Shown one piece after another: positions 1-64,000 of a stretch of DNA of 64,000 bases. The DNA lies in assembly GCA_963847445.1 (NCBI GenBank), contig CAWJZV010000018.1, positions 32,001 through 96,000 on the forward strand. The letters run 5' to 3'. The notes under the pieces are model-generated. The model saw only the letters and a list, made by a program, of their open reading frames with translations. It searched no databases and was not told the DNA's origin. Each line of letters begins with the position of its first letter. Positions within the stretch are counted from its first letter, which is position 1. The stretch is from an uncultured delta proteobacterium. Lineage in GTDB: Bacteria; Desulfobacterota; Binatia; UBA9968. A program made the position numbers and the translations under genes.

Positions 1-487
1 CGGCCGACATGGCAAAATGTTTTTGCTGAATGGCGGGCGGGCCACCATGCAAAGCTATGGTTTCGCCGCCGACAACTTGTCGCCAACTCGCCTCCAGGCC
101 GCGCTGCCGCCCGCGCATCTAGCTTTCTACCAGGCTCTGCAAAGTTATTATTTGAGCGAGCCCTACCTTTGCGTCCACGCCGGGATACATCCGCGCAAAT
201 CCTTGCAGGAACAGACCGATGAAGAACTGCTGTGGATTCGCGAGCCGTTTCTGCACAGTTCCCATACGCTCCCATACACGATACTCTTCGGTCACACCCC
301 TCAACACTCTGTCCTCTACCACTTGCCCTACAAAATCGGCCTCGATACCGGGTTGGTTTATGGCAATATGTTGACTTGCTTGGACACAGATGAGAAGATT
401 CTTTACCAGATCGGCCGAGGCAAAAATCGCGTCAGTAAAACCTCCGTTCAGCAAAAGTGGAGTGCAGCTTCAACCACTTTCAAGTAG
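1..487 (+). CDS. Metallophosphoesterase (PphA/ApaH-like Ser/Thr phosphatase family), 5'-truncated by window edge
   Basis: Motifs VHAGI, FGHTP and IGLDTG-VYG are typical of the calcineurin-like PphA family C-terminal half. Confidence 0.85.
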   Translation, partial: GRHGKMFLLNGGRATMQSYGFAADNLSPTRLQAALPPAHLAFYQALQSYYLSEPYLCVHAGIHPRKSLQEQTDEELLWIREPFLHSSHTLPYTILFGHTPQHSVLYHLPYKIGLDTGLVYGNMLTCLDTDEKILYQIGRGKNRVSKTSVQQKWSAASTTFK

Positions 488-488
488 G

Positions 489-517
489 TTGATATTTTCT
501 CCATCTCGTCATAGCTT
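489..517 (+). promoter_or_regulatory. Sigma70-type promoter for the tRNA
   Basis: TTGATA (489-494), 17-nt spacer, TAGCTT (512-517), 12 nt upstream of the tRNA 5' end. Confidence 0.6.
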
Positions 518-529
518 ATCGCACGGTTT

Positions 530-606
530 GGCGGTGTAGCTCAGATGGTCAGAGCACGCGGCTCATATCCGCGGCGTCGACAGTTCGACTCTGTCCACCG
601 CCACCA
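530..606 (+). tRNA. tRNA-Met (CAT), elongator type
   Basis: Acceptor stem GGCGGTG/CACCGCC, D arm TAGCTCAGATGGTCAGAGC, anticodon stem CGCGG/CCGCG with CAT at 564-566, T loop GTTCGAC, encoded ACCA end. The paired G1-C72 argues against initiator tRNA; Ile2 is not fully excluded. Confidence 0.95.
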
Positions 607-611
607 AATCG

Positions 612-680
612 CCCCCCGAGAATCCGAACACTTCCAGATGATTTTGCAACTTAAGGGATTCTCGGGGGGACGTCTTTTTA
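612..680 (+). terminator. Inverted repeat plus T-tract downstream of the tRNA; likely terminator
   Basis: CCCCCCGAGAATCC (612-625) / GGATTCTCGGGGGG (656-669), 30-nt loop, followed by CGTCTTTTT; lies between convergent genes. Confidence 0.5.
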
Positions 681-697
681 GCTTGTCGCGGCAATCG

Positions 698-1417
698 TCA
701 GAATTTTTCATGCCACGCCGCGCACCGGTAGCGTTCATGCATTAGGCGATCTATCCGGTCACCTGGGATCGCGCTGAAGTCCTCTTCGGCGGACCATTCT
801 AACCGTAACGCCGCGCGCAGCTGTGCCGGGTCAACTTCCAGGTTGACCAAGAAATCGCTATGATTTCTCTGGCGGCGATAATCTGGCTGCTTAGCCGGCA
901 TACTGAGATAACGCTCGATCAAGGAAAAGTCGTAATGCAGCAGGAACGTGCCGTGAACCAGCACATACTCACGTTTGCGGTATTGCGCGTTGCCGGAAAA
1001 TTTTCGTTCGCCGAGGGTGAGGTCGCTTTGGCCTTTGACCGACACCGGTTGGGAGGTCAGCGCTTCCAGAGAGCTGCGATGACGATCAAGAACAAAATCA
1101 AAGGCAGCTTGGACACTATCGCTGGAAAAGTTATCCTGCCGGAGAATCAGCGAGTAGTTCAAACAACCGGGGCCCTGCATTACGGTTCCGCCGCCGCTAC
1201 AACGGCGCAATACCGGAATTTCGTCGGCAGCGCAGGCGGAACTCTCGACTTCATCGCGCCATTTATTGCCATGACCGAGCACGACAAAGTATTGGACCGG
1301 TTGCCAGATGCGCAGCAACTCTTCGTTACCGCGGGCTTGTTCGAAAAATTCTAGCAAAGCTTCGTCGCAAGCAAGATTGTGCACCGCATCAGGGAAAGTT
1401 AGATCAAGATATTTCAT
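698..1417 (-). CDS. Lipoate-protein ligase A family protein
   Basis: NLACDEALL, RRCSGGGTV, RKFSGNAQ and VHGTFL motifs; divergent from the PDH operon. Confidence 0.9.
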   Translation of the reverse strand: MKYLDLTFPDAVHNLACDEALLEFFEQARGNEELLRIWQPVQYFVVLGHGNKWRDEVESSACAADEIPVLRRCSGGGTVMQGPGCLNYSLILRQDNFSSDSVQAAFDFVLDRHRSSLEALTSQPVSVKGQSDLTLGERKFSGNAQYRKREYVLVHGTFLLHYDFSLIERYLSMPAKQPDYRRQRNHSDFLVNLEVDPAQLRAALRLEWSAEEDFSAIPGDRIDRLMHERYRCAAWHEKF

Positions 1418-1477
1418 ACGCTTTAGTTGATTTTACCGTAGTTTTGTTGTCTCCTGAAAATCCTGGAGCTAGTGCTA

Positions 1478-4198
1478 ATGGAGTTCGAAACCAAACCCAC
1501 TGCCAACGGCAGCACCGTCATCGGCGAACAGGACAATGGCAAAGCCGCCAAGTCGGACCGTCATAAATGGGTCGCGTCGCTGGAATACATCCTGGAATCT
1601 ATCTTAAAGAACGAAGAACCGGAACAAGCCGCGCTGTTGGTCGAGGAGTTGTCCGACCGTTTGCGCCAATCCGGTCTCAAGATTCCTCTCGCAGTCAGTA
1701 CGCCCTATATCAATACGATCGCGCCGGAAAAGGAGCCACCCTATCCTGGCAACCGCGAGATCGAGCGGCGCATCAAGAGTTATGTGCGCTGGAACGCCAT
1801 GGCGATGGTGGTCAAAGCCAATCGGCTTCATGCCGATATCGGCGGCCACATTTCCACCTATGCATCGTCGGCAACGCTGTACGAGGTCGGGCAGAATCAT
1901 TTCTTCCGCGGCAGCGACGGTAGCCATCTAGGCGACATGGTTTACTTTCAAGGTCATGCCTCGCCGGGGGTCTATTCGCGCGCCTATGTCGAACGGCGCA
2001 TCGACGCGCCGAAGTTGCATCATTTCCGCCAGGAGCTCTCGAGCGTCGACGGTATTTCCTCCTATCCTCATCCTTATCTGATGCCCGATTTTTGGCAGTT
2101 CCCCACCGTATCCATGGGGCTGGCGCCGATCATGTCGATTTACCAGGCGAGGTTCGTTCGCTACCTCAAAAGCCGCGGCCTGATTAGCGGCGAGGAGCCG
2201 CGGATATTTTGTTACGCCGGCGACGGCGAGATGGATGAGCCCGAATCTTCCGGCGCGCTAACTTTGGCATCGCGGGAAAATCTCGACAATTTGGTCTGGG
2301 TGGTTAACTGCAATCTCCAGCGCCTCGACGGACCGGTGCGCGGCAATGGCAAGATTATTCAAGAACTCGAAGCACTATTTCGCGGCGCCGGTTGGAACGT
2401 CATTAAGGTAATCTGGGGCTCCGACTGGGACCCGCTGCTCGCCAAGGACGACAAAGGACTTTTACTCAAGCGCATGGAAGAGGCCGTCGACGGGGATTAT
2501 CAGAAATACTCCGTGGAGCCCGGCAGCTATTCCAGAAAGCATTTTTTCGGCAAGTATCCTGAGCTGCTCGAGATGGTCAACCACATGTCCGACGACCAGA
2601 TTCGTAAGCTTCTGCGCGGCGGCCATGATCCGATGAAAGTCTATTCCGCCTATAAAGCCGCGGTGGAACATAAAGGCGCACCGACGGTCATCCTGGCAAA
2701 AACCGTCAAAGGCTACGGACTGGGCGAAGCCGGCGAAGGCCGCAATATTACCCACCAGCAAAAGAAGTTGAACGAACGGGAGCTACGCGAGTTTCGCACG
2801 CGCTTCGATATTCCCCTGCCGGATGAAGAAGTCGTCGAAACGCCTTTTTACCGCCCGCCTCTCGACAGCCCGGAGACCCAGTATCTGTTGGAGCGGCGCA
2901 AGCAGTTGCACGGCTTCGTGCCCGAACGCAAGGTGATTGCCAAACCGTTAAACGTGCCCGCCGACTCGGAGTACACAGAGTTTTATAAGGGTTCGGGCGG
3001 CCATTCGATGTCGACCACCATGGCGGCCGTGCGTTTGCTAACCAAGCTGTTGCGCCATGAAGGCATCGGCAAGCGCATCGTGCCGATCATTCCTGACGAA
3101 GCTCGTACCTTCGGCATGGATTCCTTGTTTCGCCAGATCGGCATTTACTCTCCCAAAGGGCAGCTCTACGAACCGGTCGATAGCGAGACTTTGCTTTTTT
3201 ACAACGAAGTGAAAGATGGCCAGATTCTCGAAGAAGGCATCACTGAGGCCGGCTCCATGTCGTCGTTCATCGCCGCCGGCACCGCCTACGCCAATCTTGG
3301 CGTCAATATGGTTCCCTTCTACTTCTACTATTCGATGTTCGGCTTTCAGCGCATTGGCGATCTCATTTGGGCCGCCGCCGACAGCAAGAGCAAAGGCTTT
3401 CTGCTGGGCGCCACCGCCGGCAGGACCACGTTGAATGGCGAAGGGTTGCAGCACCAAGACGGCCATAGCCATTTGCTCGCGAGCACGATTCCGACCTTGC
3501 TGACCTACGACGCCGCCTTCGCCTACGAGATCGCCGTGATCGTCAAGGACGGTATGCGCCGGCTCTACGCCGAGGGCGAGGAAAGTTTTTACTACCTGAC
3601 GCTCTACAATGAGAGCTACGAGATGCCGGCTATGCCTGAGGGAGTTGAAGAAGGCATACTCAAGGGCCTGTACAAAGTGAAACCGGCGACCCAGGGCAAA
3701 AAATACAAAGCGCATCTGTTCGGCAGCGGCCCGATACTGCGCGAAGCATTGCGCGCCCAGGTAGTCCTGGCCGAGCAATTCGATGTCAGCGCCGATGTCT
3801 GGAGCGCGACCAGCTACAAGTTATTGCGTGGCGACGCCCTGCGCACCAAACGTTGGAACATGCTCCATCCCACGGCGGTGCCGAAGAAATCCTATCTCGA
3901 ATCAATTTTAGAGAAGGAAGATGGCGTGTTTATCGCGGTTTCCGATTATATGAAGATGGTGCCGGATCAAATCGCGCCGTGGATTCCCGGCGGATTGACG
4001 ACCCTCGGCACCGACGGTTTCGGCCGCAGCGATACCCGTGCCAACCTAAGACGATTTTTTGAAGTGGACGCCGAACTGACGACCCTTGCGACACTCTACG
4101 CATTGCACCAGAAAGAGGCGTTTCCGGCGCGAGTCGTTGAAGCAGCGATCCGCAAGCTCGGCATCGACCCGGAAAAACCATTCCCGTTCTATCTATAA
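1478..4198 (+). CDS. aceE: Pyruvate dehydrogenase E1, homodimeric type
   Basis: GGHISTYAS, FQGHASPG, GDGEMDEPES (TPP motif), NCNLQRLDGPVRGN and EGLQHQDGHS. Confidence 0.97.
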   Translation: MEFETKPTANGSTVIGEQDNGKAAKSDRHKWVASLEYILESILKNEEPEQAALLVEELSDRLRQSGLKIPLAVSTPYINTIAPEKEPPYPGNREIERRIKSYVRWNAMAMVVKANRLHADIGGHISTYASSATLYEVGQNHFFRGSDGSHLGDMVYFQGHASPGVYSRAYVERRIDAPKLHHFRQELSSVDGISSYPHPYLMPDFWQFPTVSMGLAPIMSIYQARFVRYLKSRGLISGEEPRIFCYAGDGEMDEPESSGALTLASRENLDNLVWVVNCNLQRLDGPVRGNGKIIQELEALFRGAGWNVIKVIWGSDWDPLLAKDDKGLLLKRMEEAVDGDYQKYSVEPGSYSRKHFFGKYPELLEMVNHMSDDQIRKLLRGGHDPMKVYSAYKAAVEHKGAPTVILAKTVKGYGLGEAGEGRNITHQQKKLNERELREFRTRFDIPLPDEEVVETPFYRPPLDSPETQYLLERRKQLHGFVPERKVIAKPLNVPADSEYTEFYKGSGGHSMSTTMAAVRLLTKLLRHEGIGKRIVPIIPDEARTFGMDSLFRQIGIYSPKGQLYEPVDSETLLFYNEVKDGQILEEGITEAGSMSSFIAAGTAYANLGVNMVPFYFYYSMFGFQRIGDLIWAAADSKSKGFLLGATAGRTTLNGEGLQHQDGHSHLLASTIPTLLTYDAAFAYEIAVIVKDGMRRLYAEGEESFYYLTLYNESYEMPAMPEGVEEGILKGLYKVKPATQGKKYKAHLFGSGPILREALRAQVVLAEQFDVSADVWSATSYKLLRGDALRTKRWNMLHPTAVPKKSYLESILEKEDGVFIAVSDYMKMVPDQIAPWIPGGLTTLGTDGFGRSDTRANLRRFFEVDAELTTLATLYALHQKEAFPARVVEAAIRKLGIDPEKPFPFYL

Positions 4199-4233
4199 GC
4201 GATCTGAAAACTTAACAGCAGCGACATTTCTCC

Positions 4234-5559
4234 ATGGATGTAAAACTTCCCCAACTCGCTGAAGGCGTAGAGGGCGGCACGGTGGTCAGCATCTTGGTCG
4301 CCGAAGGCCAGGTGATCGAGAAAAACCAGCCTTTCATGGAACTTGAAACCCAAAAAGCCGTGGGCTCCATCCCGGCGCCGAGCGCCGGCGTGGTCACTAA
4401 GATTCATGTCAAGCAAGGCATGGAAGTTAATATCGGCCAGACGCTGATCTCCATCGAGACCGCAGCCATCAGCGCTCCAGCTGCAGCCCCCGTGGCGCAA
4501 GCTTCGCCAAGCGTGGCGGCGAACCCAATCAGCTCTCCGACGCCACCCGGTGAACAATCTTCAAGCTCGGGGCAAGCGACAACCGTCGCGCCCGTTGACG
4601 ACTACCGCTACCAATCGAGTAGCGGCATGGCGCCGCCCGCGGCACCGGCGATCCGCAAAATCGCCCGTGAACTTGACCTCGACTTGACCAGGGTTCGCGG
4701 TAGCGAAGCCGGCGGGCGCATCAATATGGGCGATCTCAGAGCCTATGTTCGCAAGCTCCAAGATCTCGCCTTTCAAAACACAGCGCGGGCGGCTCCGGCG
4801 GCCGCGGCGTCGCCGGCAGCGAGGCCAACGGAGACCATCGACTTCGCCAAGTGGGGAGCGATCCGGCGCGAAAAGATGTCGCCGCTGCGGCGCACGGTGA
4901 GCCGGCGCATGGTGGAGTCCTGGACGTCGATTCCGAAAATCAATCAGTTTGCCGACGCCGATATCACTGCGCTGCTCGCCCTGCGCAAAAAGTACGCGCC
5001 CGCCTATGAGAAAAACGGCACGCATCTGACCTTGACATCGCTTCTCCTGTTCATTCTTGGCCGCGCGCTGAAAAACCATCCGCGCGCCAATGCGAGCATC
5101 GACGAAGTAGCGCTCGAGATCGTTTACAAAGACTACTGCCACATCGGCGTGGCCGTCGACAGCGAAGGCGGCTTGATCGTGCCGGTGCTGCGCGATGCCG
5201 ACAAAAAAGACTTGCTCCAGCTTTCCTCGGACTTGCACGCGCTGACGGAGAAAACCCGCCAGCGCAAGATTTCCATCGAAGAACTGCAAGGCGGCAGCTT
5301 CACCATCTCCAACCAAGGGAGCATCGGCGGCGGCCACTTCACGCCGATCATTTACGCGCCCCAGGTGGCGATTTTGGGCATCGGCCAGGGCCAAGCCAAG
5401 CCGGTCGCCATCGACGGCAAGATCGCCATCCGGACGATCCTGCCGCTCTGCTTAGCCTACGATCATCGCGTGCTCGACGGCGCCGACGCCGTGCGCTTTC
5501 TCAAAGACATCATCGCCGGCCTCGAAGCCTTCGCTGAAGCCGACATCAAAGTGAAATAG
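4234..5559 (+). CDS. aceF: Dihydrolipoamide acyltransferase E2 with a single lipoyl domain
   Basis: ETQKAV lipoyl-Lys motif, E3-binding domain (PAIRKIARELDLDL), catalytic YDHRVLDGA. Confidence 0.93.
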   Translation: MDVKLPQLAEGVEGGTVVSILVAEGQVIEKNQPFMELETQKAVGSIPAPSAGVVTKIHVKQGMEVNIGQTLISIETAAISAPAAAPVAQASPSVAANPISSPTPPGEQSSSSGQATTVAPVDDYRYQSSSGMAPPAAPAIRKIARELDLDLTRVRGSEAGGRINMGDLRAYVRKLQDLAFQNTARAAPAAAASPAARPTETIDFAKWGAIRREKMSPLRRTVSRRMVESWTSIPKINQFADADITALLALRKKYAPAYEKNGTHLTLTSLLLFILGRALKNHPRANASIDEVALEIVYKDYCHIGVAVDSEGGLIVPVLRDADKKDLLQLSSDLHALTEKTRQRKISIEELQGGSFTISNQGSIGGGHFTPIIYAPQVAILGIGQGQAKPVAIDGKIAIRTILPLCLAYDHRVLDGADAVRFLKDIIAGLEAFAEADIKVK

Positions 5560-5570
5560 CTCGACTGATT

Positions 5571-6991
5571 ATGGAACCGATTACGACGGAAATTCTGGTC
5601 CTGGGCGCCGGTCCAGGCGGCTACGCCGCCGCCTTCTACGCGGCGGACAAAGGCAAGCAGGTTACTCTGGTCGAGCAAAGCCCGCGGCTCGGCGGTATCT
5701 GCCTCAACGTCGGCTGCATTCCGTCGAAAGCCTTGCTCCACGCCACCGAAATCCTCCGCGAGAGCAAAGAGTCGGCGGCCCGCGGCATCGCCTTCGGCGC
5801 TGCGCAGATCGATCTCGATAAACTGCGTGCTTGGAAAATTGGCATTCTCGACAAGCTCGGCCAAGGGATCAAGACGCTCGCCGAGCATCGCAAAGTCAAG
5901 GTCATCCATGGCCGCGGCCACTTCGAAGACTCGCAGACGCTCAGGGTCGAAACTTCCGACGGGCAAAAGTTCGTCCGTTATGAAAAGGCGATCATCGCCG
6001 TCGGTTCCAAGCCGGCCCTGCCCAACGCTTTCGATCTCGGCAATCCTCGAGTAATGACATCCACCGGAGCCTTGGAGATTCCCGATATTCCGGAAAACCT
6101 GCTGGTCGTCGGCGGCGGCTATATCGGCATGGAGCTCGGCACGGTCTATGCGGCCCTCGGCAGCAAGGTCGTCGTGCTGGAAGCCTTACCGTCGATTCTT
6201 GCCGGCGTCGATGCCGACCTCGCCCGCCCGGTGATGCGCGCGGCACAGAAGGCCTTTAAAGAAATTCGCCTCAATACCAAAGTTTTGAAGATGGCCACCG
6301 CAGGTAAACAGATCAAAGTCACGATCGAAATGGACAAGCAGCCGCGCGATGAGCTCTACGATCGCGTACTCGTCAGCGTTGGCCGCACGCCCAATCTCGC
6401 CGACCTCGGTCTGGAAAACACCAAGGTCACCAAGGACGATAAGGGGTTTATTCACTGCAACGCCCAGCAGCAGACCGAAGATCCCAACATCTACGCCATC
6501 GGCGACGTCAACGGCGGCGCGCTGCTGGCGCACCGCGCGACCCGCGAAGGCAAGATCGCCGTCGAAGCGATTTTCGGCGAGCCCAGCGCTTTCGAAAACA
6601 TTGTCATCCCGGCGGTGGTCTATACCGATCCCGAGGTGGCCTGGTGCGGCCTCACCGAAGCCGAAGCCAAGCAGAAAAACATCGCCATCAAAGTCGCCAA
6701 GTTCTTGTGGGGCGCCTCGGGCAGAGCGCTGACTCTCGACCGCCCCGATGGCTTAACCAAGCTGATTATCGAACCGGAGAGCGAACGCATTCTCGGTGTC
6801 GGCGTGGTCGGCGCCGGCGCCGGCGAACTTGATCAGCGAAGGGGTATTGGCGGTAGAGATGGGCGCCACCGCACGCGACATCGCCGACTCGGTGCATCCG
6901 CATCCGACGCTGTCGGAAACCTTCATGGAAGCCGCGGAATCTTTCTACGGCACGGCGACGCACACTCTCGTCACGGCGCAGCGCCTCATGA
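5571..6991 (+). CDS. lpdA: Dihydrolipoyl dehydrogenase; frameshifted near 6830 and probably near 6970
   Basis: [20 protein letters not shown] and GGGYIG; the C-terminal HPHPTLSE is in the 6796 frame. A likely TGA overlaps the next ATG (ATGA at 6988-6991). Confidence 0.93.
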
Positions 6992-7873
6992 CGGATCAAG
7001 CCCGGCGGCTGTTCCTGATCGACGGCAGCGCTTATATCTTTCGCGCCTTTTTCGCCATCCCGCCGCTGACCAACGGCGCCGGCCTGCCGACCAACGCGAT
7101 CTTCGGTTTCACCAACATCCTGCTGAAGTTCTTGAAGCAGTATCGGCCCGAGTATGTCGCCGTCGCTTTGGACGCCGGCCGGGTGACTTTTCGCAATGAA
7201 ATGTTCGCCGACTACAAGGGCAACCGCCCCGAAGCTCCGGCCGATCTGATTCCGCAGTTTCCCTATTTTCGCAAAGTCCTCGACGCCCTGAACTTGCCGC
7301 TGCTCGAACTGCCGGGTTACGAGGCCGACGACATCATCGCGACCTTGTGCGAGCGCTTGGCGAACCAGGGCTGCGAGCTGGTGGTCGTTTCGAGCGACAA
7401 GGATTTAATGCAGCTCGTCACCGACGGGATCAAGCTCTTAGACAGCGCCAAAGACCGTTGGATCGGCACGGATGAGGTACGCGAAAAGTTCGGCGTTACC
7501 CCGGAGCAAGTGACCCAAGTCATGGGCCTGATGGGCGACGCGTCCGATAATATTCCCGGCGTCAAAGGCATCGGTGAAAAGACCGCCAGCGCCTTGATCC
7601 AGCAGTTTCAAAGTTTAGAAAACCTCTTCGCTCATCTCGACGACATGGAGCAGATGAAACTGCGCGGCGCGCCGCGCATCCGGCAAATTCTCGAAGCCGG
7701 CAAAGATCAAGCCTTTCTGAGCCGCGCTCTGGCCACGGTCAAACGCGACGTGCCGCTCGACACGGGACTTGAAGAGCTTGAAATTTACCGGCTTCAATCT
7801 GGAAAAAATCCGCACGCTGTTTACCGAACTGGAATTCACCAACCTCATCAAGCTGATCGAAAACGGCGGCTGA
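6988..7873 (+). CDS. Stand-alone 5'-3' exonuclease / flap endonuclease (PolA N-terminal domain only); frameshift near 7780
   Basis: [30 protein letters not shown] and [14 protein letters not shown]; after the shift it ends [17 protein letters not shown]-stop, with no polymerase domain. Confidence 0.88.
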
Positions 7874-8016
7874 ATCGCTCTGACTCTGTTGGTAAAATCC
7901 CCTGGCAACGGCTTGGCTTTGAACCGGGAACTATGGCAGATTAAACCAGCCGGGGGAAAAATCCCTACGGAGTCTCAACTCCGATCTATCCCCGCCACCG
8001 ATGCGAGGAGCTCACT

Positions 8017-9169
8017 GTGATAAATCGACAACGAATTAGGAATTTTCTCATCGAGCTGATCAAGATCGACAGCTTGTCGCGGCGCGAATATGACGTCGCC
8101 ATGCGCCTTAAACGGGAGCTGGAAGAACTTGGCGCGGCGGTCTCCATCGATGATGCCGGTGCGAAGGTCGGCGGCAACGTCGGCAATTTGATCGCCAAGT
8201 TTCCCGGCAACGCGCCGGCGAGCCAGCCGCTGCTGCTTTCCGCTCATATGGACACGGTGGTCCCCGGCGAAGGCATCGTACCGATCCTCGACGGTGATAT
8301 TCTGCGCACCGACGGCACCACCGTGCTCGGCGGCGACGATAAAAGCGGCGTCGCGATCATCTGCGAAGTCATGCGTGTCATAAAGGAGAACGGCCTGCCC
8401 TGCTCCGCCGTCGACGTCGTTTTCACGATTTGCGAGGAGGCCGGGCTGATCGGCGCCAAGTGTTTGGACATCGCGAGCCTGCGCGCGCGCACCGGCCTGG
8501 TGCTCGACAGCGACTCGGTCGGCTTCCTGTTCACCAGAGCGCCGGCGGCCAACCGCATGGAGTTTCGCGTCCACGGCCTGGAAGCCCATGCCGGGGTCTG
8601 CCCCGAAAAAGGCATCAACGCGATCAAAGTCGCCGCCGAGGGCATCGCGCAAATGCAGCTCGGCCGCATCGATCACGAGACCACGGCGAACATTGGCGTG
8701 GTCGAAGGCGGCATGGCGGTGAATATCGTGCCCAATCAAGTCGTCCTCAAAGGCGAGGCGCGCAGTCATGACTCGGACAAACTCAAACGCCAGACCGAAC
8801 ATATGCAGCGCTGCCTAGAAGAAGCCGCCGCCAGACATTCGTTGGAGTTCGACGGCAAGCGCCATCAAGCGCGGGTCGAAGCCAAGATCGAGCGCGATTA
8901 CGACCGCATGGATGTGCCGGAAAGCGCGCCCATCGTCCAGTTGGTTCACGCCGCCGCCAGAAATTTGCATCTCGACGTCAAAACCCGCGCCACCGGCGGC
9001 GGCTGCGACGCCAACGTTTTCAATCAAAAAGGGCTGGTGGTCGCCAACCTCGGCACCGGCATGCGCGAGATCCACACGGTGCAACGAATGGCTCGATTTG
9101 AAGGATCTCTATCTGTCGGCACAGATGGTTCTCGAAGTCGTCAGACTCAATGCAGCCGAAATCCAGTAA
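8017..9169 (+). CDS. M20/M25/M40 metallopeptidase (peptidase T-like); frameshift near 9085
   Basis: SAHMDTV, GGDDKSG, CEEAG, GGGCDAN and HT metal ligands. Confidence 0.88.
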
Positions 9170-9187
9170 GGAGTTCAGTCATATAGT

Positions 9188-9264
9188 TAGGAGTAAGGAG
9201 TATCGGATTGAAACCTTTTGCTCCTGACTCCTTACTCTTTACACTTCACTCTTTAATCCTTACT
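9188..9264. repeat. Heptamer-based imperfect inverted repeat
   Basis: TAGGAGTAAGGAGTA on the left and TGCTCCTGACTCCTTACTCT on the right, with roughly 7-nt periodicity. Confidence 0.55.
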
Positions 9265-9274
9265 GTCTAAAAAC

Positions 9275-10721
9275 ATGAACACCGAAGAAATCGGTCTTTT
9301 ACTCAAACAAGAACGCGGTCAATTCCTCGAATTCATCAGCGCCTTCGAGTATCGGCGCAAATCCGGACAGAAAAAACGCGAGGAGGAGCTTTCCCGCGAG
9401 CTGGTGCGAGTCTTATCCGGCATGGCCAATGCCGACGGCGGCACGGTTTTAGTCGGTGTTGAGCCCGATAAGAGCGTCACCGGCATCCCCCACGATGGCG
9501 ACGAGCTGCAAACCTTGATTCAGGCGCCGCAGAACTTGCTCCGCCCCCAGCTCACTCCCGCCTGTGAAAAAGTTCGCTTGGGCAATCTGCAACTGCTCAA
9601 GTTCGAAGTCGCTTCGAGCATGGACATTCACCGCATCGCCGGCGGCCGTTCGTTTTACCGCATCGCCGCGGAAACCCCGGCCCTGCCGGCCGAGCAGATT
9701 CACTCGCTGAAAGAAGCCAAGCGCAACGTTTTTTACGAGCGCCAGCAAACCTTAAACGCCACTTGGTTCGACCTCGACACCGATCTGGTGAGCCAGTTCG
9801 TCAACAAACTGCATCCCGGTCAAGATCCCGCAGACGGTGTTAAGCCAGACCTATCATTTGCTCGACAACTCGCGCGCCATCCCCTGCCCCAACATGGCGG
9901 CGTTGCTGCTGTTCGCCAAAGAGCCGACGCGCTGGCATCCGCGCGCCGGCATCGACTTCGTCAAGTATGAGGGTAATGAACGGCAGCATGGCGCATCGCT
10001 CAACGTCGTCAAACGGATGCGCTTCGAAGCGCCGCTGGTGCGCTTGATCGACGAAGCGGTGGGCCGGATCAAGGAACAGGTGCGCGGCGCACCGTTCTGC
10101 ACGACTCTATTTTTCCGCGAACGCTTGGAGTATCCGACCTTTGCCTGGCAGGAAGCGCTGGTCAACGCGGTGGCCCACCGCGATTATTCGCTCACCGGCG
10201 CGTCCGTGGAAGTATGGATGTTCGACGATCACATCTGTGTGCGCAGCCCCGGCTTGCCGCCGGCGCCGGTGACGCTCGAACAGTTGCGCCTACAGAAAAG
10301 CATTCATTTCTCGCGTAATCCATTGATCGTCCGCGTGCTCGCCGATCTGGGCTTTGTGCGCGACATGGGCGAAGGCGTGCCGCGCATCTATCAAGAAATG
10401 GAGACCTACGGTCTCCACCCGCCGGAACTTTCCGCCGAAGGATTCGTTTTTACCGTGACTCTGCGCAACGCGCCGGTCTACGACGAAGCCACGCTGCGCT
10501 GGCTGAGCCAGTTCGCCAACAATCAAGTCAATCTGCGCCAACGCCGCTTGCTGGCTTACGCCTACTGCCATGGCAAGACCTTTTCGACCACGGAGTACGA
10601 GCGTATCGCCGAGGTCGACCGCGACACCGCCTACCGCGACATTCGCCTGATGGTCAAGAGCGGCATCGTCGCGCCGCTCAAACCGAAAAGCCGCAGCTAT
10701 CGCATCGTCGAAAAGCTTTAA
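9275..10721 (+). CDS. AlbA_2 (Schlafen-like) + RecG-C/HATPase_c_4 + HTH protein; frameshift near 9830
   Basis: GMANADGGTVLVGV, QEALVNAVAHRDYS, SPG, RNPLI, MGEGV and C-terminal TAYRDI HTH. Confidence 0.85.
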
Positions 10722-10733
10722 GCGAACAAGGCG

Positions 10734-11726
10734 ATGAATTTCTCCCAGCTCATGGGTCTGGCCGGCGGCCATGTCGAGGCGCGCATCGTTCAGACGGCCG
10801 TTGAACTGGTCATTTTCGACGCACTCGAAGCCACGGATCTTGACGCACCGACTCTGGCGCAGACCTTAAAACTACATGAACCAGCAACGGAGCTGTTGCT
10901 CAACGCGCTCACCGCCGTCGGCTTGCTGGAAAAACATCGCAGGTCATTTTCGCTTGACGGAGGTTAGCCGGCGCCATCTGCTGCGCAGCTCGCCGCACTA
11001 CGTCGGCGCCATGATCGGATTCGATGCCATGTTGTGGCACGACTGGGAAAAACTTGCCGATGCGATCCGAACCGGTTTGCCAACCCGCCCGCCCAACATG
11101 TATCAGTCCGATGCGCGGGAAACCGAGGTCTTCATCAACGCCATGGACTCGTTGGTCAAAGCGCGCGGCGATGCGGAAGTTTTGACCGGTGTCCTTGACT
11201 GGTCCAAGGTCGAGTCGGTTCTCGATGTCGGCTCCGGACCCGCCACTTATCCGATTGCCTTATGCGAAAAATTTCCCGATTTGCGCGCGACCATCGTCGA
11301 TCTGCCGGGAACGTTGAAAATCACCGAACGCTTCGTGAGCAGGGCGAATTTATCGGCGCGTATCCAACTGATCGCCGGCGATTACCGCAGCGATCCGATC
11401 ATTGGCAGCTACGACGCGATCTTTGCTATCGAACATCATTCACGGTGAGAACGGCGACCGCAATGGCGCGCTGATACGCAAGTTGGCGGCGAATCTAAAG
11501 CCCGGCGGGCGCTTGATCGTTAAAGACCATATTCTCGACGATAGCCGCTCCCAGCCGCCGGTCGGGGCGATCTTCAGTCTGCTCATGCTTCTCACCACCG
11601 AGGGCGGCCGTTGTTATAGTTTCAAAGAGATTGAATCTTGGATGCATCAGAGCGGGAATGAACCGCGTCGAACACATCGAACTGCCTGCGCCGATGACTT
11701 CGTCCCTGGTCGTCGCTTCGAAGTAG
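10734..11726 (+). CDS. O-methyltransferase (dimerisation domain + Methyltransf_2); about three frameshifts
   Basis: TAVELVIFDAL N-terminus, LDVGSGPA SAM motif, LSNIIH and LKPGGRLIV across three ORFs. Confidence 0.85.
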
Positions 11727-11757
11727 TTAGTCTCAGCCAGATTTTGTGCTAGAGTGG

Positions 11758-12091
11758 TTGTCATCGAACGGTAAAGGCGAGGGACCCGACCATCGACGAG
11801 CAAGAACTAAAAGCCCGGCAGCAAGCGGTCATCGACAACCTCAAACCCGCCTGCATCTGTAACAAGATCCGCCGCGGCACCGTGGCCAAAGCGATTCAAG
11901 CCGGCGCTAAAACCTTCGAACAGATCGGTAAGCGCACCGGCGTCGGCACCGGCCCCTGCGGCGGGCGGCGCTGCGGCTCGCTGGTGCGCGGCATGCTCGG
12001 TGAACCGGTGACGACTTGCAATGACTGCGGCTGGCCGGTACTGGTCGGTACCGCTTGCCCGCGGTGTGAATATGCTAAGCAAGAAAGCTAG
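11758..12091 (+). CDS. BFD-like [2Fe-2S] protein with C-terminal zinc ribbon
   Basis: The frame of 11882 extends upstream to LKPACICNKI...GTGPCGGRRC, then CNDC...CPRC. A TTG start at 11758 needs one indel. Confidence 0.75.
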
Positions 12092-12136
12092 ACAAGCTCA
12101 TGACCTGCAAGGTTGAGCTCATTCCGCCCTATTTGG

Positions 12137-12622
12137 TTATTTCTTCAGACTGGCCGTTTTGCGCAGAAAACGCTTGCGCTGAGTGAGACAGGCCTTCTTT
12201 TTATCTTCGCCGCTATCTTCGGCGCGGCAAGCCTGGCAATTGGGGCAGATCCAGCCGCCGCAGGCGCATCGTCCGCCCGGTTTGCCGGCCAATCCGGGTT
12301 TGGTATTGAAGTTCTTTTGACAACGGACGCAGTTAATTGCGCTGGTGGCATCGAGGATTTCTAGATCTTCAGCGGGAGCGATGCAACGCGCAGCTTCACC
12401 GGTGACCACCACTCTATATTGAAATGCTTCTTTCGAGAGCGGCGTATCCAACAGCATCCCGCCCCTGGTGAAGCATGCCTTGATCGCCGTCGTGCCTTCG
12501 ATCTTGCCTTCGTATCCCTTATTCTTGTGGCGCACGACGGTGCCGTCGCGCAAACTAATCTCATGTTTTTCGTCCATAGATACCTTCTTGGTAAAAAGCC
12601 TCAGGTTCTCATTGCTCGTCAT
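12137..12622 (-). CDS. Hypothetical protein with Cys-rich (zinc-finger-like) C-terminus
   Basis: CVRC...CACGGWICPNCQAC...C; alternative start at 12577. Confidence 0.65.
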   Translation of the reverse strand: MTSNENLRLFTKKVSMDEKHEISLRDGTVVRHKNKGYEGKIEGTTAIKACFTRGGMLLDTPLSKEAFQYRVVVTGEAARCIAPAEDLEILDATSAINCVRCQKNFNTKPGLAGKPGGRCACGGWICPNCQACRAEDSGEDKKKACLTQRKRFLRKTASLKK

Positions 12623-12637
12623 ACTGGTTTCAACTTC

Positions 12638-12928
12638 TCACGAGGAATAAATATGCACGTCGTTTTCCTCGATGCGGCGGCCACGGGCGATGAGCTTGAT
12701 GATACTGCAAATGTTGCGGCTCACGTCCGTGATTCCCACCGCGGGATAACCGCTCTTGATATAACGACCGATAAACTTATCCTCGCCGACGTCGATGATC
12801 TGGAGATAGTCCTTGTTCTCGTTGCCTTCGAAGTAATGTTTCGTCCCCGGTGCGGGGCTATCGAGGTCGTTCTGTAACGCTTTCGATATCTTGATCCCGA
12901 CGAACAACGACTTAGACTCGTCAGCCAT
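12638..12928 (-). CDS. Hypothetical protein
   Basis: Clean 96-aa ORF with ATG and AGGGAG RBS; co-oriented with the downstream gene. Confidence 0.7.
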   Translation of the reverse strand: MADESKSLFVGIKISKALQNDLDSPAPGTKHYFEGNENKDYLQIIDVGEDKFIGRYIKSGYPAVGITDVSRNICSIIKLIARGRRIEENDVHIYSS

Positions 12929-13069
12929 CTCACAGCTCCCTTCTCAAGCGTCGCACGCTCACACCGCGACAGGTGTTGCATTAGCCCGTAGGGGGGGCAG
13001 CGAACGCGCCTTCGATAGCCGCACCTAGCGGCCATGACGGTGGCCGTCGCGACATCGCTGGGCGAACCG

Positions 13070-13612
13070 TCAGTTGGCAATCTTCAAGGCGACGCCCATT
13101 GGCAATACGCTATCACCGATGCTCAAGGCGGTGGTTAGCTTTTCCATCTCCCAGGAGGAAACCTTCTCTGTCGAGATCGCTTCCTTGACCTTCGGATCGA
13201 CCTTCTGATCGGCTGACGGAAGTTTGATAATGTACTTGACATTACTGCCGTCGACCAGTGTCACGGAAAGAATCAGATCCTTGACCTCTTGCGCCCCCAG
13301 CGTCTGCAATGACGCGATGCGATTCAAGGCCACGGTCTTATCGACGGTATAATTATACAGCCAGACAAACGAACCGATGGTCGCGAACATTAGCAACCAA
13401 GCGAACTGCCCGACCCGCTTCTGTCGGTTCATGACAGTTATACGCTGGCGATCAAAAAACTGGCGAAAAGTGTCGCGTTCGATGGTCAGCCGCTTGGTTG
13501 GGTCTTGCTCGGCGGAGCTCGGCGGTTGATCGAACGATAAGCCCATGCTGTTTAAAACCATGCCGATGATGATCAAAACCAGGGGAATGAGCACGATAAC
13601 AATAGGATGCAT
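13070..13612 (-). CDS. Hypothetical membrane protein with two hydrophobic segments
   Basis: GGAGG RBS before MHPIVIVLIPLVLIII; second segment FAWLLMFATIGSFVWLY. Confidence 0.7.
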   Translation of the reverse strand: MHPIVIVLIPLVLIIIGMVLNSMGLSFDQPPSSAEQDPTKRLTIERDTFRQFFDRQRITVMNRQKRVGQFAWLLMFATIGSFVWLYNYTVDKTVALNRIASLQTLGAQEVKDLILSVTLVDGSNVKYIIKLPSADQKVDPKVKEAISTEKVSSWEMEKLTTALSIGDSVLPMGVALKIAN

Positions 13613-13907
13613 ATTACTCCCTCCGCAAACGGATGCTTGAAATCCGCGGATATAGGAAGAGGGATGGGGTGCAAGACCGGGAAATCTTAGGGCGAAGCAT
13701 CGACGCCGCCAACCATGCCATTCGAAGGTGTAGCCCCGGTCTTCGACCTCTTGCGCGCCAATAGGATCGAGACATGATCCAGGGTACTGTATAGGAACAC
13801 CCGGCATGAAGCAAACTTAGGTCCAACCAAATTAGTCTTGTGATTCCGTGCAGTCCGAGCGTACCGGGATTGCAATCCCGCCAGCCCAAGTCTATACACA
13901 ATGCGCC

Positions 13908-14277
13908 ATGGTGATTCGTTACGCATCCGCCGTTGTCACTATCGCGGGGATACTCGGCTTCGTCTCAGGTCTAGTTTTCTGGGTCGGAGGCGCGCCAAGT
14001 TTAGTGACGATGCATATGTTGCTGGGCTTCTTAACTGTAATCGGGCTGTGGACCGTCGGCATCGCTCAAGCCCTCTCGACCGGCGGAAGCTGGATCTTGG
14101 CGGCGGTCGCATGCATTGTCGGAGCACTGACGATCTACATCGGCATGAATCAAGCCGCCATGCTTCCCGGAGAGCATCACTGGCTGGTTCAACTCAGCCA
14201 TTTACTCCTGGGTATCCTATGCATCGGTGTCAGCTCACATGGCCGCCGCGCGCCACCGCCGGGCAGCAGTTGGATAG
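13908..14277 (+). CDS. Small four-helix membrane protein; frameshift near 14233
   Basis: Four hydrophobic stretches with His in HMLLG and HLLLG. Confidence 0.65.
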
Positions 14278-14330
14278 TATCGACAAACCCGTCCTTCGTT
14301 ATTAGCAACAGCAGCGTATTGACGGAGTGA

Positions 14331-15002
14331 TTATATCGGCCAACTCTCCAACCGATAGGCCTGTTCCCAAAACAAATATTCGTAGCGGCTGCTGAGAATG
14401 AACAAGTCCGCCATGCGCTTTTTCTCAGCGCTCGTCGCCGCGGCAGCGAGTTCATCCACAAGCCGAATCTGCTCGCGCACCGGCTGCCAAAAAGCCTCAG
14501 ACGCGTAGGTCTCGATCCACTGGCGATAGATTTTCGGCTTGGCGGGCCGGCTCCTGAATAAACGCTTGCCGGTTTCGCCGTAGATCCAATAACAAGGCAA
14601 CACCGCGGCCACCAACTCGCCCAGACTGCCGCCGCGCGCCACCGACTGTAAGTGATCGATGTACGCCTGCGTGCGCGGCCCCCTGGGCACGGCGTCCAAC
14701 TGTTTGCGCGACAGCCCCAACGTCTTGCCGAAGCTCGCGTGAAAGCTGCGCTCGACCTCCACCGCGCCCAAGGCGTGACGGCAAAAGAGTTCTAGGATTT
14801 CCAAATTCGGCGCCTTGGCGCCGCCAAGACAGAGCACCTGAGCGAAGTCGAGAAGATAAACATAGTCTTGCAAGATGAAGTAGGTAAACCGATTCATCGG
14901 CAAGGTCCCGGCCGCCAACTCATGGAGAAACGCATGTCCGTCAATCGCCCGCCAGATACGCTCGCTTCGCTGCCGCAGCTCGACGCTAAAGTTTTTTGCC
15001 AT
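14331..15002 (-). CDS. tenA: Thiaminase II / aminopyrimidine aminohydrolase
   Basis: QDYVYL, LPCYWIY (catalytic Cys), WIETY and YEYLFW. Confidence 0.9.
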   Translation of the reverse strand: MAKNFSVELRQRSERIWRAIDGHAFLHELAAGTLPMNRFTYFILQDYVYLLDFAQVLCLGGAKAPNLEILELFCRHALGAVEVERSFHASFGKTLGLSRKQLDAVPRGPRTQAYIDHLQSVARGGSLGELVAAVLPCYWIYGETGKRLFRSRPAKPKIYRQWIETYASEAFWQPVREQIRLVDELAAAATSAEKKRMADLFILSSRYEYLFWEQAYRLESWPI

Positions 15003-15205
15003 GGGCCAGCATTAACGAAAAAGTGTCGAGAAGAAAAGCGCCTCACCGTCGCGGCGGGCGCGAAAACAAATTGAACTTGCCGAGGCTTGGGCCGCTCCGC
15101 GCAGCCCAGCCAGGCCACGGAAAGAATGACGCGACCACGAAGTCGACGATAGCCGAAAGAACCTTTTCGTATGCATCGGGTTTTTCGTGGTGTAAATTTC
15201 GCCGA

Positions 15206-16222
15206 CTATTTCAATCCGTAACTGGCGGCGATCTTGTCGATGAAACCGCTCTCATCGAGCTTGCGAATCAAGCGGCTATCGATCAGATCTTCGACTTTGA
15301 CGCTGGCAATTTTCGGATTGAGCGTGGCCAGCAGGCGGCGAATGTTGCGCATCCCGTCCACCATGGGAATCGGCCGGCGCTCGACGCCGCTCAAGTAATC
15401 CTGATAGCCCTCCTCCGCCACCGCCGGATCGGAGATCTGAAACTTGCGCATCATAGTTTTGATCACCACCGCTTTGTTCGCTGGCGACATGCTGTAGGCC
15501 AGGCTCTCGACCAGCGTCATGAGGAGTTTTTCGGCGATGTCCGCGCGCTTTTGCAGGAACTCCGGTGAGACAACGATCGCTTGGCTGAGCAAGGGAATCT
15601 TCGCCGGCTGGAGCTCGGCAATGATGGTGAATCCTTTACTGCGCAGCCGGCGCACCAATGCGCCGTCGAGAACCGCCGCGTCTACCCGACCGGCTTCGAG
15701 TGCCTGCCCGACCAAAACCGAATCGCCGATTGGCTAGTAAATTGATGTTGTCACTCTTGTAATCTAGACCGACATGTTCCAAGGCCAGGATCGTATTGAT
15801 CCAGGTGGTGCCGCCGGGATTTTGAATGCCGAAGCGTTTGCCGCGCAACTCCTCGGCGCGCTTGAGGCTCGGATGCGCGACCAGGTATGGGTCAGGGTGC
15901 TGGAGATCGACGAGAGAATTTTCAGATAAGAACCCTGCCCCGCCGCACCCAACACCGAGGTGCCGCCGGTGTAGCCGACATCCATCTCGCCGGAGACCAA
16001 AGTCGCCACCAACGTCGCCGCGGCGCGCACCAGGACGATCTTGGGATCGAGACCGTACTTGGCGAACAGACCCTGTTCCTGGGCGAGATATAGCGGCGTA
16101 GTGCGCGGACTCACGGCGGCATAGCCGATGGTGATCTTGGTTTGCGCCGACACGAGCGAAAACTGCGCCGCGGTGATTAGTAGGAAAGCCATTAAGACAA
16201 GAACCGAACGGAAGCGATTCAT
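15206..16222 (-). CDS. NitT/TauT (SsuA/THI5-like) ABC substrate-binding protein; frameshifted
   Basis: Signal peptide, LYLAQEQGLFAKYGL, LVSGEMD, LRGKRFGI and DESGFID, spread across frames. Confidence 0.85.
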
Positions 16223-16273
16223 GCTCTTCCTCCTTAATTCTTGTTCGCAGTGCAAGATTGCCAAGCAACTAGC

Positions 16274-17116
16274 TCATTTCTCACCCGTCGGCCGCTTCAC
16301 CGGTTCCAAACCGGGGCGGTAGCTCTTTTCGTCCAAGAATTCACGCATGCCGCGTTCGCGCGTGCGTTCGGGATCGGCAGCGCGCAACGCCATGCTCTTC
16401 GCGCCCAAATATTCATACGCTTGATCCATATCCATGCCGCGCACGGCGCGGATCGCATGCTTGGTGTAGGCTAGAACCATCGGGCTTTTGGCGATTAGTT
16501 CGCGCGCAATCGTGACCGTCTCAGCGCGCAACTTTTCAGCCGGCACCGCCATAGTGGCAATGCCGATCTCGGCCGCCTTACGGCCATCGATGGTGCGGCC
16601 GGTCATGGCGTAGAACATGGCGTTGCGGAACCCCACCATTTCACCGAAGACTTTGCTGACATTGCCGCCGGGAATGATGCCCCAATTGACCTCGGACAAA
16701 CCGAAGGTGGCACTGTCCGCGGCGATGACGATGTCACAGGCCGCCAGCGAGACAAACGCGCCGCCGTAACAGTAGCCATTGACCATGGCGATGGTCGGCT
16801 TGCGCGACCAGGCCAGCAACTCGGTCGCCCAGCGCCGGTGCGCCGTCGCGGCGCGAAAGCGCGCCACCGGATCTTTATCGGTCTCGCGAAAATACTGCTT
16901 CAAGTCCATGCCCGCGCTCCAGCTATTCCCCGCCCCCGTGAGAATGATGACTTTAGTCTCATCATCGGTTTCCAGGCCATAAAGAATCTCCTCCATCTCG
17001 ACATGGAGCGTCGGACTCATGGCGTTGCGTTTCTCCGGTCGATTGAAGGTGATCCAGGTAATGCCTTCATCGTCGGTCTCGACAAGCACGCAGGTGTATT
17101 CTTTCTTCTTGGCCAT
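16274..17116 (-). CDS. p-Hydroxycinnamoyl-CoA (feruloyl-CoA) hydratase/lyase
   Basis: NRPEKRNAMSP, AGMDLKQYFRE, LSEVNWGIIPGGNV and KSYRPGL, all characteristic of HCHL crotonases. Confidence 0.88.
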   Translation of the reverse strand: MAKKKEYTCVLVETDDEGITWITFNRPEKRNAMSPTLHVEMEEILYGLETDDETKVIILTGAGNSWSAGMDLKQYFRETDKDPVARFRAATAHRRWATELLAWSRKPTIAMVNGYCYGGAFVSLAACDIVIAADSATFGLSEVNWGIIPGGNVSKVFGEMVGFRNAMFYAMTGRTIDGRKAAEIGIATMAVPAEKLRAETVTIARELIAKSPMVLAYTKHAIRAVRGMDMDQAYEYLGAKSMALRAADPERTRERGMREFLDEKSYRPGLEPVKRPTGEK

Positions 17117-17157
17117 TGGGGTTCTCCTTTTTTTGAATAGCGGTAACGAATCGCCGA

Positions 17158-17238
17158 TTAAACTACCCTCGACTCGATAAACGTCAGCCGCACCTTCTGG
17201 GCACAGACGGAAGTGTATCCGTGATAGAGTTCAAGCAT
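17158..17238 (-). pseudogene. N-terminal remnant of a glutathione S-transferase
   Basis: Reads MLELYHGYTSVCAQKVRLTFIESRVV-stop with a GGAAGG RBS; matches a GST N-terminus pattern, then stops. Confidence 0.6.
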
Positions 17239-17282
17239 GGTCATCCTTCCTGGCGGTGAAGCACTACCGCTGTCGTGCCAAA

Positions 17283-18164
17283 CTATCGAAGATCCGCAAT
17301 CAGGTGCTCCGGTACCAGGCGGCTGGCTCGTGCATCCTGCAAGGCGACTTCGGCAAGCACGGCGGTGAGCGCGGCCGGCGCGACAATCAACGTCGGCTCA
17401 AACAGCTCGGCGAAGACGCGGTAACATTTGTCGAGAACCTCTGGTTTGCTCCGCAATGCCGGCAGTTGGCGCCCGATGGTAGCGCGCGCCAATGGCGCAT
17501 CGTTCTTGAATAGCTGGACACTGTCGCGATAGATCGCGGCCACCTTGCCCACCAGTTCGCGGTTACCGGCGAGAAATCGCCGTGTGGTCGCCAGCGGCAC
17601 CCACTGGCTATCGAGTGCGAGGGTATCGGCGACAATGCGCAAGCCATCGGCCTCGGCCAAGAAGGCTTTCTCCGGCGGCAACAGCGCGGCATCGAGTTCG
17701 CCACTGCGAAGCGCATCGAAACTGCGATCGTTGAGGCCGAGATCGACCAGTTCGAGATCCTTGTCGCGATCGAACTGCCAGCGCCGCAACAGCGCCAGCA
17801 TCATCATCCCCGCCATCCGGCGCGGTTGATTGATGCCGACTCTCTTCCCTTTGAGATCGGCGATGGCAGCGATCTTTTGATTAGCCACCAAATAAAATGC
17901 CGGACGGTTCAACAGGCCGCCAATCATGACCAGGTCGTTGCCGAAAAGTCCCCATTGAGCTGCGAGAAAATCAGCGACGGCGCGTTGGGGGTGCCGATGG
18001 GAATAGTCTGGGAGACGATGTCCTCGACGACTTTCTCTTCGTCGAGCTGATTGACGATCTCCGCGGCGATATTTTGCCGGGCGAACAAACCGGCCGCCTC
18101 AGCTACATATGGCAAGAAACCGGCCGATGCTCGATGTGCCTATACCAATTTTGACTTTATCCAT
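17283..18164 (-). CDS. NitT/TauT-family substrate-binding protein; frameshifted
   Basis: LPYVAEAAGLF, ADLKGKRVGI and ALRSGELDAALL across ORFs. Confidence 0.75.
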
Positions 18165-18173
18165 TTGATTACC

Positions 18174-18705
18174 TCAATCCAACTGCAACGTCGCCGGCTC
18201 ATTGGCCATGCGCTCGCCCATGCCGACATGCCGCAACCTTTCCCACAAAGCGTCGACTTCCGCCAGCACGGCTGGCGTCGGGACGATGAATATCGATCAA
18301 GTGCGCGATCGGCACCCAACAGGCCCGCCCGGTTAGCCAAAACACTTCCGATCGATTGCCTTCGGGATCGAAGTAGTAGCAGCCCAGAGCGCTGACATGA
18401 TTGACCACGGCATCGATACGCAAGCCCGCTGCAAGCAGTTTTTTGTGCATGATGCGCAGGTCTTCCAGTGTCTCGACACGCAGCGAGATTTGGTTGATCA
18501 ACCGTGAATCGGCGTCCTCCGGCCGGCCGCGGAACAGCGCGATCTCGTGATCGGCCTTTTCCGGATCCGCGCTAAAGAAAACGATACCGGCGCGCCAGTT
18601 CTGCTTGGTGATGCGCATACCCAGGGTATCGCGGTAAAACTCCACCATTTTCTCCAAATCCCGAACGTAAATCCCGACATGTCCCAGCCCAACGACTGCT
18701 GCCAT
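18174..18705 (-). CDS. VOC (glyoxalase/extradiol dioxygenase-like) family protein; frameshift near 18270
   Basis: LGHVGIYVRDLE, DHEIAL and YYFDPEGNRSEV. Confidence 0.85.
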
Positions 18706-18854
18706 GATCCCTCCCAAGCTCTAACCGCGGACATTTTCCCTTAGCTATCTAGCGCCGAAGTGTCAGCGCAATCAAGCCATCGCAGGGACATGGCACAGGT
18801 ATCAGGCCTAGCATGGGGTGGACAATAGCGAACGCTTGCGCTACTTGGTTGGCC

Positions 18855-19601
18855 ATGAAGCCAGAAGAATTTATCGATGAACTGTGGAGCTACGCCGCAG
18901 AAGTGCCGATGGAGCAACATCCCTGGTTCGACGGCATCATAAAGCACCGTTGGACCAAGGAGCAGATCATTCTCGGCGAGGTGCAGCACTATCTGCGGGT
19001 CAGAACCAACCCGATCTTCTTCGGCCATATGGCGATCAATGCCGTGTCGGCGAAGGAATACACCGTGATGGCGACGGTCTTGGAAAACTTCATGGAAGAA
19101 CTCGGCGGCAAGCGCACCCACGTCGACATCATGCTGCAATTTCTCGAAGCAGGCGGCATTTCGCGCGAACAGGCGGACAATGCCGAACCGGCGCCGGGCA
19201 CTTTGGCGGCAATCGAGATGATCGTTGGCTGCTGCCAGCGCCGTTCAGCCCTCGAAGGCGTCGCCATGCTCGCCTTTGTCGAAAGCCAACTCGGCGGCGC
19301 CGGCAAGATTTCCGAAAACGTTTACCGCGAGCTCACTGGCCACTACGGCTTCACGCCCCGCGCGGCCGCTACCTATCAACTCCACGCCGCCCAGGACGAA
19401 GGCCACGGCAGCCGCCAGATCGACGCCATCCGCATGCTTGCCACCGACGAAGCCACGCAAAATAAAATTCGCGCCGCGGTAAAGTTGGGATTGACCGCCT
19501 TCACGCTCGAATGGGACGGCCATGTCCAGGCGATGACCGGCAAAAGAGAGTTCTGGGGCGGCGTTAAGAATTTAAATTTACGCCAACCGAGTGCAGTGTG
19601 A
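18855..19601 (+). CDS. Heme-oxygenase-like diiron (PqqC/TenA/CADD-like) redox enzyme
   Basis: ENFMEELGGKRTH, VES and LHAAQDEGHG diiron-type ligand pattern. Confidence 0.75.
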   Translation: MKPEEFIDELWSYAAEVPMEQHPWFDGIIKHRWTKEQIILGEVQHYLRVRTNPIFFGHMAINAVSAKEYTVMATVLENFMEELGGKRTHVDIMLQFLEAGGISREQADNAEPAPGTLAAIEMIVGCCQRRSALEGVAMLAFVESQLGGAGKISENVYRELTGHYGFTPRAAATYQLHAAQDEGHGSRQIDAIRMLATDEATQNKIRAAVKLGLTAFTLEWDGHVQAMTGKREFWGGVKNLNLRQPSAV

Positions 19602-19765
19602 GATCAGCGGGTAACCTGCGCGGAAAAAGATCAATGGGCTAGGGCTAGCGATGCCCCCATCTCAGATCTTCCCCGAACCGGGGAGAAGTCATGTGCTCCA
19701 AAGGAAGGAAAACCCGCAACCGACTCTCGAAACTCTGACCTTGAACTTTGAACCTAGAACAGCCG

Positions 19766-19987
19766 TTAAATCGGCCACTCCTTCGGCAGATCTTTCCTAA
19801 GCTTTTTGTATTCCGCGTCGTCGCTGTGCTGGGCGCGCAACCGCTTGAGCGCCGCGACGACTTCCTTTTGATCCTGCTTCACCGCGTTGGAGACCATACC
19901 CGTGGTCTCTTCGAAGCCGAGGCTTCAATTGCTGTGTCAGCCGCGCATCCGCTTGAGAATGTACAGATCGTCGTCTTTGCTAGCCAT
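19766..19987 (-). CDS. Putative 73-aa selenoprotein with two Sec residues (UxxxU motif)
   Basis: ATG at 19987 with GAGGTG RBS; reads MASKDDDLYILKRMRG-UGA-HSN-UGA-SLGFEETTGMVSNAVKQDQKEVVAALKRLRAQHSDDAEYKKLRKDLPKEWPI-TAA. UGAs at 19937-19939 and 19925-19927; hairpins follow. Confidence 0.72.
19890..19928 (-). promoter_or_regulatory. Two tandem candidate bacterial SECIS hairpins
   Basis: UUGAAGC-CUCG-GCUUCGA (19928-19911) and GAGACCA-CGGGUA-UGGUCUC (19909-19890). Confidence 0.6.
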
Positions 19988-19998
19988 GTCGGTGCACC

Positions 19999-20419
19999 TC
20001 AATTCGAGATTCCGGAAAAACCAACTTTCTGTGTGGTGATCAGCTCGGTCGCCGTTTCCGGCGCGCCGTCAGCCGTTACAGTGACGCGAATACGCACGAA
20101 AATTCGCCATGCTTCGCCGCGCCATTGGCAGTGAAAAATGACGAAGGCGTTTTCCGTAACCAATCCCGCCGGCTCGTCGCAATGGACGAGAATCGTAAAC
20201 TGCTTGCTTGCCCCCGCCGCCAATTCGAGCGCCGGCGCGAAACCAGTGCTCGGCTGATCTAAATTGGCCATGCGGCAATCGCGCCGAAATCATTGTTAAA
20301 GCAGCCGCGCCAAGATTCTCCAGCTCCCAGAGAATATTCCAACCCGCCGTCATCGCATCGCGCGCGAGCGCCATCTGGCGCAATGCAATTTTCGGTTCGG
20401 TGGTCGATTGCACCGCCAC
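19999..20419 (-). CDS. Hypothetical beta-rich protein; frameshift near 20240
   Basis: Two overlapping ORFs join into one protein (ARLPHGQFRS...ENAFVIF...WRIFVRIRV); tightly coupled to both neighbours. Confidence 0.65.
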
Positions 20420-20422
20420 AGT

Positions 20423-21426
20423 TTACTTAAGCCGGCCCTCTGCGCGCAATTCTTGCTGGGCTATTTTTAGAATGCGATCGTTGATCACTCGGTCCAAGGT
20501 AAAGTTTTTCTCGACCAGCCCGGCGCGAATATCTTCGTCGAGCATCTGCTGAAGACCCGGCAAGGCCACCGACAAGATCGCCCTTGCAAGCCGCCCGAGT
20601 AGAGATCCCAAGCCGCGCTGACGATCTCCGGATCGCCCTTCAGACCGGCATCGAAGCCCGCTTTAATCGCTTCCTTCTTGTTGAACTTGGCCAACTGCAT
20701 GCCCTGGATGTAGGCCTTGAGCATGCGCTTGCTGGTTTCGGGATATTTGTCGAGCACTTCGTTGCGCGTTACGAGAATATTCTGCGGGATCCCCAGCGAT
20801 TCACTCATGTTGCTGATGAGCGAATAGCCGGCGCGCATCAGGCGCACGCCGTCTTCGGGGGAGAACGGCGCCGCCGCGATCATGCCTTTTTCTATCGCCG
20901 CGGCGCGCAGCACTGTGCCGCCGATGGCGCGCAGGATCACGTCTTTATCGGGATTGAGATTGTGTTTGCGTAGAAATGCCTTGACGGCGAATTCCGAATA
21001 GGTTCCAGCGCCGGTGACACCGATCGGCTTGCCGCGCAAATCTTCCACCGTGCGCGTCTGCTTATTGCCGAGCAGGATATAGTTGGTCGTGCTCGAGATA
21101 CAGCCAAGTATCGTCAAGTCGAGTCCGCGCGATTTGCCGCGAAAGATCGCCTGCGCGCCGCCGATGCTGGCAAAATCCACTTCACCGGAAATCAAAGCCG
21201 CGATCGCCGCCGGACCGCCGCCAATCAGGATCGGCTCGATCTGCAACCCCTGCTGCTTGAAATAGCCGCGCGCCAACGCCGCCCGGAACGGAATCTCGCT
21301 ATTCCACGCGAGACTGACAAAGACCATGCGGACATTCTTCTTCTCCTGCGCCGACGCAACCCCAGCGCAAAGTACCGCGACGATAAGGCAAATCCCAATT
21401 TGCAGTGTTTTCCGAACACCCATCAT
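20423..21426 (-). CDS. NitT/TauT-family substrate-binding protein; frameshift near 20585
   Basis: Signal peptide, ARGYFKQQGL, AALISGEVDF and DLRGKPIGVT. Confidence 0.85.
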
Positions 21427-21466
21427 TCCATCACCCCTCTACTCCAGCACTCCAAGCTTCTCACCC

Positions 21467-21934
21467 TCACCGTTTCGCATACACCGCGGTCTTGCCATTC
21501 TTATCGAACGTCAACACGCTATACGGCTCCGGCTTGCCGCCTTCCATGCCGGGCGACCCGACCGGCATGCCCGGAACGGCGAGGCCAACGATCGGCGGCC
21601 GATCTTTAATAACCTTGTGAATAAGATCCGCCGGCACATGGCCTTCGATGACGTAGCCGTCGATCAAAGCCGTGTGGCAAGCGAAAAGTTGTTGCGGCAC
21701 TCCACGCTGGCGCTTAAGGTCGGTAAACGCGTTGCCAAATAAGACTTTCTTTTCTACTTTGAATCCGTTTTTTTCCAGGTGCACGACCCAGCCATCGCAG
21801 CACTCTCAGGTCGGGGTCTTGTAGACCGTGATAGATTTTACCGCCGATTTCGACGGCGCTTGGCCTAACGTCGGAGCAACCATGAACAAGCTTAAAGCGA
21901 GAACGCAACAAGAGGCAAAACGGTTAATTCGCAT
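21467..21934 (-). CDS. DUF411-family periplasmic metal-binding protein with in-frame UGA (putative Sec) in the CxCC motif
   Basis: GGGAGG RBS, signal peptide, VYKTPT-UGA-ECCDGWVVHL, then ACHTA, EGHVPA and GLAVPGMPVGSPGME. UGA at 21806-21808. Confidence 0.85.
21779..21803 (-). promoter_or_regulatory. Candidate bacterial SECIS hairpin
   Basis: GUGC-U(bulge)-GCGAU-[GGCUGG]-GUCGU-GCAC, starting 2 nt after the UGA. Confidence 0.5.
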
Positions 21935-22026
21935 AGATCCTCCCAGCGCAGAGCAATTTATCAGATACGTTGACATAAATGCGAGCGCTGTTGTAACGAT
22001 TATCAATCTTGTGTAGGAGGCCGGCC

Positions 22027-23157
22027 ATGACCAAGAACGGCATGAAAGTTTTGGATAGCGACATGCACCTGATGGAGCCGGTGGATCTGTGGGAGCGCTA
22101 CATCGACGCGAAGTTCAAAGCCGATGCGCCGCGTGGCATAACCAGCGAAAACGTTCGGGACTTACGAATGGCCCACCCCGATGGCCGGCTCTGGGGCTTA
22201 CCGCCGCGCCACAGCGAACGCACCGTGATCAATCCCGGTCACAACTTCAAGAAAAATCAGGGCACCTACCGCGGCCATTCGGAGCGCGGCTGGAGCGCCG
22301 AAGTCCAGCTCGAAGCCATGGACATCGAAGGCATCGATGTCGCCGTGCTCTATCCGACCCGCGGATTGAATGTGCTGAGCGAACCGCATATGGAGCCCAA
22401 CTTCGCTGGCGCATTGGCCTGCGCTTATAACAACTGGCTCTATGATTTTTGCGAGAAAGATCCCAATCGCCTTCTCGGCGCCGGCATGCTCTCGCCCTTC
22501 GACATCAACGACGCGGTCAAGGAAGCCAAACGTTGCGTCAAAGAGCTGGGCTTTCGCGCCGTGTTCTTGCGCTCGAACATCATGAACGACCGCAACTGGT
22601 TCGATGCCTATTACGAACCGCTGTGGAGCACCTTGGAAGAGCTAGCGGTACCGGTGGGTTTTCACGAATCGTCGTCATCCGCGGCGCGCCAGACCGGCGA
22701 TTGGTTCGAGCCCAACTTCATGCTGCGCCGCGCCGTCGCCCAGCCGATGGAACAGATGCTCGGCCTGGTGGCGATTTGCTCCGGCGGGGTGCTCGCCCGC
22801 CACCCCAAGCTGCGCGTCGCGTTTCTCGAAGCCAATTGCACCTGGCTGCCCTGGCTCCTGTGGCGCCTGGACGAAGGCTGGGAACGCGAAGGGGATATCT
22901 GGGCCAAGGATCTGACCATGAAGCCCAGCGATTATTTCAAACGGCAAGTGTTCGTCTCGGTCGAACCGGACGAAGCCGGCGTGAAATATGTTATCGACTA
23001 TATCGGCACCGATCGTTTAGTCTTCTCCACCGATTATCCCCACGGCGATTCAAAATATCCTCAGGCCGTCGAAAGTTTTCTCGAGCTCAAGATCAGCGAC
23101 GACGACAAGCGGAAAATACTCTGGGACAATTGCGCCGAGTTCTACAAAGTTAGCTAA
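22027..23157 (+). CDS. Amidohydrolase family protein (Amidohydro_2)
   Basis: DSDMH, GIDVAVLYPT, VGFHE, FLEAN and FSTDYPHGD. Confidence 0.9.
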   Translation: MTKNGMKVLDSDMHLMEPVDLWERYIDAKFKADAPRGITSENVRDLRMAHPDGRLWGLPPRHSERTVINPGHNFKKNQGTYRGHSERGWSAEVQLEAMDIEGIDVAVLYPTRGLNVLSEPHMEPNFAGALACAYNNWLYDFCEKDPNRLLGAGMLSPFDINDAVKEAKRCVKELGFRAVFLRSNIMNDRNWFDAYYEPLWSTLEELAVPVGFHESSSSAARQTGDWFEPNFMLRRAVAQPMEQMLGLVAICSGGVLARHPKLRVAFLEANCTWLPWLLWRLDEGWEREGDIWAKDLTMKPSDYFKRQVFVSVEPDEAGVKYVIDYIGTDRLVFSTDYPHGDSKYPQAVESFLELKISDDDKRKILWDNCAEFYKVS

Positions 23158-23247
23158 GTCGTTCTAGCGCTCAGACGCAACGCTTGCTTGCGGCTGGTGC
23201 GCACTCCTGCTAACAAAGAGGAATTGTCTGACGGAAGAACTAATCTT

Positions 23248-24459
23248 ATGGCGAATGAAAGCCCAATCAGAAAGCTCAAGCTCGGCATCGTCGGCATCGG
23301 CGTCGGCGCCTCGGAAATCTTGCCGGCGATGGAGCAGATCCCCGAGTTCGAGCTCGCCGCCGCCGCCGATGTCAATCCGCGCGTGCTTGACACCTTCCGC
23401 GAACGTTATGGCGCGAAGACCTACGACAGCGTCGAGAAATTATGCGCCGATCCCAACGTCGAGGCGGTGTGGATATCGACGCCCAATCGATTTCACGCCG
23501 CCCACACGATCATCGCCGCCAACGCCGGCAAGCATGTGGTGGTCGAGAAACCGATGGCGATCTCGCTCCAAGAAGCCGAGAAAATGATCGAGGCGACGAT
23601 CAAGAATAAAATTAAACTCCTGTGCGGCCATACCCAGAGCTTCGGGCCGCATATCAGGACCATGCGCAAGATCATCCGCTCGGGTGAATTAGGCCGCCTA
23701 TGCGCCCTTCATGTCTGGGCCTATACCGATTGGATGCTCCGGCCGCGCACTGCGGACGAACTGGACATCAACCAGGGCGGCGGCGTGCCCTACCGCCAGG
23801 GGCCGCACCAGATCGACACATTGAGGCTGCTCGGCGGCGGCATGGTGCGCAGCGTGCGCGGCTCCACCGGCGCTTGGTTCAAAGGCCGGCCGATTCCCGG
23901 CTACTATTCGGCTTTCATGGAATTCGACGACGGCACTCCCGCAACGCTCATGCACAATGGCTACGGCTATTTTCTGGCGTCGGAATTGGTCCCATGGGGC
24001 GGCCAGAACAGCCGCTACAGCGAAGCCGAACGCGCAGCCGTGCGCAAATCCTTGCTCGACGGCACGCGGGACGAGAACGCCGACAAGGACGCCATGCGCA
24101 TCGGCGGCGCCAACGAACGAGAAATTCGCGACCGCAGCAAGGTCAAACCCTGGCTGCCCAACGACCTGGGCATTCTGGTCGCGACCTGTGAAAAAGGCGA
24201 CATCCGCCAGTCGCAACATGGACTGTTCGTCCACTGCGACGAAGGCACCAAGGACGTGCCGCTCATCGGCGGCGGCGGTCCGTCGCGGCGCGGCGAGCTG
24301 ATGGAACTCTACAATGCCGTCATACTCGACAAACCGATCCGCCACACCGGTCCCTGGGGCATGGCGACGCTGGAAGTCTGCCTGGCGATCATCGAATCGG
24401 CGAAGCAAAGAAAAGAGATTTACTTAAAGCACCAGGTGCCGGCGCCGGAGGAAGATTAA
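23248..24459 (+). CDS. Gfo/Idh/MocA oxidoreductase, phthalate 4,5-cis-dihydrodiol dehydrogenase-like
   Basis: HVVVEKPMA, YTDWMLRPR..ELD..GGGV.YRQGPHQID.LRLLGGG and GMATLEVC, as in the OphB/Pht4 subgroup. Confidence 0.8.
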   Translation: MANESPIRKLKLGIVGIGVGASEILPAMEQIPEFELAAAADVNPRVLDTFRERYGAKTYDSVEKLCADPNVEAVWISTPNRFHAAHTIIAANAGKHVVVEKPMAISLQEAEKMIEATIKNKIKLLCGHTQSFGPHIRTMRKIIRSGELGRLCALHVWAYTDWMLRPRTADELDINQGGGVPYRQGPHQIDTLRLLGGGMVRSVRGSTGAWFKGRPIPGYYSAFMEFDDGTPATLMHNGYGYFLASELVPWGGQNSRYSEAERAAVRKSLLDGTRDENADKDAMRIGGANEREIRDRSKVKPWLPNDLGILVATCEKGDIRQSQHGLFVHCDEGTKDVPLIGGGGPSRRGELMELYNAVILDKPIRHTGPWGMATLEVCLAIIESAKQRKEIYLKHQVPAPEED

Positions 24460-24470
24460 CAATCGAAAAA

Positions 24471-24632
24471 GCACGAAGCACGAAATCCGAAATTCGAAAC
24501 AAATCCAAATGACCCAATATCCAATGTTCCAAACGGTTCCGATCCGGATTCCGCGTTTTGAACATTTCAGCCGGTTTTCTAATTGTTTAGATGTTAGTTT
24601 GTTTCGGATTTCGATATTCGGATTTCGGATTT
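24471..24632. repeat. Heptamer-repeat palindromic intergenic element
   Basis: CGAAATCCGAAATTCGAAAC on the left and GTTTCGGATTTCGATATTCGGATTTCG on the right. Confidence 0.75.
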
Positions 24633-24667
24633 TCTGTCTGTCCAAGGTAAAAATCTAAGGAGGCTCC

Positions 24668-25648
24668 ATGCATAACAATCAAATCACCGTCGACGTTCAC
24701 GGCCACATGACCACACCCGCGGTATTCCGCCAGTTTCTCGCGGAAACCGTCTCGCAAAACACGCCCAATCGAAAATTGGATATGAGCGACGAGCAGCTCG
24801 AAGCCGCCCAGCAGCGCCATCTGAAATTCATGGACGACCGCGGCATCGACGTTCAGTTGATCGGCCCGCGCCCCATCGCCATGTGGCACTGGATGCGGCC
24901 GTTCCTGCAAGAGTTCTGGGCGTTCACGACCAACAATGTCATTGCCCGTATCGTCAAGTTGCACCCCGACCGTTTCCGCGGCATGGCGCAACTGCCGCAG
25001 TCGCGCGACAAGGACACGCGTAATTGTCTGCCCGAGTTCGAGCGCTGCATCAAGGAGCTGAACTTCGTCGGCGCTTATTTGAATCCCGATCCCGCCGGCG
25101 ACAAGCAGACTCCCGGCGTGCATGAAGAGTATTGGCACCCGCTCTACGACAAGGCGGTGCAATTGGATGTCCCGCTGATGGTCCATCCATCCACTACCTA
25201 TGACCGGCGGTTAGAAATCATCCCGGCGAACTATCAGATGAACAACTATCTGGAAGAGTTTGTCGCCATGCAGCTCTACATGCACAGCAAGATTTTCCAG
25301 ACCTTTCCGAAATTGAAGATCGTCATCTGCCACTGCGGCGGCGGACTTAACCGCTTCATCCCCAACGACCACCATGTCGGCCAGGGCGATTTCAGCAAGA
25401 ATCTCTTTTTCGATTCCTGTGTTTACGACGTGAACTACCTGGAAGCCGCCATCAAGCAACGCGGCGTCGACCAAGTCCTGTTCGGCACCGAGTCCCCCGG
25501 CTCCGGCGGCGCCGTGCGCAAAGACACCGGCAAGCCATCGGACGACATGATCCCGGTGATCGATGGTCTCGGATTCTTGAGCGCGGAGGATAAGCTGAAG
25601 ATCTTCCAGAAAAATCCTTTGAAAGTTTTCACAAAAGTAAAGATCTAA
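24668..25648 (+). CDS. Amidohydrolase, LigJ (4-oxalomesaconate hydratase)-like
   Basis: DVHGH, DVQLIGPRP, HPDRF..QLPQS, LNPDP, MVH and LFGTE.PG. Confidence 0.75.
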   Translation: MHNNQITVDVHGHMTTPAVFRQFLAETVSQNTPNRKLDMSDEQLEAAQQRHLKFMDDRGIDVQLIGPRPIAMWHWMRPFLQEFWAFTTNNVIARIVKLHPDRFRGMAQLPQSRDKDTRNCLPEFERCIKELNFVGAYLNPDPAGDKQTPGVHEEYWHPLYDKAVQLDVPLMVHPSTTYDRRLEIIPANYQMNNYLEEFVAMQLYMHSKIFQTFPKLKIVICHCGGGLNRFIPNDHHVGQGDFSKNLFFDSCVYDVNYLEAAIKQRGVDQVLFGTESPGSGGAVRKDTGKPSDDMIPVIDGLGFLSAEDKLKIFQKNPLKVFTKVKI

Positions 25649-25781
25649 GAAGGTGGAGGATGGAGTCACAAAAGATTGAAGATGGAGACTGGCGCAGTGC
25701 GTCGTGAGTCCTCGTATCTCCCATCCTCGACGATCTCCAGCCTCCAAGACAGCGGTGCGACAAACACAACGGAGGAGTTAC

Positions 25782-28008
25782 ATGGTTTACCAAGAGCGTC
25801 AATAGAGCAGTACCGCGCATCGAAGGTGCGGATAAAGTTTCCGGCAACATGCGCTACGCAGCGGACCTGAACTTCCCCGCCGCGTTGTCGGCGAAAATTC
25901 TGCGCAGCTCATTGCCCCACGCCCGCATCGTCAGCATCGACACCTCCAAGGCTGCGAAGCTGCGCGGTGTCCGTGGCATCATCACCGGCGCCGATGTCAA
26001 AGGCGTCATGGTCGGACTGCGCATGAAAGACATGCCGCTGCTCGCCGATGACAAGGTGCGCTACGCCGGCGAGCCGGTGGCCGCGGTTGCCGCGGACACC
26101 GACGAGATCGCCGAAGAGGCTTTGAATCTCATCGACGTGCAGTATCAAGAACTACCCTTCGTCACCGATCCCGTTGAGGCAACCAAAGCGGGCGCGCCGG
26201 TGCTGCACGACGATCCAATGTCCTACAAGAATGCCCCGGAGCGCGACATCGATCTGCCCAATGTGCAGTCCTACGGCAAATGGTCCAACGGCGATGTCGA
26301 CGCCGGCTTGCAAAAGGCCGCGCGCGTTTTCGAGCATACCTTCCGCACGCCGTTGGGATTTCACGGCTACATCGAGCCGCACGCATGCACCGTCGAGATT
26401 CATGACGACGGCCGCGTTGAAATCTGGGCGTCGAACAAAGCGCCATTCACACTGCGCGCTCGTTTTGCCCGCGATGTCGGCGTCGAGGAAGCGAAAGTCA
26501 AAGTTCACATTCTTCCGGTCGGCGGCGATTTCGGCGGCAAGACTTCGGTCGCCGAGGCGCCGATCTGCTATTTTCTCGCTAAGAAGACCGGCAAAGCGGT
26601 CCGCATGGTCTTGGAATACACCGAAGAGGTTACGGCCATTTCACACCGCCATCCGGCGGTGATCACGCTGCGCACCGGCGTCGATGGCGACAACAAGATT
26701 TGCGCCATGGCGATCAAAGCGGTGTTTAGCGGCGGCGGTTATGCGGCGCTCAAAGCCAACGCGGAAGTTACCGTCCAAGGCCCGCGCCGCGCGGCGAGCT
26801 ACTATCGCTTTCCGGCGATCCAAGTCGAAACCTTGTGCGTTTACACCAATCAAGTCCCCTGCACCCAGACGCGCACGCCGGGCAGCCCGCAGACTACCTT
26901 CGCCGTCGAATCTCAGATCGACATCATCGCCCGCGAGCTCGGACTCGACCCGGTGAAATTTCGCATGAACAATCTGCTCAACGCCGGCGATCCGACACCG
27001 TTCGGGCAAAAACTCCAAGGCATCGTCGTCAAGGAAACCCTGAGCAAAGCCCTCGAAGTTTCCGGCTGGAATAAGCCCAAGGCAAAGAACGTCGGCCGCG
27101 GCGTCGCCGTCTACGAACGGCCATCCGGCGCCGGCAAATCCGGCGCGGCAATCACCGTCGAAGCCGACGGCAGCCTGAGCGTTCATTTAGGCGTGCCCGA
27201 CGTCGGTCCCGGCATCCATACCGTGGTCCAGCAGATCGTCAGCGAAGTGCTCGAATTGCCCCGCGAGCGGGTGACGGTTCGCGTGCAAGACACCGACAGC
27301 TCGCCCTACGACTCCGGCACCGGCGGCAGCAAGTCGACCAACAGCGTCGGCACCGCCGCCTATCAAGCCGTCACCGAAGTTAAGGAAAAACTCATCGCCC
27401 TCGCGGCAATGAAATTTGGCTGCAAGCGCGAAGCGATCGCGGAATCGAAGGGCCGGTATAACGTGCCGGGGCAAAAGCCGATGTCATGCACCGACATGAT
27501 CCGCCACGCCGTCGCGCAGAACGGCGGCGCGCTGACGCACTTGAGTAACTACGAACCGGCACGCGCGCCGATCACGTCGTTTGCCGCACAGGTCGCCGAA
27601 GTCGAAGTCGACCCGGGCACCGGCCAGGTCAAAGTGACAAAACTCACGACAGTTCATGATTCTGGCACGGTCTTGAATCACTTGAGCTATACGGGGCAAA
27701 TCGACGGCGGCATCATCAACGGCTTAGGCTTCGCGCTGATGGAAGACAATTCGCTCGTCGACGGCAAGATGCCGACAGTCAACCTCGGCGAGTTCAAAAT
27801 GGCCAATATCGCCGACGTGCCGAAACTGACGACGGTGCTGATGGAAACTCCGGCGGGACCGATTCCCTATCAAGGCAAAGCCATAGCGGAAATTCCCAAC
27901 GTCCCGACCGCCGCCGCCATCGCCAACGCGATCCAAGACGCCTGCGGCGTGCGCATCTTGGATTTACCGATAACGGCGGAAAAGGTTTATGGGATGCTGA
28001 AGAAATAG
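25782..28008 (+). CDS. Xanthine/CO dehydrogenase-family molybdopterin-binding large subunit; frameshift near the start
   Basis: PRIEGADKVSG, HGYIEPH, VGGDFGGK, GQIDGG and KAIAE.PNVP..AAIANAI. Confidence 0.9.
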
Positions 28009-28068
28009 ATTCGGAATCTGGCAATTAACCGCAAAGGGCGCAAAAAACGTAAAAAGGAATTGAGTCTT

Positions 28069-28210
28069 GTAGGGGCGTGGTTTTAAACCCGCCCTCTAGG
28101 ATCCACCTATTGAACAGTTTACACCGAGCGCTGGGCCAACCGGGCGGCCAAATTTTACAATACCAACGGGTGAAATCAGAACCGTAGGGGCACCACCCTG
28201 TGATTGCCCT
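28069..28210 (+). repeat. GTAG-type REP palindromes (further copies at 41477-41503 and 51381-51405)
   Basis: GTAGGGGCG..TTTAAACCCGCCC and GTAGGGGCA..TGCCCT. Confidence 0.65.
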
Positions 28211-28213
28211 TCT

Positions 28214-28521
28214 TTATTTCGCAACCGAGCTACACCGACTCGACAAAATACTGTTCCACCCGGGCAATGTGCCGGGCGGGATCGGGTTGCAGCGAACGCC
28301 GTTCGTCGGAGTGATAGAAAGCTTGATTCTGCGATCTCCCAATCGTCCGCAGTATCGCGGCTCAGAAACCAGACGAATTGGTTGGTCTCTTTCACCTTCC
28401 AGCCGCCACTGACGTGAAAACCAAACTTCTCTCGCAACGGCTTAATCTCGTCGCGCCACTCGCTGGCAAAAGCATCGAGACTGCCGCGATTGATGGTGTA
28501 GATATGAATCTGCGTCGGCAT
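28214..28521 (-). CDS. NIPSNAP-family protein; frameshift near 28320
   Basis: QIHIYTINRG, IKPLREKFGF and NQFVW. Confidence 0.7.
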
Positions 28522-28541
28522 GGGCGGAATTTAGCGACCGG

Positions 28542-29670
28542 CTACTTTCCCTCTTTCACCTTCACGATCTGCTTGAGCAGATCGAACATCGGCGTCATGT
28601 CGGCGTACTTGGGATCGGAGACATCGAAATACCGTTTGCCGGCTTGCATGCGGTTGACCGGAACCAAGACGTCTTTGGGAATATCGGTGCGGCGTGAGTT
28701 GGGGGCGTCTTCGCCGTAGAGGTCCTGATGTTTTTGCAGGGCGATCTGGCCGCGGCGGGAGAGAAACCAGTTGACGAAGACCTTGGCCGCGTTGGGATTG
28801 GGCGCGCCTTTGATGAAGCTCATCGAGCCGCCGCCGGAGGTTAGCTGGACGCCTTCTTTCCAGTCGACGTTGTCGAGTTCGTCCACCGGCAGTCCTTGCG
28901 ACTTGGCTCGGGCGGTATCGCGGCATCCGACGCACATGGCATAACGTCCCTGCGCCAGCCAGTCGGTGATCTGCCGGCGGTCGCGGCCGTAGACCGGCTG
29001 CATATCACCGAAGAGCTTGCGGATATAATCCGCACCCAGACTCGGGATGATAGTAATAGAACTGCAACGACGCGCCCAACCCGGTCCCCAGCGGATCTTG
29101 CGAGACGTACTTCCCCTTCCACTTTGGATTGACCAGATCCCAATAAGATTTGATCTCCTTGGAGTTCACCATATTGGTGTTGTAATAAAAACCCGACGAC
29201 GACGGATTGGCGATGTAAATAAACACATGGCGCTGCTCAGGGTCGGTGTAGCGATGGCGCCCTTCCAACCATTTGGTTTCGTCGAGGACTTCGGGAAGAA
29301 GCAACAACGATTTGATCGAGTCGAGCGCCTTGCCTTCGTACAGGACTTCGTAGTTGGTATTGGCTCCGCCGCTGAAAAGATCGGCGACCACATGGCCGGC
29401 GCGGATCTCGGTGATGATCCTGGTTCCCAGCGAATTGCCCGCGCCGTTTACGGTCACCAGCTTGATCTCGGGAAACTCTTTACGAAATTCGTTCAGCAAC
29501 GGCTCGCTGCCGTAGCGGCCGACGTAAAAGTTCAACTTGCCTTCCTTCTTGGCCGCGGCCACGGTCTGCTCCCAGTTCGCTTGCCATGCCGGCTTGGCAT
29601 CGGCGGCAAAACCCGCCGACCCTGAAGTTAGAACCAGGAACGCCAATAGAGCCAATCGAATATTTATCAT
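28542..29670 (-). CDS. Extracellular solute-binding protein (Fe(III)/SBP_bac_6-like), copy 1; frameshift near 29020
   Basis: AAAKKEGKL, SYWDLVNPKWKGK and APNPNAAKVFVNWFLSRRGQ. Confidence 0.85.
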
Positions 29671-29672
29671 AT

Positions 29673-30823
29673 TTATTTTCCCTCACGCCCTTTCATGAAT
29701 TCCTTGGTCAATTGATAGATCGGCGTCATATCGGAATGCTTAGCGTCGGAGAAGTCGAAGTAGCGCCGCCCTTCCACAAGCCTGCTCGCCGCCGGAAGAG
29801 CGTCTTTGGGAATATCGATGCGCCGCGAGTTGGGCGGGTCTTCACCGTAGAGATCTTCGTATGTTTGCAGGGCGATCTGGCCGCGGCGCGACAAAAACCA
29901 GTTGATGAACAGCTTGGCGGCGTTGGGATGCGGCGCGCCTTTGATCAAGACCGAGAGAACCGCCGCCGGACGAAACATGGGCGCCTTCCTTCCAATCGAC
30001 CATGTCCAGATCATCCACCGGCAGTCCCTGCTTGTTGGCCTTCTCCGAATCGCGGCAGCCCATGCACAACGCGAACTTTCCCTGGGCCAGCCAATCGGTC
30101 ATCTGGCGGCGGTCTTTCGAATAGACCGGCTGCTGATCGACAAACAGCTTGCGCAAGAACTCCGGCCCGAGCTCAGGATGATAATAGAAAAACTGCAACG
30201 ACGGCCCGATGCCGGTGCCGGTGGGATCTTGGGAAACGAATTTGCCTTTCCACTTGGGCTGGACCAAATCCCAGAACGATTTGAACTCCTTGGGATTGAC
30301 CAGGCTGGTGTTGAAATAAAGACTCGCCGAAGTCGGATTGGCGATGTAGATGAACACATGCTGCTGTTCCGGATCGTTGTAGCGGTGCTTGCCGCCGTAC
30401 CATTTGGACTCGTCGAGCACTTCCGGCAACAATCAACGCGGACTTGATCGAGTCGAGCACCTTGCCTTTGTAAAGAATCTCGAAATTGGTCACCGCGCCG
30501 CCACTGTAGAGATCGGCGACCATCGCGCCCGCGCGCGCTTCGGCGACAATGCGCGTGCCCAGCGAATTGCCGGCGCCGTTGGTGCTGACGATCTTGATCT
30601 CGGGAAACTCCTTGCGAAACTCGTTCAAGCAACTTCTCGCTGCCATAGCGGCCGACGTAGAGATTGAGCCGCCCCTCTTTCTTGGCCGCGGCGACCGTCT
30701 TATCCCAGTCGGCTTGCCACGCCGGCTTGCTCTCGGCCGCAAGAATCGATTCGATGGGCAGTGAGAAGTACCAACAGCAACATCGAAATGACGGACGATA
30801 TTCGGTCGTGCACGAATTTCCAT
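29673..30823 (-). CDS. Extracellular solute-binding protein, copy 2; multiple frameshifts
   Basis: Close paralog of copy 1: SFWDLVQPKWKGK and APHPNAAKLFINWFLSRRGQ. Confidence 0.8.
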
Positions 30824-30920
30824 TCCTGAAACTGATGCAATCGAGCTTTAACTCGCCCTACTGGATATGGGTCAGTCCTACCGATCGTCTGAGCTCGCGA
30901 GGATCGTAATCTCCCACGCG

Positions 30921-32127
30921 CTACTTCTTCGCCGGCAGCACTTCGTCGAGCAATTTATAGAGCGGCTTCAAATCCTTGGTGTCGGGATCATCGGTGTCGA
31001 AATAGGCCATCTTGTCGCGCCGCGCTTGATTGGCCGGCACATGATCCTTGGGCACGTCGACGCGCCGCGAGTTGCGCGCGTCGCCGGGAATGCTGATCGA
31101 TTTTTTGAAACAGCGTCTGGCCTTCGCGCGACAGCAGCCAATTGATGAACACCTTGGCCGCGTTAGGATGGGGCGCGCGGTTCATCAGCGCCAGGGAGCC
31201 AAAGGCCGATGACAAGTTCACGCCTTCCTTGAAATGGAATGGGTTCGAACTCTTCCACCGGCAAGCCCTGATTCTTGGCCCGATGAATCTGGCCGCCCTG
31301 GATCGGCAGAATCAAGCTAAACTTACCCGCGCCCAACCAATCCACCGATTGGCGCAGGTCGGCGCTCATGGTCACGTCCATCTCGCTGAAGAAGCGGCGC
31401 AAGATACTTTGGCCCTAGCTCAGGACTGTAATAGAGAAATTGCCAGGGAATTCCCGCGCCGCGCACTCGGCGAATATCGCTGGAGAGAATTTTGCCTTTG
31501 AGCTTTGGATTGAACAAATCCCAGTAACTCTTGTACTCGCGCGGATCGATGAGCTGGGTGTTGTAAGGCCGCGCCGGCGCCGGCCGAGACATTGCCCTCG
31601 TAGACAATAACATATTCGCCTTCTTTGTCGGAGTACTTATGTTTGCCTTCCCACCATTTGCTGGTGTCCAACACTTCCGGGAGGATCAACGCCGGTTTGA
31701 TCGGGTCGAGCATTTTGCCCGACGTAAAGAGCTTGGTAGAGCGAGATCGCCGCCGCCGTTGTAGACATCGAGGAGATACTTGCCGGCGCGGCGCTCGGCG
31801 ATGATCCGCTGGGTCATATCGGTGCCCGCGCCGGTGATGCTAGTTGACCTTGATCTTGGGATAGGCTTTCTGAAAAACTCCGGATTCGATGACTGCGCCA
31901 TAACCGCCGATGGAAACGTTGACCTGCCCTTCCTGCTCCGCCGCCCGCACCGTGCGATCCCAGTCTGCCTGCCATTTCGGCGCATTCGGCGGCGTGCAGG
32001 TTGGCTGCCAGCAACAAGCAGCCGCCACAGCCCATTTTAGATTTTGAATTTTGGATTTTGGATTGGGGAAAACGAGCTGGTCACGGCAACGCCACGGAAA
32101 AATTTTATCCGATAATCCAAAATCCAA
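30921..32127 (-). CDS. Extracellular solute-binding protein, copy 3; many frameshifts, start uncertain
   Basis: AAEQEGQV, AERRAGKYLLD, SYWDLFNPKLKGK and APHPNAAKVFINWLLSREGQ. Confidence 0.75.
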
Positions 32128-32158
32128 AATCGGCCCCGCGGACTAAAATCCAAAATTA
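32034..32158. repeat. AATCCAA/TTGGATT heptamer inverted repeat
   Basis: ATTTTAGATTTTGAATTTTGGATTTTGGATT ... AATCCAAAATCCAAAAT; related arrays at 35757-35794 and 38978-39009. Confidence 0.75.
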
Positions 32159-32179
32159 TCACCTCATCGCTCCATTCAG

Positions 32180-33311
32180 TTAATTGCGAATGTCCTGCAG
32201 TAGCCACTCGGTCGGAAATTCCCGGCCCAAGCCGCGCTCTTTGATTAGACGATAGGTCGCGCCGCCGACTGAAGCGAACTGAATACCTTGGATCTGATTG
32301 CCGCCGACTCCAAGGATTTCTTCATCATCGCGCCGGCCCGGATTGGCGCCATCGAATCAAGTCTTTGAAGCTGACTACTTTGCGCTTGTCGAAACCGCCC
32401 TCCCGTTCGATCTCCGGTATGCGCGCCAAGTCCTCCGGCTGGCCAGCAACGTAGGCGCGATGATTGCCTGAAATCTTTTGCGCGCGCGACACCGCGGCGC
32501 CAAATGCTTCTCCGGCGCGCGTCGGTGTTGGGCGCGAAAGTGTAAAAAGCGCGAATCCGCTCAGCGCAGGAGCGGTCGAGCTCGACACTGCCTTTCACGG
32601 TGCAAACAAAAGCGCCGGCATCGACGGACGCGGCCAGGAATGACCGGCACCGTAGCATCCGTGCAGGCCGAAACGATCTGCGCGCCGTTGACAGCTGCTT
32701 CAGCGGTTGCGACCGGAACCACTTCGACGCCAAGCCGCTCGGCCAACTTGTCGGCGAAGGCCTGGCGATTTGCCGGCGTCGGGCTATAGACTTGGACTCG
32801 TTTGATCCGCCGGACTTCGGCGAAGGCCAACGCATGGGTCCAGGCCATGCCGCCCGAGCCGATCATGCCGACAGTGTCAGCGGCCGCACTCGACAAATAC
32901 TTGGCCGCGATGCCGGCGGTGGCGCCGACTCGTAGGTGCTGCAAGTAGCCGTCGTTCATGATCGCCAGCGGCTCGCCGTTCTCGGTGCTGAATAGCAGAA
33001 TCAGACCGCAGAACAGTCCTGGCCGTTGGCAATATTTCTCTTGGGTTTTGACGCCACCGCGTTGGTCGACCAGTAGGCGATGTCGGACTTTATCCGGGTG
33101 GCAAATACCCCATAACGCCGGCTCGTTCCTTCCATCGAGCCCCACTGATAATAGCCCTGCGGATCGCCTGACGGCGCCCAGACATCGATCCGCGGCCGGC
33201 AGAGTGGCATCGCCGCGATAATACTCTTTGACTCCCTTCCTCGATGGCATCGAGACAGGTCTTCATGTCGAGCACCTGCTCGATATCCTGGTTACTGATG
33301 AGGAGAGCCAT
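32180..33311 (-). CDS. Ornithine cyclodeaminase/mu-crystallin family protein; multiple frameshifts
   Basis: GEPLAIMNDGYLQHLRVGATAGIA, GMIGSGGMA, VYSPT and C-terminal EWLLQDIRN. Confidence 0.8.
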
Positions 33312-33347
33312 GAGATCACTTGAAACTTTCGGATTCGGAGTTTTTCT

Positions 33348-33486
33348 CCCGCAAAGGCGCAAAGACGCTAAGTGACAGGCCAGAGGCCTGTCAACCCGAG
33401 CGAATGCGAGGGATCTAAGATGGATTTCTCTCTCCGTTCGAAATGACAACGTTCACCCTTTGCGCCTTGGCGCCTTTGCGGGAGAT
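33348..33486. repeat. Composite palindromic element (CGCAAAGGCGC arms flanking a TGTCA...TGACA REP)
   Basis: CCCGCAAAGGCGC / GCGCCTTTGCGGG outer arms; inner TGTCAACCCGAGCG...TCGAAATGACA. Confidence 0.65.
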
Positions 33487-33489
33487 CTC

Positions 33490-35740
33490 CTAATTTCTTC
33501 TTCTGCATCGCCCAGTAAATTTTCTCCGCTGACAAGCGGCAGATCGAACAGCCGCACGCCGCAGGCATCGGCGATGGCATTGGCAATGGCCGCCGCCGTC
33601 GGCACGTTGGGATTCTCGGCGATCGCTTTGCCGCCATAGGGCGTCGGCCCGGTGGGGCTTTCGACCAAGACCGTCTTCAACGGCGGCACGTCGGCGATGC
33701 ACGGCAGCTTCGCTTCGCCCAAGCTCAGGGTCGCGATCTTGCCGTCCACCAGCGGATTCTCTTCCATCAGGCGCAAAGCCAAATCCGGTGACGATACCGC
33801 CTTCGATCTGCCCGGTGAGGGTCAGATGATTGAGCACCGTGCCGGTGTCGTGCGCCGTGGTTAGATTCAAGACCTTGACGCCGCCGGTGGTCGGATCGAC
33901 TTCGACCTCGGCCACTTGAGCGGCGAAGCCGGTGACTTTCGGCATATCCTTCGGAACATAATTGGTCAGGTGAAATACCGGGCCGCCGTTTTCTTTGACG
34001 GCCAGCGCGATCATCTTTTCGGTGGTCGTCGACTTCTTGTTGGGCGCCGTGAGCTTGCCGCCCTGTTGCTCAATCTCCTCGGGCTGGCAACCCAACTCGC
34101 GCGCCGCCAAGGCGACTAACTTGGCGCGCACTTCTTGCGCCGACTGGTTGACCGCGTGGCCGGAAGTGTTGGTTTGTTTGCTGCCGCCGGTGCCCGGATC
34201 GAAGGGCAAGCTGTCGGTGTCTTTGAAAACCACGCCGACTTTTTCCGGCGGCAAGCCGAGCGCCTCGCAAACCATCTGCTGGCTGACCGTGTAATATCCC
34301 GGCCCGACGTCGGGCACGCCGGTGAGAATATTCACTCTTGCCGTCCGCCTCCAGCGTCAACGCCGAGCTCGCTTTGCCTTCCGGCGTGCCGCGATCGTAG
34401 AGCGCCATGCCCCAGCCGCGATTTTTCTTGGCGCCGCCTTTTTTCCAACCGGAGGTCTTGACGATGCGCTCCAGCACTTCGCCCATGAGAATGTGGCTCC
34501 ATTTCTCACCCATGGGATTGGCGTCGCCGTCGTGCAAAATATTCTTGCGGCGCAGCTCCAGGGCGTCGATGCCCATCTCCTTGGCGATGATGTCCATCTG
34601 CGATTCGAAGGCGAACACGACCTGCGGACTGCCCGGCGTGCGCGTCTGGGTGCAAGGCACTTGATTGGTGTACGAACAAAAAGTCTGCACGTCGATGGCC
34701 GGACAGCGGTACATGCTCGCCAAACGCCGCCCGCCAAGCACGGTCACTTGCGGATTGGCCTTCTGCGAACCGTAAGCGCCGCCGCTGAAGTAAATATCGC
34801 CTTTGACCGCCAGCAGCGTGCCGTCGGCGGCGACGCCGGTCTTCACCGTGATCACCGACGGATGGCGATGGCCGCCGATCAGGATTTCCTCGCTGTAGTC
34901 GAGCACCAGTTTTACCGGCTTGCCGCCGACAGCTTTCGATAGGTAATAGGCGATCGGCACGTCGATCAACGACGCCTTGGCGCCGAAATCGCCGCCGACA
35001 TGGACGATGTGAACCTTGATCTTCTCCTGCGGCACGCCGAAGTCTTCGGCCATCTGCTCGCGCAAGCCCCAGGGCCCCTTGTTCGACGCCCACACTTCGA
35101 CCTGGCCATTGGCATGAACCTGCACCGTGCAGGCGCACGGCTCGATGTAGCCATGATGCGACAGCGGCGTGCGAAAGGTGTGTTCGAAAACCCGCGCCGC
35201 CTGAGCGAAACCGGCCTCGACATCGCCGTTCTTCCAGCGCACGTAGGATTGCAGATTATGGCCGGACATTCCTTCCGGCAGCTTCGGCGTGTTCTTATAT
35301 TTATTGCGATCCTCGTGGATCAGCGGCGCGCTCGGCTTCAGCGCTTCCACCGGATCGTCGACGTAGGGCAGCTCTTCATACTCAACGTCGATCAAACCGA
35401 TCGCTTCATCGGCAATCGCCTCGCTGTCGGCCGCCACCGCGGCGATCGCATCCCCTGCCATCCGGACCTTGTCGTAAGCCAACACCGGCTGGTCTTTCAC
35501 CCGCGTGCCGACGAAGATGTCTTTCACGTCCGCGCCGGTGAGCACCGCGCGCACGCCCTTCAACGCCTTGGCCTTCGAAGTGTCGACTTTGACGATGCGC
35601 GCGTGGGCCACCGAAGCGCGCAACACCTTCGCCCACAGCAGCCCTTCAAACGGCAAATCCGCCGCGTACTTGGTCTGCCCGGTTACTTTGCCGTACCCTT
35701 CGATGCGGGGCAGTGTTTTACCAATGGTGCGATAAGCCAC
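33490..35740 (-). CDS. Xanthine/CO dehydrogenase-family large subunit, second paralog; frameshifted, end approximate
   Basis: GGAGG RBS with GTG start; PRIEGYGKVTG, HGYIEP, VGGDFGAK, RTPGSPQ and KAIAENPNVP. Confidence 0.88.
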
Positions 35741-35887
35741 ATGACCTCCCAGTTCTATTTTGGATTTTAGATTGCCGATTTTGGATTGCCGGATCAAGAA
35801 TCGGAAACCTACTTCGAAGACATCAACTGTCGATACGTCTTACTCCCAATCTGAAATCCTACAATGCCTATTGTCTCATGCCTCTGC

Positions 35888-36884
35888 CTACTTAATCACC
35901 CGATTCGCCCGCGAGAGAAACTCCGGCGAGAGTGTCAGTCCGATCTGTTTCGCCGCCTTCAAGTTGATGACAAACTCAAACTTCGTCGCCTGCTGCACCG
36001 GCAGATCAGCCGGCTTGGCGCCTTTCAAGATCTTGTCCACGTAAACAGCCGCGCGCCGATAGAGGTCAGTCGTAGTCCGCCCCATAGGACATGAGACCGC
36101 CCTCATCGACAAACTCCTTCTGGAAGTAAATAGCCGGCAACCGGTATTTGCCGGCAAGCTCGACGATCCGCTTTCTTTCGGCGAAAAAGGGGCGAGTGGC
36201 GGTCGTCATAATCGCGCCCACCTGCTTCTGCTTTGCGGTTTGAAAGGCGCTCTCTAAACCTTTGGCGTCGAGTTGAGTCTCGATCTCTTCCAATTTTAGC
36301 TTCAGTGCCAGAGCCGCAGGCCTGAGCTCTTTCAGTTGGAGGTCTGATCCTACGCCGCCTCCCGGCGGCCGCAGAAGTCCAACTCGGGCGAGCTTGGGGA
36401 CCGCGTCCTTGAGTATCTCTAGCCTTTTGGTATTTAGCTCGGTCGCTAAACTCGAGAGCCCGGTGACATTGCCTCCCGGCCGCGCCAGACTGGCAACCAA
36501 ACCTGCACCCACGGGGTCCCCAGCGGTCGCCATCACGATGGGGATGGTAGTAGTCGCTTTCTTCGCCGCCAACGCCGATGGCGTCCCTGCGACCACGATC
36601 AGATCAACCTTAAGACGAACCAGGTCCGCCGCAAGCTCAGGTAGGCGCTCAGGCTTTTGCTCGGCAAATCGGTACTCGATGGTGATATTCTTTCCCTCAA
36701 TCCATCCAAGCTTGCTCAGCTCTTGCCGGAACGCCTCCACGAGGACCGCGCTACCGGAAGCAGTGCTTGCATCCAGGAAACCGATGCGGAAGATTTTCCC
36801 TGGCTGCTGCGCGTGAGCGGCGGACGCAGTAAGCGCAAGGAGCAAAGCGCCAGAGCGCTGAAGACAATAGATTTTTTTCATCAT
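35888..36884 (-). CDS. ABC_sub_bind-family (PF04392-like) substrate-binding protein, copy A; frameshifted
   Basis: IEGKNITIEYR, LVRLKVDLIV, SLARPGGNVTG and GAKPADLPVQQ..KFEFVINLKAAKQIGL. Confidence 0.88.
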
Positions 36885-36948
36885 GAGATTTTCTCCCGCT
36901 GTCTTCTGACTGACTGCTGATCTCTGACTTCTGATCTCTGGCAGACTG

Positions 36949-37940
36949 TCACTTGATCACCCTATTCGCCCGCGCGAGCACCTCCGGCGGGAATCGTCAG
37001 TCCGATCTGCTTCGCCGCTTTCAAGTTGATGACGAACTCAAACTTCGTCGCCTGCTGCACCGGCAGATCAGCCGGCTTGGCGCCTTTCAAGATCTTGTCC
37101 ACGTAAACCGCGGCGCGCCGATAGAGGTCATCGAAGTCCGCCCCATAGGACATGAGGCCGCCGTCATCGACAAACTCCTTCTGAAAGTAAATAGCTGGCA
37201 ACCGGTATTTGCCGGCAAGCTCGACGATCCGCTTTCTTTCGGCGAAAAAGGGGCGAGTGGTGGTCGTCATAATCGCGCCCACCTGCTTCTGCTTCGCGGT
37301 TTGAAAGGCGCTCTCTAAACCTTTGGCGTCGGGTTGAGTCTCGATCTCCTCCAATTTCAGCTTCAGCGCCACAGCCGCAGGCCTGAGCTCTTTCAGTTGG
37401 AGGTCCCAGGATATGCTATGTCCCGACGGCCGCAGAAGTCCAACTCGGGCGAGCTTGGGGACCGCGTCCTTGAGGATCTCTAGCCTTTTGGTGTTTAGCT
37501 CGGGCGCTAAACTCGAGAGCCCGGTGACATTGCCTCCCGGCCGCGCCAAGACTGGCAACCAAACCTGCACCCACGGGGTCCCCAGCGTTCGCCATCACGA
37601 TGGGGATGGTAGTAGTCGCTTTCTTCGCCGCTAACGCCGACGGCGTCCCTGCGACCACGATCAGATCAACCTTAAGACGAACCAACTCCGCCGCAAGCTC
37701 AGGCAGGCGCTCAGTCTTTTGCTCGGCAAAACGGTACTCGATGGTGATATTCTTTCCCTCGATCCATCCAAGCTTGCGCAGCTCTTGCCGGAACGCATCC
37801 AAGAGGACCGCGATACCAGAAGCAGTGCTTGAATCCAGGAAACCTATGCGGAAGATTTTCCCCGGCTGCTGCGCGTCGGCAACGGGGACAATAATCGGAA
37901 AGACAATTGCCAGTAGCCAGAAGAGAACGGATTTCATCAT
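36949..37940 (-). CDS. ABC_sub_bind-family substrate-binding protein, copy B; frameshifted
   Basis: Same motifs; DNA nearly identical to copy A outside the signal peptide. Confidence 0.88.
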
Positions 37941-37992
37941 GGACTTGTCTCCGATGTTCTTACCGACACCGAACACTGACTGCTGGCCACGC

Positions 37993-39045
37993 TCACTTGA
38001 TTACTCTGTCTGCTCGGACCAGCACATTCGGCGGGATCGTCAGGCCGATTTGCTTCGCCGCTTTCAGATTGACGACGAACTCAAACTTCATCGGTTGCTC
38101 GACTGGGAGATCGGCGGGCTTGGCGCCTTTCAAAATCTTGTCGACGAAAACGGCGGCGCGGCGTAGTAAGTCGTTCTGGTTCACGCCGTAGCTCATCAGC
38201 CCGCCATCTTCGACAAAGTTGCTTTGCGGATAAGAAGCCGGGAGACGGCTCTTTACCGCGTGTTGGGCAAGCTGGGTTCGCCTGAGTACTAATCACCGGA
38301 CCCCGCAGTACAAAAACAGCTTCAGCCCGAGCCTTAGTAGCCTCTTGGAACGCGACTCCGATATCCTTGGCGCTTAAAATGTCTAGGAATTGAAGCTGCA
38401 TTCTGAACGCCCCCGCGGCGCGTTCGGTCTCTCTCAACTGGATGCCGTTACCGGCGTTGGCTGAATTCCCAAATACCGCCAAACGGGAGAGCTTCGGCAC
38501 AATCTCTTTGAGCAGCTCTAGCCGCTTTCCCGATAAGTCCGCTACCATCGAGGACAACCCAGTGATATTCCCTCCCGGTCGCGCAAGGCTTGTCACGAAG
38601 CCGTTTCCGATGGGATCAGGATCCTGAAAAACACTATGGGGATCGTGGTGGTTGCTTCCTTGGCGGCCCGGGTATTTGTCGCACCTCCCGTAACGATCAC
38701 GTCTACCTTGAGACGCACAAGTTCGGCAGCGCGGCCAGCCTCATTTTTCTCCGCGCTTGGGGATTCAATGACGAAATTTGTTCCCTCGACGTAGCCGAGT
38801 TCGCGCAGGCCTTGTCGGAATGCGCTTAAGCTGGCCGAGTTGGCGGAAGGGTTGCTGATGCTAAAGTAGCCTATCCGGTGGACTTTCTTCGGCTGCTGAG
38901 ACTCAACCCCATCGGCCAATCCTACGAAGGCAATAACGAGGGCAGCAAGCTCCACCCATTTAGATCTGCGGCGCCGCTTTTGGATTTTCGATTGCCGATT
39001 GTCGGATTGAGAACCCAGAAACGGATTTAGCGATTTTTTGTCCAT
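37993..39045 (-). CDS. ABC_sub_bind-family substrate-binding protein, copy C (divergent); frameshifted
   Basis: LRELGYVEG, SLARPGGNITG, KRLELLKE and ADLPVEQPMKFE. Confidence 0.85.
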
Positions 39046-39086
39046 GTGCTTTTTCGTCGATTGCCTATTGCCTAGTGCTCCGTCGC

Positions 39087-40080
39087 CTACTTAATCACTC
39101 GATTCGCCCGCGAGAGAAACTCCGGCGAAAGTGTCAGTCCGATCTGTTTCGCCGCCTTCAAGTTGATGACAAACTCAAACTTCGTCGCCTGCTGCACCGG
39201 CAAATCAGCCGGTTTGGCGCCTTTCAAGATCTTGTCCACGTAAACAGCCGCGCGCCGATAGAGGTCAGTCGTAGTCCGCCCCGTAGGACATGAGACCGCC
39301 CTCATCGACAAACTCCTTCTGGAAGTAAATAGCCGGCAACCGGTATTTGCCGGCAAGCTCGACGATCCGCTTTCTTTCGGCGAAAAAGCGGCGAGTGGCG
39401 GTCGTCATAATCGCGCCCACCTGCTTCTGCTTTGCGGTTTGAAAGGCGCTCTCTAAACCTTTGGCGTCGAGTTGAGTCTCGATCTCCTCCAATTTGAGCT
39501 TCAGTGCCACAGCCGCAGGCCTGAGCTCTTTCAGTTGGAGGTCTGCTCCTGCGCCGCTCCCGGCGGCCGCAGAAGTCCAACTCGGGCGAGCTTGGGGACC
39601 GCGTCCTTGAGTATCTCTAGCCTTTTGGTATTTAGCTCGACCGCTAAACTCGAGAACCCGGTGACATTGCCTCCCGGCCGCGCCAGACTGGCAACCAAAC
39701 CTGCACCCACGGGGTCCCCAACGTTCGTCATCACGATGGGGATGGTAGTAGTCGCTTTCTTCGCCGCCAACGCCGGTGGTGCCCCTGTGACCACGATCAG
39801 ATCAACCTTAAGACGAACCAGGTCCGCCGCAAGCTCAGGTAGCGCGCTCAGGCTTTTGCTCGGCAAATCGGTACTCGATGGTGATATTCTTTCCCTCAAT
39901 CCAGCCAAGCTTGCTCAGCTCTTGCCGGAACGCCTCCACGAGGACCGCGCTACCGGAAGCAGTGCTTCCATCCAGGAAACCTATGCGGAAGATTTTCTCC
40001 GCCTGCTGCGCGTGAGCTAGTTGGACAACCGCCAGAAGCAAGGCTGTAAAGTACAGAAGAGAAGAATATTTATTTCTCAC
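39087..40080 (-). CDS. ABC_sub_bind-family substrate-binding protein, copy D; frameshifted
   Basis: DNA nearly identical to copy A from the mature N-terminus to the stop codon. Confidence 0.88.
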
Positions 40081-40189
40081 TGGTTTTCCCTCGACCTGGT
40101 CCGGTGCAATTTTGCTAACTTCGTACAAGTCGAGATCTACGGAACTGCGAGTGCTCGATCGAAGTTCGGGATGACAGCCGTCTTTGTTG

Positions 40190-41376
40190 TCATTCCGCGG
40201 CACCGCCGAGGAATCTCGCATCGAGATATTCGTCATCGTCAAATCGAATCGAGTTGACCGGCGCTAAGCTCAGTCCATACAGCTCCGCGCAATTGTCCCA
40301 GAGAATTTTCTTCTGGCTCTCTTTCGAGACGTTTTTCATTTCGAGAAACTCTTCGACAGCCTCCGGGAAATCCGAATCGCCGTGGGGATAATCGGTCGAG
40401 AAAACGATTTTATCGTCACCGATCAGATCGATGATCATCGGCAGTTCTTTTTCATGTTCGGTGGAGATCCAGCACTGGCGCTGGAAGTATTCGCTGGGCT
40501 TCAACTTGCCGGCAGTCGGGAAACGCCCCTTCGCCATGGCATTGTCCATGCGGTGAAGTAAAAAAGACACCCAGCCGCAGTAGCATTCAAGAAAGGCCAA
40601 TTTCAGTTTCGGATGGCGCTCGCAGACGCCGCCGCCGATGGTGTCGACCATCGCCACCATGTTTTCCAACGGATGCGACACGACATGGCGCAGCAGCAAA
40701 TTGTCGCCGAAGCGATCGCCGATCTGCGCCACTTCACCGGCCGCGGTCGCCGAGTGAAAACCGATGGGCACACCGAGTTCTTCCAAGGCCGACCACACGG
40801 AATCGAAGTAGCGCGAGTGCCAGGGCAGATTGCGCATCGGCTCCGGCCGCGCGAAGACGCCGACAAAGCCCAGCTTGCCGACGGCGCGCTGGGCTTCCTT
40901 CACCGCCTCGTTGGGATCTTGCAGCGGCAGCATGCCGACGCCTTTCAACCGCTTGGGATCGGTCTGGCAGAAATCGTAAAGCCAATTGTTATAGGCCCGC
41001 GCGATGGCCGCGGCCAGCTTTGGATCCATTTCGTCGCGCATCATGATGCCCAGGCCGATGGATGGATACAGCGCCGCGACATCGAGTCCTTCGCGGTCCA
41101 TGGCTTGAAGCTGGCTCTTGGCATCGAAACCGTTGGCCCGGTAGTCTTTGATCTCCTCGTCGATGCGCGTGGCGTCGAAGATGCCGCCGCGGTAAGCCGG
41201 CTTGTAACCCTGCAAGTATCTTGCCCTCGATCATCACCATCGCCGAGCTGCGCGCCGTCGAGCTTAAAATCTTCGGCGCCCGCTCGCGCCACTCCGGCTC
41301 CATGTACTTGTCCCACAGATTCCGCCGGCTCGCGCAGGTGCATGTCGGAATCGAGAATCTTAAAACCATCTTTCAT
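40190..41376 (-). CDS. Amidohydrolase family protein; frameshifted near the N-terminus
   Basis: DSDMH, GLDVAALYPS, IGFHS and FSTDYPHGD; paralog of 22027-23157. Confidence 0.88.
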
Positions 41377-41696
41377 GTGATCGCTCCCGTAAATTTTTGT
41401 TTCAGGAGTATCACGAGGCGGTAGCGGGATGCCAACTATGCGGGAAGCCAGATCATGTTGAGGTGCGCGGATCGTCGTAGAGGCAGGTCTAAAACCTACC
41501 CTTGCCGAGGCGGGTAAACCGAGGGCGAAACTAAAGTCCGTTGGCTCTATTCCAAAGGGCGCTGAATTCGTGGACTAAAGATCGACTCTTAATTCAGTCA
41601 TTCCGAATTGACCGTGACCCCGGTGAAAACCGGGCGTCCATCCCGATCCCCTTGAACCTGGATACCGTTTTCCAACGGTATGACGGACGCGGTCCG

Positions 41697-42629
41697 TCAC
41701 ATCAGCTCACGAATCAACGACTGTGCCACTGCCGGCGCGATTCCCAGTCGCCGCCGCGCCATCGGGCCGCCTTCGTCGAGCACCGGCTCCAGCTGATCCA
41801 AGGCGGGCAGGTCGTCGCGTTTCCAGAATAGACCTATGGCGATCTCATCGCCCCATTCGTAACCATACTTCATGGCGGCGGCGAAGTCGGTCGGATCATG
41901 CTTCTTATCCTCCAACTTGAAGGTCCGCTGTTTAAAAAAGTCATGATCGTTTTCGAGATTGAAGGTCACGCAGGGACTGAACGCGTCGATCAGCGAGAAG
42001 CCGCGGTGTTGAATGCCGCCCTTGATGAGCTCGACCATATGTTTCACCTGCCCGGTGTACGCCCTGGCGACATAGGTCGCGCCGGCGGCGATCGCCAGCG
42101 GGATCGGATTGATCGGATTCTCCACGCTGCCCGCCGGCGTGCTCTTGGTTTTCATTCCCTTGGTGCTGGTTGGCGAGATCTGGCCGGTCGTCAGCCCATA
42201 AACCTGATTGTTCATCACGATATAAGTGAGATCGACGTTGCGCCGCATCGAGTGCACGAAATGGTTGCCGCCGATGCCGTAGCCGTCGCCGTCGCCGCCG
42301 GTGACGATGATCTTGAGTTCATGATTGGCCATCTGCGCGCCGGTGGCGACTGACAGCGCGCGGCCGTGCAAAGTATGCATGCCGTAGGTGCTGATATAGC
42401 CGGGCAGATTCGATGAGCAGCCGATGCCGCTGATCACCATCGCCTGGTGCGGACGAATACCCAGCTCCGCGAGCGCCTGCTTCAACGCGACCAGCACGCC
42501 AAAGTCGCCGCAGCCCGGGCACCAATCCGGTTCGGCCTTGCCTTTGAAATCCTTGACCGTCAACGGCAAGTTCGCCCGCGGCGGCACAGCAGCCTTAGAT
42601 TCAAGTTCGACCGTAGATAATGTCATCAT
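41697..42629 (-). CDS. korB: 2-oxoacid:ferredoxin oxidoreductase beta subunit
   Basis: WCPGCGDF, SGIGCS, LHGR, GDGD, NNQVYGLTTGQ.SPT and SPCVTF. Substrate specificity is not determined. Confidence 0.9.
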   Translation of the reverse strand: MMTLSTVELESKAAVPPRANLPLTVKDFKGKAEPDWCPGCGDFGVLVALKQALAELGIRPHQAMVISGIGCSSNLPGYISTYGMHTLHGRALSVATGAQMANHELKIIVTGGDGDGYGIGGNHFVHSMRRNVDLTYIVMNNQVYGLTTGQISPTSTKGMKTKSTPAGSVENPINPIPLAIAAGATYVARAYTGQVKHMVELIKGGIQHRGFSLIDAFSPCVTFNLENDHDFFKQRTFKLEDKKHDPTDFAAAMKYGYEWGDEIAIGLFWKRDDLPALDQLEPVLDEGGPMARRRLGIAPAVAQSLIRELM

Positions 42630-42687
42630 TCGCTCCTTTATCTTGTTGGTCCTTCAAGCGTTCCCGTGAAGCGCGGATCGGAAAGTG

Positions 42688-42773
42688 CACCGCCGAGGCG
42701 CGGAGTACGCGGAGTCAAGAGATTTTGAATCAGGAATTTTCCGAACTCTGCGAACTCTGTGCCTCTGCGGTGA
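42688..42773. repeat. Palindromic dispersed element; second copy at 45016-45101
   Basis: CACCGCCGAGGCGCGGAG ... CCGAACTCTG(C/T)GAACTCTGTGCCTCTG(C/T)GGTGA is shared by both copies. Confidence 0.8.
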
Positions 42774-42815
42774 ATCCTTCTTCACATGATACACGAGACT
42801 CGAAACATTCGTTCG

Positions 42816-44610
42816 TCAAACCATAATTTCATGCACCGGCACATATTGCTTCGTTGCTGCCGGCCAAAATCGCTTTCACACCATCGACGATATGATGCGG
42901 CATGAACGGTTCGCCGTCATATTTGCGAATATGACCGTCGGCGACGATGCCGGTCTCCGACCGTAAATAACGCGCGAACTGGCCGCTATAGTTGTTCTCG
43001 ACGATGATGGTTTTCTTGCTCTTTGCCAGAGTCGAAACGATCGCTTCGCCGTGCAGCGGCACGAGCCATTTGATCTGGAGCAAGATTAGCGGCGATGCCT
43101 TCCTCGTCGGCCAGCTTCTGGATCGCCTCTTGGACGACCCCTTCGGTGGAGCCCCACCCGACCAGCGTGACTTGCGCGTCAGCGGCGCCCCAGAGCTTGG
43201 GCGCGTCGAGCAGCGGCAAAATCGAATCCATCTTGCGCATGCGTTTCTCATGCATCGCCTGGCGCTTGTGCGGGTTGGTGTACTCGTCGCTGATCAACAC
43301 GCCGTCTTCATCGTGATCGTCGGTGGCGACCACATGTTCGAAACCCAGCGTGCCCGGCAGCGCGCGCGGCGAGATGCCGCTGTCGTTGATCTCATAGCGC
43401 TTGTAGCCGCCGTTGAGCGGCGGCGTGGCGCCGTTGAGGCCGATCACCTCGCCGCGTTCGATGGGCACGTTGAAGTCCAGCTCCGCCGGATCGACGCTCG
43501 ATCGGCCTTCGGAGAGCAGTAAATCTGAAAGAATGATGCCGGGACACTGAAACTTGTCGACCAGGTTGAACAGTTGCGGCACCGTATTGAAAACAATCCG
43601 GGATCGTCGTCGGCGCGACGATGATGCGCGGATAGTCGCCCTGCCCCGCGCCCATCGCCTGCCACAGATCGCCTTGTTCGGTTTTCGTCGGCACGCCGGT
43701 GGCCGGCCCGGCGCGCTGCACGTTGATACAGACCACGGGAATTTCCATCATCGCCGCGGCGCCCAGTCCCTCGGTCATCAAAGCGAATCCGCCGCCGGAG
43801 GTCGCGCACATGGCGCGGCAGCCGGCGTGGGCCGCGCCGATGGCCATATTGATGACGCCGATCTCGTCCTCCACTTGGCGCACCATGATGTCCAATTGGC
43901 GCGCGTGGCGCGCCATCCAGTGGAGCACGCCGGACGACGGGCTCATCGGATAGGCGCAGTAAAAGCGCACTCCCGCCGCCGCGCCGCCCATGGCCAACGC
44001 CTGGTTGCCTTCGAAGAACGCCAGTTTTTTGCCGGTATCCGGCAGCGTGACCGGCAAGCGCTTTGAACTGCGCCGCCGCGTAATCGTAACCGGCGCGCGC
44101 CACGCCGACGTTCTCGGCGATCACCGCGTCGCCTTTCCGTTTGAACTGCAAGCTGAGTATCTCTTCGAGAATTTTGAATTCGACGCCGATCAGCCGCAGC
44201 ACTGCGGCCAAGGCAATCGTATTCTGCACCAAGTCGCCTCGGACCGCCGGCGCCAGTTCCTTCACCGAGAAGCCGCAAAGCTGAACCCCGGCCGCGGCGC
44301 CGTCAGGTTTGATCTTGTCCTTGTTGTAAAGCACGGAAGAGCCCGGCGTCATCAAGCCGAGATGGCGATTCATGGTATCTTGATTGAGCGCGATTAAAAC
44401 ATCGAGCTTGTCGCCGAAGCTCAGCACCGGCGCGTCGCTGGTGCGCAAGGTGAGAAATATATGACCGCCGCGCACGATCGACTGATAAGCATTGTAGGCG
44501 TTTAGATGCAGCCCGCGGCGCACGAAGATGCGCGCCAGGATATCGCCGGGCGTGGCGATGCCCTGGCCGGCTGCGCCGCCGATTGCGATGGAAAGATCGA
44601 CTTTCGCCAT
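42816..44610 (-). CDS. korA: 2-oxoacid:ferredoxin oxidoreductase alpha subunit; frameshifted
   Basis: GGAAGQGI, GNQALAMG, YPMSPSS, EDEIG, TSGGGFALM, QRAGPATGVPTKTEQ and VENNYSGQ. Confidence 0.9.
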
Positions 44611-44643
44611 ACTCAAGACCTCCTCTGGCCGGTTGTTAAGCCT

Positions 44644-44961
44644 TCATTTGGTCGCAGTCACCTCGGTTGCCGGAAGCATTGCGACAATCTTGCTCATTTC
44701 ACTGACGGAAAAGGCTCTCAGTGTCTGCGTGCGGATATTACCGAGAGACGCCATGCTCATGGCGAACGCCGTCATCGTCTCATCGTCCGGCGCATCGGCG
44801 GTAAACACTGCGTCAAATGCGCCCATGGTCCAGTAAATATCTTTGACCTTGATGCCAAGATTAGCCGCCGCATTGACTAGCCCTTTGGCGCGCTCGGTGG
44901 TGTGGCGGATATGACGCGCGCCTTCCTCGGTAAAGTTTACCAGCGAAACATAAGTCGCCAT
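44644..44961 (-). CDS. GYD-domain protein
   Basis: MATYVSLVNFTEEG, YWTMGAFD and GNIRTQTLRAF. Confidence 0.85.
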   Translation of the reverse strand: MATYVSLVNFTEEGARHIRHTTERAKGLVNAAANLGIKVKDIYWTMGAFDAVFTADAPDDETMTAFAMSMASLGNIRTQTLRAFSVSEMSKIVAMLPATEVTATK

Positions 44962-45606
44962 CGAAACCTCTCGGCCGCTTGGTCTAATCAAAGAGTCTTC
45001 AGGCTTCCGTGTAATCACCGCCGAGGCGCGGAGGACGCGAAGTAAAGAGAATTTGCTTAGAAATTACTCCGAACTCTGTGAACTCTGTGCCTCTGTGGTG
45101 AATAGTCTTTCTCAGCAAACCCAAAACGAGCCAAATAAAAAAGCCGGTCTGCTCCCGCGACATATCGCAAAAGCAACCGGCTTTTAGCCACCTATTTCCC
45201 CGCTAAATATCAAGCCGCGCTCCTTGCACTGCTGCTCTGAATCGCGAGAGATCGTCAAAGTTGAGGAAATCTTGTTGTGATGAGACAACTACCAACGCCC
45301 CTCGCCACTGTCAAGCTATTCTTTGTAACGATCGGTTGTCTTCAAAGACGTTTAAAAAAACAAATCCCTCTAAATCTCCCTTTACAAAGGGAGACTTTCC
45401 ATTCCCCTTTGAAAAAGGGGGAATGGAGAATTTGTCCACACCACCACCGATACCGTTGCCGTATTGCTGCGCAGCCACGGTGCTACACGAAACCATGGAA
45501 TCCACCGGCGAACTCTTGTACTTTAGCTGCGATTCGGATTAATTCTGTCACTTTGCGGCGAGCGTTCAAAATAGCGTTCATTCAGTTTGACGCGATCGGA
45601 GGCAGC

Positions 45607-46717
45607 ATGTTCGATTTTCTTTTCCCCACTCATCCATTCGGCGGCCACACGCTGCGCCTGGTTGCGCAAGCGCAGCAAGGCGGCGGCGATGTCTTCGATA
45701 TCGCCCGGGCGATGAAGAACGTCGAAGCCGGCGACAAGGACAGCTGGGAGCGCGAGTGGCTGGCCATGGCTGAGAAGACTGAAGCGCGCGCCCACGGCGC
45801 ATTGGCGGCCGGCCATCAAGGCACGGCGCGGCAGAATTTTTTTCACGCCAGCAATTACTATCGGATGTCCGACGTGCTCCTGACCAGCGCCGAGGAAAGC
45901 AAACGCGGCGAGCGCTTTCGCCAGTCCCAGGCAATGTTTCGCGCCGCCGCTAAACTCAATTCGCCCAAGATCGAAGTGATTTCAGTGCGCTGCGGCAATG
46001 AACAGTACGACGGTTACTTCTGCCATCCCGTGAGTCCCAAGCCAGGCAAATGGCCGGCGGTACTGTTTCTCGGCGGCGCCGACGCCTACGCCGAAGAGAT
46101 TTATTTCGGCGGCAAGCAGATGCTCGAGCGCGGCTGGGCGATGCTCTTGGTCGACACGCCGGGACGCGGCTCGTCGATGTACCTGAAAGGCATCAAGACC
46201 CGGCCCGATTACGAAGTGCCCGGCAAGGCTTGCATCGATTATTTAGTCTCGCGGCCGGAAGTCGACGCCAACCGCGTCGCGCTCCTTGGCATCAGCATGG
46301 CCGGTTATTACGCGCCGCGCGTGGCGGCCTTCGAAAAGCGCCTGCGGGCACTGGTCGCCTGGAGCGGCTGCTACAGCATCTTGGACGATCTCTATGACTG
46401 GTGTGTGCACCTCCAACCGGTCTGTCAACGTCTGCTCGGCGGCGTCAGCCACGAAGAGGCGCGCCGGCAATTGAAAGACTTCACCATGGCCGGCATGCGC
46501 CAAGAACATCACCTGCCCGACGCTGATTACCCACGGCGACAAGGACACGCTGATGTCCGTCGAAGGCGCGAAGAAGTTGTTCAACGAAATCGGCGCCACT
46601 GATAAAACCTTAAAAATTTACGGCGAAGCCGACGGCGGCGGGCGGATTCACTGCAGCCACGACTACTGGGCGCATAACTTGCCGTACATGTTGGATTGGT
46701 TGGAAGAGCGGCTGTGA
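45607..46717 (+). CDS. Alpha/beta hydrolase (2,6-dihydropseudooxynicotine hydrolase-like); frameshift near 46500
   Basis: GGADAYAEE, DTPGRG, GISMAGYYAPR nucleophile elbow, THGDKD and HCSHD. Confidence 0.85.
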
Positions 46718-46893
46718 GAAAATTGGAGTATCAGAGTGTTTAAAATCAGTTCAACCGATGCGTTCCGATTCAATCCCCCGTCCGATCCTCCCCCGCGACG
46801 CGGGGGAGGACAGAGGTAGGGGGCTTGAACGCATCGTACGTTTCGAACGTTTTGAAACGGATTGAACGGTCAATGCAAAGGAGAATTATTGCA

Positions 46894-48398
46894 ATGGCAA
46901 ACAACGGACAAGACTCAATTGGGACAAAGAAGTCGACGTGCTCGTTGTCGGCTACGGCGCCGCGGGTGGCATCGCGGCGATCACCGCCCACGACGCCGGT
47001 GCGAAGGTTTTATTGATCGAAAAAATGCCCCACCCCGGCGGCATCTCGATTCTCTCCGGCGGCGGCGTCGCCTTCGCGCATAACGCCGAGGGGGCCTTTC
47101 AATATTTAAAACGCACCTGCAACGGCACCACGCCGGACGACATTCTGCGCAAGATGGCCGAAGAGATGGTCGGCATGATCGACTGGGTCACCGAACTCGC
47201 CAAAGTCAGCGGCACCGAGCCGTCTAAGACCGAGACCCGCGGCCATGGCACCTATCCATTTGCTGGCACCAACGACATTGATTCGATCAAGCTCAAAGAC
47301 TTCCAAGCCTACGACGAATTCCCCTGGGCCAAAGGACTGCGCGGCGGCGCCCGGCTGTTCAAAGTCGTCTACGACAACGTCAACAGCCGCAACATCGAAG
47401 TGCTGCTCTCGACGCCGGCGAAAGAATTGATTTTGAATAGCGACGGCGAAGTGATCGGCCTGGTCGCCGAGCATGACGGCAAGACGATTCGTATCAAGGC
47501 GAATAAGGGCGTCATTCTGTGCTGCGGCGGCTACGAAAACGACGACGCCCTGAAGCTGCAATACTTCGAAGCCCAGCCGGTCTATCCGGTCTACCTCGGC
47601 AACACCGGCGACGGCTTGAAGATGGCGCAAAAAGCCGGCGCCGGCCTCTGGCATATGTGGCATTTTCACGGCGGCTACGGCTTTAAGTTTGCCGAGCTGC
47701 CCTTCGCCATCCGCCATGTCTGGGCCGGACCGAGAAACGAGAACCGCAAGATGATTTGGATCGGCGTCGACAAATCTGGCAAGCGCTTCATGGACGAGTA
47801 CCCGCCGGCGCCTCAGGACACCGGCACCCGGGCGCTGGAATACTACGATGCCGACATCCAGGACTATCCGCGCATCCCTTGCTATCTGATCTTCGACGAG
47901 GAAGGCAGAAAGCTCGGCCCCATCGGCATCCCGATCGTCAACGACGAGCGCTATGACGCCAGCTGGAGCGCGGACAATCTCGCCGAGATCGACAAAGGCT
48001 GGATCAAAAAAGGCAACTCGCTGGAAGACATCGCGGCGCAGATCGACGTCAATCCCAAAGTGCTCAGAGCCACGGTGGAACGGTGGAACGACCTCTGCGC
48101 CAAAGGCCAGGACGAAGATCACAAACGGCCGCCGAAAACCATGATGCCGATCAAGACCGGCCCGTTCTACGTCATGGAGGCCTGGCCCATCGTCAATAAT
48201 ACTCAGGGTGGCCCCGAGCACGACGTCAAGCAGCGCGTGTTAGACCCGATGAAACGACCCATCCCACGCCTCTACGTCGCCGGCGAGATCAGCTCGATTT
48301 ACGGCCATTTGTATTTGGAAGCGGGCAACATCACCGAATGCTTCGTCGCGGGGAAGATCGCCGGGCAGAATGCCGCGGCGGAGCAAGCGTGGTCCTGA
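46894..48398 (+). CDS. FAD-binding dehydrogenase (fumarate reductase flavoprotein/3-ketosteroid dehydrogenase-like); indel near the start
   Basis: WDKEVDVLVVGYGAAG, GGISILSGG, CCGGYE, NTGDG, NTQGG and IPRLYVAGE. Confidence 0.88.
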
Positions 48399-48459
48399 GC
48401 GGTCGATTGTGAATAGAGCAGCGTGATCACGCCGCAATCGACGAAGCAAAGATTGTCGT

Positions 48460-48670
48460 CACCACGAAGGCACGAAGAGCACGAAGTTCGGAATTTTAAT
48501 CATCCGAAACCTTCGTGTCCTTCGTGCCTCCTTAGAAAATACATTCAAGGGGAGGGTCTCCACACAATGAAGAGGTCACCTGGATTCCGTCATACCCGCG
48601 AAAGCGGGTATCCAGGCTAATTGGGCGCAGAACAAACCTGGATTCCTTCGCGTGCGCGGGAATGACGAAT
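48460..48670. repeat. Cluster of palindromic REP-like elements
   Basis: CACGAAG arrays / CTTCGTG, plus CGTCATACCCGCGAAAGCGGGTATCCAGG ... CCTGGATTCC..GCGGGAATGACG. Confidence 0.7.
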
Positions 48671-48811
48671 CGATGAGGGGATCATGTTCTGGGAGTGCCA
48701 ACCATTTTCATGCTCTGTAGGCGAGCGCAAGCTCATGAAACACTTCGTGGTGGAAAATGATGTTATCAATAAGCAGATTCGTTTCGACCGCAGCTACTGT
48801 CGTTTAAACTT

Positions 48812-49970
48812 TTAAAAATAGCGCCACAGCCACCATTTCTCGAAGCCGAGCTTCGCCCAGTAGATCGCCCTAGACGGCCCCCATGTGCGCGGATCGGTGA
48901 CACCGAAGGGCGGCCAGCCGGTGGGATACGTCGTTCGGTTTGCGGCGGCGCGTCCAGCGCCGAAGGCGAGTAGTCATATGGTGTGCAGCCAGAGGTCTAC
49001 GGGTCGTGCCCTTGCCGGTGATCTCGACGGCGAGATTATGCGCCAGCACATCCGCTTCCTGATGGGCGACGCCGCCGGCCTTGGACGCCGGCAGGTCGGC
49101 GCAATCGCCGATGGCGTAAACATTGTCCCATTTGGTTTGCAGCGTGTCGTAGTCGACGCGGATGCCGGTTTCGCTCTCGGCCAGACCGCTATCGAGCAGC
49201 ACTTGCGCCGGCCGGTGCGGCGGCACCATGACCAGCAGATCGTAGGGAATGTTGTAATTGTACAGACCCTGGACGACCTTTTTCTCCGGTTCGATGGAAC
49301 GCACGACAAACTCGTAGTGCTGCTCGATGCCGCGCCGTTTGCTTTCGGCATTCATCCACACCGCCGGATCGTGAGCTTCGCCGGTCGGTTCCGCCTCGCG
49401 GGTGAAGTAGTCGATCTGAACCCGGTCGCGAATCCCCTTTTGACGGAAATATCCATCGAGCATCCACTGCGCTTCATAGGGCGCCGGCGGGCATCGGTAT
49501 GGCCCGAGCGGCACACCGACGACTACCCTGCCGCCGCGAAACGACTCCAGGCTCGCGCGCAAACGCAGCGCTGATTCCATTTCCCAGGGGTGCTGCGACC
49601 CTTCGGCAAAGCCCGGAACCAAGTCGGGACGGGTTTGCAGGCCGAGCGAAGTGATCAAGTAGTCGTAGTTGATCTTTTCTTTTTCCAGCGAAATTTCCTG
49701 GCGGATCGGATCGATGCCGAGAATCTCCGACTGAATGACTCTGACGTTGCGCTTCTCGATTACTTTCAAATTCCGGCTGATATCGCGCGGTTGGCGCTCG
49801 CCGATCATGATGAACAGAAACGCCGGCATGAAAATATGATCGGCGCGCCGGTCGATTAGAATGACATCGTGATCGGCGCCGAGCTTGCGGCCCAAATGCG
49901 TCGCCGCCACCACGCCGCCGCAGCCGCCGCCTAAAATGACAATTTTCTTTCGTCGCGATAGAAGTTGCAT
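48812..49970 (-). CDS. Sulfide:quinone oxidoreductase-like flavoprotein with in-frame UGA (putative Sec) at the second catalytic Cys; one indel near 49003
   Basis: LGGGCGG, YRCPPAPYE, VYAIGD and KAGGVAHQEA; after the indel, LWLHTI-UGA-LLAFGAGRAA...PSRAIYWAKLGFEKWWLWRYF-TAA. UGA at 48974-48976. Confidence 0.82.
48946..48962 (-). promoter_or_regulatory. Candidate bacterial SECIS hairpin
   Basis: CGGCGC-[UGGAC]-GCGCCG; the loop begins 17 nt after the UGA. Confidence 0.55.
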
Positions 49971-49994
49971 GTTGAGTTCTTGGTTTCGCGAAGT

Positions 49995-50180
49995 CTATTT
50001 ATCTTGAGCGCCGAAGCGCTGTTTTGAGCGTTGCGCCAGTCCCTGGAGATTTCTCAGCCGCTGCTCGCGCCAGAGTTGTTGCTCGCGCCTGCCGTCGGCG
50101 TTGAGTTCCTTGCCAAAGCCGGATGATGCCCGCAAGAACCAGATGATTAAAGTATCAGATAGATCTTTTAGCCATTCCAT
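49995..50180 (-). CDS. Small hypothetical protein
   Basis: GGAG RBS, ATG, 61 aa; co-oriented between two genes. Confidence 0.55.
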   Translation of the reverse strand: MEWLKDLSDTLIIWFLRASSGFGKELNADGRREQQLWREQRLRNLQGLAQRSKQRFGAQDK

Positions 50181-50241
50181 ACATTTCTCCGCCTCACGCT
50201 CCGGCTTTGCTTAACCCAGCGTTTGGTGACTGCGTTTGAGC

Positions 50242-51210
50242 TTATCTTAAGAAGGTATCTTCTTGCCGGAGCTTTTCGCCGGCGGCGAGTAGCCCCTGCG
50301 GCGACGGCCCCGATTCACCGATCAGACCGACCTGGCGCAAGAACTGGCCGATCTGCTCATGGTCGCGCGGGCTCACCGGCGCATAAGGCCGGCAGGGCTG
50401 GCCGAGATCGACACCGAAATGTTTCATCGCCGACTTCATCACCGGCGGCAAACCATAGGCGCCCCATTTCCCGGGAAATAAGGCGTAGCAGCGCGCCCAG
50501 AATCTGGCCGTCTCCAGATCGCCGGCGCGAAACGCCTTGACGATCTGCGCGCCGATGCGCGTCCCCGGCGGCGGCATGGTGGCGCCGGAGCCGCCGAGCA
50601 TGAGCGTGACCAGGAGCGGCTGCATGGTGGTAAAATAGTGACCGCGGCCGGCCAGCTCGATCTGCTCGATCAAACGCGAGATCTTGGTGATGTCGCGGGA
50701 GCTTTCTTTGAAGTAGCGAATATTATCGATCTCGCTGATCTTGACGAAGGCATCCTGCGGCGGATCGGCGCCCGGACCGGGATTGTGATAACAGGTGACC
50801 GGCAACGGACTCGCCGAGGCGACTTGAGTGTAAAACTCCATCAGCTCGGCGATGGTCGGCTGGCCGCCCCAGGGACGCAGCGGCATCAGCACTTGAATGA
50901 AGTCGCCGTTCACCTTGGCGGCATACTCGGCGAGTTCAATAACCTCGCGCGGCGCCGGACTGGAGCAGCCCAAGATCACCGGCACCCGGCCGCCGATCAT
51001 TTCGGTGGCGACTTTGAGCACTTCCTTGCGCTCATCGCGCGACAGCATGGTGTATTCCGCCGCTTCCACCGCCGCCACCGTGATCGCGTCGCAGTCGGGA
51101 ATAAGAAATTCGATTTCCTTTTCGAGCGCCTTGTAATCGACGCGATCATTCACGTCGAAGGGCGTCAAACAGGCGCCAATGATGCCGCTGATAGGTTTGG
51201 TCGTTGCCAT
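50242..51210 (-). CDS. Dihydrodipicolinate synthase (DapA/NanA)-family aldolase/lyase
   Basis: CLTPFD, RVPVILG, CYHNP and YFKESS Schiff-base Lys; lacks the canonical GTTGE, so it is not DapA itself. Confidence 0.82.
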   Translation of the reverse strand: MATTKPISGIIGACLTPFDVNDRVDYKALEKEIEFLIPDCDAITVAAVEAAEYTMLSRDERKEVLKVATEMIGGRVPVILGCSSPAPREVIELAEYAAKVNGDFIQVLMPLRPWGGQPTIAELMEFYTQVASASPLPVTCYHNPGPGADPPQDAFVKISEIDNIRYFKESSRDITKISRLIEQIELAGRGHYFTTMQPLLVTLMLGGSGATMPPPGTRIGAQIVKAFRAGDLETARFWARCYALFPGKWGAYGLPPVMKSAMKHFGVDLGQPCRPYAPVSPRDHEQIGQFLRQVGLIGESGPSPQGLLAAGEKLRQEDTFLR

Positions 51211-51540
51211 AGGCTTATGGAGTTCTTTAGCTATTTGGTTCTTTTGTGGGTTCAGATTGTTTTGTTCACCACGAAGGCACACAGGGTTCGATAATTTAAT
51301 TTCTGAACTTCGTGCTCTTCGTACTACTATCCTTGATAATTTGCGGGGTTTGCGCAAATGGTGCGAGCGTCAAATCCAAGAGGGCGGGTTTAAACCCGCC
51401 CCTACCCATGCCGATTCTTTTTTGCGCCCTTGCGTTCATTGCGGCCATTCTTCTTGTCGGTTGCGGCTTTGCCACGCTATGTCCTCCTTAGAAAATACAC
51501 GTGCAGCGATGATCTGGGCATCGATAACGACTCTCTGTTC

Positions 51541-51608
51541 CGTCATACCGGCGCAGGCCGGTATCCATCCCCTTCCGCCCCTGGATGCCGGCCTGCGCCG
51601 GCATGACG
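51541..51608. repeat. CGTCAT...ATGACG REP doublet
   Basis: CGTCATACCGGCGCAGGCCGGTATCCA / TGGATGCCGGCCTGCGCCGGCATGACG. Confidence 0.75.
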
Positions 51609-51711
51609 AGTCTAAGGAATGGCTTCCCGGTATTTTCATTATCTGTGGGCGTGCGTAAGACCATGATTCACTTCGTGGTAAAATCGTTTTCACAGTAACC
51701 CTGCGACACTG

Positions 51712-52369
51712 CTAATTTAAGACTTCCGCGACGATGCGCGCATGGCCGGCATCGCTGCCTTTGACCCGCAGCGGCAGCGCCATGATGCGCGTGCGCTTGC
51801 CGACGCACCGCAGCCAAATTGGTGACGTTCTCGGCGATGAGAACGTCATTACCCAACAAAGTTCGATGCACCGGAAAATCGAACCCCTTGGGCCGCAGCG
51901 GCGTCGGCAGGTCGACGGTGATGCAGTCGATGCCGAACATTTTAATGCCCTTCTTGACCATCCACTCGGCGGCGTCGACGGAAAGATAAGGATGCAGATT
52001 GTAATCCGGGCTGTCGAACTTCTCGTCCCAGCCGGTGTGGAGCATGAGGATATCGCCGCGATTGACCGTGACGCCGGAGGCTTCTAAATCTTTTGCCGTC
52101 ACCTCTTCGCCGCCGTTCTTCTTGACGCTGATCACCGCGCCGGTGCCGACGAAGGCATCCACCGGCAACTCGTCAATCGATTTGCCGTTGGGCATTATAT
52201 GGATCGGCGCGTCGACATGGGTGCCAGCGTGACAGGGCATCGACAACTCAGTGACGTTCAAGGGATGGCCTTTGTCCAGGCTCAAAAACTTCGTCACGTG
52301 GACTTCCGGCAGGATCGGAATCTTCGGCATGCCGTCGTAAATCACCCGTGACAAATCGATCATTTCCAT
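51712..52369 (-). CDS. Cyclase family (kynurenine formamidase-like) protein; frameshift near 51810
   Basis: HAGTHVDAP.H, LHTGW, GID and VH..LL..IAEN. Confidence 0.88.
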
Positions 52370-52386
52370 AGCACCTATCTCCTTGT

Positions 52387-53134
52387 TTACTTGCCGCCGC
52401 GCCAGCGCTCGTAGAGCGGATCTTTGGCGACGTAGGCGCGGACAATGCCGTCGAACGCCAGCCAGAACTGGTCCAGAGTTTTCAGCACCGAGGCGCGCAC
52501 CGCCACTTGCTGCGGTTCGGTCACGGCGTAGCGCTCCACCGCCAGCGGTCCGACTTTCATATGCTCTTCGTCGACGCCCATGTGCAGCGTCCAGTAACGG
52601 ATGTCTTCCGACTCGCGATTAAAGCCGTAATGCTGGGTGAGGCCGTTGACGATGCGCGTCATGCGCTCGTTCGCCGTGCCTTCGAGACAGAATCCCTGGC
52701 AAGCGTAAAGCTCGAGCCAAGTGCGTTGGGACATCAACAGTTCGCGCCAATCGAGAAACGCCTGGGTCTCCGGCGTCGGCTCGATGCGGTCGAGCTCTTC
52801 CTTGTCGGCGAAACCGCAAGCTTTGGCGAAGCGGATGAACAGCGCCTTGTGGCTATCGGTGCCGGTGATCTCTCCCGTGCCCTCTTCGACGACGTTCTCG
52901 ATCCACATTTTTTCCAACTCGGGATCGTCCGGGCAACGCGCCAACATCGCGGCAATCGGTTTCGGGAAGGGCTTGGGGAAAAATAAATAAAACTGGCCGA
53001 TGAATCCCTTGAGCGCGTCACGGTCGAGCTTGCCGTCCTCGATCATGCCGATAATCGGATGATTCTTGGAGTGCTTGGCCCGGACCATTTGCTGGATCTC
53101 TTTGACGAAACTCGCTGCTCGACACTACCGCCAT
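52387..53134 (-). CDS. Heme-oxygenase-like diiron (PqqC/CADD-like) enzyme; indel near the start
   Basis: ENVVEEGTG...SH, CLEG and YWTLHMGVDEEH. Confidence 0.78.
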
Positions 53135-53431
53135 GGCAACTATCTCCTCTCGCACGCGCCTCTACCGGACTGCAAAACAGACCGGGAGCTTCAACACACA
53201 AGTACACTTACCACATGAAAAAAAAGCTGGAAAGTCAGTTGGCCGCCTTTATCGGGTTTGGTCTATTCGGCTTGGCTTGGACACTCCAGGACAGTCACGA
53301 GTTTAATTTGGCGATTGAAAGCTTCGATCCATCCACACCAAGGCCAAGGCTCGGCCGACTGGTCATTATGAGGAAAAACCTCATCGACTATATGAATGAC
53401 CCTGGCATTATCTAACCAGGCTTAGGCGCGC

Positions 53432-53698
53432 TTATTGGATGGCCGAATATCGTCGGAAAACCGTCGGCGGCACTAAATAAATTTCGCTATTGTTTTCCAG
53501 CGGGAACTTCCTACCCGTTTTATGACAGAACGCGAGGTGCCCGCGAATGGCAGCAACCTGTGGAGGGACAGAACGCCCATGATATAGCTCAGCGATGCTT
53601 TGCTTATGGTCTGCGCCCTCTTCGATGTGGAGCCTCATGAGAATCGAATGATCGTGGCCGCAATCCTTGCAACGAACAGTTAGGTCATAGGTCGGCAT
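53432..53698 (-). CDS. Small hypothetical zinc-ribbon-like protein
   Basis: AAAGGA RBS; CKDCGHDH ... CHKTG. Confidence 0.6.
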   Translation of the reverse strand: MPTYDLTVRCKDCGHDHSILMRLHIEEGADHKQSIAELYHGRSVPPQVAAIRGHLAFCHKTGRKFPLENNSEIYLVPPTVFRRYSAIQ

Positions 53699-54248
53699 GG
53701 TGCATCCTTTCCCCGTGGCGCACTCTTATCGCTATCCCGGGTGGCATTGCAAGCGATTGGATCCTGCCTCAAGTAGAGCGGCAAGACGACGGAATACGCC
53801 GGTGGGAGCCACAGCGGCAGCCGTCATGCCGATTGTTCTCCCCGGCACGGCAGATGGTTGACCGCCTGCCAACCTGTGGAAATAAGTCACTCGTCCCTCT
53901 CTCACAAGAGCTAACAGCGGCAACAGAGTTTTTCTGCGAAACCATCTCTGCTCTCTCGGCCCGTTGGGTCGTGCCTCGGAAATTCCAACAACAGTGCTTT
54001 AACCCAGCGCCGGTGGCGTATGTCTCGCCACCCGACCCTCCGCCATCGTCAGATCTCCCTCGTCGTTTTCCTTACAGGAGGCAACGGAGGAAACAGAGAT
54101 TTTTTAACCCTCCGTGAACTCTGTTTGCTCCTGTTGAATTACATTCCTGGTCACTCGTCCCTCAACGCTTCCCTCGACCCTCGTCTCCTGCCCTTGCATG
54201 ACAGCGTTTGAATTTTTTGCCGCTGCCGCACGGAAATCTTCGGTGTCG

Positions 54249-56753
54249 TTATTTATCCGATGATTTGGCGACGGGGGCCGCGAGATCGATGCTCGCCTCG
54301 GGCGCCGAATCGCGCACCAGCCGCACCTCGCGCTGGGGAAAGGGAAAAGACATGCCCGCCGCATTGACCGCATCGTACACGGCCGCGGCCAGATCGCTTT
54401 TGACTTGCGTGGATTGGTTGAATTGCCGCGGCCATACACGCAGCTCAAAGTTGATCGAGCTGTCGCCGTAGCTCATGAAGAGCGCGCGCGGCGCGGGCTC
54501 TGGCAAAACATCCGGGTGCGCCCGCGCCACCTGCTCGAGCAGCTCGATCACCTTTTTAGGATCGGCCCCGTAGTTCACGCCGACCGGCAGATCGACGCGC
54601 CGCAAACGATCGCTGAGCGTCCAGTTGGTGACTCGGTCGGTAATCAGCTGCGAATTGGGAACGATGATATCGGCCCCTGCGCCGGTGTGGATCACGCTCG
54701 CTCGGATGCCGATGCGTCGCACCGTGCCCTGAAGGTTGCCGACCTCAACGGTGTCGCCGACGTGGATCGGCCGCTCGAACAACAAGATCAGCCCGGAGAC
54801 AAAATTATTGACGATACTCTGCAGACCAAAGCCGATGCCGACACCGAAGGCGCCGGCGAGGACACTCACCTTGTTGAAATCGACCCCGAGCACGCCGAGC
54901 GCGGCGACAAATCCGAGGGCGAGAATAATGTAATTGAGCAAACTGGAGGCGGCGTAGGACAGGCCGGGAGCGAGATCGATTCTCGGGTAGACATCCTCTT
55001 GCAAAGCGAAGCGCAGGAAGCGCGACAGCAGGTGGGCCAACCAAACGATCAGAAAAAATTCCAGCACGTTGCCGAGCGAGATGGCGATGGTGCCGCGCTC
55101 CAGCTTGGTCGAGAGCAGGGCTTGTCCTAAGGACCACGCGCTATCCAAAAGACCGAGGTAGGCCAGATAGCGGATCGACCAGGCCAAGACTGCTCCCCAA
55201 ATCAGCAGCCGATAAACCCGCCTTTCCAGAAGTTCGCCTTGGTGCGCAACCATCCGGAGCAAGCGCAGCGGCCACAGCCGCAACGCCAGCGCGATCGCTC
55301 CCCCGACCACTCGCAGCATCGCAAACGCCAGGATTACCAGGACGGCGCCGACAAGAATACCGGGCGTCAAGAGACGCGCCAGGCGCGCATAACCTGCCGC
55401 TCCCGCCGCCAGCGCGACAAGGAGAACGATCATGAGCAGAAATCGACCCGCCTTCAGGAGTATCAGACCGGAAGATTCGGCTCTCTCGGCAATGATTTGG
55501 CGATAATGGCGGCGAATCCCGAACAGCACGATGATCGCAGCGAGGGTCTCGGCGACAATGATCGCCAGACCGATCAGTCGTATGCCCGAAAAGGCCTGGC
55601 GCAGGATATCGACGGCCAACAGAAAACAGAACGTATAGCTCACCGACGCGACCGAAACGCTGAGCATCGGCCGCGCCACGCGGAGCATCGGCACGAGCAT
55701 TAGAATTGTCAGGAGTTGCCGCACCGCGGTAGGCATCTGAAAAAACGGTGAAGTCACAAAGATCAACGTAGTCGCCAACGCCGCCGCGTAGGGTCGCTTG
55801 AAGACCAAGATGGCCGGCGATGCAGCCACGCCGGACTTCTCCCACGCAGCGAGCTTGCGCCGCGCCGCAGCGAACACCACGGCCAAGACTATGAACAGCG
55901 CGGCATGCAGAGCGCTTCCCTGGCGCGGCTCGCGCACGTATTTAACGATCTCCGACCAATGGGCGCTGCCGGCCCGGCGTAAATGCTCGGGCAACGCTTT
56001 GAGCGCGTCCGGCCATAACTCCACCCTCCAGATCGGCGGCACGGTGGCGACGAAAATGCCGGCAACGGCTTGTTGCTGAATCTGGCCGATCTGCGCCAAA
56101 ATCGTGTCGCACTTGGTCACCCCTTGGGCGACGCGGCTCTGCAGATCCAACAGCGCCGCGCGCTCGCTTTGAAGTTTAGCCTGCGCCGCCGTAATCGCCG
56201 CCAGCGTGGCGTCGATCTGTTGCAGGATCGGATCCGGAGCCTTGGCTTCCTGCGCCGCCGCGCGCGTGTTGCCCCAGGTTTTTTGCAGATCGGTAAGTTG
56301 ATTCAGTGACTGCTGCAGTTTGGTCGCCTGCAGGGTGAGCGCGCTCAAGGAGCCCTTCGCTGCCAATTCGTGGCGCTGCCAATCCTGCTGCAAGCTCTGC
56401 AAAACATCGAGGGTAGGCTCCGCTTCCAAGGTCTTGGTCGTCGCGGCGAATTGCCCGTCCAACTTTTCGCTCAATTCAGGAAGGGTCTTGGCGATGGTTT
56501 CGATTTGCGCGCTGGGCGCCGCGCTCGCGGTCAAATTACCGAGTAAGTTGGATACTTCAGTGGCCCGCGTCGCGATATCCCCCAGTGGGATCACCACCGG
56601 TGGCGCCGGCACGGCCGGTTCAGGCGCCGCAGCCTTAGCCGCGGGCGCCGGCAAAGCGACGGATTTTTCCTGCGCTGCGTTACCGTAGCCGCTGGAGAGC
56701 AACAGCAAGAACGCTAGTATGACAGTCGTAGCAAAAGTATGTCTTGCGCGCAT
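54249..56753 (-). CDS. MscS/MscK-family mechanosensitive channel
   Basis: Signal peptide, coiled-coil periplasmic region, multiple TM helices, GIGFGLQSIVNNFVSGLILLFERP, IIVPNS and FPFPQRE. Confidence 0.92.
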   Translation of the reverse strand: MRARHTFATTVILAFLLLLSSGYGNAAQEKSVALPAPAAKAAAPEPAVPAPPVVIPLGDIATRATEVSNLLGNLTASAAPSAQIETIAKTLPELSEKLDGQFAATTKTLEAEPTLDVLQSLQQDWQRHELAAKGSLSALTLQATKLQQSLNQLTDLQKTWGNTRAAAQEAKAPDPILQQIDATLAAITAAQAKLQSERAALLDLQSRVAQGVTKCDTILAQIGQIQQQAVAGIFVATVPPIWRVELWPDALKALPEHLRRAGSAHWSEIVKYVREPRQGSALHAALFIVLAVVFAAARRKLAAWEKSGVAASPAILVFKRPYAAALATTLIFVTSPFFQMPTAVRQLLTILMLVPMLRVARPMLSVSVASVSYTFCFLLAVDILRQAFSGIRLIGLAIIVAETLAAIIVLFGIRRHYRQIIAERAESSGLILLKAGRFLLMIVLLVALAAGAAGYARLARLLTPGILVGAVLVILAFAMLRVVGGAIALALRLWPLRLLRMVAHQGELLERRVYRLLIWGAVLAWSIRYLAYLGLLDSAWSLGQALLSTKLERGTIAISLGNVLEFFLIVWLAHLLSRFLRFALQEDVYPRIDLAPGLSYAASSLLNYIILALGFVAALGVLGVDFNKVSVLAGAFGVGIGFGLQSIVNNFVSGLILLFERPIHVGDTVEVGNLQGTVRRIGIRASVIHTGAGADIIVPNSQLITDRVTNWTLSDRLRRVDLPVGVNYGADPKKVIELLEQVARAHPDVLPEPAPRALFMSYGDSSINFELRVWPRQFNQSTQVKSDLAAAVYDAVNAAGMSFPFPQREVRLVRDSAPEASIDLAAPVAKSSDK

Positions 56754-56819
56754 GCTTGTTAGACCTCGCAATCGGCACATCGAGTAGAGCCGTATTCAGA
56801 ATGGAGTGAGATCCGGCAA

Positions 56820-57761
56820 CTACAGCCCGCCGCCCCATCGGAGTTGCCATGCAACGCCGAGCACGTCTAGATCCGCTCCAGTCTTGGCATAGACATTGGT
56901 GCTGCCGTAGAGTTTGATCGAGTTGTAGCGATTAATCGGCAGCGCCAGGGTGAGGCCGACACGGACATTCTCAAGGCTTTCTCCCTTATCGCCGTCGATG
57001 GTCCCGCGCGCCCCCGTGTAGTAAAGCGCATCGAACCCGAGCCAAATCCCGGGCGTGATCGAGTAAATCAAATGTCCTTGCACGGAATAGACTGGACTGA
57101 CTTGGAGGGTTTTGCCGTCGAGAAAATCGTTGTTGTCAGTGTAGAAACGGACGCCGCCAGCAAGCTCCAACGTCACCGGGCCCCAGGTTTTGGAAACTCC
57201 TAGCTCCGGCTTGAAAGACCAGCGATTGGTGCCGACGTTCACCAGTTTATCGGATTCATATTTTCCGAGCGGCGGAGTCACCTCTACGCTGGAACCGACA
57301 ATGAGATCCGGCTGATAATCGCGGAATTCATCAAGCGTGAGCGCCGGCGCGCCGTAAAGCAACATCGAGAGCCGTAGTCGCGGATCGTTGAATCCGGAAA
57401 CCTTCCGCGTGCGCGCTTGGCCGGCCAGTTTGGCGCTGCCATCGACCCACGTGTAAGGCACGATCAGGTCGAACTTCCCCGACCGGCCCCACAAGTCCAA
57501 GGTGCGCACGTAGGCAAGAACTGCGCTGTTAAGTTTGATCTCGGTATCGGTAATTGGCACCGATGGATCGACACCGACATTGCCTTGAGAGTATGCATAA
57601 CCGCCGATCAGGAAGTTGAGTCCCACCGGCGTGTTGGCATAAGCCCTCGGTTCAAGATCCTGGGCGGATGCGGTCCCTCCGCTCGTCGCAAAATCGCCAA
57701 CCGCGAACAAACCCGGTAACAACATCGCAAACAGTAATCTTCGCAATGCTAATGACGACAT
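56820..57761 (-). CDS. Outer-membrane transporter-like protein (Phenol_MetA_deg family)
   Basis: QDLEPRAYANTPVG, NVGTNRWSFKPELGVSK and WQLRWGGGL terminus. Confidence 0.8.
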   Translation of the reverse strand: MSSLALRRLLFAMLLPGLFAVGDFATSGGTASAQDLEPRAYANTPVGLNFLIGGYAYSQGNVGVDPSVPITDTEIKLNSAVLAYVRTLDLWGRSGKFDLIVPYTWVDGSAKLAGQARTRKVSGFNDPRLRLSMLLYGAPALTLDEFRDYQPDLIVGSSVEVTPPLGKYESDKLVNVGTNRWSFKPELGVSKTWGPVTLELAGGVRFYTDNNDFLDGKTLQVSPVYSVQGHLIYSITPGIWLGFDALYYTGARGTIDGDKGESLENVRVGLTLALPINRYNSIKLYGSTNVYAKTGADLDVLGVAWQLRWGGGL

Positions 57762-57964
57762 CCTGAACCTGCCTGCGACGCATAAAAGAATTAGTTTAAC
57801 GGTACCTTTAAAAATTGCGCTCCGTCAATTCCCTGGACAACAACGATCAATCGGCGTTCGGCAGTTCTGGTCGCTCGTACCGCAACCTCGTCGGCGCCGA
57901 GCTTTGCTTTTCAGCAACTCGGACACGGGCAGATCAAGAGCTTGCTGGGTGGGCTGAATCGCGA

Positions 57965-59107
57965 TTACAGCAGCGCTTCACCGCTGCAATCAACCCTCTT
58001 TTCGCGATTCAGAACGCCGCCTAGTCGTTCAATCAGCCAGAACATGGCGGTGCCGCCAATCGCATATGGGGGCAGCAGCCGCAGCCAGCCGAAAAATTGC
58101 GGTCGCAGCGGCGATAAGCGCACCCGACGGAGCATCCAGCGGCCAAGCGCCATGAATGCGAACACCACGGCGATAAAACTGAAATGGCCGACCTCGACAC
58201 CGATGCTGAACAGCAGTAGAGCGAGCGGAATGTGACCTTCCGGCAATCCCACTTCGCTCAATCCGCCGGCGAATCCCAACCCGTGCAATAATCCGAACGA
58301 GAATGCGACGAGCCATGGCTGACGCTCTGTGAGGCTAGGCTGGGTCGACGGAGACCTGCCGTGGCTGCGGAGAATTTCTTTGGCGACAAAGACGATACTC
58401 AAGGCAATGACCGCCTCAACAGGCGGCGACGGAACGTGAACAAAGCCGAGCGTGGCCAAGGCTAGCGTTACGCTGTGCGCAACGGTAAATGCGCTCACGG
58501 TCTTGACCAACTTGCCGAATCCGCGCACCAGCAGCAGCAGGCCGAGCACAAACAGCAGGTGGTCGACACCGGTCAAAATGTGCTCGACTCCAAGAGCAAG
58601 ATACGTGCGGACGATTTCCATCCGGCTGGGAGCGGCCTCGACGACGAATGAGGGCATGGCGGGCGTAAGGCGCGTCACTTGAGTGCTTCCTTCGAGTCGC
58701 TCCAGTCGCACCAAAACATCGGTCAAGGTTGCCGAAAGTCCGGCGATACGGATCGTGCCGCCGCTCAAGCCCATTGCGCATTTGATGCTCCAGCGCTCGG
58801 TATATGCGTTGGCGGCGAAAGCACCGCGCGGTTGGGTCAGGTTCGAGCAGCTCTCCGGCAGTTGCACATAAAGCCCCAGGCGCAGGTCTTCTCCTTGTCC
58901 CGGCACTTTCCACAACACGTCGTACGTATCGCCGCTGGTCTGATGCAGTTCCAGGTAAGCCGGGCGCACTTCATGGGAGAATGCCATGCGGTGCAGAACA
59001 GCGACGATAAAATCGCGTAACACACAGAAAAAAAGCAGCTCCTCGAAATGAGTTTTACACTGCTTCTGAGTCGTCAATCTGGAACGGTTATTCGAACGCA
59101 TGATCAT
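57965..59107 (-). CDS. HupE/UreJ family membrane protein; ends uncertain owing to indels
   Basis: HEVRPAYL, GVEHILTGVDHLLF, AFTVAHSVTL and FGLLHGLGFAG. Confidence 0.88.
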   Translation of the reverse strand: MIMRSNNRSRLTTQKQCKTHFEELLFFCVLRDFIVAVLHRMAFSHEVRPAYLELHQTSGDTYDVLWKVPGQGEDLRLGLYVQLPESCSNLTQPRGAFAANAYTERWSIKCAMGLSGGTIRIAGLSATLTDVLVRLERLEGSTQVTRLTPAMPSFVVEAAPSRMEIVRTYLALGVEHILTGVDHLLFVLGLLLLVRGFGKLVKTVSAFTVAHSVTLALATLGFVHVPSPPVEAVIALSIVFVAKEILRSHGRSPSTQPSLTERQPWLVAFSFGLLHGLGFAGGLSEVGLPEGHIPLALLLFSIGVEVGHFSFIAVVFAFMALGRWMLRRVRLSPLRPQFFGWLRLLPPYAIGGTAMFWLIERLGGVLNREKRVDCSGEALL

Positions 59108-60024
59108 TGCGCCTCAGCGACTTGCTTTACATCGCTAGCTTTAACCGTTTCCGGCCGCTCGATGGTCACGACATAACGCTGCAGCAAGGTTCGATAGAAC
59201 TTCTCGTTCGCTTCCAGGCGGCGCGCGTGGGTCCACTCGCGGCGCGCCGCGGCACGGACATCCTCGAGTGCCGGCATTGATCCATCCGTCCGCTCGGCGA
59301 TTATAACCAGATGAACGCCGAAGCCCGACTCGGTCGGCCCCTGCCATTGGCCAACCGGCATCTCACCGAGTGCGGCTGCAAACCGTTCGCCAAATTGCTT
59401 CACCACTTCGGCCGCCGCTATTCCATTAAATTCATTTTCGAGCATGAGGGAATCGCCGAGCGCCGCAATATCGGCGTTGGTTCCGGCGCGACGCAGCTGC
59501 GCGAGCAGCTTCGTCGCGTCTCGTCCGAGATTTGTCCCGCGCTGCTGCGGGTTGAGATAGACTTGCCTAAAAGTAAATCTCCGATCGCCGCGAAACGCGT
59601 CTGCATGTTCTTTCAAATATGCGCGTAACTGCTCGTCGGTCGGCTCAGCGTGGGCGGCGACGTCTTCAGAGACAAACTCAAGCTTCTGGCGCAGCCGCCG
59701 GCGGATGATCGTGTCGTCCTTGTCGAGGCCGAGGGCAACCGCTTCGCGGGCGAAAACTTCTTCGCGAACGTAGTCGCGGAGCATCCCTTCCAATTCGCTT
59801 GCAGTCGGCGGCCGCCGCCAGGTGCGGCTGAAAGCGGTCTCGAGCGACTCGATCCGGCCTTGGGTGATGAGAATCTTGCCGGGTTGGCTCGTCTCGCTCG
59901 AAATGAATTTGAACGCCGCGAAAATCAATGCGCCGAGCAACAGGAAATGCACCAGCGGTTCGCGAAGCAAGCGTCCGACCGTGTCTCGGTACTCGTCACT
60001 CGACAATGTTTCGTGCCTTTTCAC
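59104..60024 (-). CDS. Parvulin-like peptidyl-prolyl isomerase (Rotamase_2)
   Basis: LREPLVHFLLLG, LGLDKDDTIIRRRLRQK and WQGP.ESGFGVHLV. Confidence 0.85.
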   Translation of the reverse strand: MKRHETLSSDEYRDTVGRLLREPLVHFLLLGALIFAAFKFISSETSQPGKILITQGRIESLETAFSRTWRRPPTASELEGMLRDYVREEVFAREAVALGLDKDDTIIRRRLRQKLEFVSEDVAAHAEPTDEQLRAYLKEHADAFRGDRRFTFRQVYLNPQQRGTNLGRDATKLLAQLRRAGTNADIAALGDSLMLENEFNGIAAAEVVKQFGERFAAALGEMPVGQWQGPTESGFGVHLVIIAERTDGSMPALEDVRAAARREWTHARRLEANEKFYRTLLQRYVVTIERPETVKASDVKQVAEAQ

Positions 60025-60173
60025 TTTCGTCTCATCCTCTCAATCGAGCTGGTCAATATCCCGATCATCCCGTCGAGCAATTCGATCCGTTGCTGAATTA
60101 CATCCTTCTTGTGGTTTCTTCACTCGACACTCTTTCCTGACCCTCGACACTCGTCACTCGACGATTCCATTGC

Positions 60174-62159
60174 TCAGGCTCCCGGCGTATACCAGATTGG
60201 CGATGTATAGGCGCGCTCGGTCGTGGTCATGGGAACTTCCTTCGGCATCTTGACGCCGAAATATTTCGCGTCGTAGGCGGTCCAGCGCGGTGTCGGAATC
60301 TCGATGACGCGGCCGTAGTAAAACGCGCGCTGCGCCGGATCGAAGTCCGGATCTTGCCACACGGCGATCAACTCGGTTGCGCCGATCGTATTGGTCCAGG
60401 TCGCGTTGTCGACGTCTACCGTGGTGCCCACCGAGGGCAGTTTGCCGGTTTTCGCATCCGGTTTGCGGCCCGCCGACCAGGCGACGTCATAGATCTTTTC
60501 GTGGAGTTGGCCCTTGGCATCGAGCCAGCCTTTGATGATCTGATAACGATCCAGGTTGGCGCCGATCGGATCCTTGAGCGCGGCAACGAGAAACGTCGGC
60601 GCCTTGCCTTTCGGTGCATCGGTGAGATCGCCGCCCATCGGCACGCCTTTGGTGTAACCGATGTTAGCCGGCAAGCGGTTCTGCGCATCTTTCGCCTCGA
60701 AATCGAATCCGCCAAAGAAACGCACGGCCATGCGCGGCCCCGTCGTAGCGTAAGTCTCCCGACGTTGCATGGCGTCGAAAATGGACTCGCGGGTGTTTTC
60801 CTGAGCCCACACGGCGGCGTAGCCGGCGGCTTGCGTCTCCCAGCCCAGGATGGTCACGCCCGATGCCGCATTTTTGATGAACGGATGCTCCCACCGTTGC
60901 GGGCTCGGTTCGGAGGTGGCCATCTTGCCGAAGAAATTGTCCTCCTCGATCGCGGAGATGCCGATGTGCGAGTCGGTCGAGCCGACGAGACCAAACTTGA
61001 AGGGGTTCGCGCCGAGCTCCGCCTCGAGCTTGAGGCCGTTCTTGTAGGCCGAGCGCGCGTATTCGAACTCCAGCATCTCCGGCTTCTTGGGAACCGAGCC
61101 ATCGAGGTTGGCTTTGTCCCAGCGGTTGAAGTCCGCAAACTCGTCATTGGGCGAAAGAAAGGGATGCGCTTCGCCGTCGCCCTTGGTCTGGGTGACTTCG
61201 TAGAGGCGCTCCCATTTCAGGCGAGTCAGAGCGTAGTCCTTGTCGAGCTTGCCACCTGAGACCGGCTCGATGATCGGGAACATGCGGCCGTTGGAGAGAT
61301 TGCCGTTGTGCGCGATGGCCAGCAAGCGCCCACCGGTCTTCTGCTCGTAGGCGGCCATCCATTTCCAGAGATCGCGCGGGTCGTCGCTGCCCAGCGGCGG
61401 GAAGGTCGTGTAAGGCTCCATCTGACTGGCCTTCGAGCCGTCGTCGCGATAAATCACGTTGCGGTGGAGGTTATTGCCGCCGGTATTCGAGGTCCACTCG
61501 TAGCCGATGAAGGCCGTGAAGCGCCCTGGGGCGTTGGCCTGTTCGGCGGCTTGAATGGTCGCCTGCCACGCCGAGCGGTAGCCGGGGCTGCCCGGCAGGT
61601 ATTGCATCGTCGCCGGCATCTTCCCGGCGCCGTAAAGCGGCAGCAATTCGCCGAAGGCCTGCGAGACCTTGCCGTCGCGGACAAGTTCAAACCAGCGGCG
61701 CGCGGTCGGATCGGCCAGCACCTCGGGCTTCCCGCCGAGGAAGTCCGGCGCCAGGCCCATGAAATCCGAGTGGTCCGCCACCACGAGAAAGTCGAGCGGC
61801 CGCGAGAGGCGCACCCGCTGGCCAGTGGAGGATGTCACCTCCTCGCCCTTGGCGAAGCGATACGCCTCCACGGGGCCGAGCTTGCAGCCGAACATGCCGG
61901 CGTCGAAAGACATCGCGGTGTGCAGGTGCGTGTCGCCGAAGAGCGGGCGCCCCGGGAAGTTGCGTCCCGCATACGGCGAGTAGTGCGGCTTGGCCGGAAA
62001 CACCTTGGCTGCCGTTTCCTTGTCGAGTGTGCCCATGTCGGTCTGCACCTGCGCCAGCACCGGCACAGCGACGGCGGCAGCCGCAGTTGCCGCGATCTTC
62101 AAGAAGTCACGGCGCTTGATATCGTTAGCTGAATTTAAAAGTTTTTTCTTTTTTGCCAT
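60174..62159 (-). CDS. DUF3604 PHP-like metalloprotein with Tat signal
   Basis: KRRDFLK, FGDTHLHT, DFLVVADHS, GYEWT, NLHRNV, HNGNLSNG, GSTDSH and ERAYTSPIWY. Confidence 0.9.
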   Translation of the reverse strand: MAKKKKLLNSANDIKRRDFLKIAATAAAAVAVPVLAQVQTDMGTLDKETAAKVFPAKPHYSPYAGRNFPGRPLFGDTHLHTAMSFDAGMFGCKLGPVEAYRFAKGEEVTSSTGQRVRLSRPLDFLVVADHSDFMGLAPDFLGGKPEVLADPTARRWFELVRDGKVSQAFGELLPLYGAGKMPATMQYLPGSPGYRSAWQATIQAAEQANAPGRFTAFIGYEWTSNTGGNNLHRNVIYRDDGSKASQMEPYTTFPPLGSDDPRDLWKWMAAYEQKTGGRLLAIAHNGNLSNGRMFPIIEPVSGGKLDKDYALTRLKWERLYEVTQTKGDGEAHPFLSPNDEFADFNRWDKANLDGSVPKKPEMLEFEYARSAYKNGLKLEAELGANPFKFGLVGSTDSHIGISAIEEDNFFGKMATSEPSPQRWEHPFIKNAASGVTILGWETQAAGYAAVWAQENTRESIFDAMQRRETYATTGPRMAVRFFGGFDFEAKDAQNRLPANIGYTKGVPMGGDLTDAPKGKAPTFLVAALKDPIGANLDRYQIIKGWLDAKGQLHEKIYDVAWSAGRKPDAKTGKLPSVGTTVDVDNATWTNTIGATELIAVWQDPDFDPAQRAFYYGRVIEIPTPRWTAYDAKYFGVKMPKEVPMTTTERAYTSPIWYTPGA

Positions 62160-62450
62160 CTTTTCTCCTAACCTGTTCCTGCCCAGATTTTCTGGCGAAT
62201 CTTGTGTCAATGTCACGTCCTGTCAAAGTGAACTTCGGTGAAGCGTAAAGACCGCGGTAACAAATGACTGTAGCGTCGCCCGGGAAGCCGCCGAAGAATT
62301 TATACCGAAGCGCGTCTCGACGCGTCGGGAGTGGTTATCTCCGGCGGAATGTCCATCGTCATTTTTATTTTCGAGTTACTCTGCGCTTAAGCAGCGACTG
62401 TACCCAAACGAAACGGGGGCGCGCAAGCAGCCATTCGTACTTGTGAATGG

Positions 62451-62602
62451 CGCTACACGCATGAGCCAATCGCCCTTGTAGAAAGCGCGGTCGCCAAAGA
62501 ATGAGCCGATGCTCCAGCCTTGACATTTTTCATTCCGCTGGCCAGAAACTTGTCCACCTTTTCGTCGCCCTCCTTCACGCCCAGCAAGACCTCGGCCTTG
62601 TA
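62451..62602 (-). pseudogene. Internal remnant of a DUF1254/DUF1214-type gene
   Basis: With one indel it reads KAEVLLGVKEGDEKVDKFLASGMKNV-GWSIGSFFGDRAFYKGDWLMR, recognised as the DUF1254-DUF1214 linker region; no flanking coding sequence. Confidence 0.55.
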
Positions 62603-63268
62603 TGCTCAATACCCCATTAAAGAATCTGCGTTTGGCTTTCACGAATGTTGTCCTTTCATTTCCTACTTCTCGATCTTGTAGATGTATCACTTCCCTCATT
62701 GCTCACGACGCCTGCTTCACCGCCGCGTCTGCCAGGGAGCGTTCGCGATCGGCAGGATCGAAGTTATGGACGATTTTCCCGAAACCGCCAATGCTGGCCA
62801 AGACGTCGACTAGTTTCCGTTTACGTTTTCAGCTGCATTTGGAACGCTTTCGGGGAAAATAGACTGAACCGATCGAGCGTGTATATTGGACCTTGGTCCA
62901 ATGGGGTTCGATCCAGGATGCGGGATGCGGGATGCGAATTTTTATTCTGACCCGAACTGCTGGTATCCGGGGGCAAAGTGAACAGCAGAGATCTACGAAA
63001 TGTCGAGACTCAAGAGATGCGAAACCGAATTAAGGATTTCGCGAACGCACTGCTTCGGTGTTTTTTCTCCAAGCCCGAGGATACACGCTATAGCATCCTC
63101 CTTTTCGTCCTGAGTGACCGGGTCATCCCTCGTATCGCAATTGGCGAGTGGACCCGACTCGATGGCAATGCCCAGCACCTGCTAAAGAGTTTGAGCGTTT
63201 AGTTTCATAAATGTACTACTATTAGATTCCTAGAATTTCTCAGACCCGTCAATTTTTTCTGCCTCCGC

Positions 63269-64000
63269 TCACTTCGGAAACAAAAATTGGACCTGAAAGC
63301 GCAACTGCCAGTCCGGGCCGAAATCAGGTTTCGCGACATTCCCGTAGGCGGCAAGTTGCACGTTGATCGGTTGCTTACCCACTCGGAATAGTTTTCCCAC
63401 GCCGCCGCCTATCGGCACAGTCCAGACATCGCCTGCCTTGTCCGCTTTCCAATCGGCCGTGAGTATCGGCGCAGTGGTCAGATACCAACCAGCCGGCAAG
63501 TTGTAGTTGACGAACGGCTGCGACACCATCGCGTTCACGGCTTTGTCGCCCCAACCGCCGACGGACCACTGATTATTCATCAGCGCGCCAAACACCCACG
63601 GCCCTTGCATTGTCAGTGCTACGCCCGCCGGTCCCATGCTCCACTTGCCGCTGCCAAGCAGACGATCGTTCGCCGTCGGCAAAGTAAACGTCGGCCCAAA
63701 ACCCCAAATCAAACTGCTCGGCTTCGACGGTGAGAAAAAGAATGTCGGGTTGATGTCGCCCCAATCCCGCGGCACTATCGACGCCTGGAAATAACGACGG
63801 CTGGCTGATGATCGGCATGATCACCCGCGTGATCAAGTTCCAATCTTCCGCTATCTTGATCGGAATCACCGGCTGCACGTTAAGAATGTAAATCATCTTG
63901 TCTTTGCTGCCGGCGCCAAAGTTGAAATTGTTCTGCAGCGGCACACTGATCAGATCCGCCACCGGATTCTGGGTTTGCTTCGCCAGCTCGGATTCGTCCT
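63269..64000 (-). CDS. Outer-membrane beta-barrel-like protein (neuromedin-U-annotated family); frameshifted and 5'-truncated by window edge
   Basis: LAKQTQNPVADLISVPLQNNFNFG, LNVQPVIP, LGSGKWSMGP, QPFVNYN and WQLRFQVQFLFPK. Confidence 0.8.

Follow-up and report, generated by a model that had tools for sequence, protein, structure and literature searches.

An overlooked candidate protein with two selenocysteines one helical turn apart, encoded beside a dimetal oxidase gene in uncultured Binatia

We analysed a 64,000-nucleotide stretch of DNA from an uncultured Binatia bacterium (the window) and find that its minus strand encodes a hitherto overlooked protein of 73 residues, in which two selenocysteines (Sec) are predicted to lie one helical turn apart. 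On the comparative sequence evidence, this protein is very probably real and the founder of a family. The overall explanation that we consider likely is a genuine di-Sec protein with a SECIS element inside its coding sequence, a gene that belongs to a partner-gene module, and a predicted role in serving a dimetal oxidase. Both in-frame UGA codons (17 and 21) would be read as selenocysteine, with the two Sec residues presumably inserted in a SelB-dependent manner.

The coding sequence spans positions 19766 to 19987 on the minus strand, from an ATG at 19987 to a TAA at 19768-19766. The frame reads MASKDDDLYILKRMRG-U-HSN-U-SLGFEETTGMVSN...EWPI and has 73 residues in total. The local context of the two candidate Sec codons is RMRG-U-HSN-U-SLGF, with UGA1 (codon 17) at 19937-19939 and UGA2 (codon 21) at 19925-19927 of the same strand, and 52 codons lie beyond them before the TAA. 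The start codon is located 7 nt beyond a ribosome-binding site, GAGGTG (minus strand, 20000-19995), which overlaps the TGA stop of the upstream gene (20001-19999). An earlier sequence-only reading of this DNA had pointed out the ribosome-binding site, the two in-frame TGA codons and the open frame that follows, and all can be read directly on the minus strand. Orthologs, in sets of 48 and 80 loci, likewise have a start codon in the same frame and a purine-rich, GGAGG-like site upstream of it. Under translation table 11, the only open reading frame is the 43-aa tail that starts at Met31 (19766-19897, minus strand), and database records agree with the earlier expectation that standard annotation would call this tail alone.

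Changes to the TGA codons in accurate reads had been named as an outcome that would count against the proposal. Among the differences listed between the 19700-20500 stretch and independent contigs from public sequencing runs, a list that leaves aside 14 weaker ones, none falls at either TGA; one run (X1) covers the entire stretch and another (X3) covers both TGAs piecewise. A 262-nt contig from a metatranscriptome library (run X15, 19887-20148), which may contain DNA, reaches from the upstream gene's 3' end across the start codon to both TGAs. Five further RNA runs (X16-X20) cover only small shares of the region, with X16 present as short pieces.

Conservation of the two UGA codons was assessed using the 73-residue sequence, with Cys in place of Sec, as the query in a six-frame search of 61 related genomes. 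Matches were found in 49 of the 61 genomes (47 of 59 when the unpublished genomes G005 and G035 are left out), and 49 of the 50 matches carry exactly two TGA codons, the remaining match being cut by a contig end. The two-TGA matches reach down to 41% identity and come from eight genera in three families. When one genome was scanned per species, 218 loci in these species-representative genomes were found to encode a relative. Among the best 80 of these 218 loci, the pattern G-U-x-x-N-U is present in 77; the other three are a C...U form (L133), a C...C form (L117) and a truncated copy (L100). After removal of duplicates, both TGAs are present in 99 of 101 distinct sequences (UGA1 in 99, UGA2 in 100). 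The sequence-only reading had suggested looking for UGA at both positions in homologs, and because both TGAs are conserved in this way, chance can be excluded. The residue that follows the first Sec varies, with H, Y, R, F, N and S all seen, and the neighbouring histidine that had been remarked on is therefore not conserved.

Relatives appear to be common, and occur mainly in uncultured soil Binatia and Chloroflexota. By depositor label, the best 80 of the 218 loci comprise 25 from Candidatus Binatia, 20 from Chloroflexota or Limnocylindria, 25 labelled deltaproteobacterial, Syntrophobacter or Thermodesulfobacteriota, and 10 with other labels. Databases hold 609 protein clusters of relatives, and all 120 among the matches listed are unnamed or called 'hypothetical protein'.

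The stretch upstream of UGA1 evolves as coding sequence, as judged from its codon-position pattern. Over the ten codons before UGA1 (-10 to -1), mean entropy at codon positions 1, 2 and 3 is 0.83, 0.45 and 1.30, which bears out the prediction of coding-type conservation upstream of the UGAs; the corresponding values for the C-terminal part are 1.01, 0.58 and 1.44. The second line of evidence comes from homologs with cysteine. At the UGA1 position, TGC or TGT is found in L133 and L117, and L117 also has TGT at the UGA2 position. When 1.84 billion representative proteins were searched with an HMM profile, 123 matched, and 85 of these are exactly 43-aa tails. Of the 28 hits that were examined, 22 are full-length homologs, every one with Cys at both positions. 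The Cys-containing homologs anticipated earlier thus include one CxxxU form, one CxxxC form and a whole CxxxC family. In a joint alignment of Sec and Cys forms (A2), UGA1 and UGA2 align with the first and second invariant Cys of the CxxxC family; both Sec/Cys columns are invariant, as are F, T and M in helix 2, one Leu, and the R, P and P of an R..P...P tail. The small protein also has a nearly invariant tyrosine, Y60. Pairing of Sec with Cys is the standard comparative hallmark of a selenoprotein and, in these alignments, it holds at both sites. Conservation is not confined to the region from MVSNAVK onward, a pattern that would have told against the longer protein: the upstream codons are of coding type and the CxxxC homologs span the full length.

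Two RNA hairpins are associated with the UGA codons. The SECIS candidate (hairpin 2; 19890-19909, minus strand) has a 7-bp stem, GAGACCA (19909-19903) paired with UGGUCUC (19896-19890), and a CGGGUA loop (19902-19897), and folds alone with an energy of -9.2 kcal/mol. It is the perfect 7-bp hairpin that had been noticed after the second TGA, and begins 15 nt past UGA2. Its stem is identical in 81 of 99 sequences, carries a pair-keeping A-to-G change in 17 and has a single mismatch in one, and its loop is CGGGNA in all 99. The other hairpin (hairpin 1; 19911-19928, minus strand; UUGAAGC-CUCG-GCUUCGA) has UGA2 inside its 5' arm, has an energy of -8.5 kcal/mol and is conserved at the RNA level, with codons GGC (+5, +7) and TTC (+8) almost invariant.

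Synonymous codon choice in this region is frozen in the Sec forms. The codons GGC(+5), GGC(+7), GAG(+10), ACC(+11), ACG(+12) and GTC(+15) have zero entropy in 99 Sec-type sequences, and elsewhere invariant residues use up to five codons (entropy 2.12 for R+47). In 37 Cys-type genes, the equivalent invariant T, V and F use two to four codons each (ACG, ACT or ACC for the threonine; four codons for the valine), and the equivalent 20 nt have a median folding energy of -3.5 kcal/mol, as against -9.2 in the Sec form. Since these synonymous sites are frozen in Sec forms and free in Cys forms, the constraint acts on the RNA and is tied to the TGAs. RNAalifold predicts both hairpins from 74 sequences, and each observed change keeps the pair (G-U for A-U, or G-U for G-C). 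Compensatory covariation of the hairpin, which had been put forward as a check, was not seen: the sequence is frozen and the one-sided changes keep pairing, but double changes were found in 0 of 12 pairs. The support for the hairpin therefore consists of invariance together with the Cys-family control.

The bSECIS model, as summarised in the legend to Fig. 2 of PMC13188914, has a loop of 3-9 nt, a stem of 4-16 bp, a G in the first two loop positions, a distance of 16-37 nt from the UGA and a minimum free energy of at most -7.5. Compared by hand with the model in that legend, hairpin 2 agrees with it on every count, with a 6-nt loop, a 7-bp stem, a G at loop position 2 that is followed by another G, spacings within the range and an energy of -9.2 kcal/mol. 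From UGA2 and UGA1 to the start of its apical loop the distances are 22 nt and 34 nt, respectively, and because both fall within 16-37 nt, one element could serve both codons; most likely, hairpin 2 is a single SelB-binding SECIS for the two UGAs. This arrangement departs from the bSECIS consensus in that one hairpin would serve two UGAs 12 nt apart, and in that an additional conserved hairpin, which engulfs UGA2, lies between the UGAs and the SECIS candidate and does not fit the model. Hairpin 1 was also considered as a bSECIS for UGA1 and rejected on its 15-nt spacing and the absence of a G from its first two loop positions. A search of the 19000-21000 region against Rfam, with E up to 1, returned nothing.

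The genome encodes much of the machinery for Sec insertion. As had been suggested for checking, genes for SelA, SelB and SelD are present and cluster at 191714-195726 of contig C14; that for SelD contains a single in-frame TGA of its own. In this assembly, SelB has an open frame of only 238 aa, compared with approximately 650 aa in relatives. A whole selC gene (tRNA-Sec) was not found in the 91.8%-complete assembly; a 34-nt 3' fragment of selC is present at 77569-77602 of contig C12 and is 97% identical to the selC of a relative. All four relatives tested have tRNA-Sec (73-77 bits). An ARAGORN tRNA-SeC call at position 139122 of contig C2 was discarded as a false positive, with a mismatched acceptor stem and without support from Rfam. 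SelB was found in 56 of the 61 relatives, and its presence therefore does not discriminate genomes that carry the small gene. TGA is a normal stop in this organism, since it terminates the gene upstream only 12 nt ahead of the ATG.

Comparison of gene neighbourhoods delineates a conserved three-gene module, made up of an Ig-like protein (c1), the selenoprotein and a convergently encoded CADD-like dimetal oxidase (c0). The upstream partner c1 (19999-20419, minus strand) encodes approximately 140 aa and is present upstream on the same strand in 79 of 80 loci. In the window it is split by one extra base near 20240-20244 into frames 20069-20419 and 19999-20271, and contigs from two other runs have one base fewer at 20240 and 20244. 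The AlphaFold2 model of c1 is an all-beta, eight-strand Ig-like sandwich (pLDDT 95.3) that belongs to no family, and a Foldseek search with it returned only generic Ig-like sandwiches (ASF1, TRAP and ApaG; TM 0.3-0.44).

The convergent neighbour c0 (18813-19601, plus strand) encodes a predicted heme-oxygenase-like dimetal oxidase related to CADD/CT610. In 72 of 80 loci it is found convergent beside the small gene (65-96% identity). Of the eight loci that lack it, two have less than 200 nt of sequence downstream; in the other six, which include the Cys/Cys locus L117, it is missing within 1.2-4 kb downstream. Among the 61 genomes, which are related and do not represent independent samples, 48 have both the small gene and c0, 11 have neither and two are discordant, one with the small gene only (312 nt from a contig end) and one with c0 only. 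The 11 genomes without either gene include closed genomes that have SelB. On these counts, the small gene and c0 are gained and lost together.

The residues of c0 that align with the E/H/E/H/D/H dimetal ligands of CADD are kept. CADD is not known to have a small Sec or Cys partner gene. The similarity of c0 to CADD is that of a shared heme-oxygenase-like fold family: c0 matches Pfam PF14518 at 2.6e-17 and PDB entries 1rcw and 8va9 at 4e-14, where CADD/CT610 is the p-aminobenzoate (pABA) synthase of Chlamydia described in PMC9522330. The two differ at key positions, with Phe in c0 at the sacrificial Tyr27 of CADD and Val at Lys152, and c0 scores 58.7 bits against a TIGR04305 cut-off of 200. Mutation Y27F is reported in PMC9522330 to abolish CADD activity. 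Membership of c0 among the self-sacrificing pABA synthases of the CADD type was rejected on the Phe at Tyr27 and the low TIGR04305 score.

The Cys-type genes show a related association. Just downstream of the CxxxC gene, on the same strand, is a gene with zf-C2H2_9 and TENA/PqqC/heme-oxygenase-like domains in 60 of 80 metagenome loci, with a gap between the two genes of typically about 19 nt (39 pairs measured). A Ta0938 (PF11494) gene is next in 17 of 80 Cys-type loci. For a natural Cys-type pair (small protein A6 and enzyme A7), complex prediction gave a score of 0.01 against a mark of 0.32, which speaks neither for nor against binding. The Cys-type enzyme matches PDB 4lqx (E 3e-121) and is 25-34% identical to c0 in 13 loci. 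Linkage to the enzyme superfamily thus survives a change of gene order as well as deep divergence, which argues for a shared function.

We propose that the selenol pair may serve the dimetal oxidase, either as a redox-active site (diselenide/diselenol) or as one that holds a metal; we regard this functional assignment as possible, and somewhat short of an even chance. The selenol pair might re-reduce or protect the O2-activating metal centre of the oxidase, or the small protein might deliver metal or substrate to it. A more specific and rather doubtful version would make UxxxU a dedicated selenium cofactor site for the O2-activating dimetal oxidase, acting either as an electron shuttle that resists over-oxidation or as a clamp, in which two copies of the protein would hold a metal or an iron-sulfur-type cluster through four selenolates. 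Some observations count against the functional part of the explanation. The convergent orientation of c0 means that it is not co-transcribed with the small gene, and it is missing from six loci, L117 among them. No fused form came to light either: the longer proteins were limited to two of 133-141 aa, whose starts are probably mis-called. The nearest folds of the model are helix-turn-helix (HTH) domains, which would suit a regulator.

The small protein was modelled with AlphaFold2 from 29 sequences. The model is all-alpha, with four helices (residues 4-21, 25-35, 40-54 and 58-65; pLDDT 86) and both Sec residues on the first. The protein had been described from sequence as helical and not thioredoxin-like, and the model fits that description; a thioredoxin-fold redox selenoprotein of the UxxC or CxxU kind was rejected on the same grounds. 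As the sequence-only reading had recognised no family, so Pfam and NCBIfam gave no match to the 73-aa protein better than E 0.098 and none to ten Cys homologs. A profile search of PDB sequences with the A1 alignment found none below E 0.07, and an ESM Atlas feature search gave no usable match. The Sec form is, on this modelling, a member of a family of small four-helix proteins that is otherwise uncharacterised. In the alignments, helix 1 of the family carries an invariant CxxxC/UxxxU pair at its C-terminal end, helix 2 a conserved F..T..M pattern, and the tail a conserved LP..[WF]P.

Among the alternatives, the one that survives best is that the protein is a real di-Sec protein and acts as a small redox- or metal-sensing regulator with an HTH-like fold, in which the Sec/Cys pair is the sensor and the oxidase gene is under its control. 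The structural neighbours of the model are nearly all HTH DNA-binding domains (VIA-align Z 5-6.4 for, among others, Sap1, sigma regions, SorC, MntR, DeoR, LysR and GerE; ESM Atlas TM 0.55-0.65 for GerE, Sigma70_r4, HTH_Tnp_1 and HTH_30), and sigma-70 region 4, GerE and the N-terminal domains of LysR and DeoR share a similar three- to four-helix arrangement with it. The small gene is also the first in the operon at Cys-type loci, as is the case for many autoregulators, and one Cys homolog has weak matches to sigma factors (E 0.002). However, all of the HTH scores lie within the chance range, with Z under 8 denoting a common helical arrangement on the tools' own scale; Foldseek of the model against the PDB found nothing significant (best E 0.85), and there is no Pfam HTH match to the 73-aa protein. 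Conservation is lowest in residues 40-54, which would form the recognition helix and are acidic in many members, and the conserved surface is instead formed by the Sec pair, helix 2 and the C-terminal tail. Nor do the proteins carry a basic net charge, the median being +1 for Sec-type proteins (range -11 to +6 in 101 sequences) and -2 for Cys-type proteins (26 sequences). We rank a DNA-binding role second because of the poorly conserved recognition helix and the charge, and consider it unlikely.

A second alternative is that the small protein is a substrate or scaffold of the dimetal oxidase, with a residue consumed in trans or the Sec/Cys pair modified in the manner of a RiPP. The replacement by Phe of the tyrosine that CADD sacrifices would fit this idea, as would the nearly invariant Y60 offered by the small protein and the tight linkage of the two genes. 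Against it, the predicted four-helix domain is well folded, unlike a leader-core peptide; two selenocysteines spent per turnover would be very costly; and no protease, transporter or RRE-type gene is conserved alongside. We consider this alternative highly improbable.

The remaining alternatives dispute Sec itself, and we attach hardly any credence to either. If there were no selenoprotein, only the 43-aa tail (or a 51-aa form) would be made, with non-coding conservation upstream, or the gene would be broken; table 11 yields the tail alone, database records are 'hypothetical protein' tails and a whole selC was not recovered, but decay would not leave two stops in the same places in 99 distinct sequences from at least two phyla, the upstream codons have a coding pattern and are headed by a start codon with a ribosome site, uninterrupted CxxxC homologs span the whole length, and Met31 itself falls within a conserved hairpin. 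If instead the UGAs were read through as a standard amino acid (Trp, Cys or Arg by near-cognate decoding, or Trp or Gly under a variant code), the W at both positions in eight public gene calls (P0126-P0131, P0133 and P0135) would be accounted for, but the contigs behind those records are about 1-1.6 kb long and the W most likely stems from a caller that reads TGA as W, TGA terminates the gene just upstream, homologs have Cys, not Trp, at both sites, the SECIS-like hairpin is frozen in TGA forms only, and SelA, SelB and SelD are present.

A genuine di-Sec protein can be compared with the bacterial two-Sec families already known, which Table 1 of the 2026 review PMC13188914 gives as the UxxU metal-binding family NF041115, the FmdB-family UxxU proteins (TIGR02605) and the UxxxxU protein TsoB (NF045694). 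The present protein resembles these in having two UGA-encoded Sec a few residues apart and Cys homologs, and in the expectation of SelB and an in-CDS hairpin. It differs from them in its UxxxU spacing on a predicted helix, in having no sequence relationship to them, in a fold that is neither thioredoxin-like nor zinc-ribbon-like, and in a dimetal oxidase as its genomic partner. No UxxxU entry appears among the 119 families in Table 1 of that review, the supplements of which may list further candidates; every family in the table has a domain model, and the table includes UxxU and UxxxxU entries. The term 'UxxxU' was not found in the biological literature that was searched, and the relevant parts of a preprint (10.1101/2022.07.06.499078) and of deep-Sep (PMC12013277) describe other families. 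By these comparisons, we are very probably dealing with a new selenoprotein family that is of an ordinary kind in its decoding and unusual in its motif and partner.

The CxxxC small proteins belong to this same family. They can be aligned over the full length, with both Cys/Sec positions and the F, T, M, L, R, P and P residues invariant, and their genes are also linked to a gene for a heme-oxygenase-like enzyme. They differ from the Sec form in having Cys for Sec, in lacking the frozen hairpin, in a co-directional gene order with the enzyme gene about 19 nt away, and in the absence of a c1 partner, with a Ta0938 gene often next instead. They are likewise unnamed.

If confirmed, the protein would add a selenoprotein family that is missing from the 2026 inventory of 119 families and that is mis-annotated everywhere as a 43-residue hypothetical protein. 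Its design would be unusual, with two Sec one helical turn apart in a predicted helical fold that is not of the thioredoxin type, and it would give a natural example in which a single SECIS hairpin recodes two UGAs 12 nt apart. The module also provides a first partner lead for a large, uncharacterised branch of CADD/TENA-like dimetal oxidases. Should the cofactor-site reading be true, the heme-oxygenase-like oxidase superfamily would have its first selenoprotein partner. The Cys-type relatives offer an easy experimental entry.

Another candidate that lacks annotation lies in the same window, a DUF411 protein in which a UGA is conserved, and this suggests that the selenoproteome of these lineages is under-counted.

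A gene of the DUF411 family (PF04214) is located on the reverse strand of the window at 21467–22006, and its reading frame is interrupted by a TGA at 21808–21806. The TGA occupies the position of the first cysteine in a Cys-rich motif (VYKTPT-U-ECC-DGW) and is conserved in all 15 matches, at identities down to 49%, with matches present in 14 of the 31 related genomes. DUF411 is absent from Table 1 of the 2026 inventory of selenoprotein families (PMC13188914), and the gene in the window has no NCBIfam match. The DUF411 gene is a candidate for a second selenoprotein in the window.

The selenocysteine machinery of this genome assembly (G000) includes a SelD gene at G000:C14:194887–195726 with one in-frame TGA, which implies that SelD is itself Sec-containing. 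The open frame of SelB (G000:C14:194650–194787) spans just 238 amino acids, compared with approximately 650 in relatives. tRNA-Sec is represented in the assembly only by a 34-nt 3' fragment (G000:C12:77569–77602); integration of an element into selC can leave such fragments behind. A tRNA-SeC call made by ARAGORN at G000:C2:139122–139203 appears to be false.

Several public gene calls of the di-Sec family are aberrant at the UxxxU site. In eight of them (P0126–P0131, P0133, and P0135), tryptophan stands at each of the two Sec positions, probably through a gene caller that read TGA as Trp. In P0132, P0159, and P0042, the +1 frame of the same DNA is read across the site, as CAVD(G/A)AIE(G/A), implying either paired indels or a "correction" of the frame. 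The Ig-like upstream gene, c1 (19999–20419, reverse strand), is frameshifted in this assembly by one extra base near 20240–20244. The extra base is absent from three relatives and from contigs of two other public runs, and the frameshift may be either a genuine lesion or an error of the assembly.

Upstream of c1, a gene for an NMT1/THI5-like (SsuA-type) substrate-binding protein is present at 20485–21426 on the reverse strand, an arrangement of this genus, found at 20 of 48 loci. A thiamine-pyrimidine-type binding protein could be linked to a TENA-like enzyme. On the far side of the convergent CADD-like oxidase gene is a glyoxalase/VOC gene (18199–18717, reverse strand). The Cys-type operon, seen on metagenome contigs (L142–L221), runs from the small CxxxC protein through a zf-C2H2_9 + TENA/PqqC-like enzyme of the PDB 4lqx family to a Ta0938 zinc-binding protein. 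At some of these loci, a ThyX gene lies immediately upstream.

Follow-up and report, generated by a model that had tools for sequence, protein, structure and literature searches.

An in-frame UGA codon at the first Cys position of the CxCC motif suggests a selenocysteine-containing, CopG-like (DUF411) protein in Binatia

CopG of Pseudomonas aeruginosa (PF04214; PDB 6WIS and 6WJE) is the closest described counterpart of the protein analysed here, with which it shares both family and fold, and CopG-like proteins are described as periplasmic in a review (PMC7558416). Among prokaryotic selenoproteins, the commonest kind has selenocysteine (Sec) in place of the N-terminal Cys where helix 1 of the thioredoxin fold begins, according to the accessible parts of two compilations (PMC9312934, PMC13188914). 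Predicted selenoproteins that handle metals, as named in the accessible parts of PMC13188914 and the Haft preprint, include the SO_0444 Cu/Zn efflux transporter (UxC), MbdU, a "metal-binding protein" (UxxU), a CopZ-like 2Fe-2S protein, and SaoB/SaoC.

Here we analysed a stretch of DNA of 64 kb (the window), the minus strand of which holds a gene that reads as a CopG-like protein when one in-frame TGA codon is translated as an amino acid. Its features are as follows:

21467..21934, minus strand: candidate Sec-type DUF411/CopG coding sequence, 155 codons plus a terminal TGA at 21467-21469, translated with TGA as U
21939..21944, minus strand: Shine-Dalgarno motif GGGAGG, 4 nt ahead of the ATG start codon (21932-21934)
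21863..21934, minus strand: predicted signal peptide (by inspection only), residues 1-24, MRINRFASCCVLALSLFMVAPTLG, followed by QA
21806..21808, minus strand: in-frame UGA at codon 43, the proposed Sec codon, which replaces the first Cys of CxCC to give UxCC (also readable as UxxC)

Translation with table 11 splits this gene into an ORF at 21806-22006 (minus strand), which ends in ...SITVYKTPT at the TGA, and a second one at 21467-21784 (minus strand, 105 aa) with an internal GTG start, while with TGA read as U there is a single frame, MRINRF...SITVYKTPT-U43-ECCDGWVVHLEK... The original prediction that VYKTPT-UGA-ECCDGW is read in frame was confirmed, no indel being present around the motif in an alignment of 21 sequences. 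In this alignment, the standard-code relatives have Cys at position 43, and C45, C46, C86, H87, T88, P121, M123, P124, P128, G129 and M130 are invariant; the C86-H87-T88 and P121-M130 residues are the remaining family motifs, which had correctly been placed downstream of the UGA. Pfam DUF411 (PF04214) matches residues 85-130 (E 2.2e-24; 85.4 bits against a cutoff of 27). By eye, the N-terminus (MRINR, a hydrophobic core, TLG/QA) looks like a signal peptide of the Sec-translocon type, and the n/h/c layout and the TLG/QA site are likewise seen by eye in 8/8 orthologues, in agreement with the export signal originally proposed upstream of the UGA; the sequence of this region drifts (pN/pS 0.87). 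All 8 orthologues have an ATG or GTG with a Shine-Dalgarno motif (GGGAGG, GGAGG or GGGAG-like) 41-42 codons upstream of the TGA.

The similarity to CopG extends to the structure. An AF2 model of the protein (pLDDT 86.9) matched CopG (6wis_A) in Foldseek with E 2.8e-14, TM(target) 0.91 and an rmsd of 1.5 A over 125 columns, and the sequence itself matched PDB 6WIS with E 5.6e-29 and 44% identity. In the model, the residue encoded by the UGA is predicted to occupy the active-site position of the thioredoxin fold. The CxCC motif lies where strand 1 ends and helix 1 begins. Its x-C-C part is invariant, and the first motif position is UGA with no Cys codon; position 43 would therefore give a chalcogen ligand only if the UGA is decoded as Sec or Cys. 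The window protein and CopG have in common the motifs x-x-C-C, C-H-T and GMPxGSPGM with two Met, as well as an N-terminal export signal (a predicted one in the window protein). They differ in that the window gene encodes the first Cys position by UGA, the x of the motif is E or D instead of G in the subclade of the window, two residues are inserted after strand 2, and the Sec-type gene stands first in a conserved cluster that also contains genes for NMT1-like binding proteins.

The TGA, originally noted in the window, is present at codon 43 in 7/7 related loci of the Binatia type (MAGs named Binatia or "delta proteobacterium", independently assembled, with 64-90% amino-acid identity), that is, in 8/8 loci including the window, and this recurrence at the same codon argues for more than chance. 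The 10 relatives from other phyla (Gemmatimonadota, Gammaproteobacteria, Acidobacteriota and Alphaproteobacteria) all have TGC or TGT there, so the proposed pairing of the UGA with a conserved Cys is borne out. Among the best 120 database matches, 116 are short predictions (105-123 aa) that start a few residues past the CC, which is what gene callers give when an in-frame stop is present, and a TGA is thus implied in 116 of the 120; in a second subclade, short forms make up 83 of the best 120 matches. A screen for conserved TGA codons returned, in its stricter version, only the DUF411 codon, a small gene nearby (see below) and off-frame artefacts inside known genes.

Downstream of the UGA, folding identified one candidate RNA element:

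21779..21803, minus strand: SECIS-like hairpin (GUGC, bulged U, GCGAU, loop GGCUGG, GUCGU, GCAC)

The fdhF-type SECIS of E. coli is a hairpin within the coding sequence that directly follows the UGA and whose apical loop is rich in G. The window hairpin resembles it in its position 3' of the UGA, its G-rich loop and the bulged U on its 5' arm. Counting from the U of the UGA, the stem comprises nt 6-9/27-30 and 11-15/22-26 with the bulged U at nt 10, and the loop GGCUGG occupies nt 16-21. Unlike the fdhF element, its loop begins just 16 nt from the U of the UGA, which is the short end of the published SECIS range, and the sequence and register of the hairpin vary among the subclades of Sec-type DUF411 genes. 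A bulged-U hairpin directly after the UGA, as first described, is thus indeed present, starting 5 nt past the codon, and its folding energy alone is within chance (34 nt, dG -12.0 kcal/mol, z -1.29; 23 of 200 shuffles equally stable). The two z values obtained for the window are -0.86 and -1.29, and z was below -2 in only 3/8 Sec-type sequences. Since register and sequence differ among the three subgroups, covariation lends no support to a single shared structure. All 8 Sec-type genes contain a hairpin whose G-rich loop lies 16-27 nt from the UGA, with none consistent in the 10 Cys-type genes, and nucleotide divergence reaches a minimum at codons 0 to +10 (in group A, the four closest orthologues, 0.83 differences per pair and 33 nt against mostly 4-10 in the rest of the gene; in group B, 0.67 against 2-6 elsewhere). 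Rfam searches (gathering thresholds on the 64-kb window, and E <=10 on 21650-21900) gave no SECIS match, only tRNA-Met and one chance match to a CRISPR repeat; we know of no general bacterial SECIS model in Rfam.

The genes that follow on the same strand provide a second case:

20485..21426, minus strand: NMT1/THI5-like periplasmic binding-protein gene (Pfam), directly downstream of the DUF411 gene
19999..20271, minus strand: 90-aa remnant of a conserved ~140-aa ORF, located after the NMT1 genes and before the small gene
19766..19987, minus strand: small candidate selenoprotein gene, 73 codons, MASKDDDLYILKRMRG-U-HSN-U-SLGFEETTGMVSN...
19890..19909, minus strand: invariant hairpin GAGACCA[CGGGUA]UGGUCUC, proposed SECIS, downstream of both UGA codons of the small gene

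The order of the cluster is Sec-type DUF411 gene, NMT1, NMT1, the 140-aa unknown ORF and the UxxxU gene. An NMT1-like neighbour follows the Sec-type DUF411 gene in 7/8 orthologous loci, and the two genes are probably co-transcribed. The ~140-aa ORF is full length in three of the related loci (L005-L007), its 5' part is missing in the window, and it had no match in Pfam or NCBIfam and matched only unnamed clusters in an atlas search. The base-level quality of the window is imperfect, with several apparent indels and split genes; the 3' end of its NMT1 gene, for example, shows two 1-nt indels relative to the near-identical locus L001.

The small gene lies ~1.8 kb downstream of the DUF411 gene. 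Its two TGA codons (19937-19939 and 19925-19927, minus strand) are kept in 5/5 genomes that hold the gene, and distant homologues have Cys at both positions (CxxxC) in 10/10 cases inspected. The hairpin region is identical over 30 nt in 5/5 genomes while the flanking codons vary, and folding of 60 nt gave dG -22.1 kcal/mol with z -2.78 (3 of 200 shuffles equally stable). A fold search of the small protein against the PDB found nothing at E <=0.001 (best 0.71), and a natural Cys homologue yielded only HTH-like structural leads (TM 0.55-0.65). With two TGAs against CxxxC and an invariant hairpin, this gene constitutes an independent second case that favours the Sec reading of the first.

The UGA locus in DUF411 very probably represents a genuine, unlisted selenoprotein family that uses the ordinary bacterial mechanism, and we hold with considerable confidence that this gene of a soil bacterium encodes a periplasmic CopG-like (DUF411) thioredoxin-fold protein with Sec in place of the first Cys of CxCC. 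Decoding as Sec is supported indirectly by the pairing of three TGAs in two genes of one cluster with conserved Cys, by the local rise in nucleotide conservation over the hairpins downstream of the TGAs, and by the fact that UGA also serves as an ordinary stop (TGA is the commonest stop, in 23 of 40 Pfam-supported ORFs in the 64-kb window, and the DUF411 gene likewise ends in TGA). In the proposed mechanism, the ribosome would begin at the ATG at 21934 behind a strong Shine-Dalgarno motif, and the hairpin 5 nt downstream of UGA codon 43 would recruit SelB with Sec-tRNA(Sec), so that Sec is inserted and termination avoided. The full-length pre-protein would leave through the Sec translocon, with cleavage of the signal peptide. 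The mature protein would then carry a selenolate at the N-terminal end of helix 1, the place of the nucleophilic Cys of the thioredoxin CxxC, and together with C45, C46 and the conserved Met/His it may ligate copper or be involved in Cu(I)/Cu(II) redox chemistry, a role that has been proposed for CopG.

The alternative that survives best, to which we give little probability, is that the UGA is read through as Cys or Trp, either by a tRNA(Sec)-like tRNA that carries Cys and is brought in by SelB (natural SelB-dependent recoding of UGA to Cys is a described phenomenon) or by a near-cognate tRNA-Trp. It would accord with the result of our search for Sec machinery, confined to the 64-kb window and 7 loci of 4-20 kb (~116 kb), in which none of selA, selB, selD and tRNA-Sec was found. 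It would also accord with a few full-length database predictions that read through codon 43 and have W exactly at the TGA position (P0065, P0092 and P0278; a fourth, P0002, has S), as well as with W at the TGA positions of the small protein in the full-length predictions P0123 and P0124. These five W forms come from a single source (jgi) and from contigs of <=1130 bp, and their relatives are short forms, so a translation artefact is no less likely than a genuine TGG; P0279, which is 84% identical to P0065, begins immediately past the motif. Trp would be unable to substitute for a cluster-ligating Cys, and the position pairs with Cys rather than Trp: of 37 full-length proteins neighbouring P0065, 34 have Cys there, as do the 10/10 relatives from other phyla. 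Moreover, a conserved RNA constraint downstream of the codon is a prediction of SelB-dependent decoding, not of leaky read-through.

Still less probable is that the UGA acts as a true stop, with a 42-residue exported peptide upstream of it and a truncated, cytoplasmic DUF411 domain started at an internal GTG or ATG. Public gene calls have this form (105-106 aa, e.g., P0077, [quoted passage not shown]), and the Pfam DUF411 match lies entirely downstream of the UGA. However, purifying selection acts on both flanks of the UGA: across the 8 orthologues, pN/pS is 0.37 over the 17 codons before the TGA, 0.31 over the 8 codons after it and 0.15 beyond. The upstream ITVYKTPT, which forms strand 1 of the fold, is constant in amino acids while its codons vary synonymously, and the stretch of 6-7 codons that separates the TGA from the earliest possible restart specifies the xCC-D/T-G/K-W conserved in the family and also changes synonymously, with TGC to TGT changes in both Cys codons. 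The frame is maintained across the TGA in 8/8, the Shine-Dalgarno motif stands at the upstream ATG with none seen by eye before the internal GTG of the window, and truncation would leave a product without the export signal, strand 1 and the complete metal motif.

The apparent 1-nt indels and several split genes of the window might speak for an artefact of sequencing or assembly, or for a pseudogene that has recently acquired a nonsense mutation. This reading is refuted: the TGA is not unique to this assembly, being present in 7/7 other genomes (assembled with different assemblers, judging by the contig names), 116 of the 120 closest protein clusters imply it as well, and the gene has diverged to 64% identity under two-sided purifying selection.

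Returning to the reading of the UGA as Sec, both DUF411 and the family of the small gene are absent from the accessible tables of prokaryotic selenoprotein families, which list 87 families in 2022 and 119 in 2026 (PMC9312934, PMC13188914). The suggestion that an exported Sec-containing DUF411 protein may be unreported thus agrees with these tables, as far as they are accessible, and with our literature search. None of the papers found mentioned the use of Sec by Binatia; the BSepDB list of examined genomes, in its accessible part, includes 11 Binatia without stating Sec use. Compared with the UxxC/CxxU thioredoxin-fold selenoproteins (Grx, Prx-like, DsbA-like and "thioredoxin-like selenoprotein Sec.1/Sec.2"), the window protein is alike in that its predicted Sec starts helix 1 and its Cys homologues are abundant, and differs in that its motif is the ligand set of a metal cluster (UxCC) rather than a simple redox dithiol. 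With the metal-handling selenoproteins, as far as the accessible descriptions go, it has in common a predicted Sec where a soft-metal ligand is presumed, and extracytoplasmic proteins occur among them as well, whereas their folds and families are unrelated and none belongs to DUF411.

Genes for cop, cus or multicopper-oxidase proteins were found in 0/8 Sec-type loci (within 10 kb or the DNA examined) compared with 4/10 Cys-type loci, so that it is homology only that points to a role in copper chemistry. Linkage to copper genes is typical of the DUF411 family but does not define it. A molybdopterin enzyme encoded at 25849-28008 was considered as a Mo-Cu CO dehydrogenase in need of copper and rejected, because neither of two CoxL active-site motif patterns is present.

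The finding may be placed in a wider frame, albeit a speculative one that we regard as rather unlikely: the Sec-containing CopG and the double-Sec UxxxU helical protein could be parts of one conserved, Binatia-specific selenium-dependent system, distinct from classical copper resistance. One possibility would be a periplasmic Cu cluster with a selenium ligand and an altered redox potential or metal specificity, which may be coupled to uptake by the binding proteins and to a cytoplasmic Sec-containing sensor or regulator with an HTH-like fold.

If Sec is inserted, the recoding mechanism itself would be ordinary, and DUF411/CopG would be a further selenoprotein family, with the double-Sec CxxxC family maybe another. 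More than 100 database clusters, including NCBI entries named "DUF411 domain-containing protein", would then be mis-annotated as N-terminally truncated forms without signal peptide and metal motif. Sec would ligate or adjoin a tetranuclear copper cluster, and the Sec- and Cys-type proteins would offer a natural Se/S pair for studying what a selenolate does to the redox behaviour and the Cu(I) affinity of an exported protein. With both genes in one cluster, two selenoproteins would be linked within a single operon-like unit.

The original prediction of an in-frame UGA at the first Cys of the CxCC motif of a DUF411 gene was borne out: when TGA is translated as selenocysteine (Sec, U), the locus gives one frame in which the UGA is aligned with the first Cys of CGCC, and the sole addition to the description is the minus strand.

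The probable Sec-type DUF411 gene and its TGA
21467-21934, minus strand: Sec-type DUF411 gene, 155 codons plus terminal TGA when TGA is read as U
21806-21808, minus strand: in-frame TGA, U at codon 43, in ...SITVYKTPT-U-ECCDGWVVHLEK... (TGA=U translation)

In the table of standard-code ORFs, the locus appears as 21806-22006 (ending ...SITVYKTPT-TGA) and 21467-21784, the latter being 105 residues long and beginning at an internal GTG. A Shine-Dalgarno sequence (GGGAGG) lies 4 nt upstream of the window ATG, and the N-terminus appears, by inspection only, to be laid out like a signal peptide of the Sec export system (MRINR, hydrophobic core, TLG/QA), as had been proposed for the part upstream of the UGA. 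The other family motifs lie downstream of it: PF04214 (Pfam DUF411) matched residues 85-130 (E 2.2e-24, 85.4 bits vs a cutoff of 27), no NCBIfam model matched the window's protein, and C45, C46, C86, H87, T88, P121, M123, P124, P128, G129 and M130 were invariant across a 21-sequence alignment. The sole solved relative found by sequence was 6WIS/6WJE (E 5.6e-29, residues 34-153), deposited as a DUF411 protein, in which the first Cys of CGCC pairs with the UGA of the window gene. The AlphaFold model (pLDDT 86.9, input of 21 aligned sequences) matched 6wis_A, “copper resistance protein copG” (E 2.8e-14, target-normalised TM 0.91, rmsd 1.5 A, 44% identity). Residue 43 of the model is situated between strand 33-39 and helix 45-55, the classical CxxC position of the thioredoxin fold, so that U-E-C-C doubles as a UxxC motif.

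A genome scan for DUF411 relatives returned 17 loci. TGA was found at exactly codon 43 in all seven from MAGs of Candidatus Binatia or “uncultured delta proteobacterium” (L001-L007, 64-90% identity), which refutes its uniqueness to this assembly and excludes a sequencing error or private nonsense mutation; TGC or TGT was found in all ten Cys-type loci of other groups (three Gemmatimonadota, four Gammaproteobacteria, one Solibacteraceae, one Hyphomicrobiales and one Aestuariivirga). Short predictions (105-123 aa) that begin at the first GTG/ATG past CC (MVHLEK, VVHLEK, MSHLEK and others) made up 116 of the best 120 protein-database matches, and only four of the 120 were full length, with S (one), W (two) or C (one) at position 43. 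All short forms grouped with the DNA-verified TGA forms in a quick maximum-likelihood tree, and the 11 Cys forms fell on one side of a single branch; as its support is 35%, a single origin is compatible with the data, no more. The one NCBI-named close match among those listed (P0077) is annotated in N-terminally shortened form. The ENA prediction P0080 (153 aa, contig of 1019 bp) has a Cys-type N-terminal half (ILVFKDPSCGCC) with a Tat-like RRSLL leader and final ~60 residues identical to the window's protein, and has the appearance of a recombinant or of a chimera made in assembly.

Reassignment of UGA in this organism was rejected, TGA being the stop codon of 23 of the 40 Pfam-supported window ORFs (TAA 10, TAG 7); the terminal stop of the Sec-type gene is TGA too. 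In all eight Sec-type genes, a start codon (ATG in seven, GTG in L004) lies 41-42 codons before the TGA and is preceded by GGAGG-like motifs. Summed over 28 sequence pairs of these genes, pN/pS was 0.87 in the signal-peptide part, 0.37 in the 17 codons before the TGA, 0.31 in the 8 codons after it and 0.15 in the remainder; ITVYKTPT is constant while several of its codons differ synonymously, and TGC and TGT alternate at both Cys codons that precede the first possible restart after the TGA. The synonymous-only changes and the pN/pS around the TGA argue that codons which would go untranslated under a restart model are under protein-level selection.

RNA folding placed a hairpin soon after the UGA in all eight Sec-type sequences. 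The predicted bulged-U hairpin was recovered in the window, L001 and L002 (GUGC, bulged U, GCGAU, loop GGCUGG, GUCGU, GCAC; loop nt 16-21); L003 has the same bases, but its 55-nt minimum-energy fold pairs otherwise. L004-L006 form GAUGGCU, loop GGAUG, AGCCAUC (loop nt 20-24), and L007 forms GUGGGUG, loop GGU, CACCUAC (loop nt 25-27). Because these three registers differ, a covariation argument for one structure is absent. Only L004-L006 stand out in fold energy (z -2.2 to -2.9; in the window z is -0.86 over 55 nt and -1.29 over 34 nt); z for the ten Cys-type sequences lay between -0.75 and +1.35, with no common hairpin found among them by folding, and Rfam had no match to the hairpin region. 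Over the 11 codons from the TGA on, the four closest orthologues show 0.83 nt differences per pair per 33 nt vs 4-10 in most of the remaining gene, and L004-L006 show 0.67 vs 2-6. A functional RNA overlapping the codons would be expected to depress synonymous change in this way, and this local drop is stronger evidence for an RNA element than fold energy.

The window and related loci were also screened for TGAs conserved together with flanking protein similarity, which left off-frame artefacts, the DUF411 codon and one further candidate, ~1.8 kb downstream of the DUF411 gene in the same orientation.

The candidate UxxxU gene in the window and in relatives (motif RMRG-U-HSN-U-S/G)
19766-19987, minus strand: window, 73 codons, TGAs at 19937-19939 and 19925-19927, MASKDDDLYILKRMRG-U-HSN-U-SLGFEETTGMVSN...
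12947-13168: L001
12962-13183: L005
12947-13168: L006
12975-13196: L007

Both TGAs are kept in all five sequences; the gene was not recovered by a motif search of L002, L003 or L004 (the L004 contig stops 1.2 kb past the DUF411 gene). The 71 codon columns of the alignment comprise 25 identical ones, 22 with synonymous variation only and 24 with a residue change. Thirty consecutive nt (GGC TTC GAA GAG ACC ACG GGT ATG GTC TCC), invariant in all five, fold 3' of both UGAs as the hairpin GAGACCA[CGGGUA]UGGUCUC, whose loop begins 38 nt from the first UGA and 26 from the second (U of UGA = 1; 60-nt fold, z -2.78). Of the best 120 database matches to the protein, 118 were 43- or 51-residue fragments starting past the second TGA, and the two full-length ones have W at both TGA positions. 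An exhaustive HMMER search gave 34 representatives; the ten longer, more distant homologues inspected all carry Cys at both positions ([GN]-C-[YF]-x-x-C), UxxxU thus corresponding to CxxxC. Neither the Sec nor the Cys forms fall in a Pfam or NCBIfam family. The modelled structure is a four-helix bundle (pLDDT 87.5, with only two of five models >80 and an alignment of 7 sequences) in which one helical turn separates the two U positions, at the end of helix 1; a PDB fold search reached nothing at E 0.001, and for a Cys homologue the Atlas gave HTH-type domains as structure neighbours (TM 0.55-0.65, leads only). The gene probably represents a second selenoprotein family, one with two Sec residues.

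In all, two neighbouring genes contain three TGAs that pair with conserved Cys, each gene with a constrained hairpin downstream, which is indirect but independent evidence that UGA is decoded as Sec in these organisms; tRNA-Sec, SelA, SelB and SelD are not encoded within the 64-kb window or the seven related loci. There is a slim chance that the UGA is read through as another residue, in that five full-length predictions have W exactly at the TGA positions (P0065, P0092 and P0278 for DUF411; P0123 and P0124 for the small protein). However, all five come from a single source (jgi) and contigs of <=1130 bp with short-form relatives around them, and a translation artefact seems likelier than a real TGG: among 120 listed neighbours of P0065, 83 are short forms, 34 full-length Cys and three full-length W, and its closest relative among the matches listed (P0279, 84%) is a short form. 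In the ENA prediction P0002, which has S at this position, the C-terminal part is identical to the short-form cluster P0086, and here too an artefact is suspected. The selenoprotein interpretation of the DUF411 gene is well supported, and the residue at codon 43 is very probably Sec.

The neighbourhood of the Sec-type genes is largely shared. All eight loci have a GFO/IDH/MocA oxidoreductase gene upstream, in opposite orientation, mostly accompanied by Amidohydro_2 genes and a molybdopterin-binding (MoCoBD) gene, and an NMT1/THI5-like binding-protein gene lies directly downstream on the same strand in seven (not L002), usually followed by a second NMT1 gene, a ~140-aa ORF and the UxxxU gene.

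Neighbouring features
22009-28008, plus strand: divergent cluster of Amidohydro_2, GFO/IDH/MocA oxidoreductase, Amidohydro_2 and xanthine-dehydrogenase-family molybdopterin subunit
19999-20271, minus strand: window copy, 5' part missing, of the conserved ~140-aa ORF (L005, 12509-12934; L006, 12493-12909; L007, 12520-12948)

The divergent cluster is conserved in the matching parts of L001-L007, with TENA/PQQC-like and Haem_oxygenas_2 genes nearby. The ~140-aa ORF (LPHGQFKS...EPAGLVTENAFVIF...WRIFVRIRV...ITTQ[KR]VGFSG) is invariably flanked by the NMT1 genes on one side and the UxxxU gene on the other, has no Pfam or NCBIfam family, and has unnamed clusters from Chloroflexota and Binatota as Atlas neighbours. 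Compared with its closest relative (19600-20600 vs L001 11350-12700), the window lacks ~1.1 kb, namely the second NMT1 gene together with the 5' part of this ORF, and 1-nt indels at 20583, 20577 and 20244 shift the NMT1 gene (20485-21426) at its 3' end. Further window genes look split or truncated (36066-39045; 33453-35797; 32561-33250; 42986-44616; 9275-10721): an ABC_sub_bind gene is in four pieces, a MoCoBD gene is without its second domain, an ornithine cyclodeaminase gene is partial, a POR/2-oxoacid:ferredoxin oxidoreductase gene continues into an overlapping frame, and a Schlafen-AlbA_2/HATPase_c_4 gene forms two overlapping ORFs, which points to an assembly prone to indels or to numerous pseudogenes.

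No cop, cus or multicopper-oxidase genes were found in the DNA examined around the eight Sec-type loci; four of the ten Cys-type loci have copper-type neighbours (L010, CusB-like and OEP; L014, MerR-CopC-CopD; L015, multicopper oxidase; L016, SCO1 and PCuAC). CoxL motif patterns are missing from the MoCoBD protein of the divergent cluster, which leaves a link to a Mo-Cu enzyme unsupported. A review (PMC7558416) places CopG-like proteins in the periplasm and has them bind a tetranuclear Cu cluster via CxCC and two Met; the Sec-type gene has UGA in place of the first Cys. On the best reading, the Sec-type protein would be periplasmic and of CopG type, a copper-cluster or redox protein whose first thiolate is replaced by a selenolate; homology alone suggests the copper role, and with so unusual a gene context its physiological job may be a different one.

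A full-text search, covering main texts outside subscription journals, found no paper on DUF411 with selenocysteine or selenoprotein, and none relevant to Binatia with selenocysteine among the top matches. DUF411, pfam04214, CopG and UxCC are absent, by term search, from the 87-family table of a 2022 review (PMC9312934) and the 119-family table of a 2026 review (PMC13188914), the latter also without UxxxU, and DUF411 is unmentioned in the main texts of deep-Sep (PMC12013277), BSepDB (PMC13326102) and the GOS study (PMC2398784) and in the Haft preprint. Sec-type DUF411 is of a well-known kind, a thioredoxin-fold Cys-to-Sec family with the standard bacterial mechanism; its interest lies in a probable Sec within the copper-cluster motif of an exported protein, in a form widespread in a soil phylum, and in its place in one conserved cluster with an unlisted, probably double-Sec small protein.
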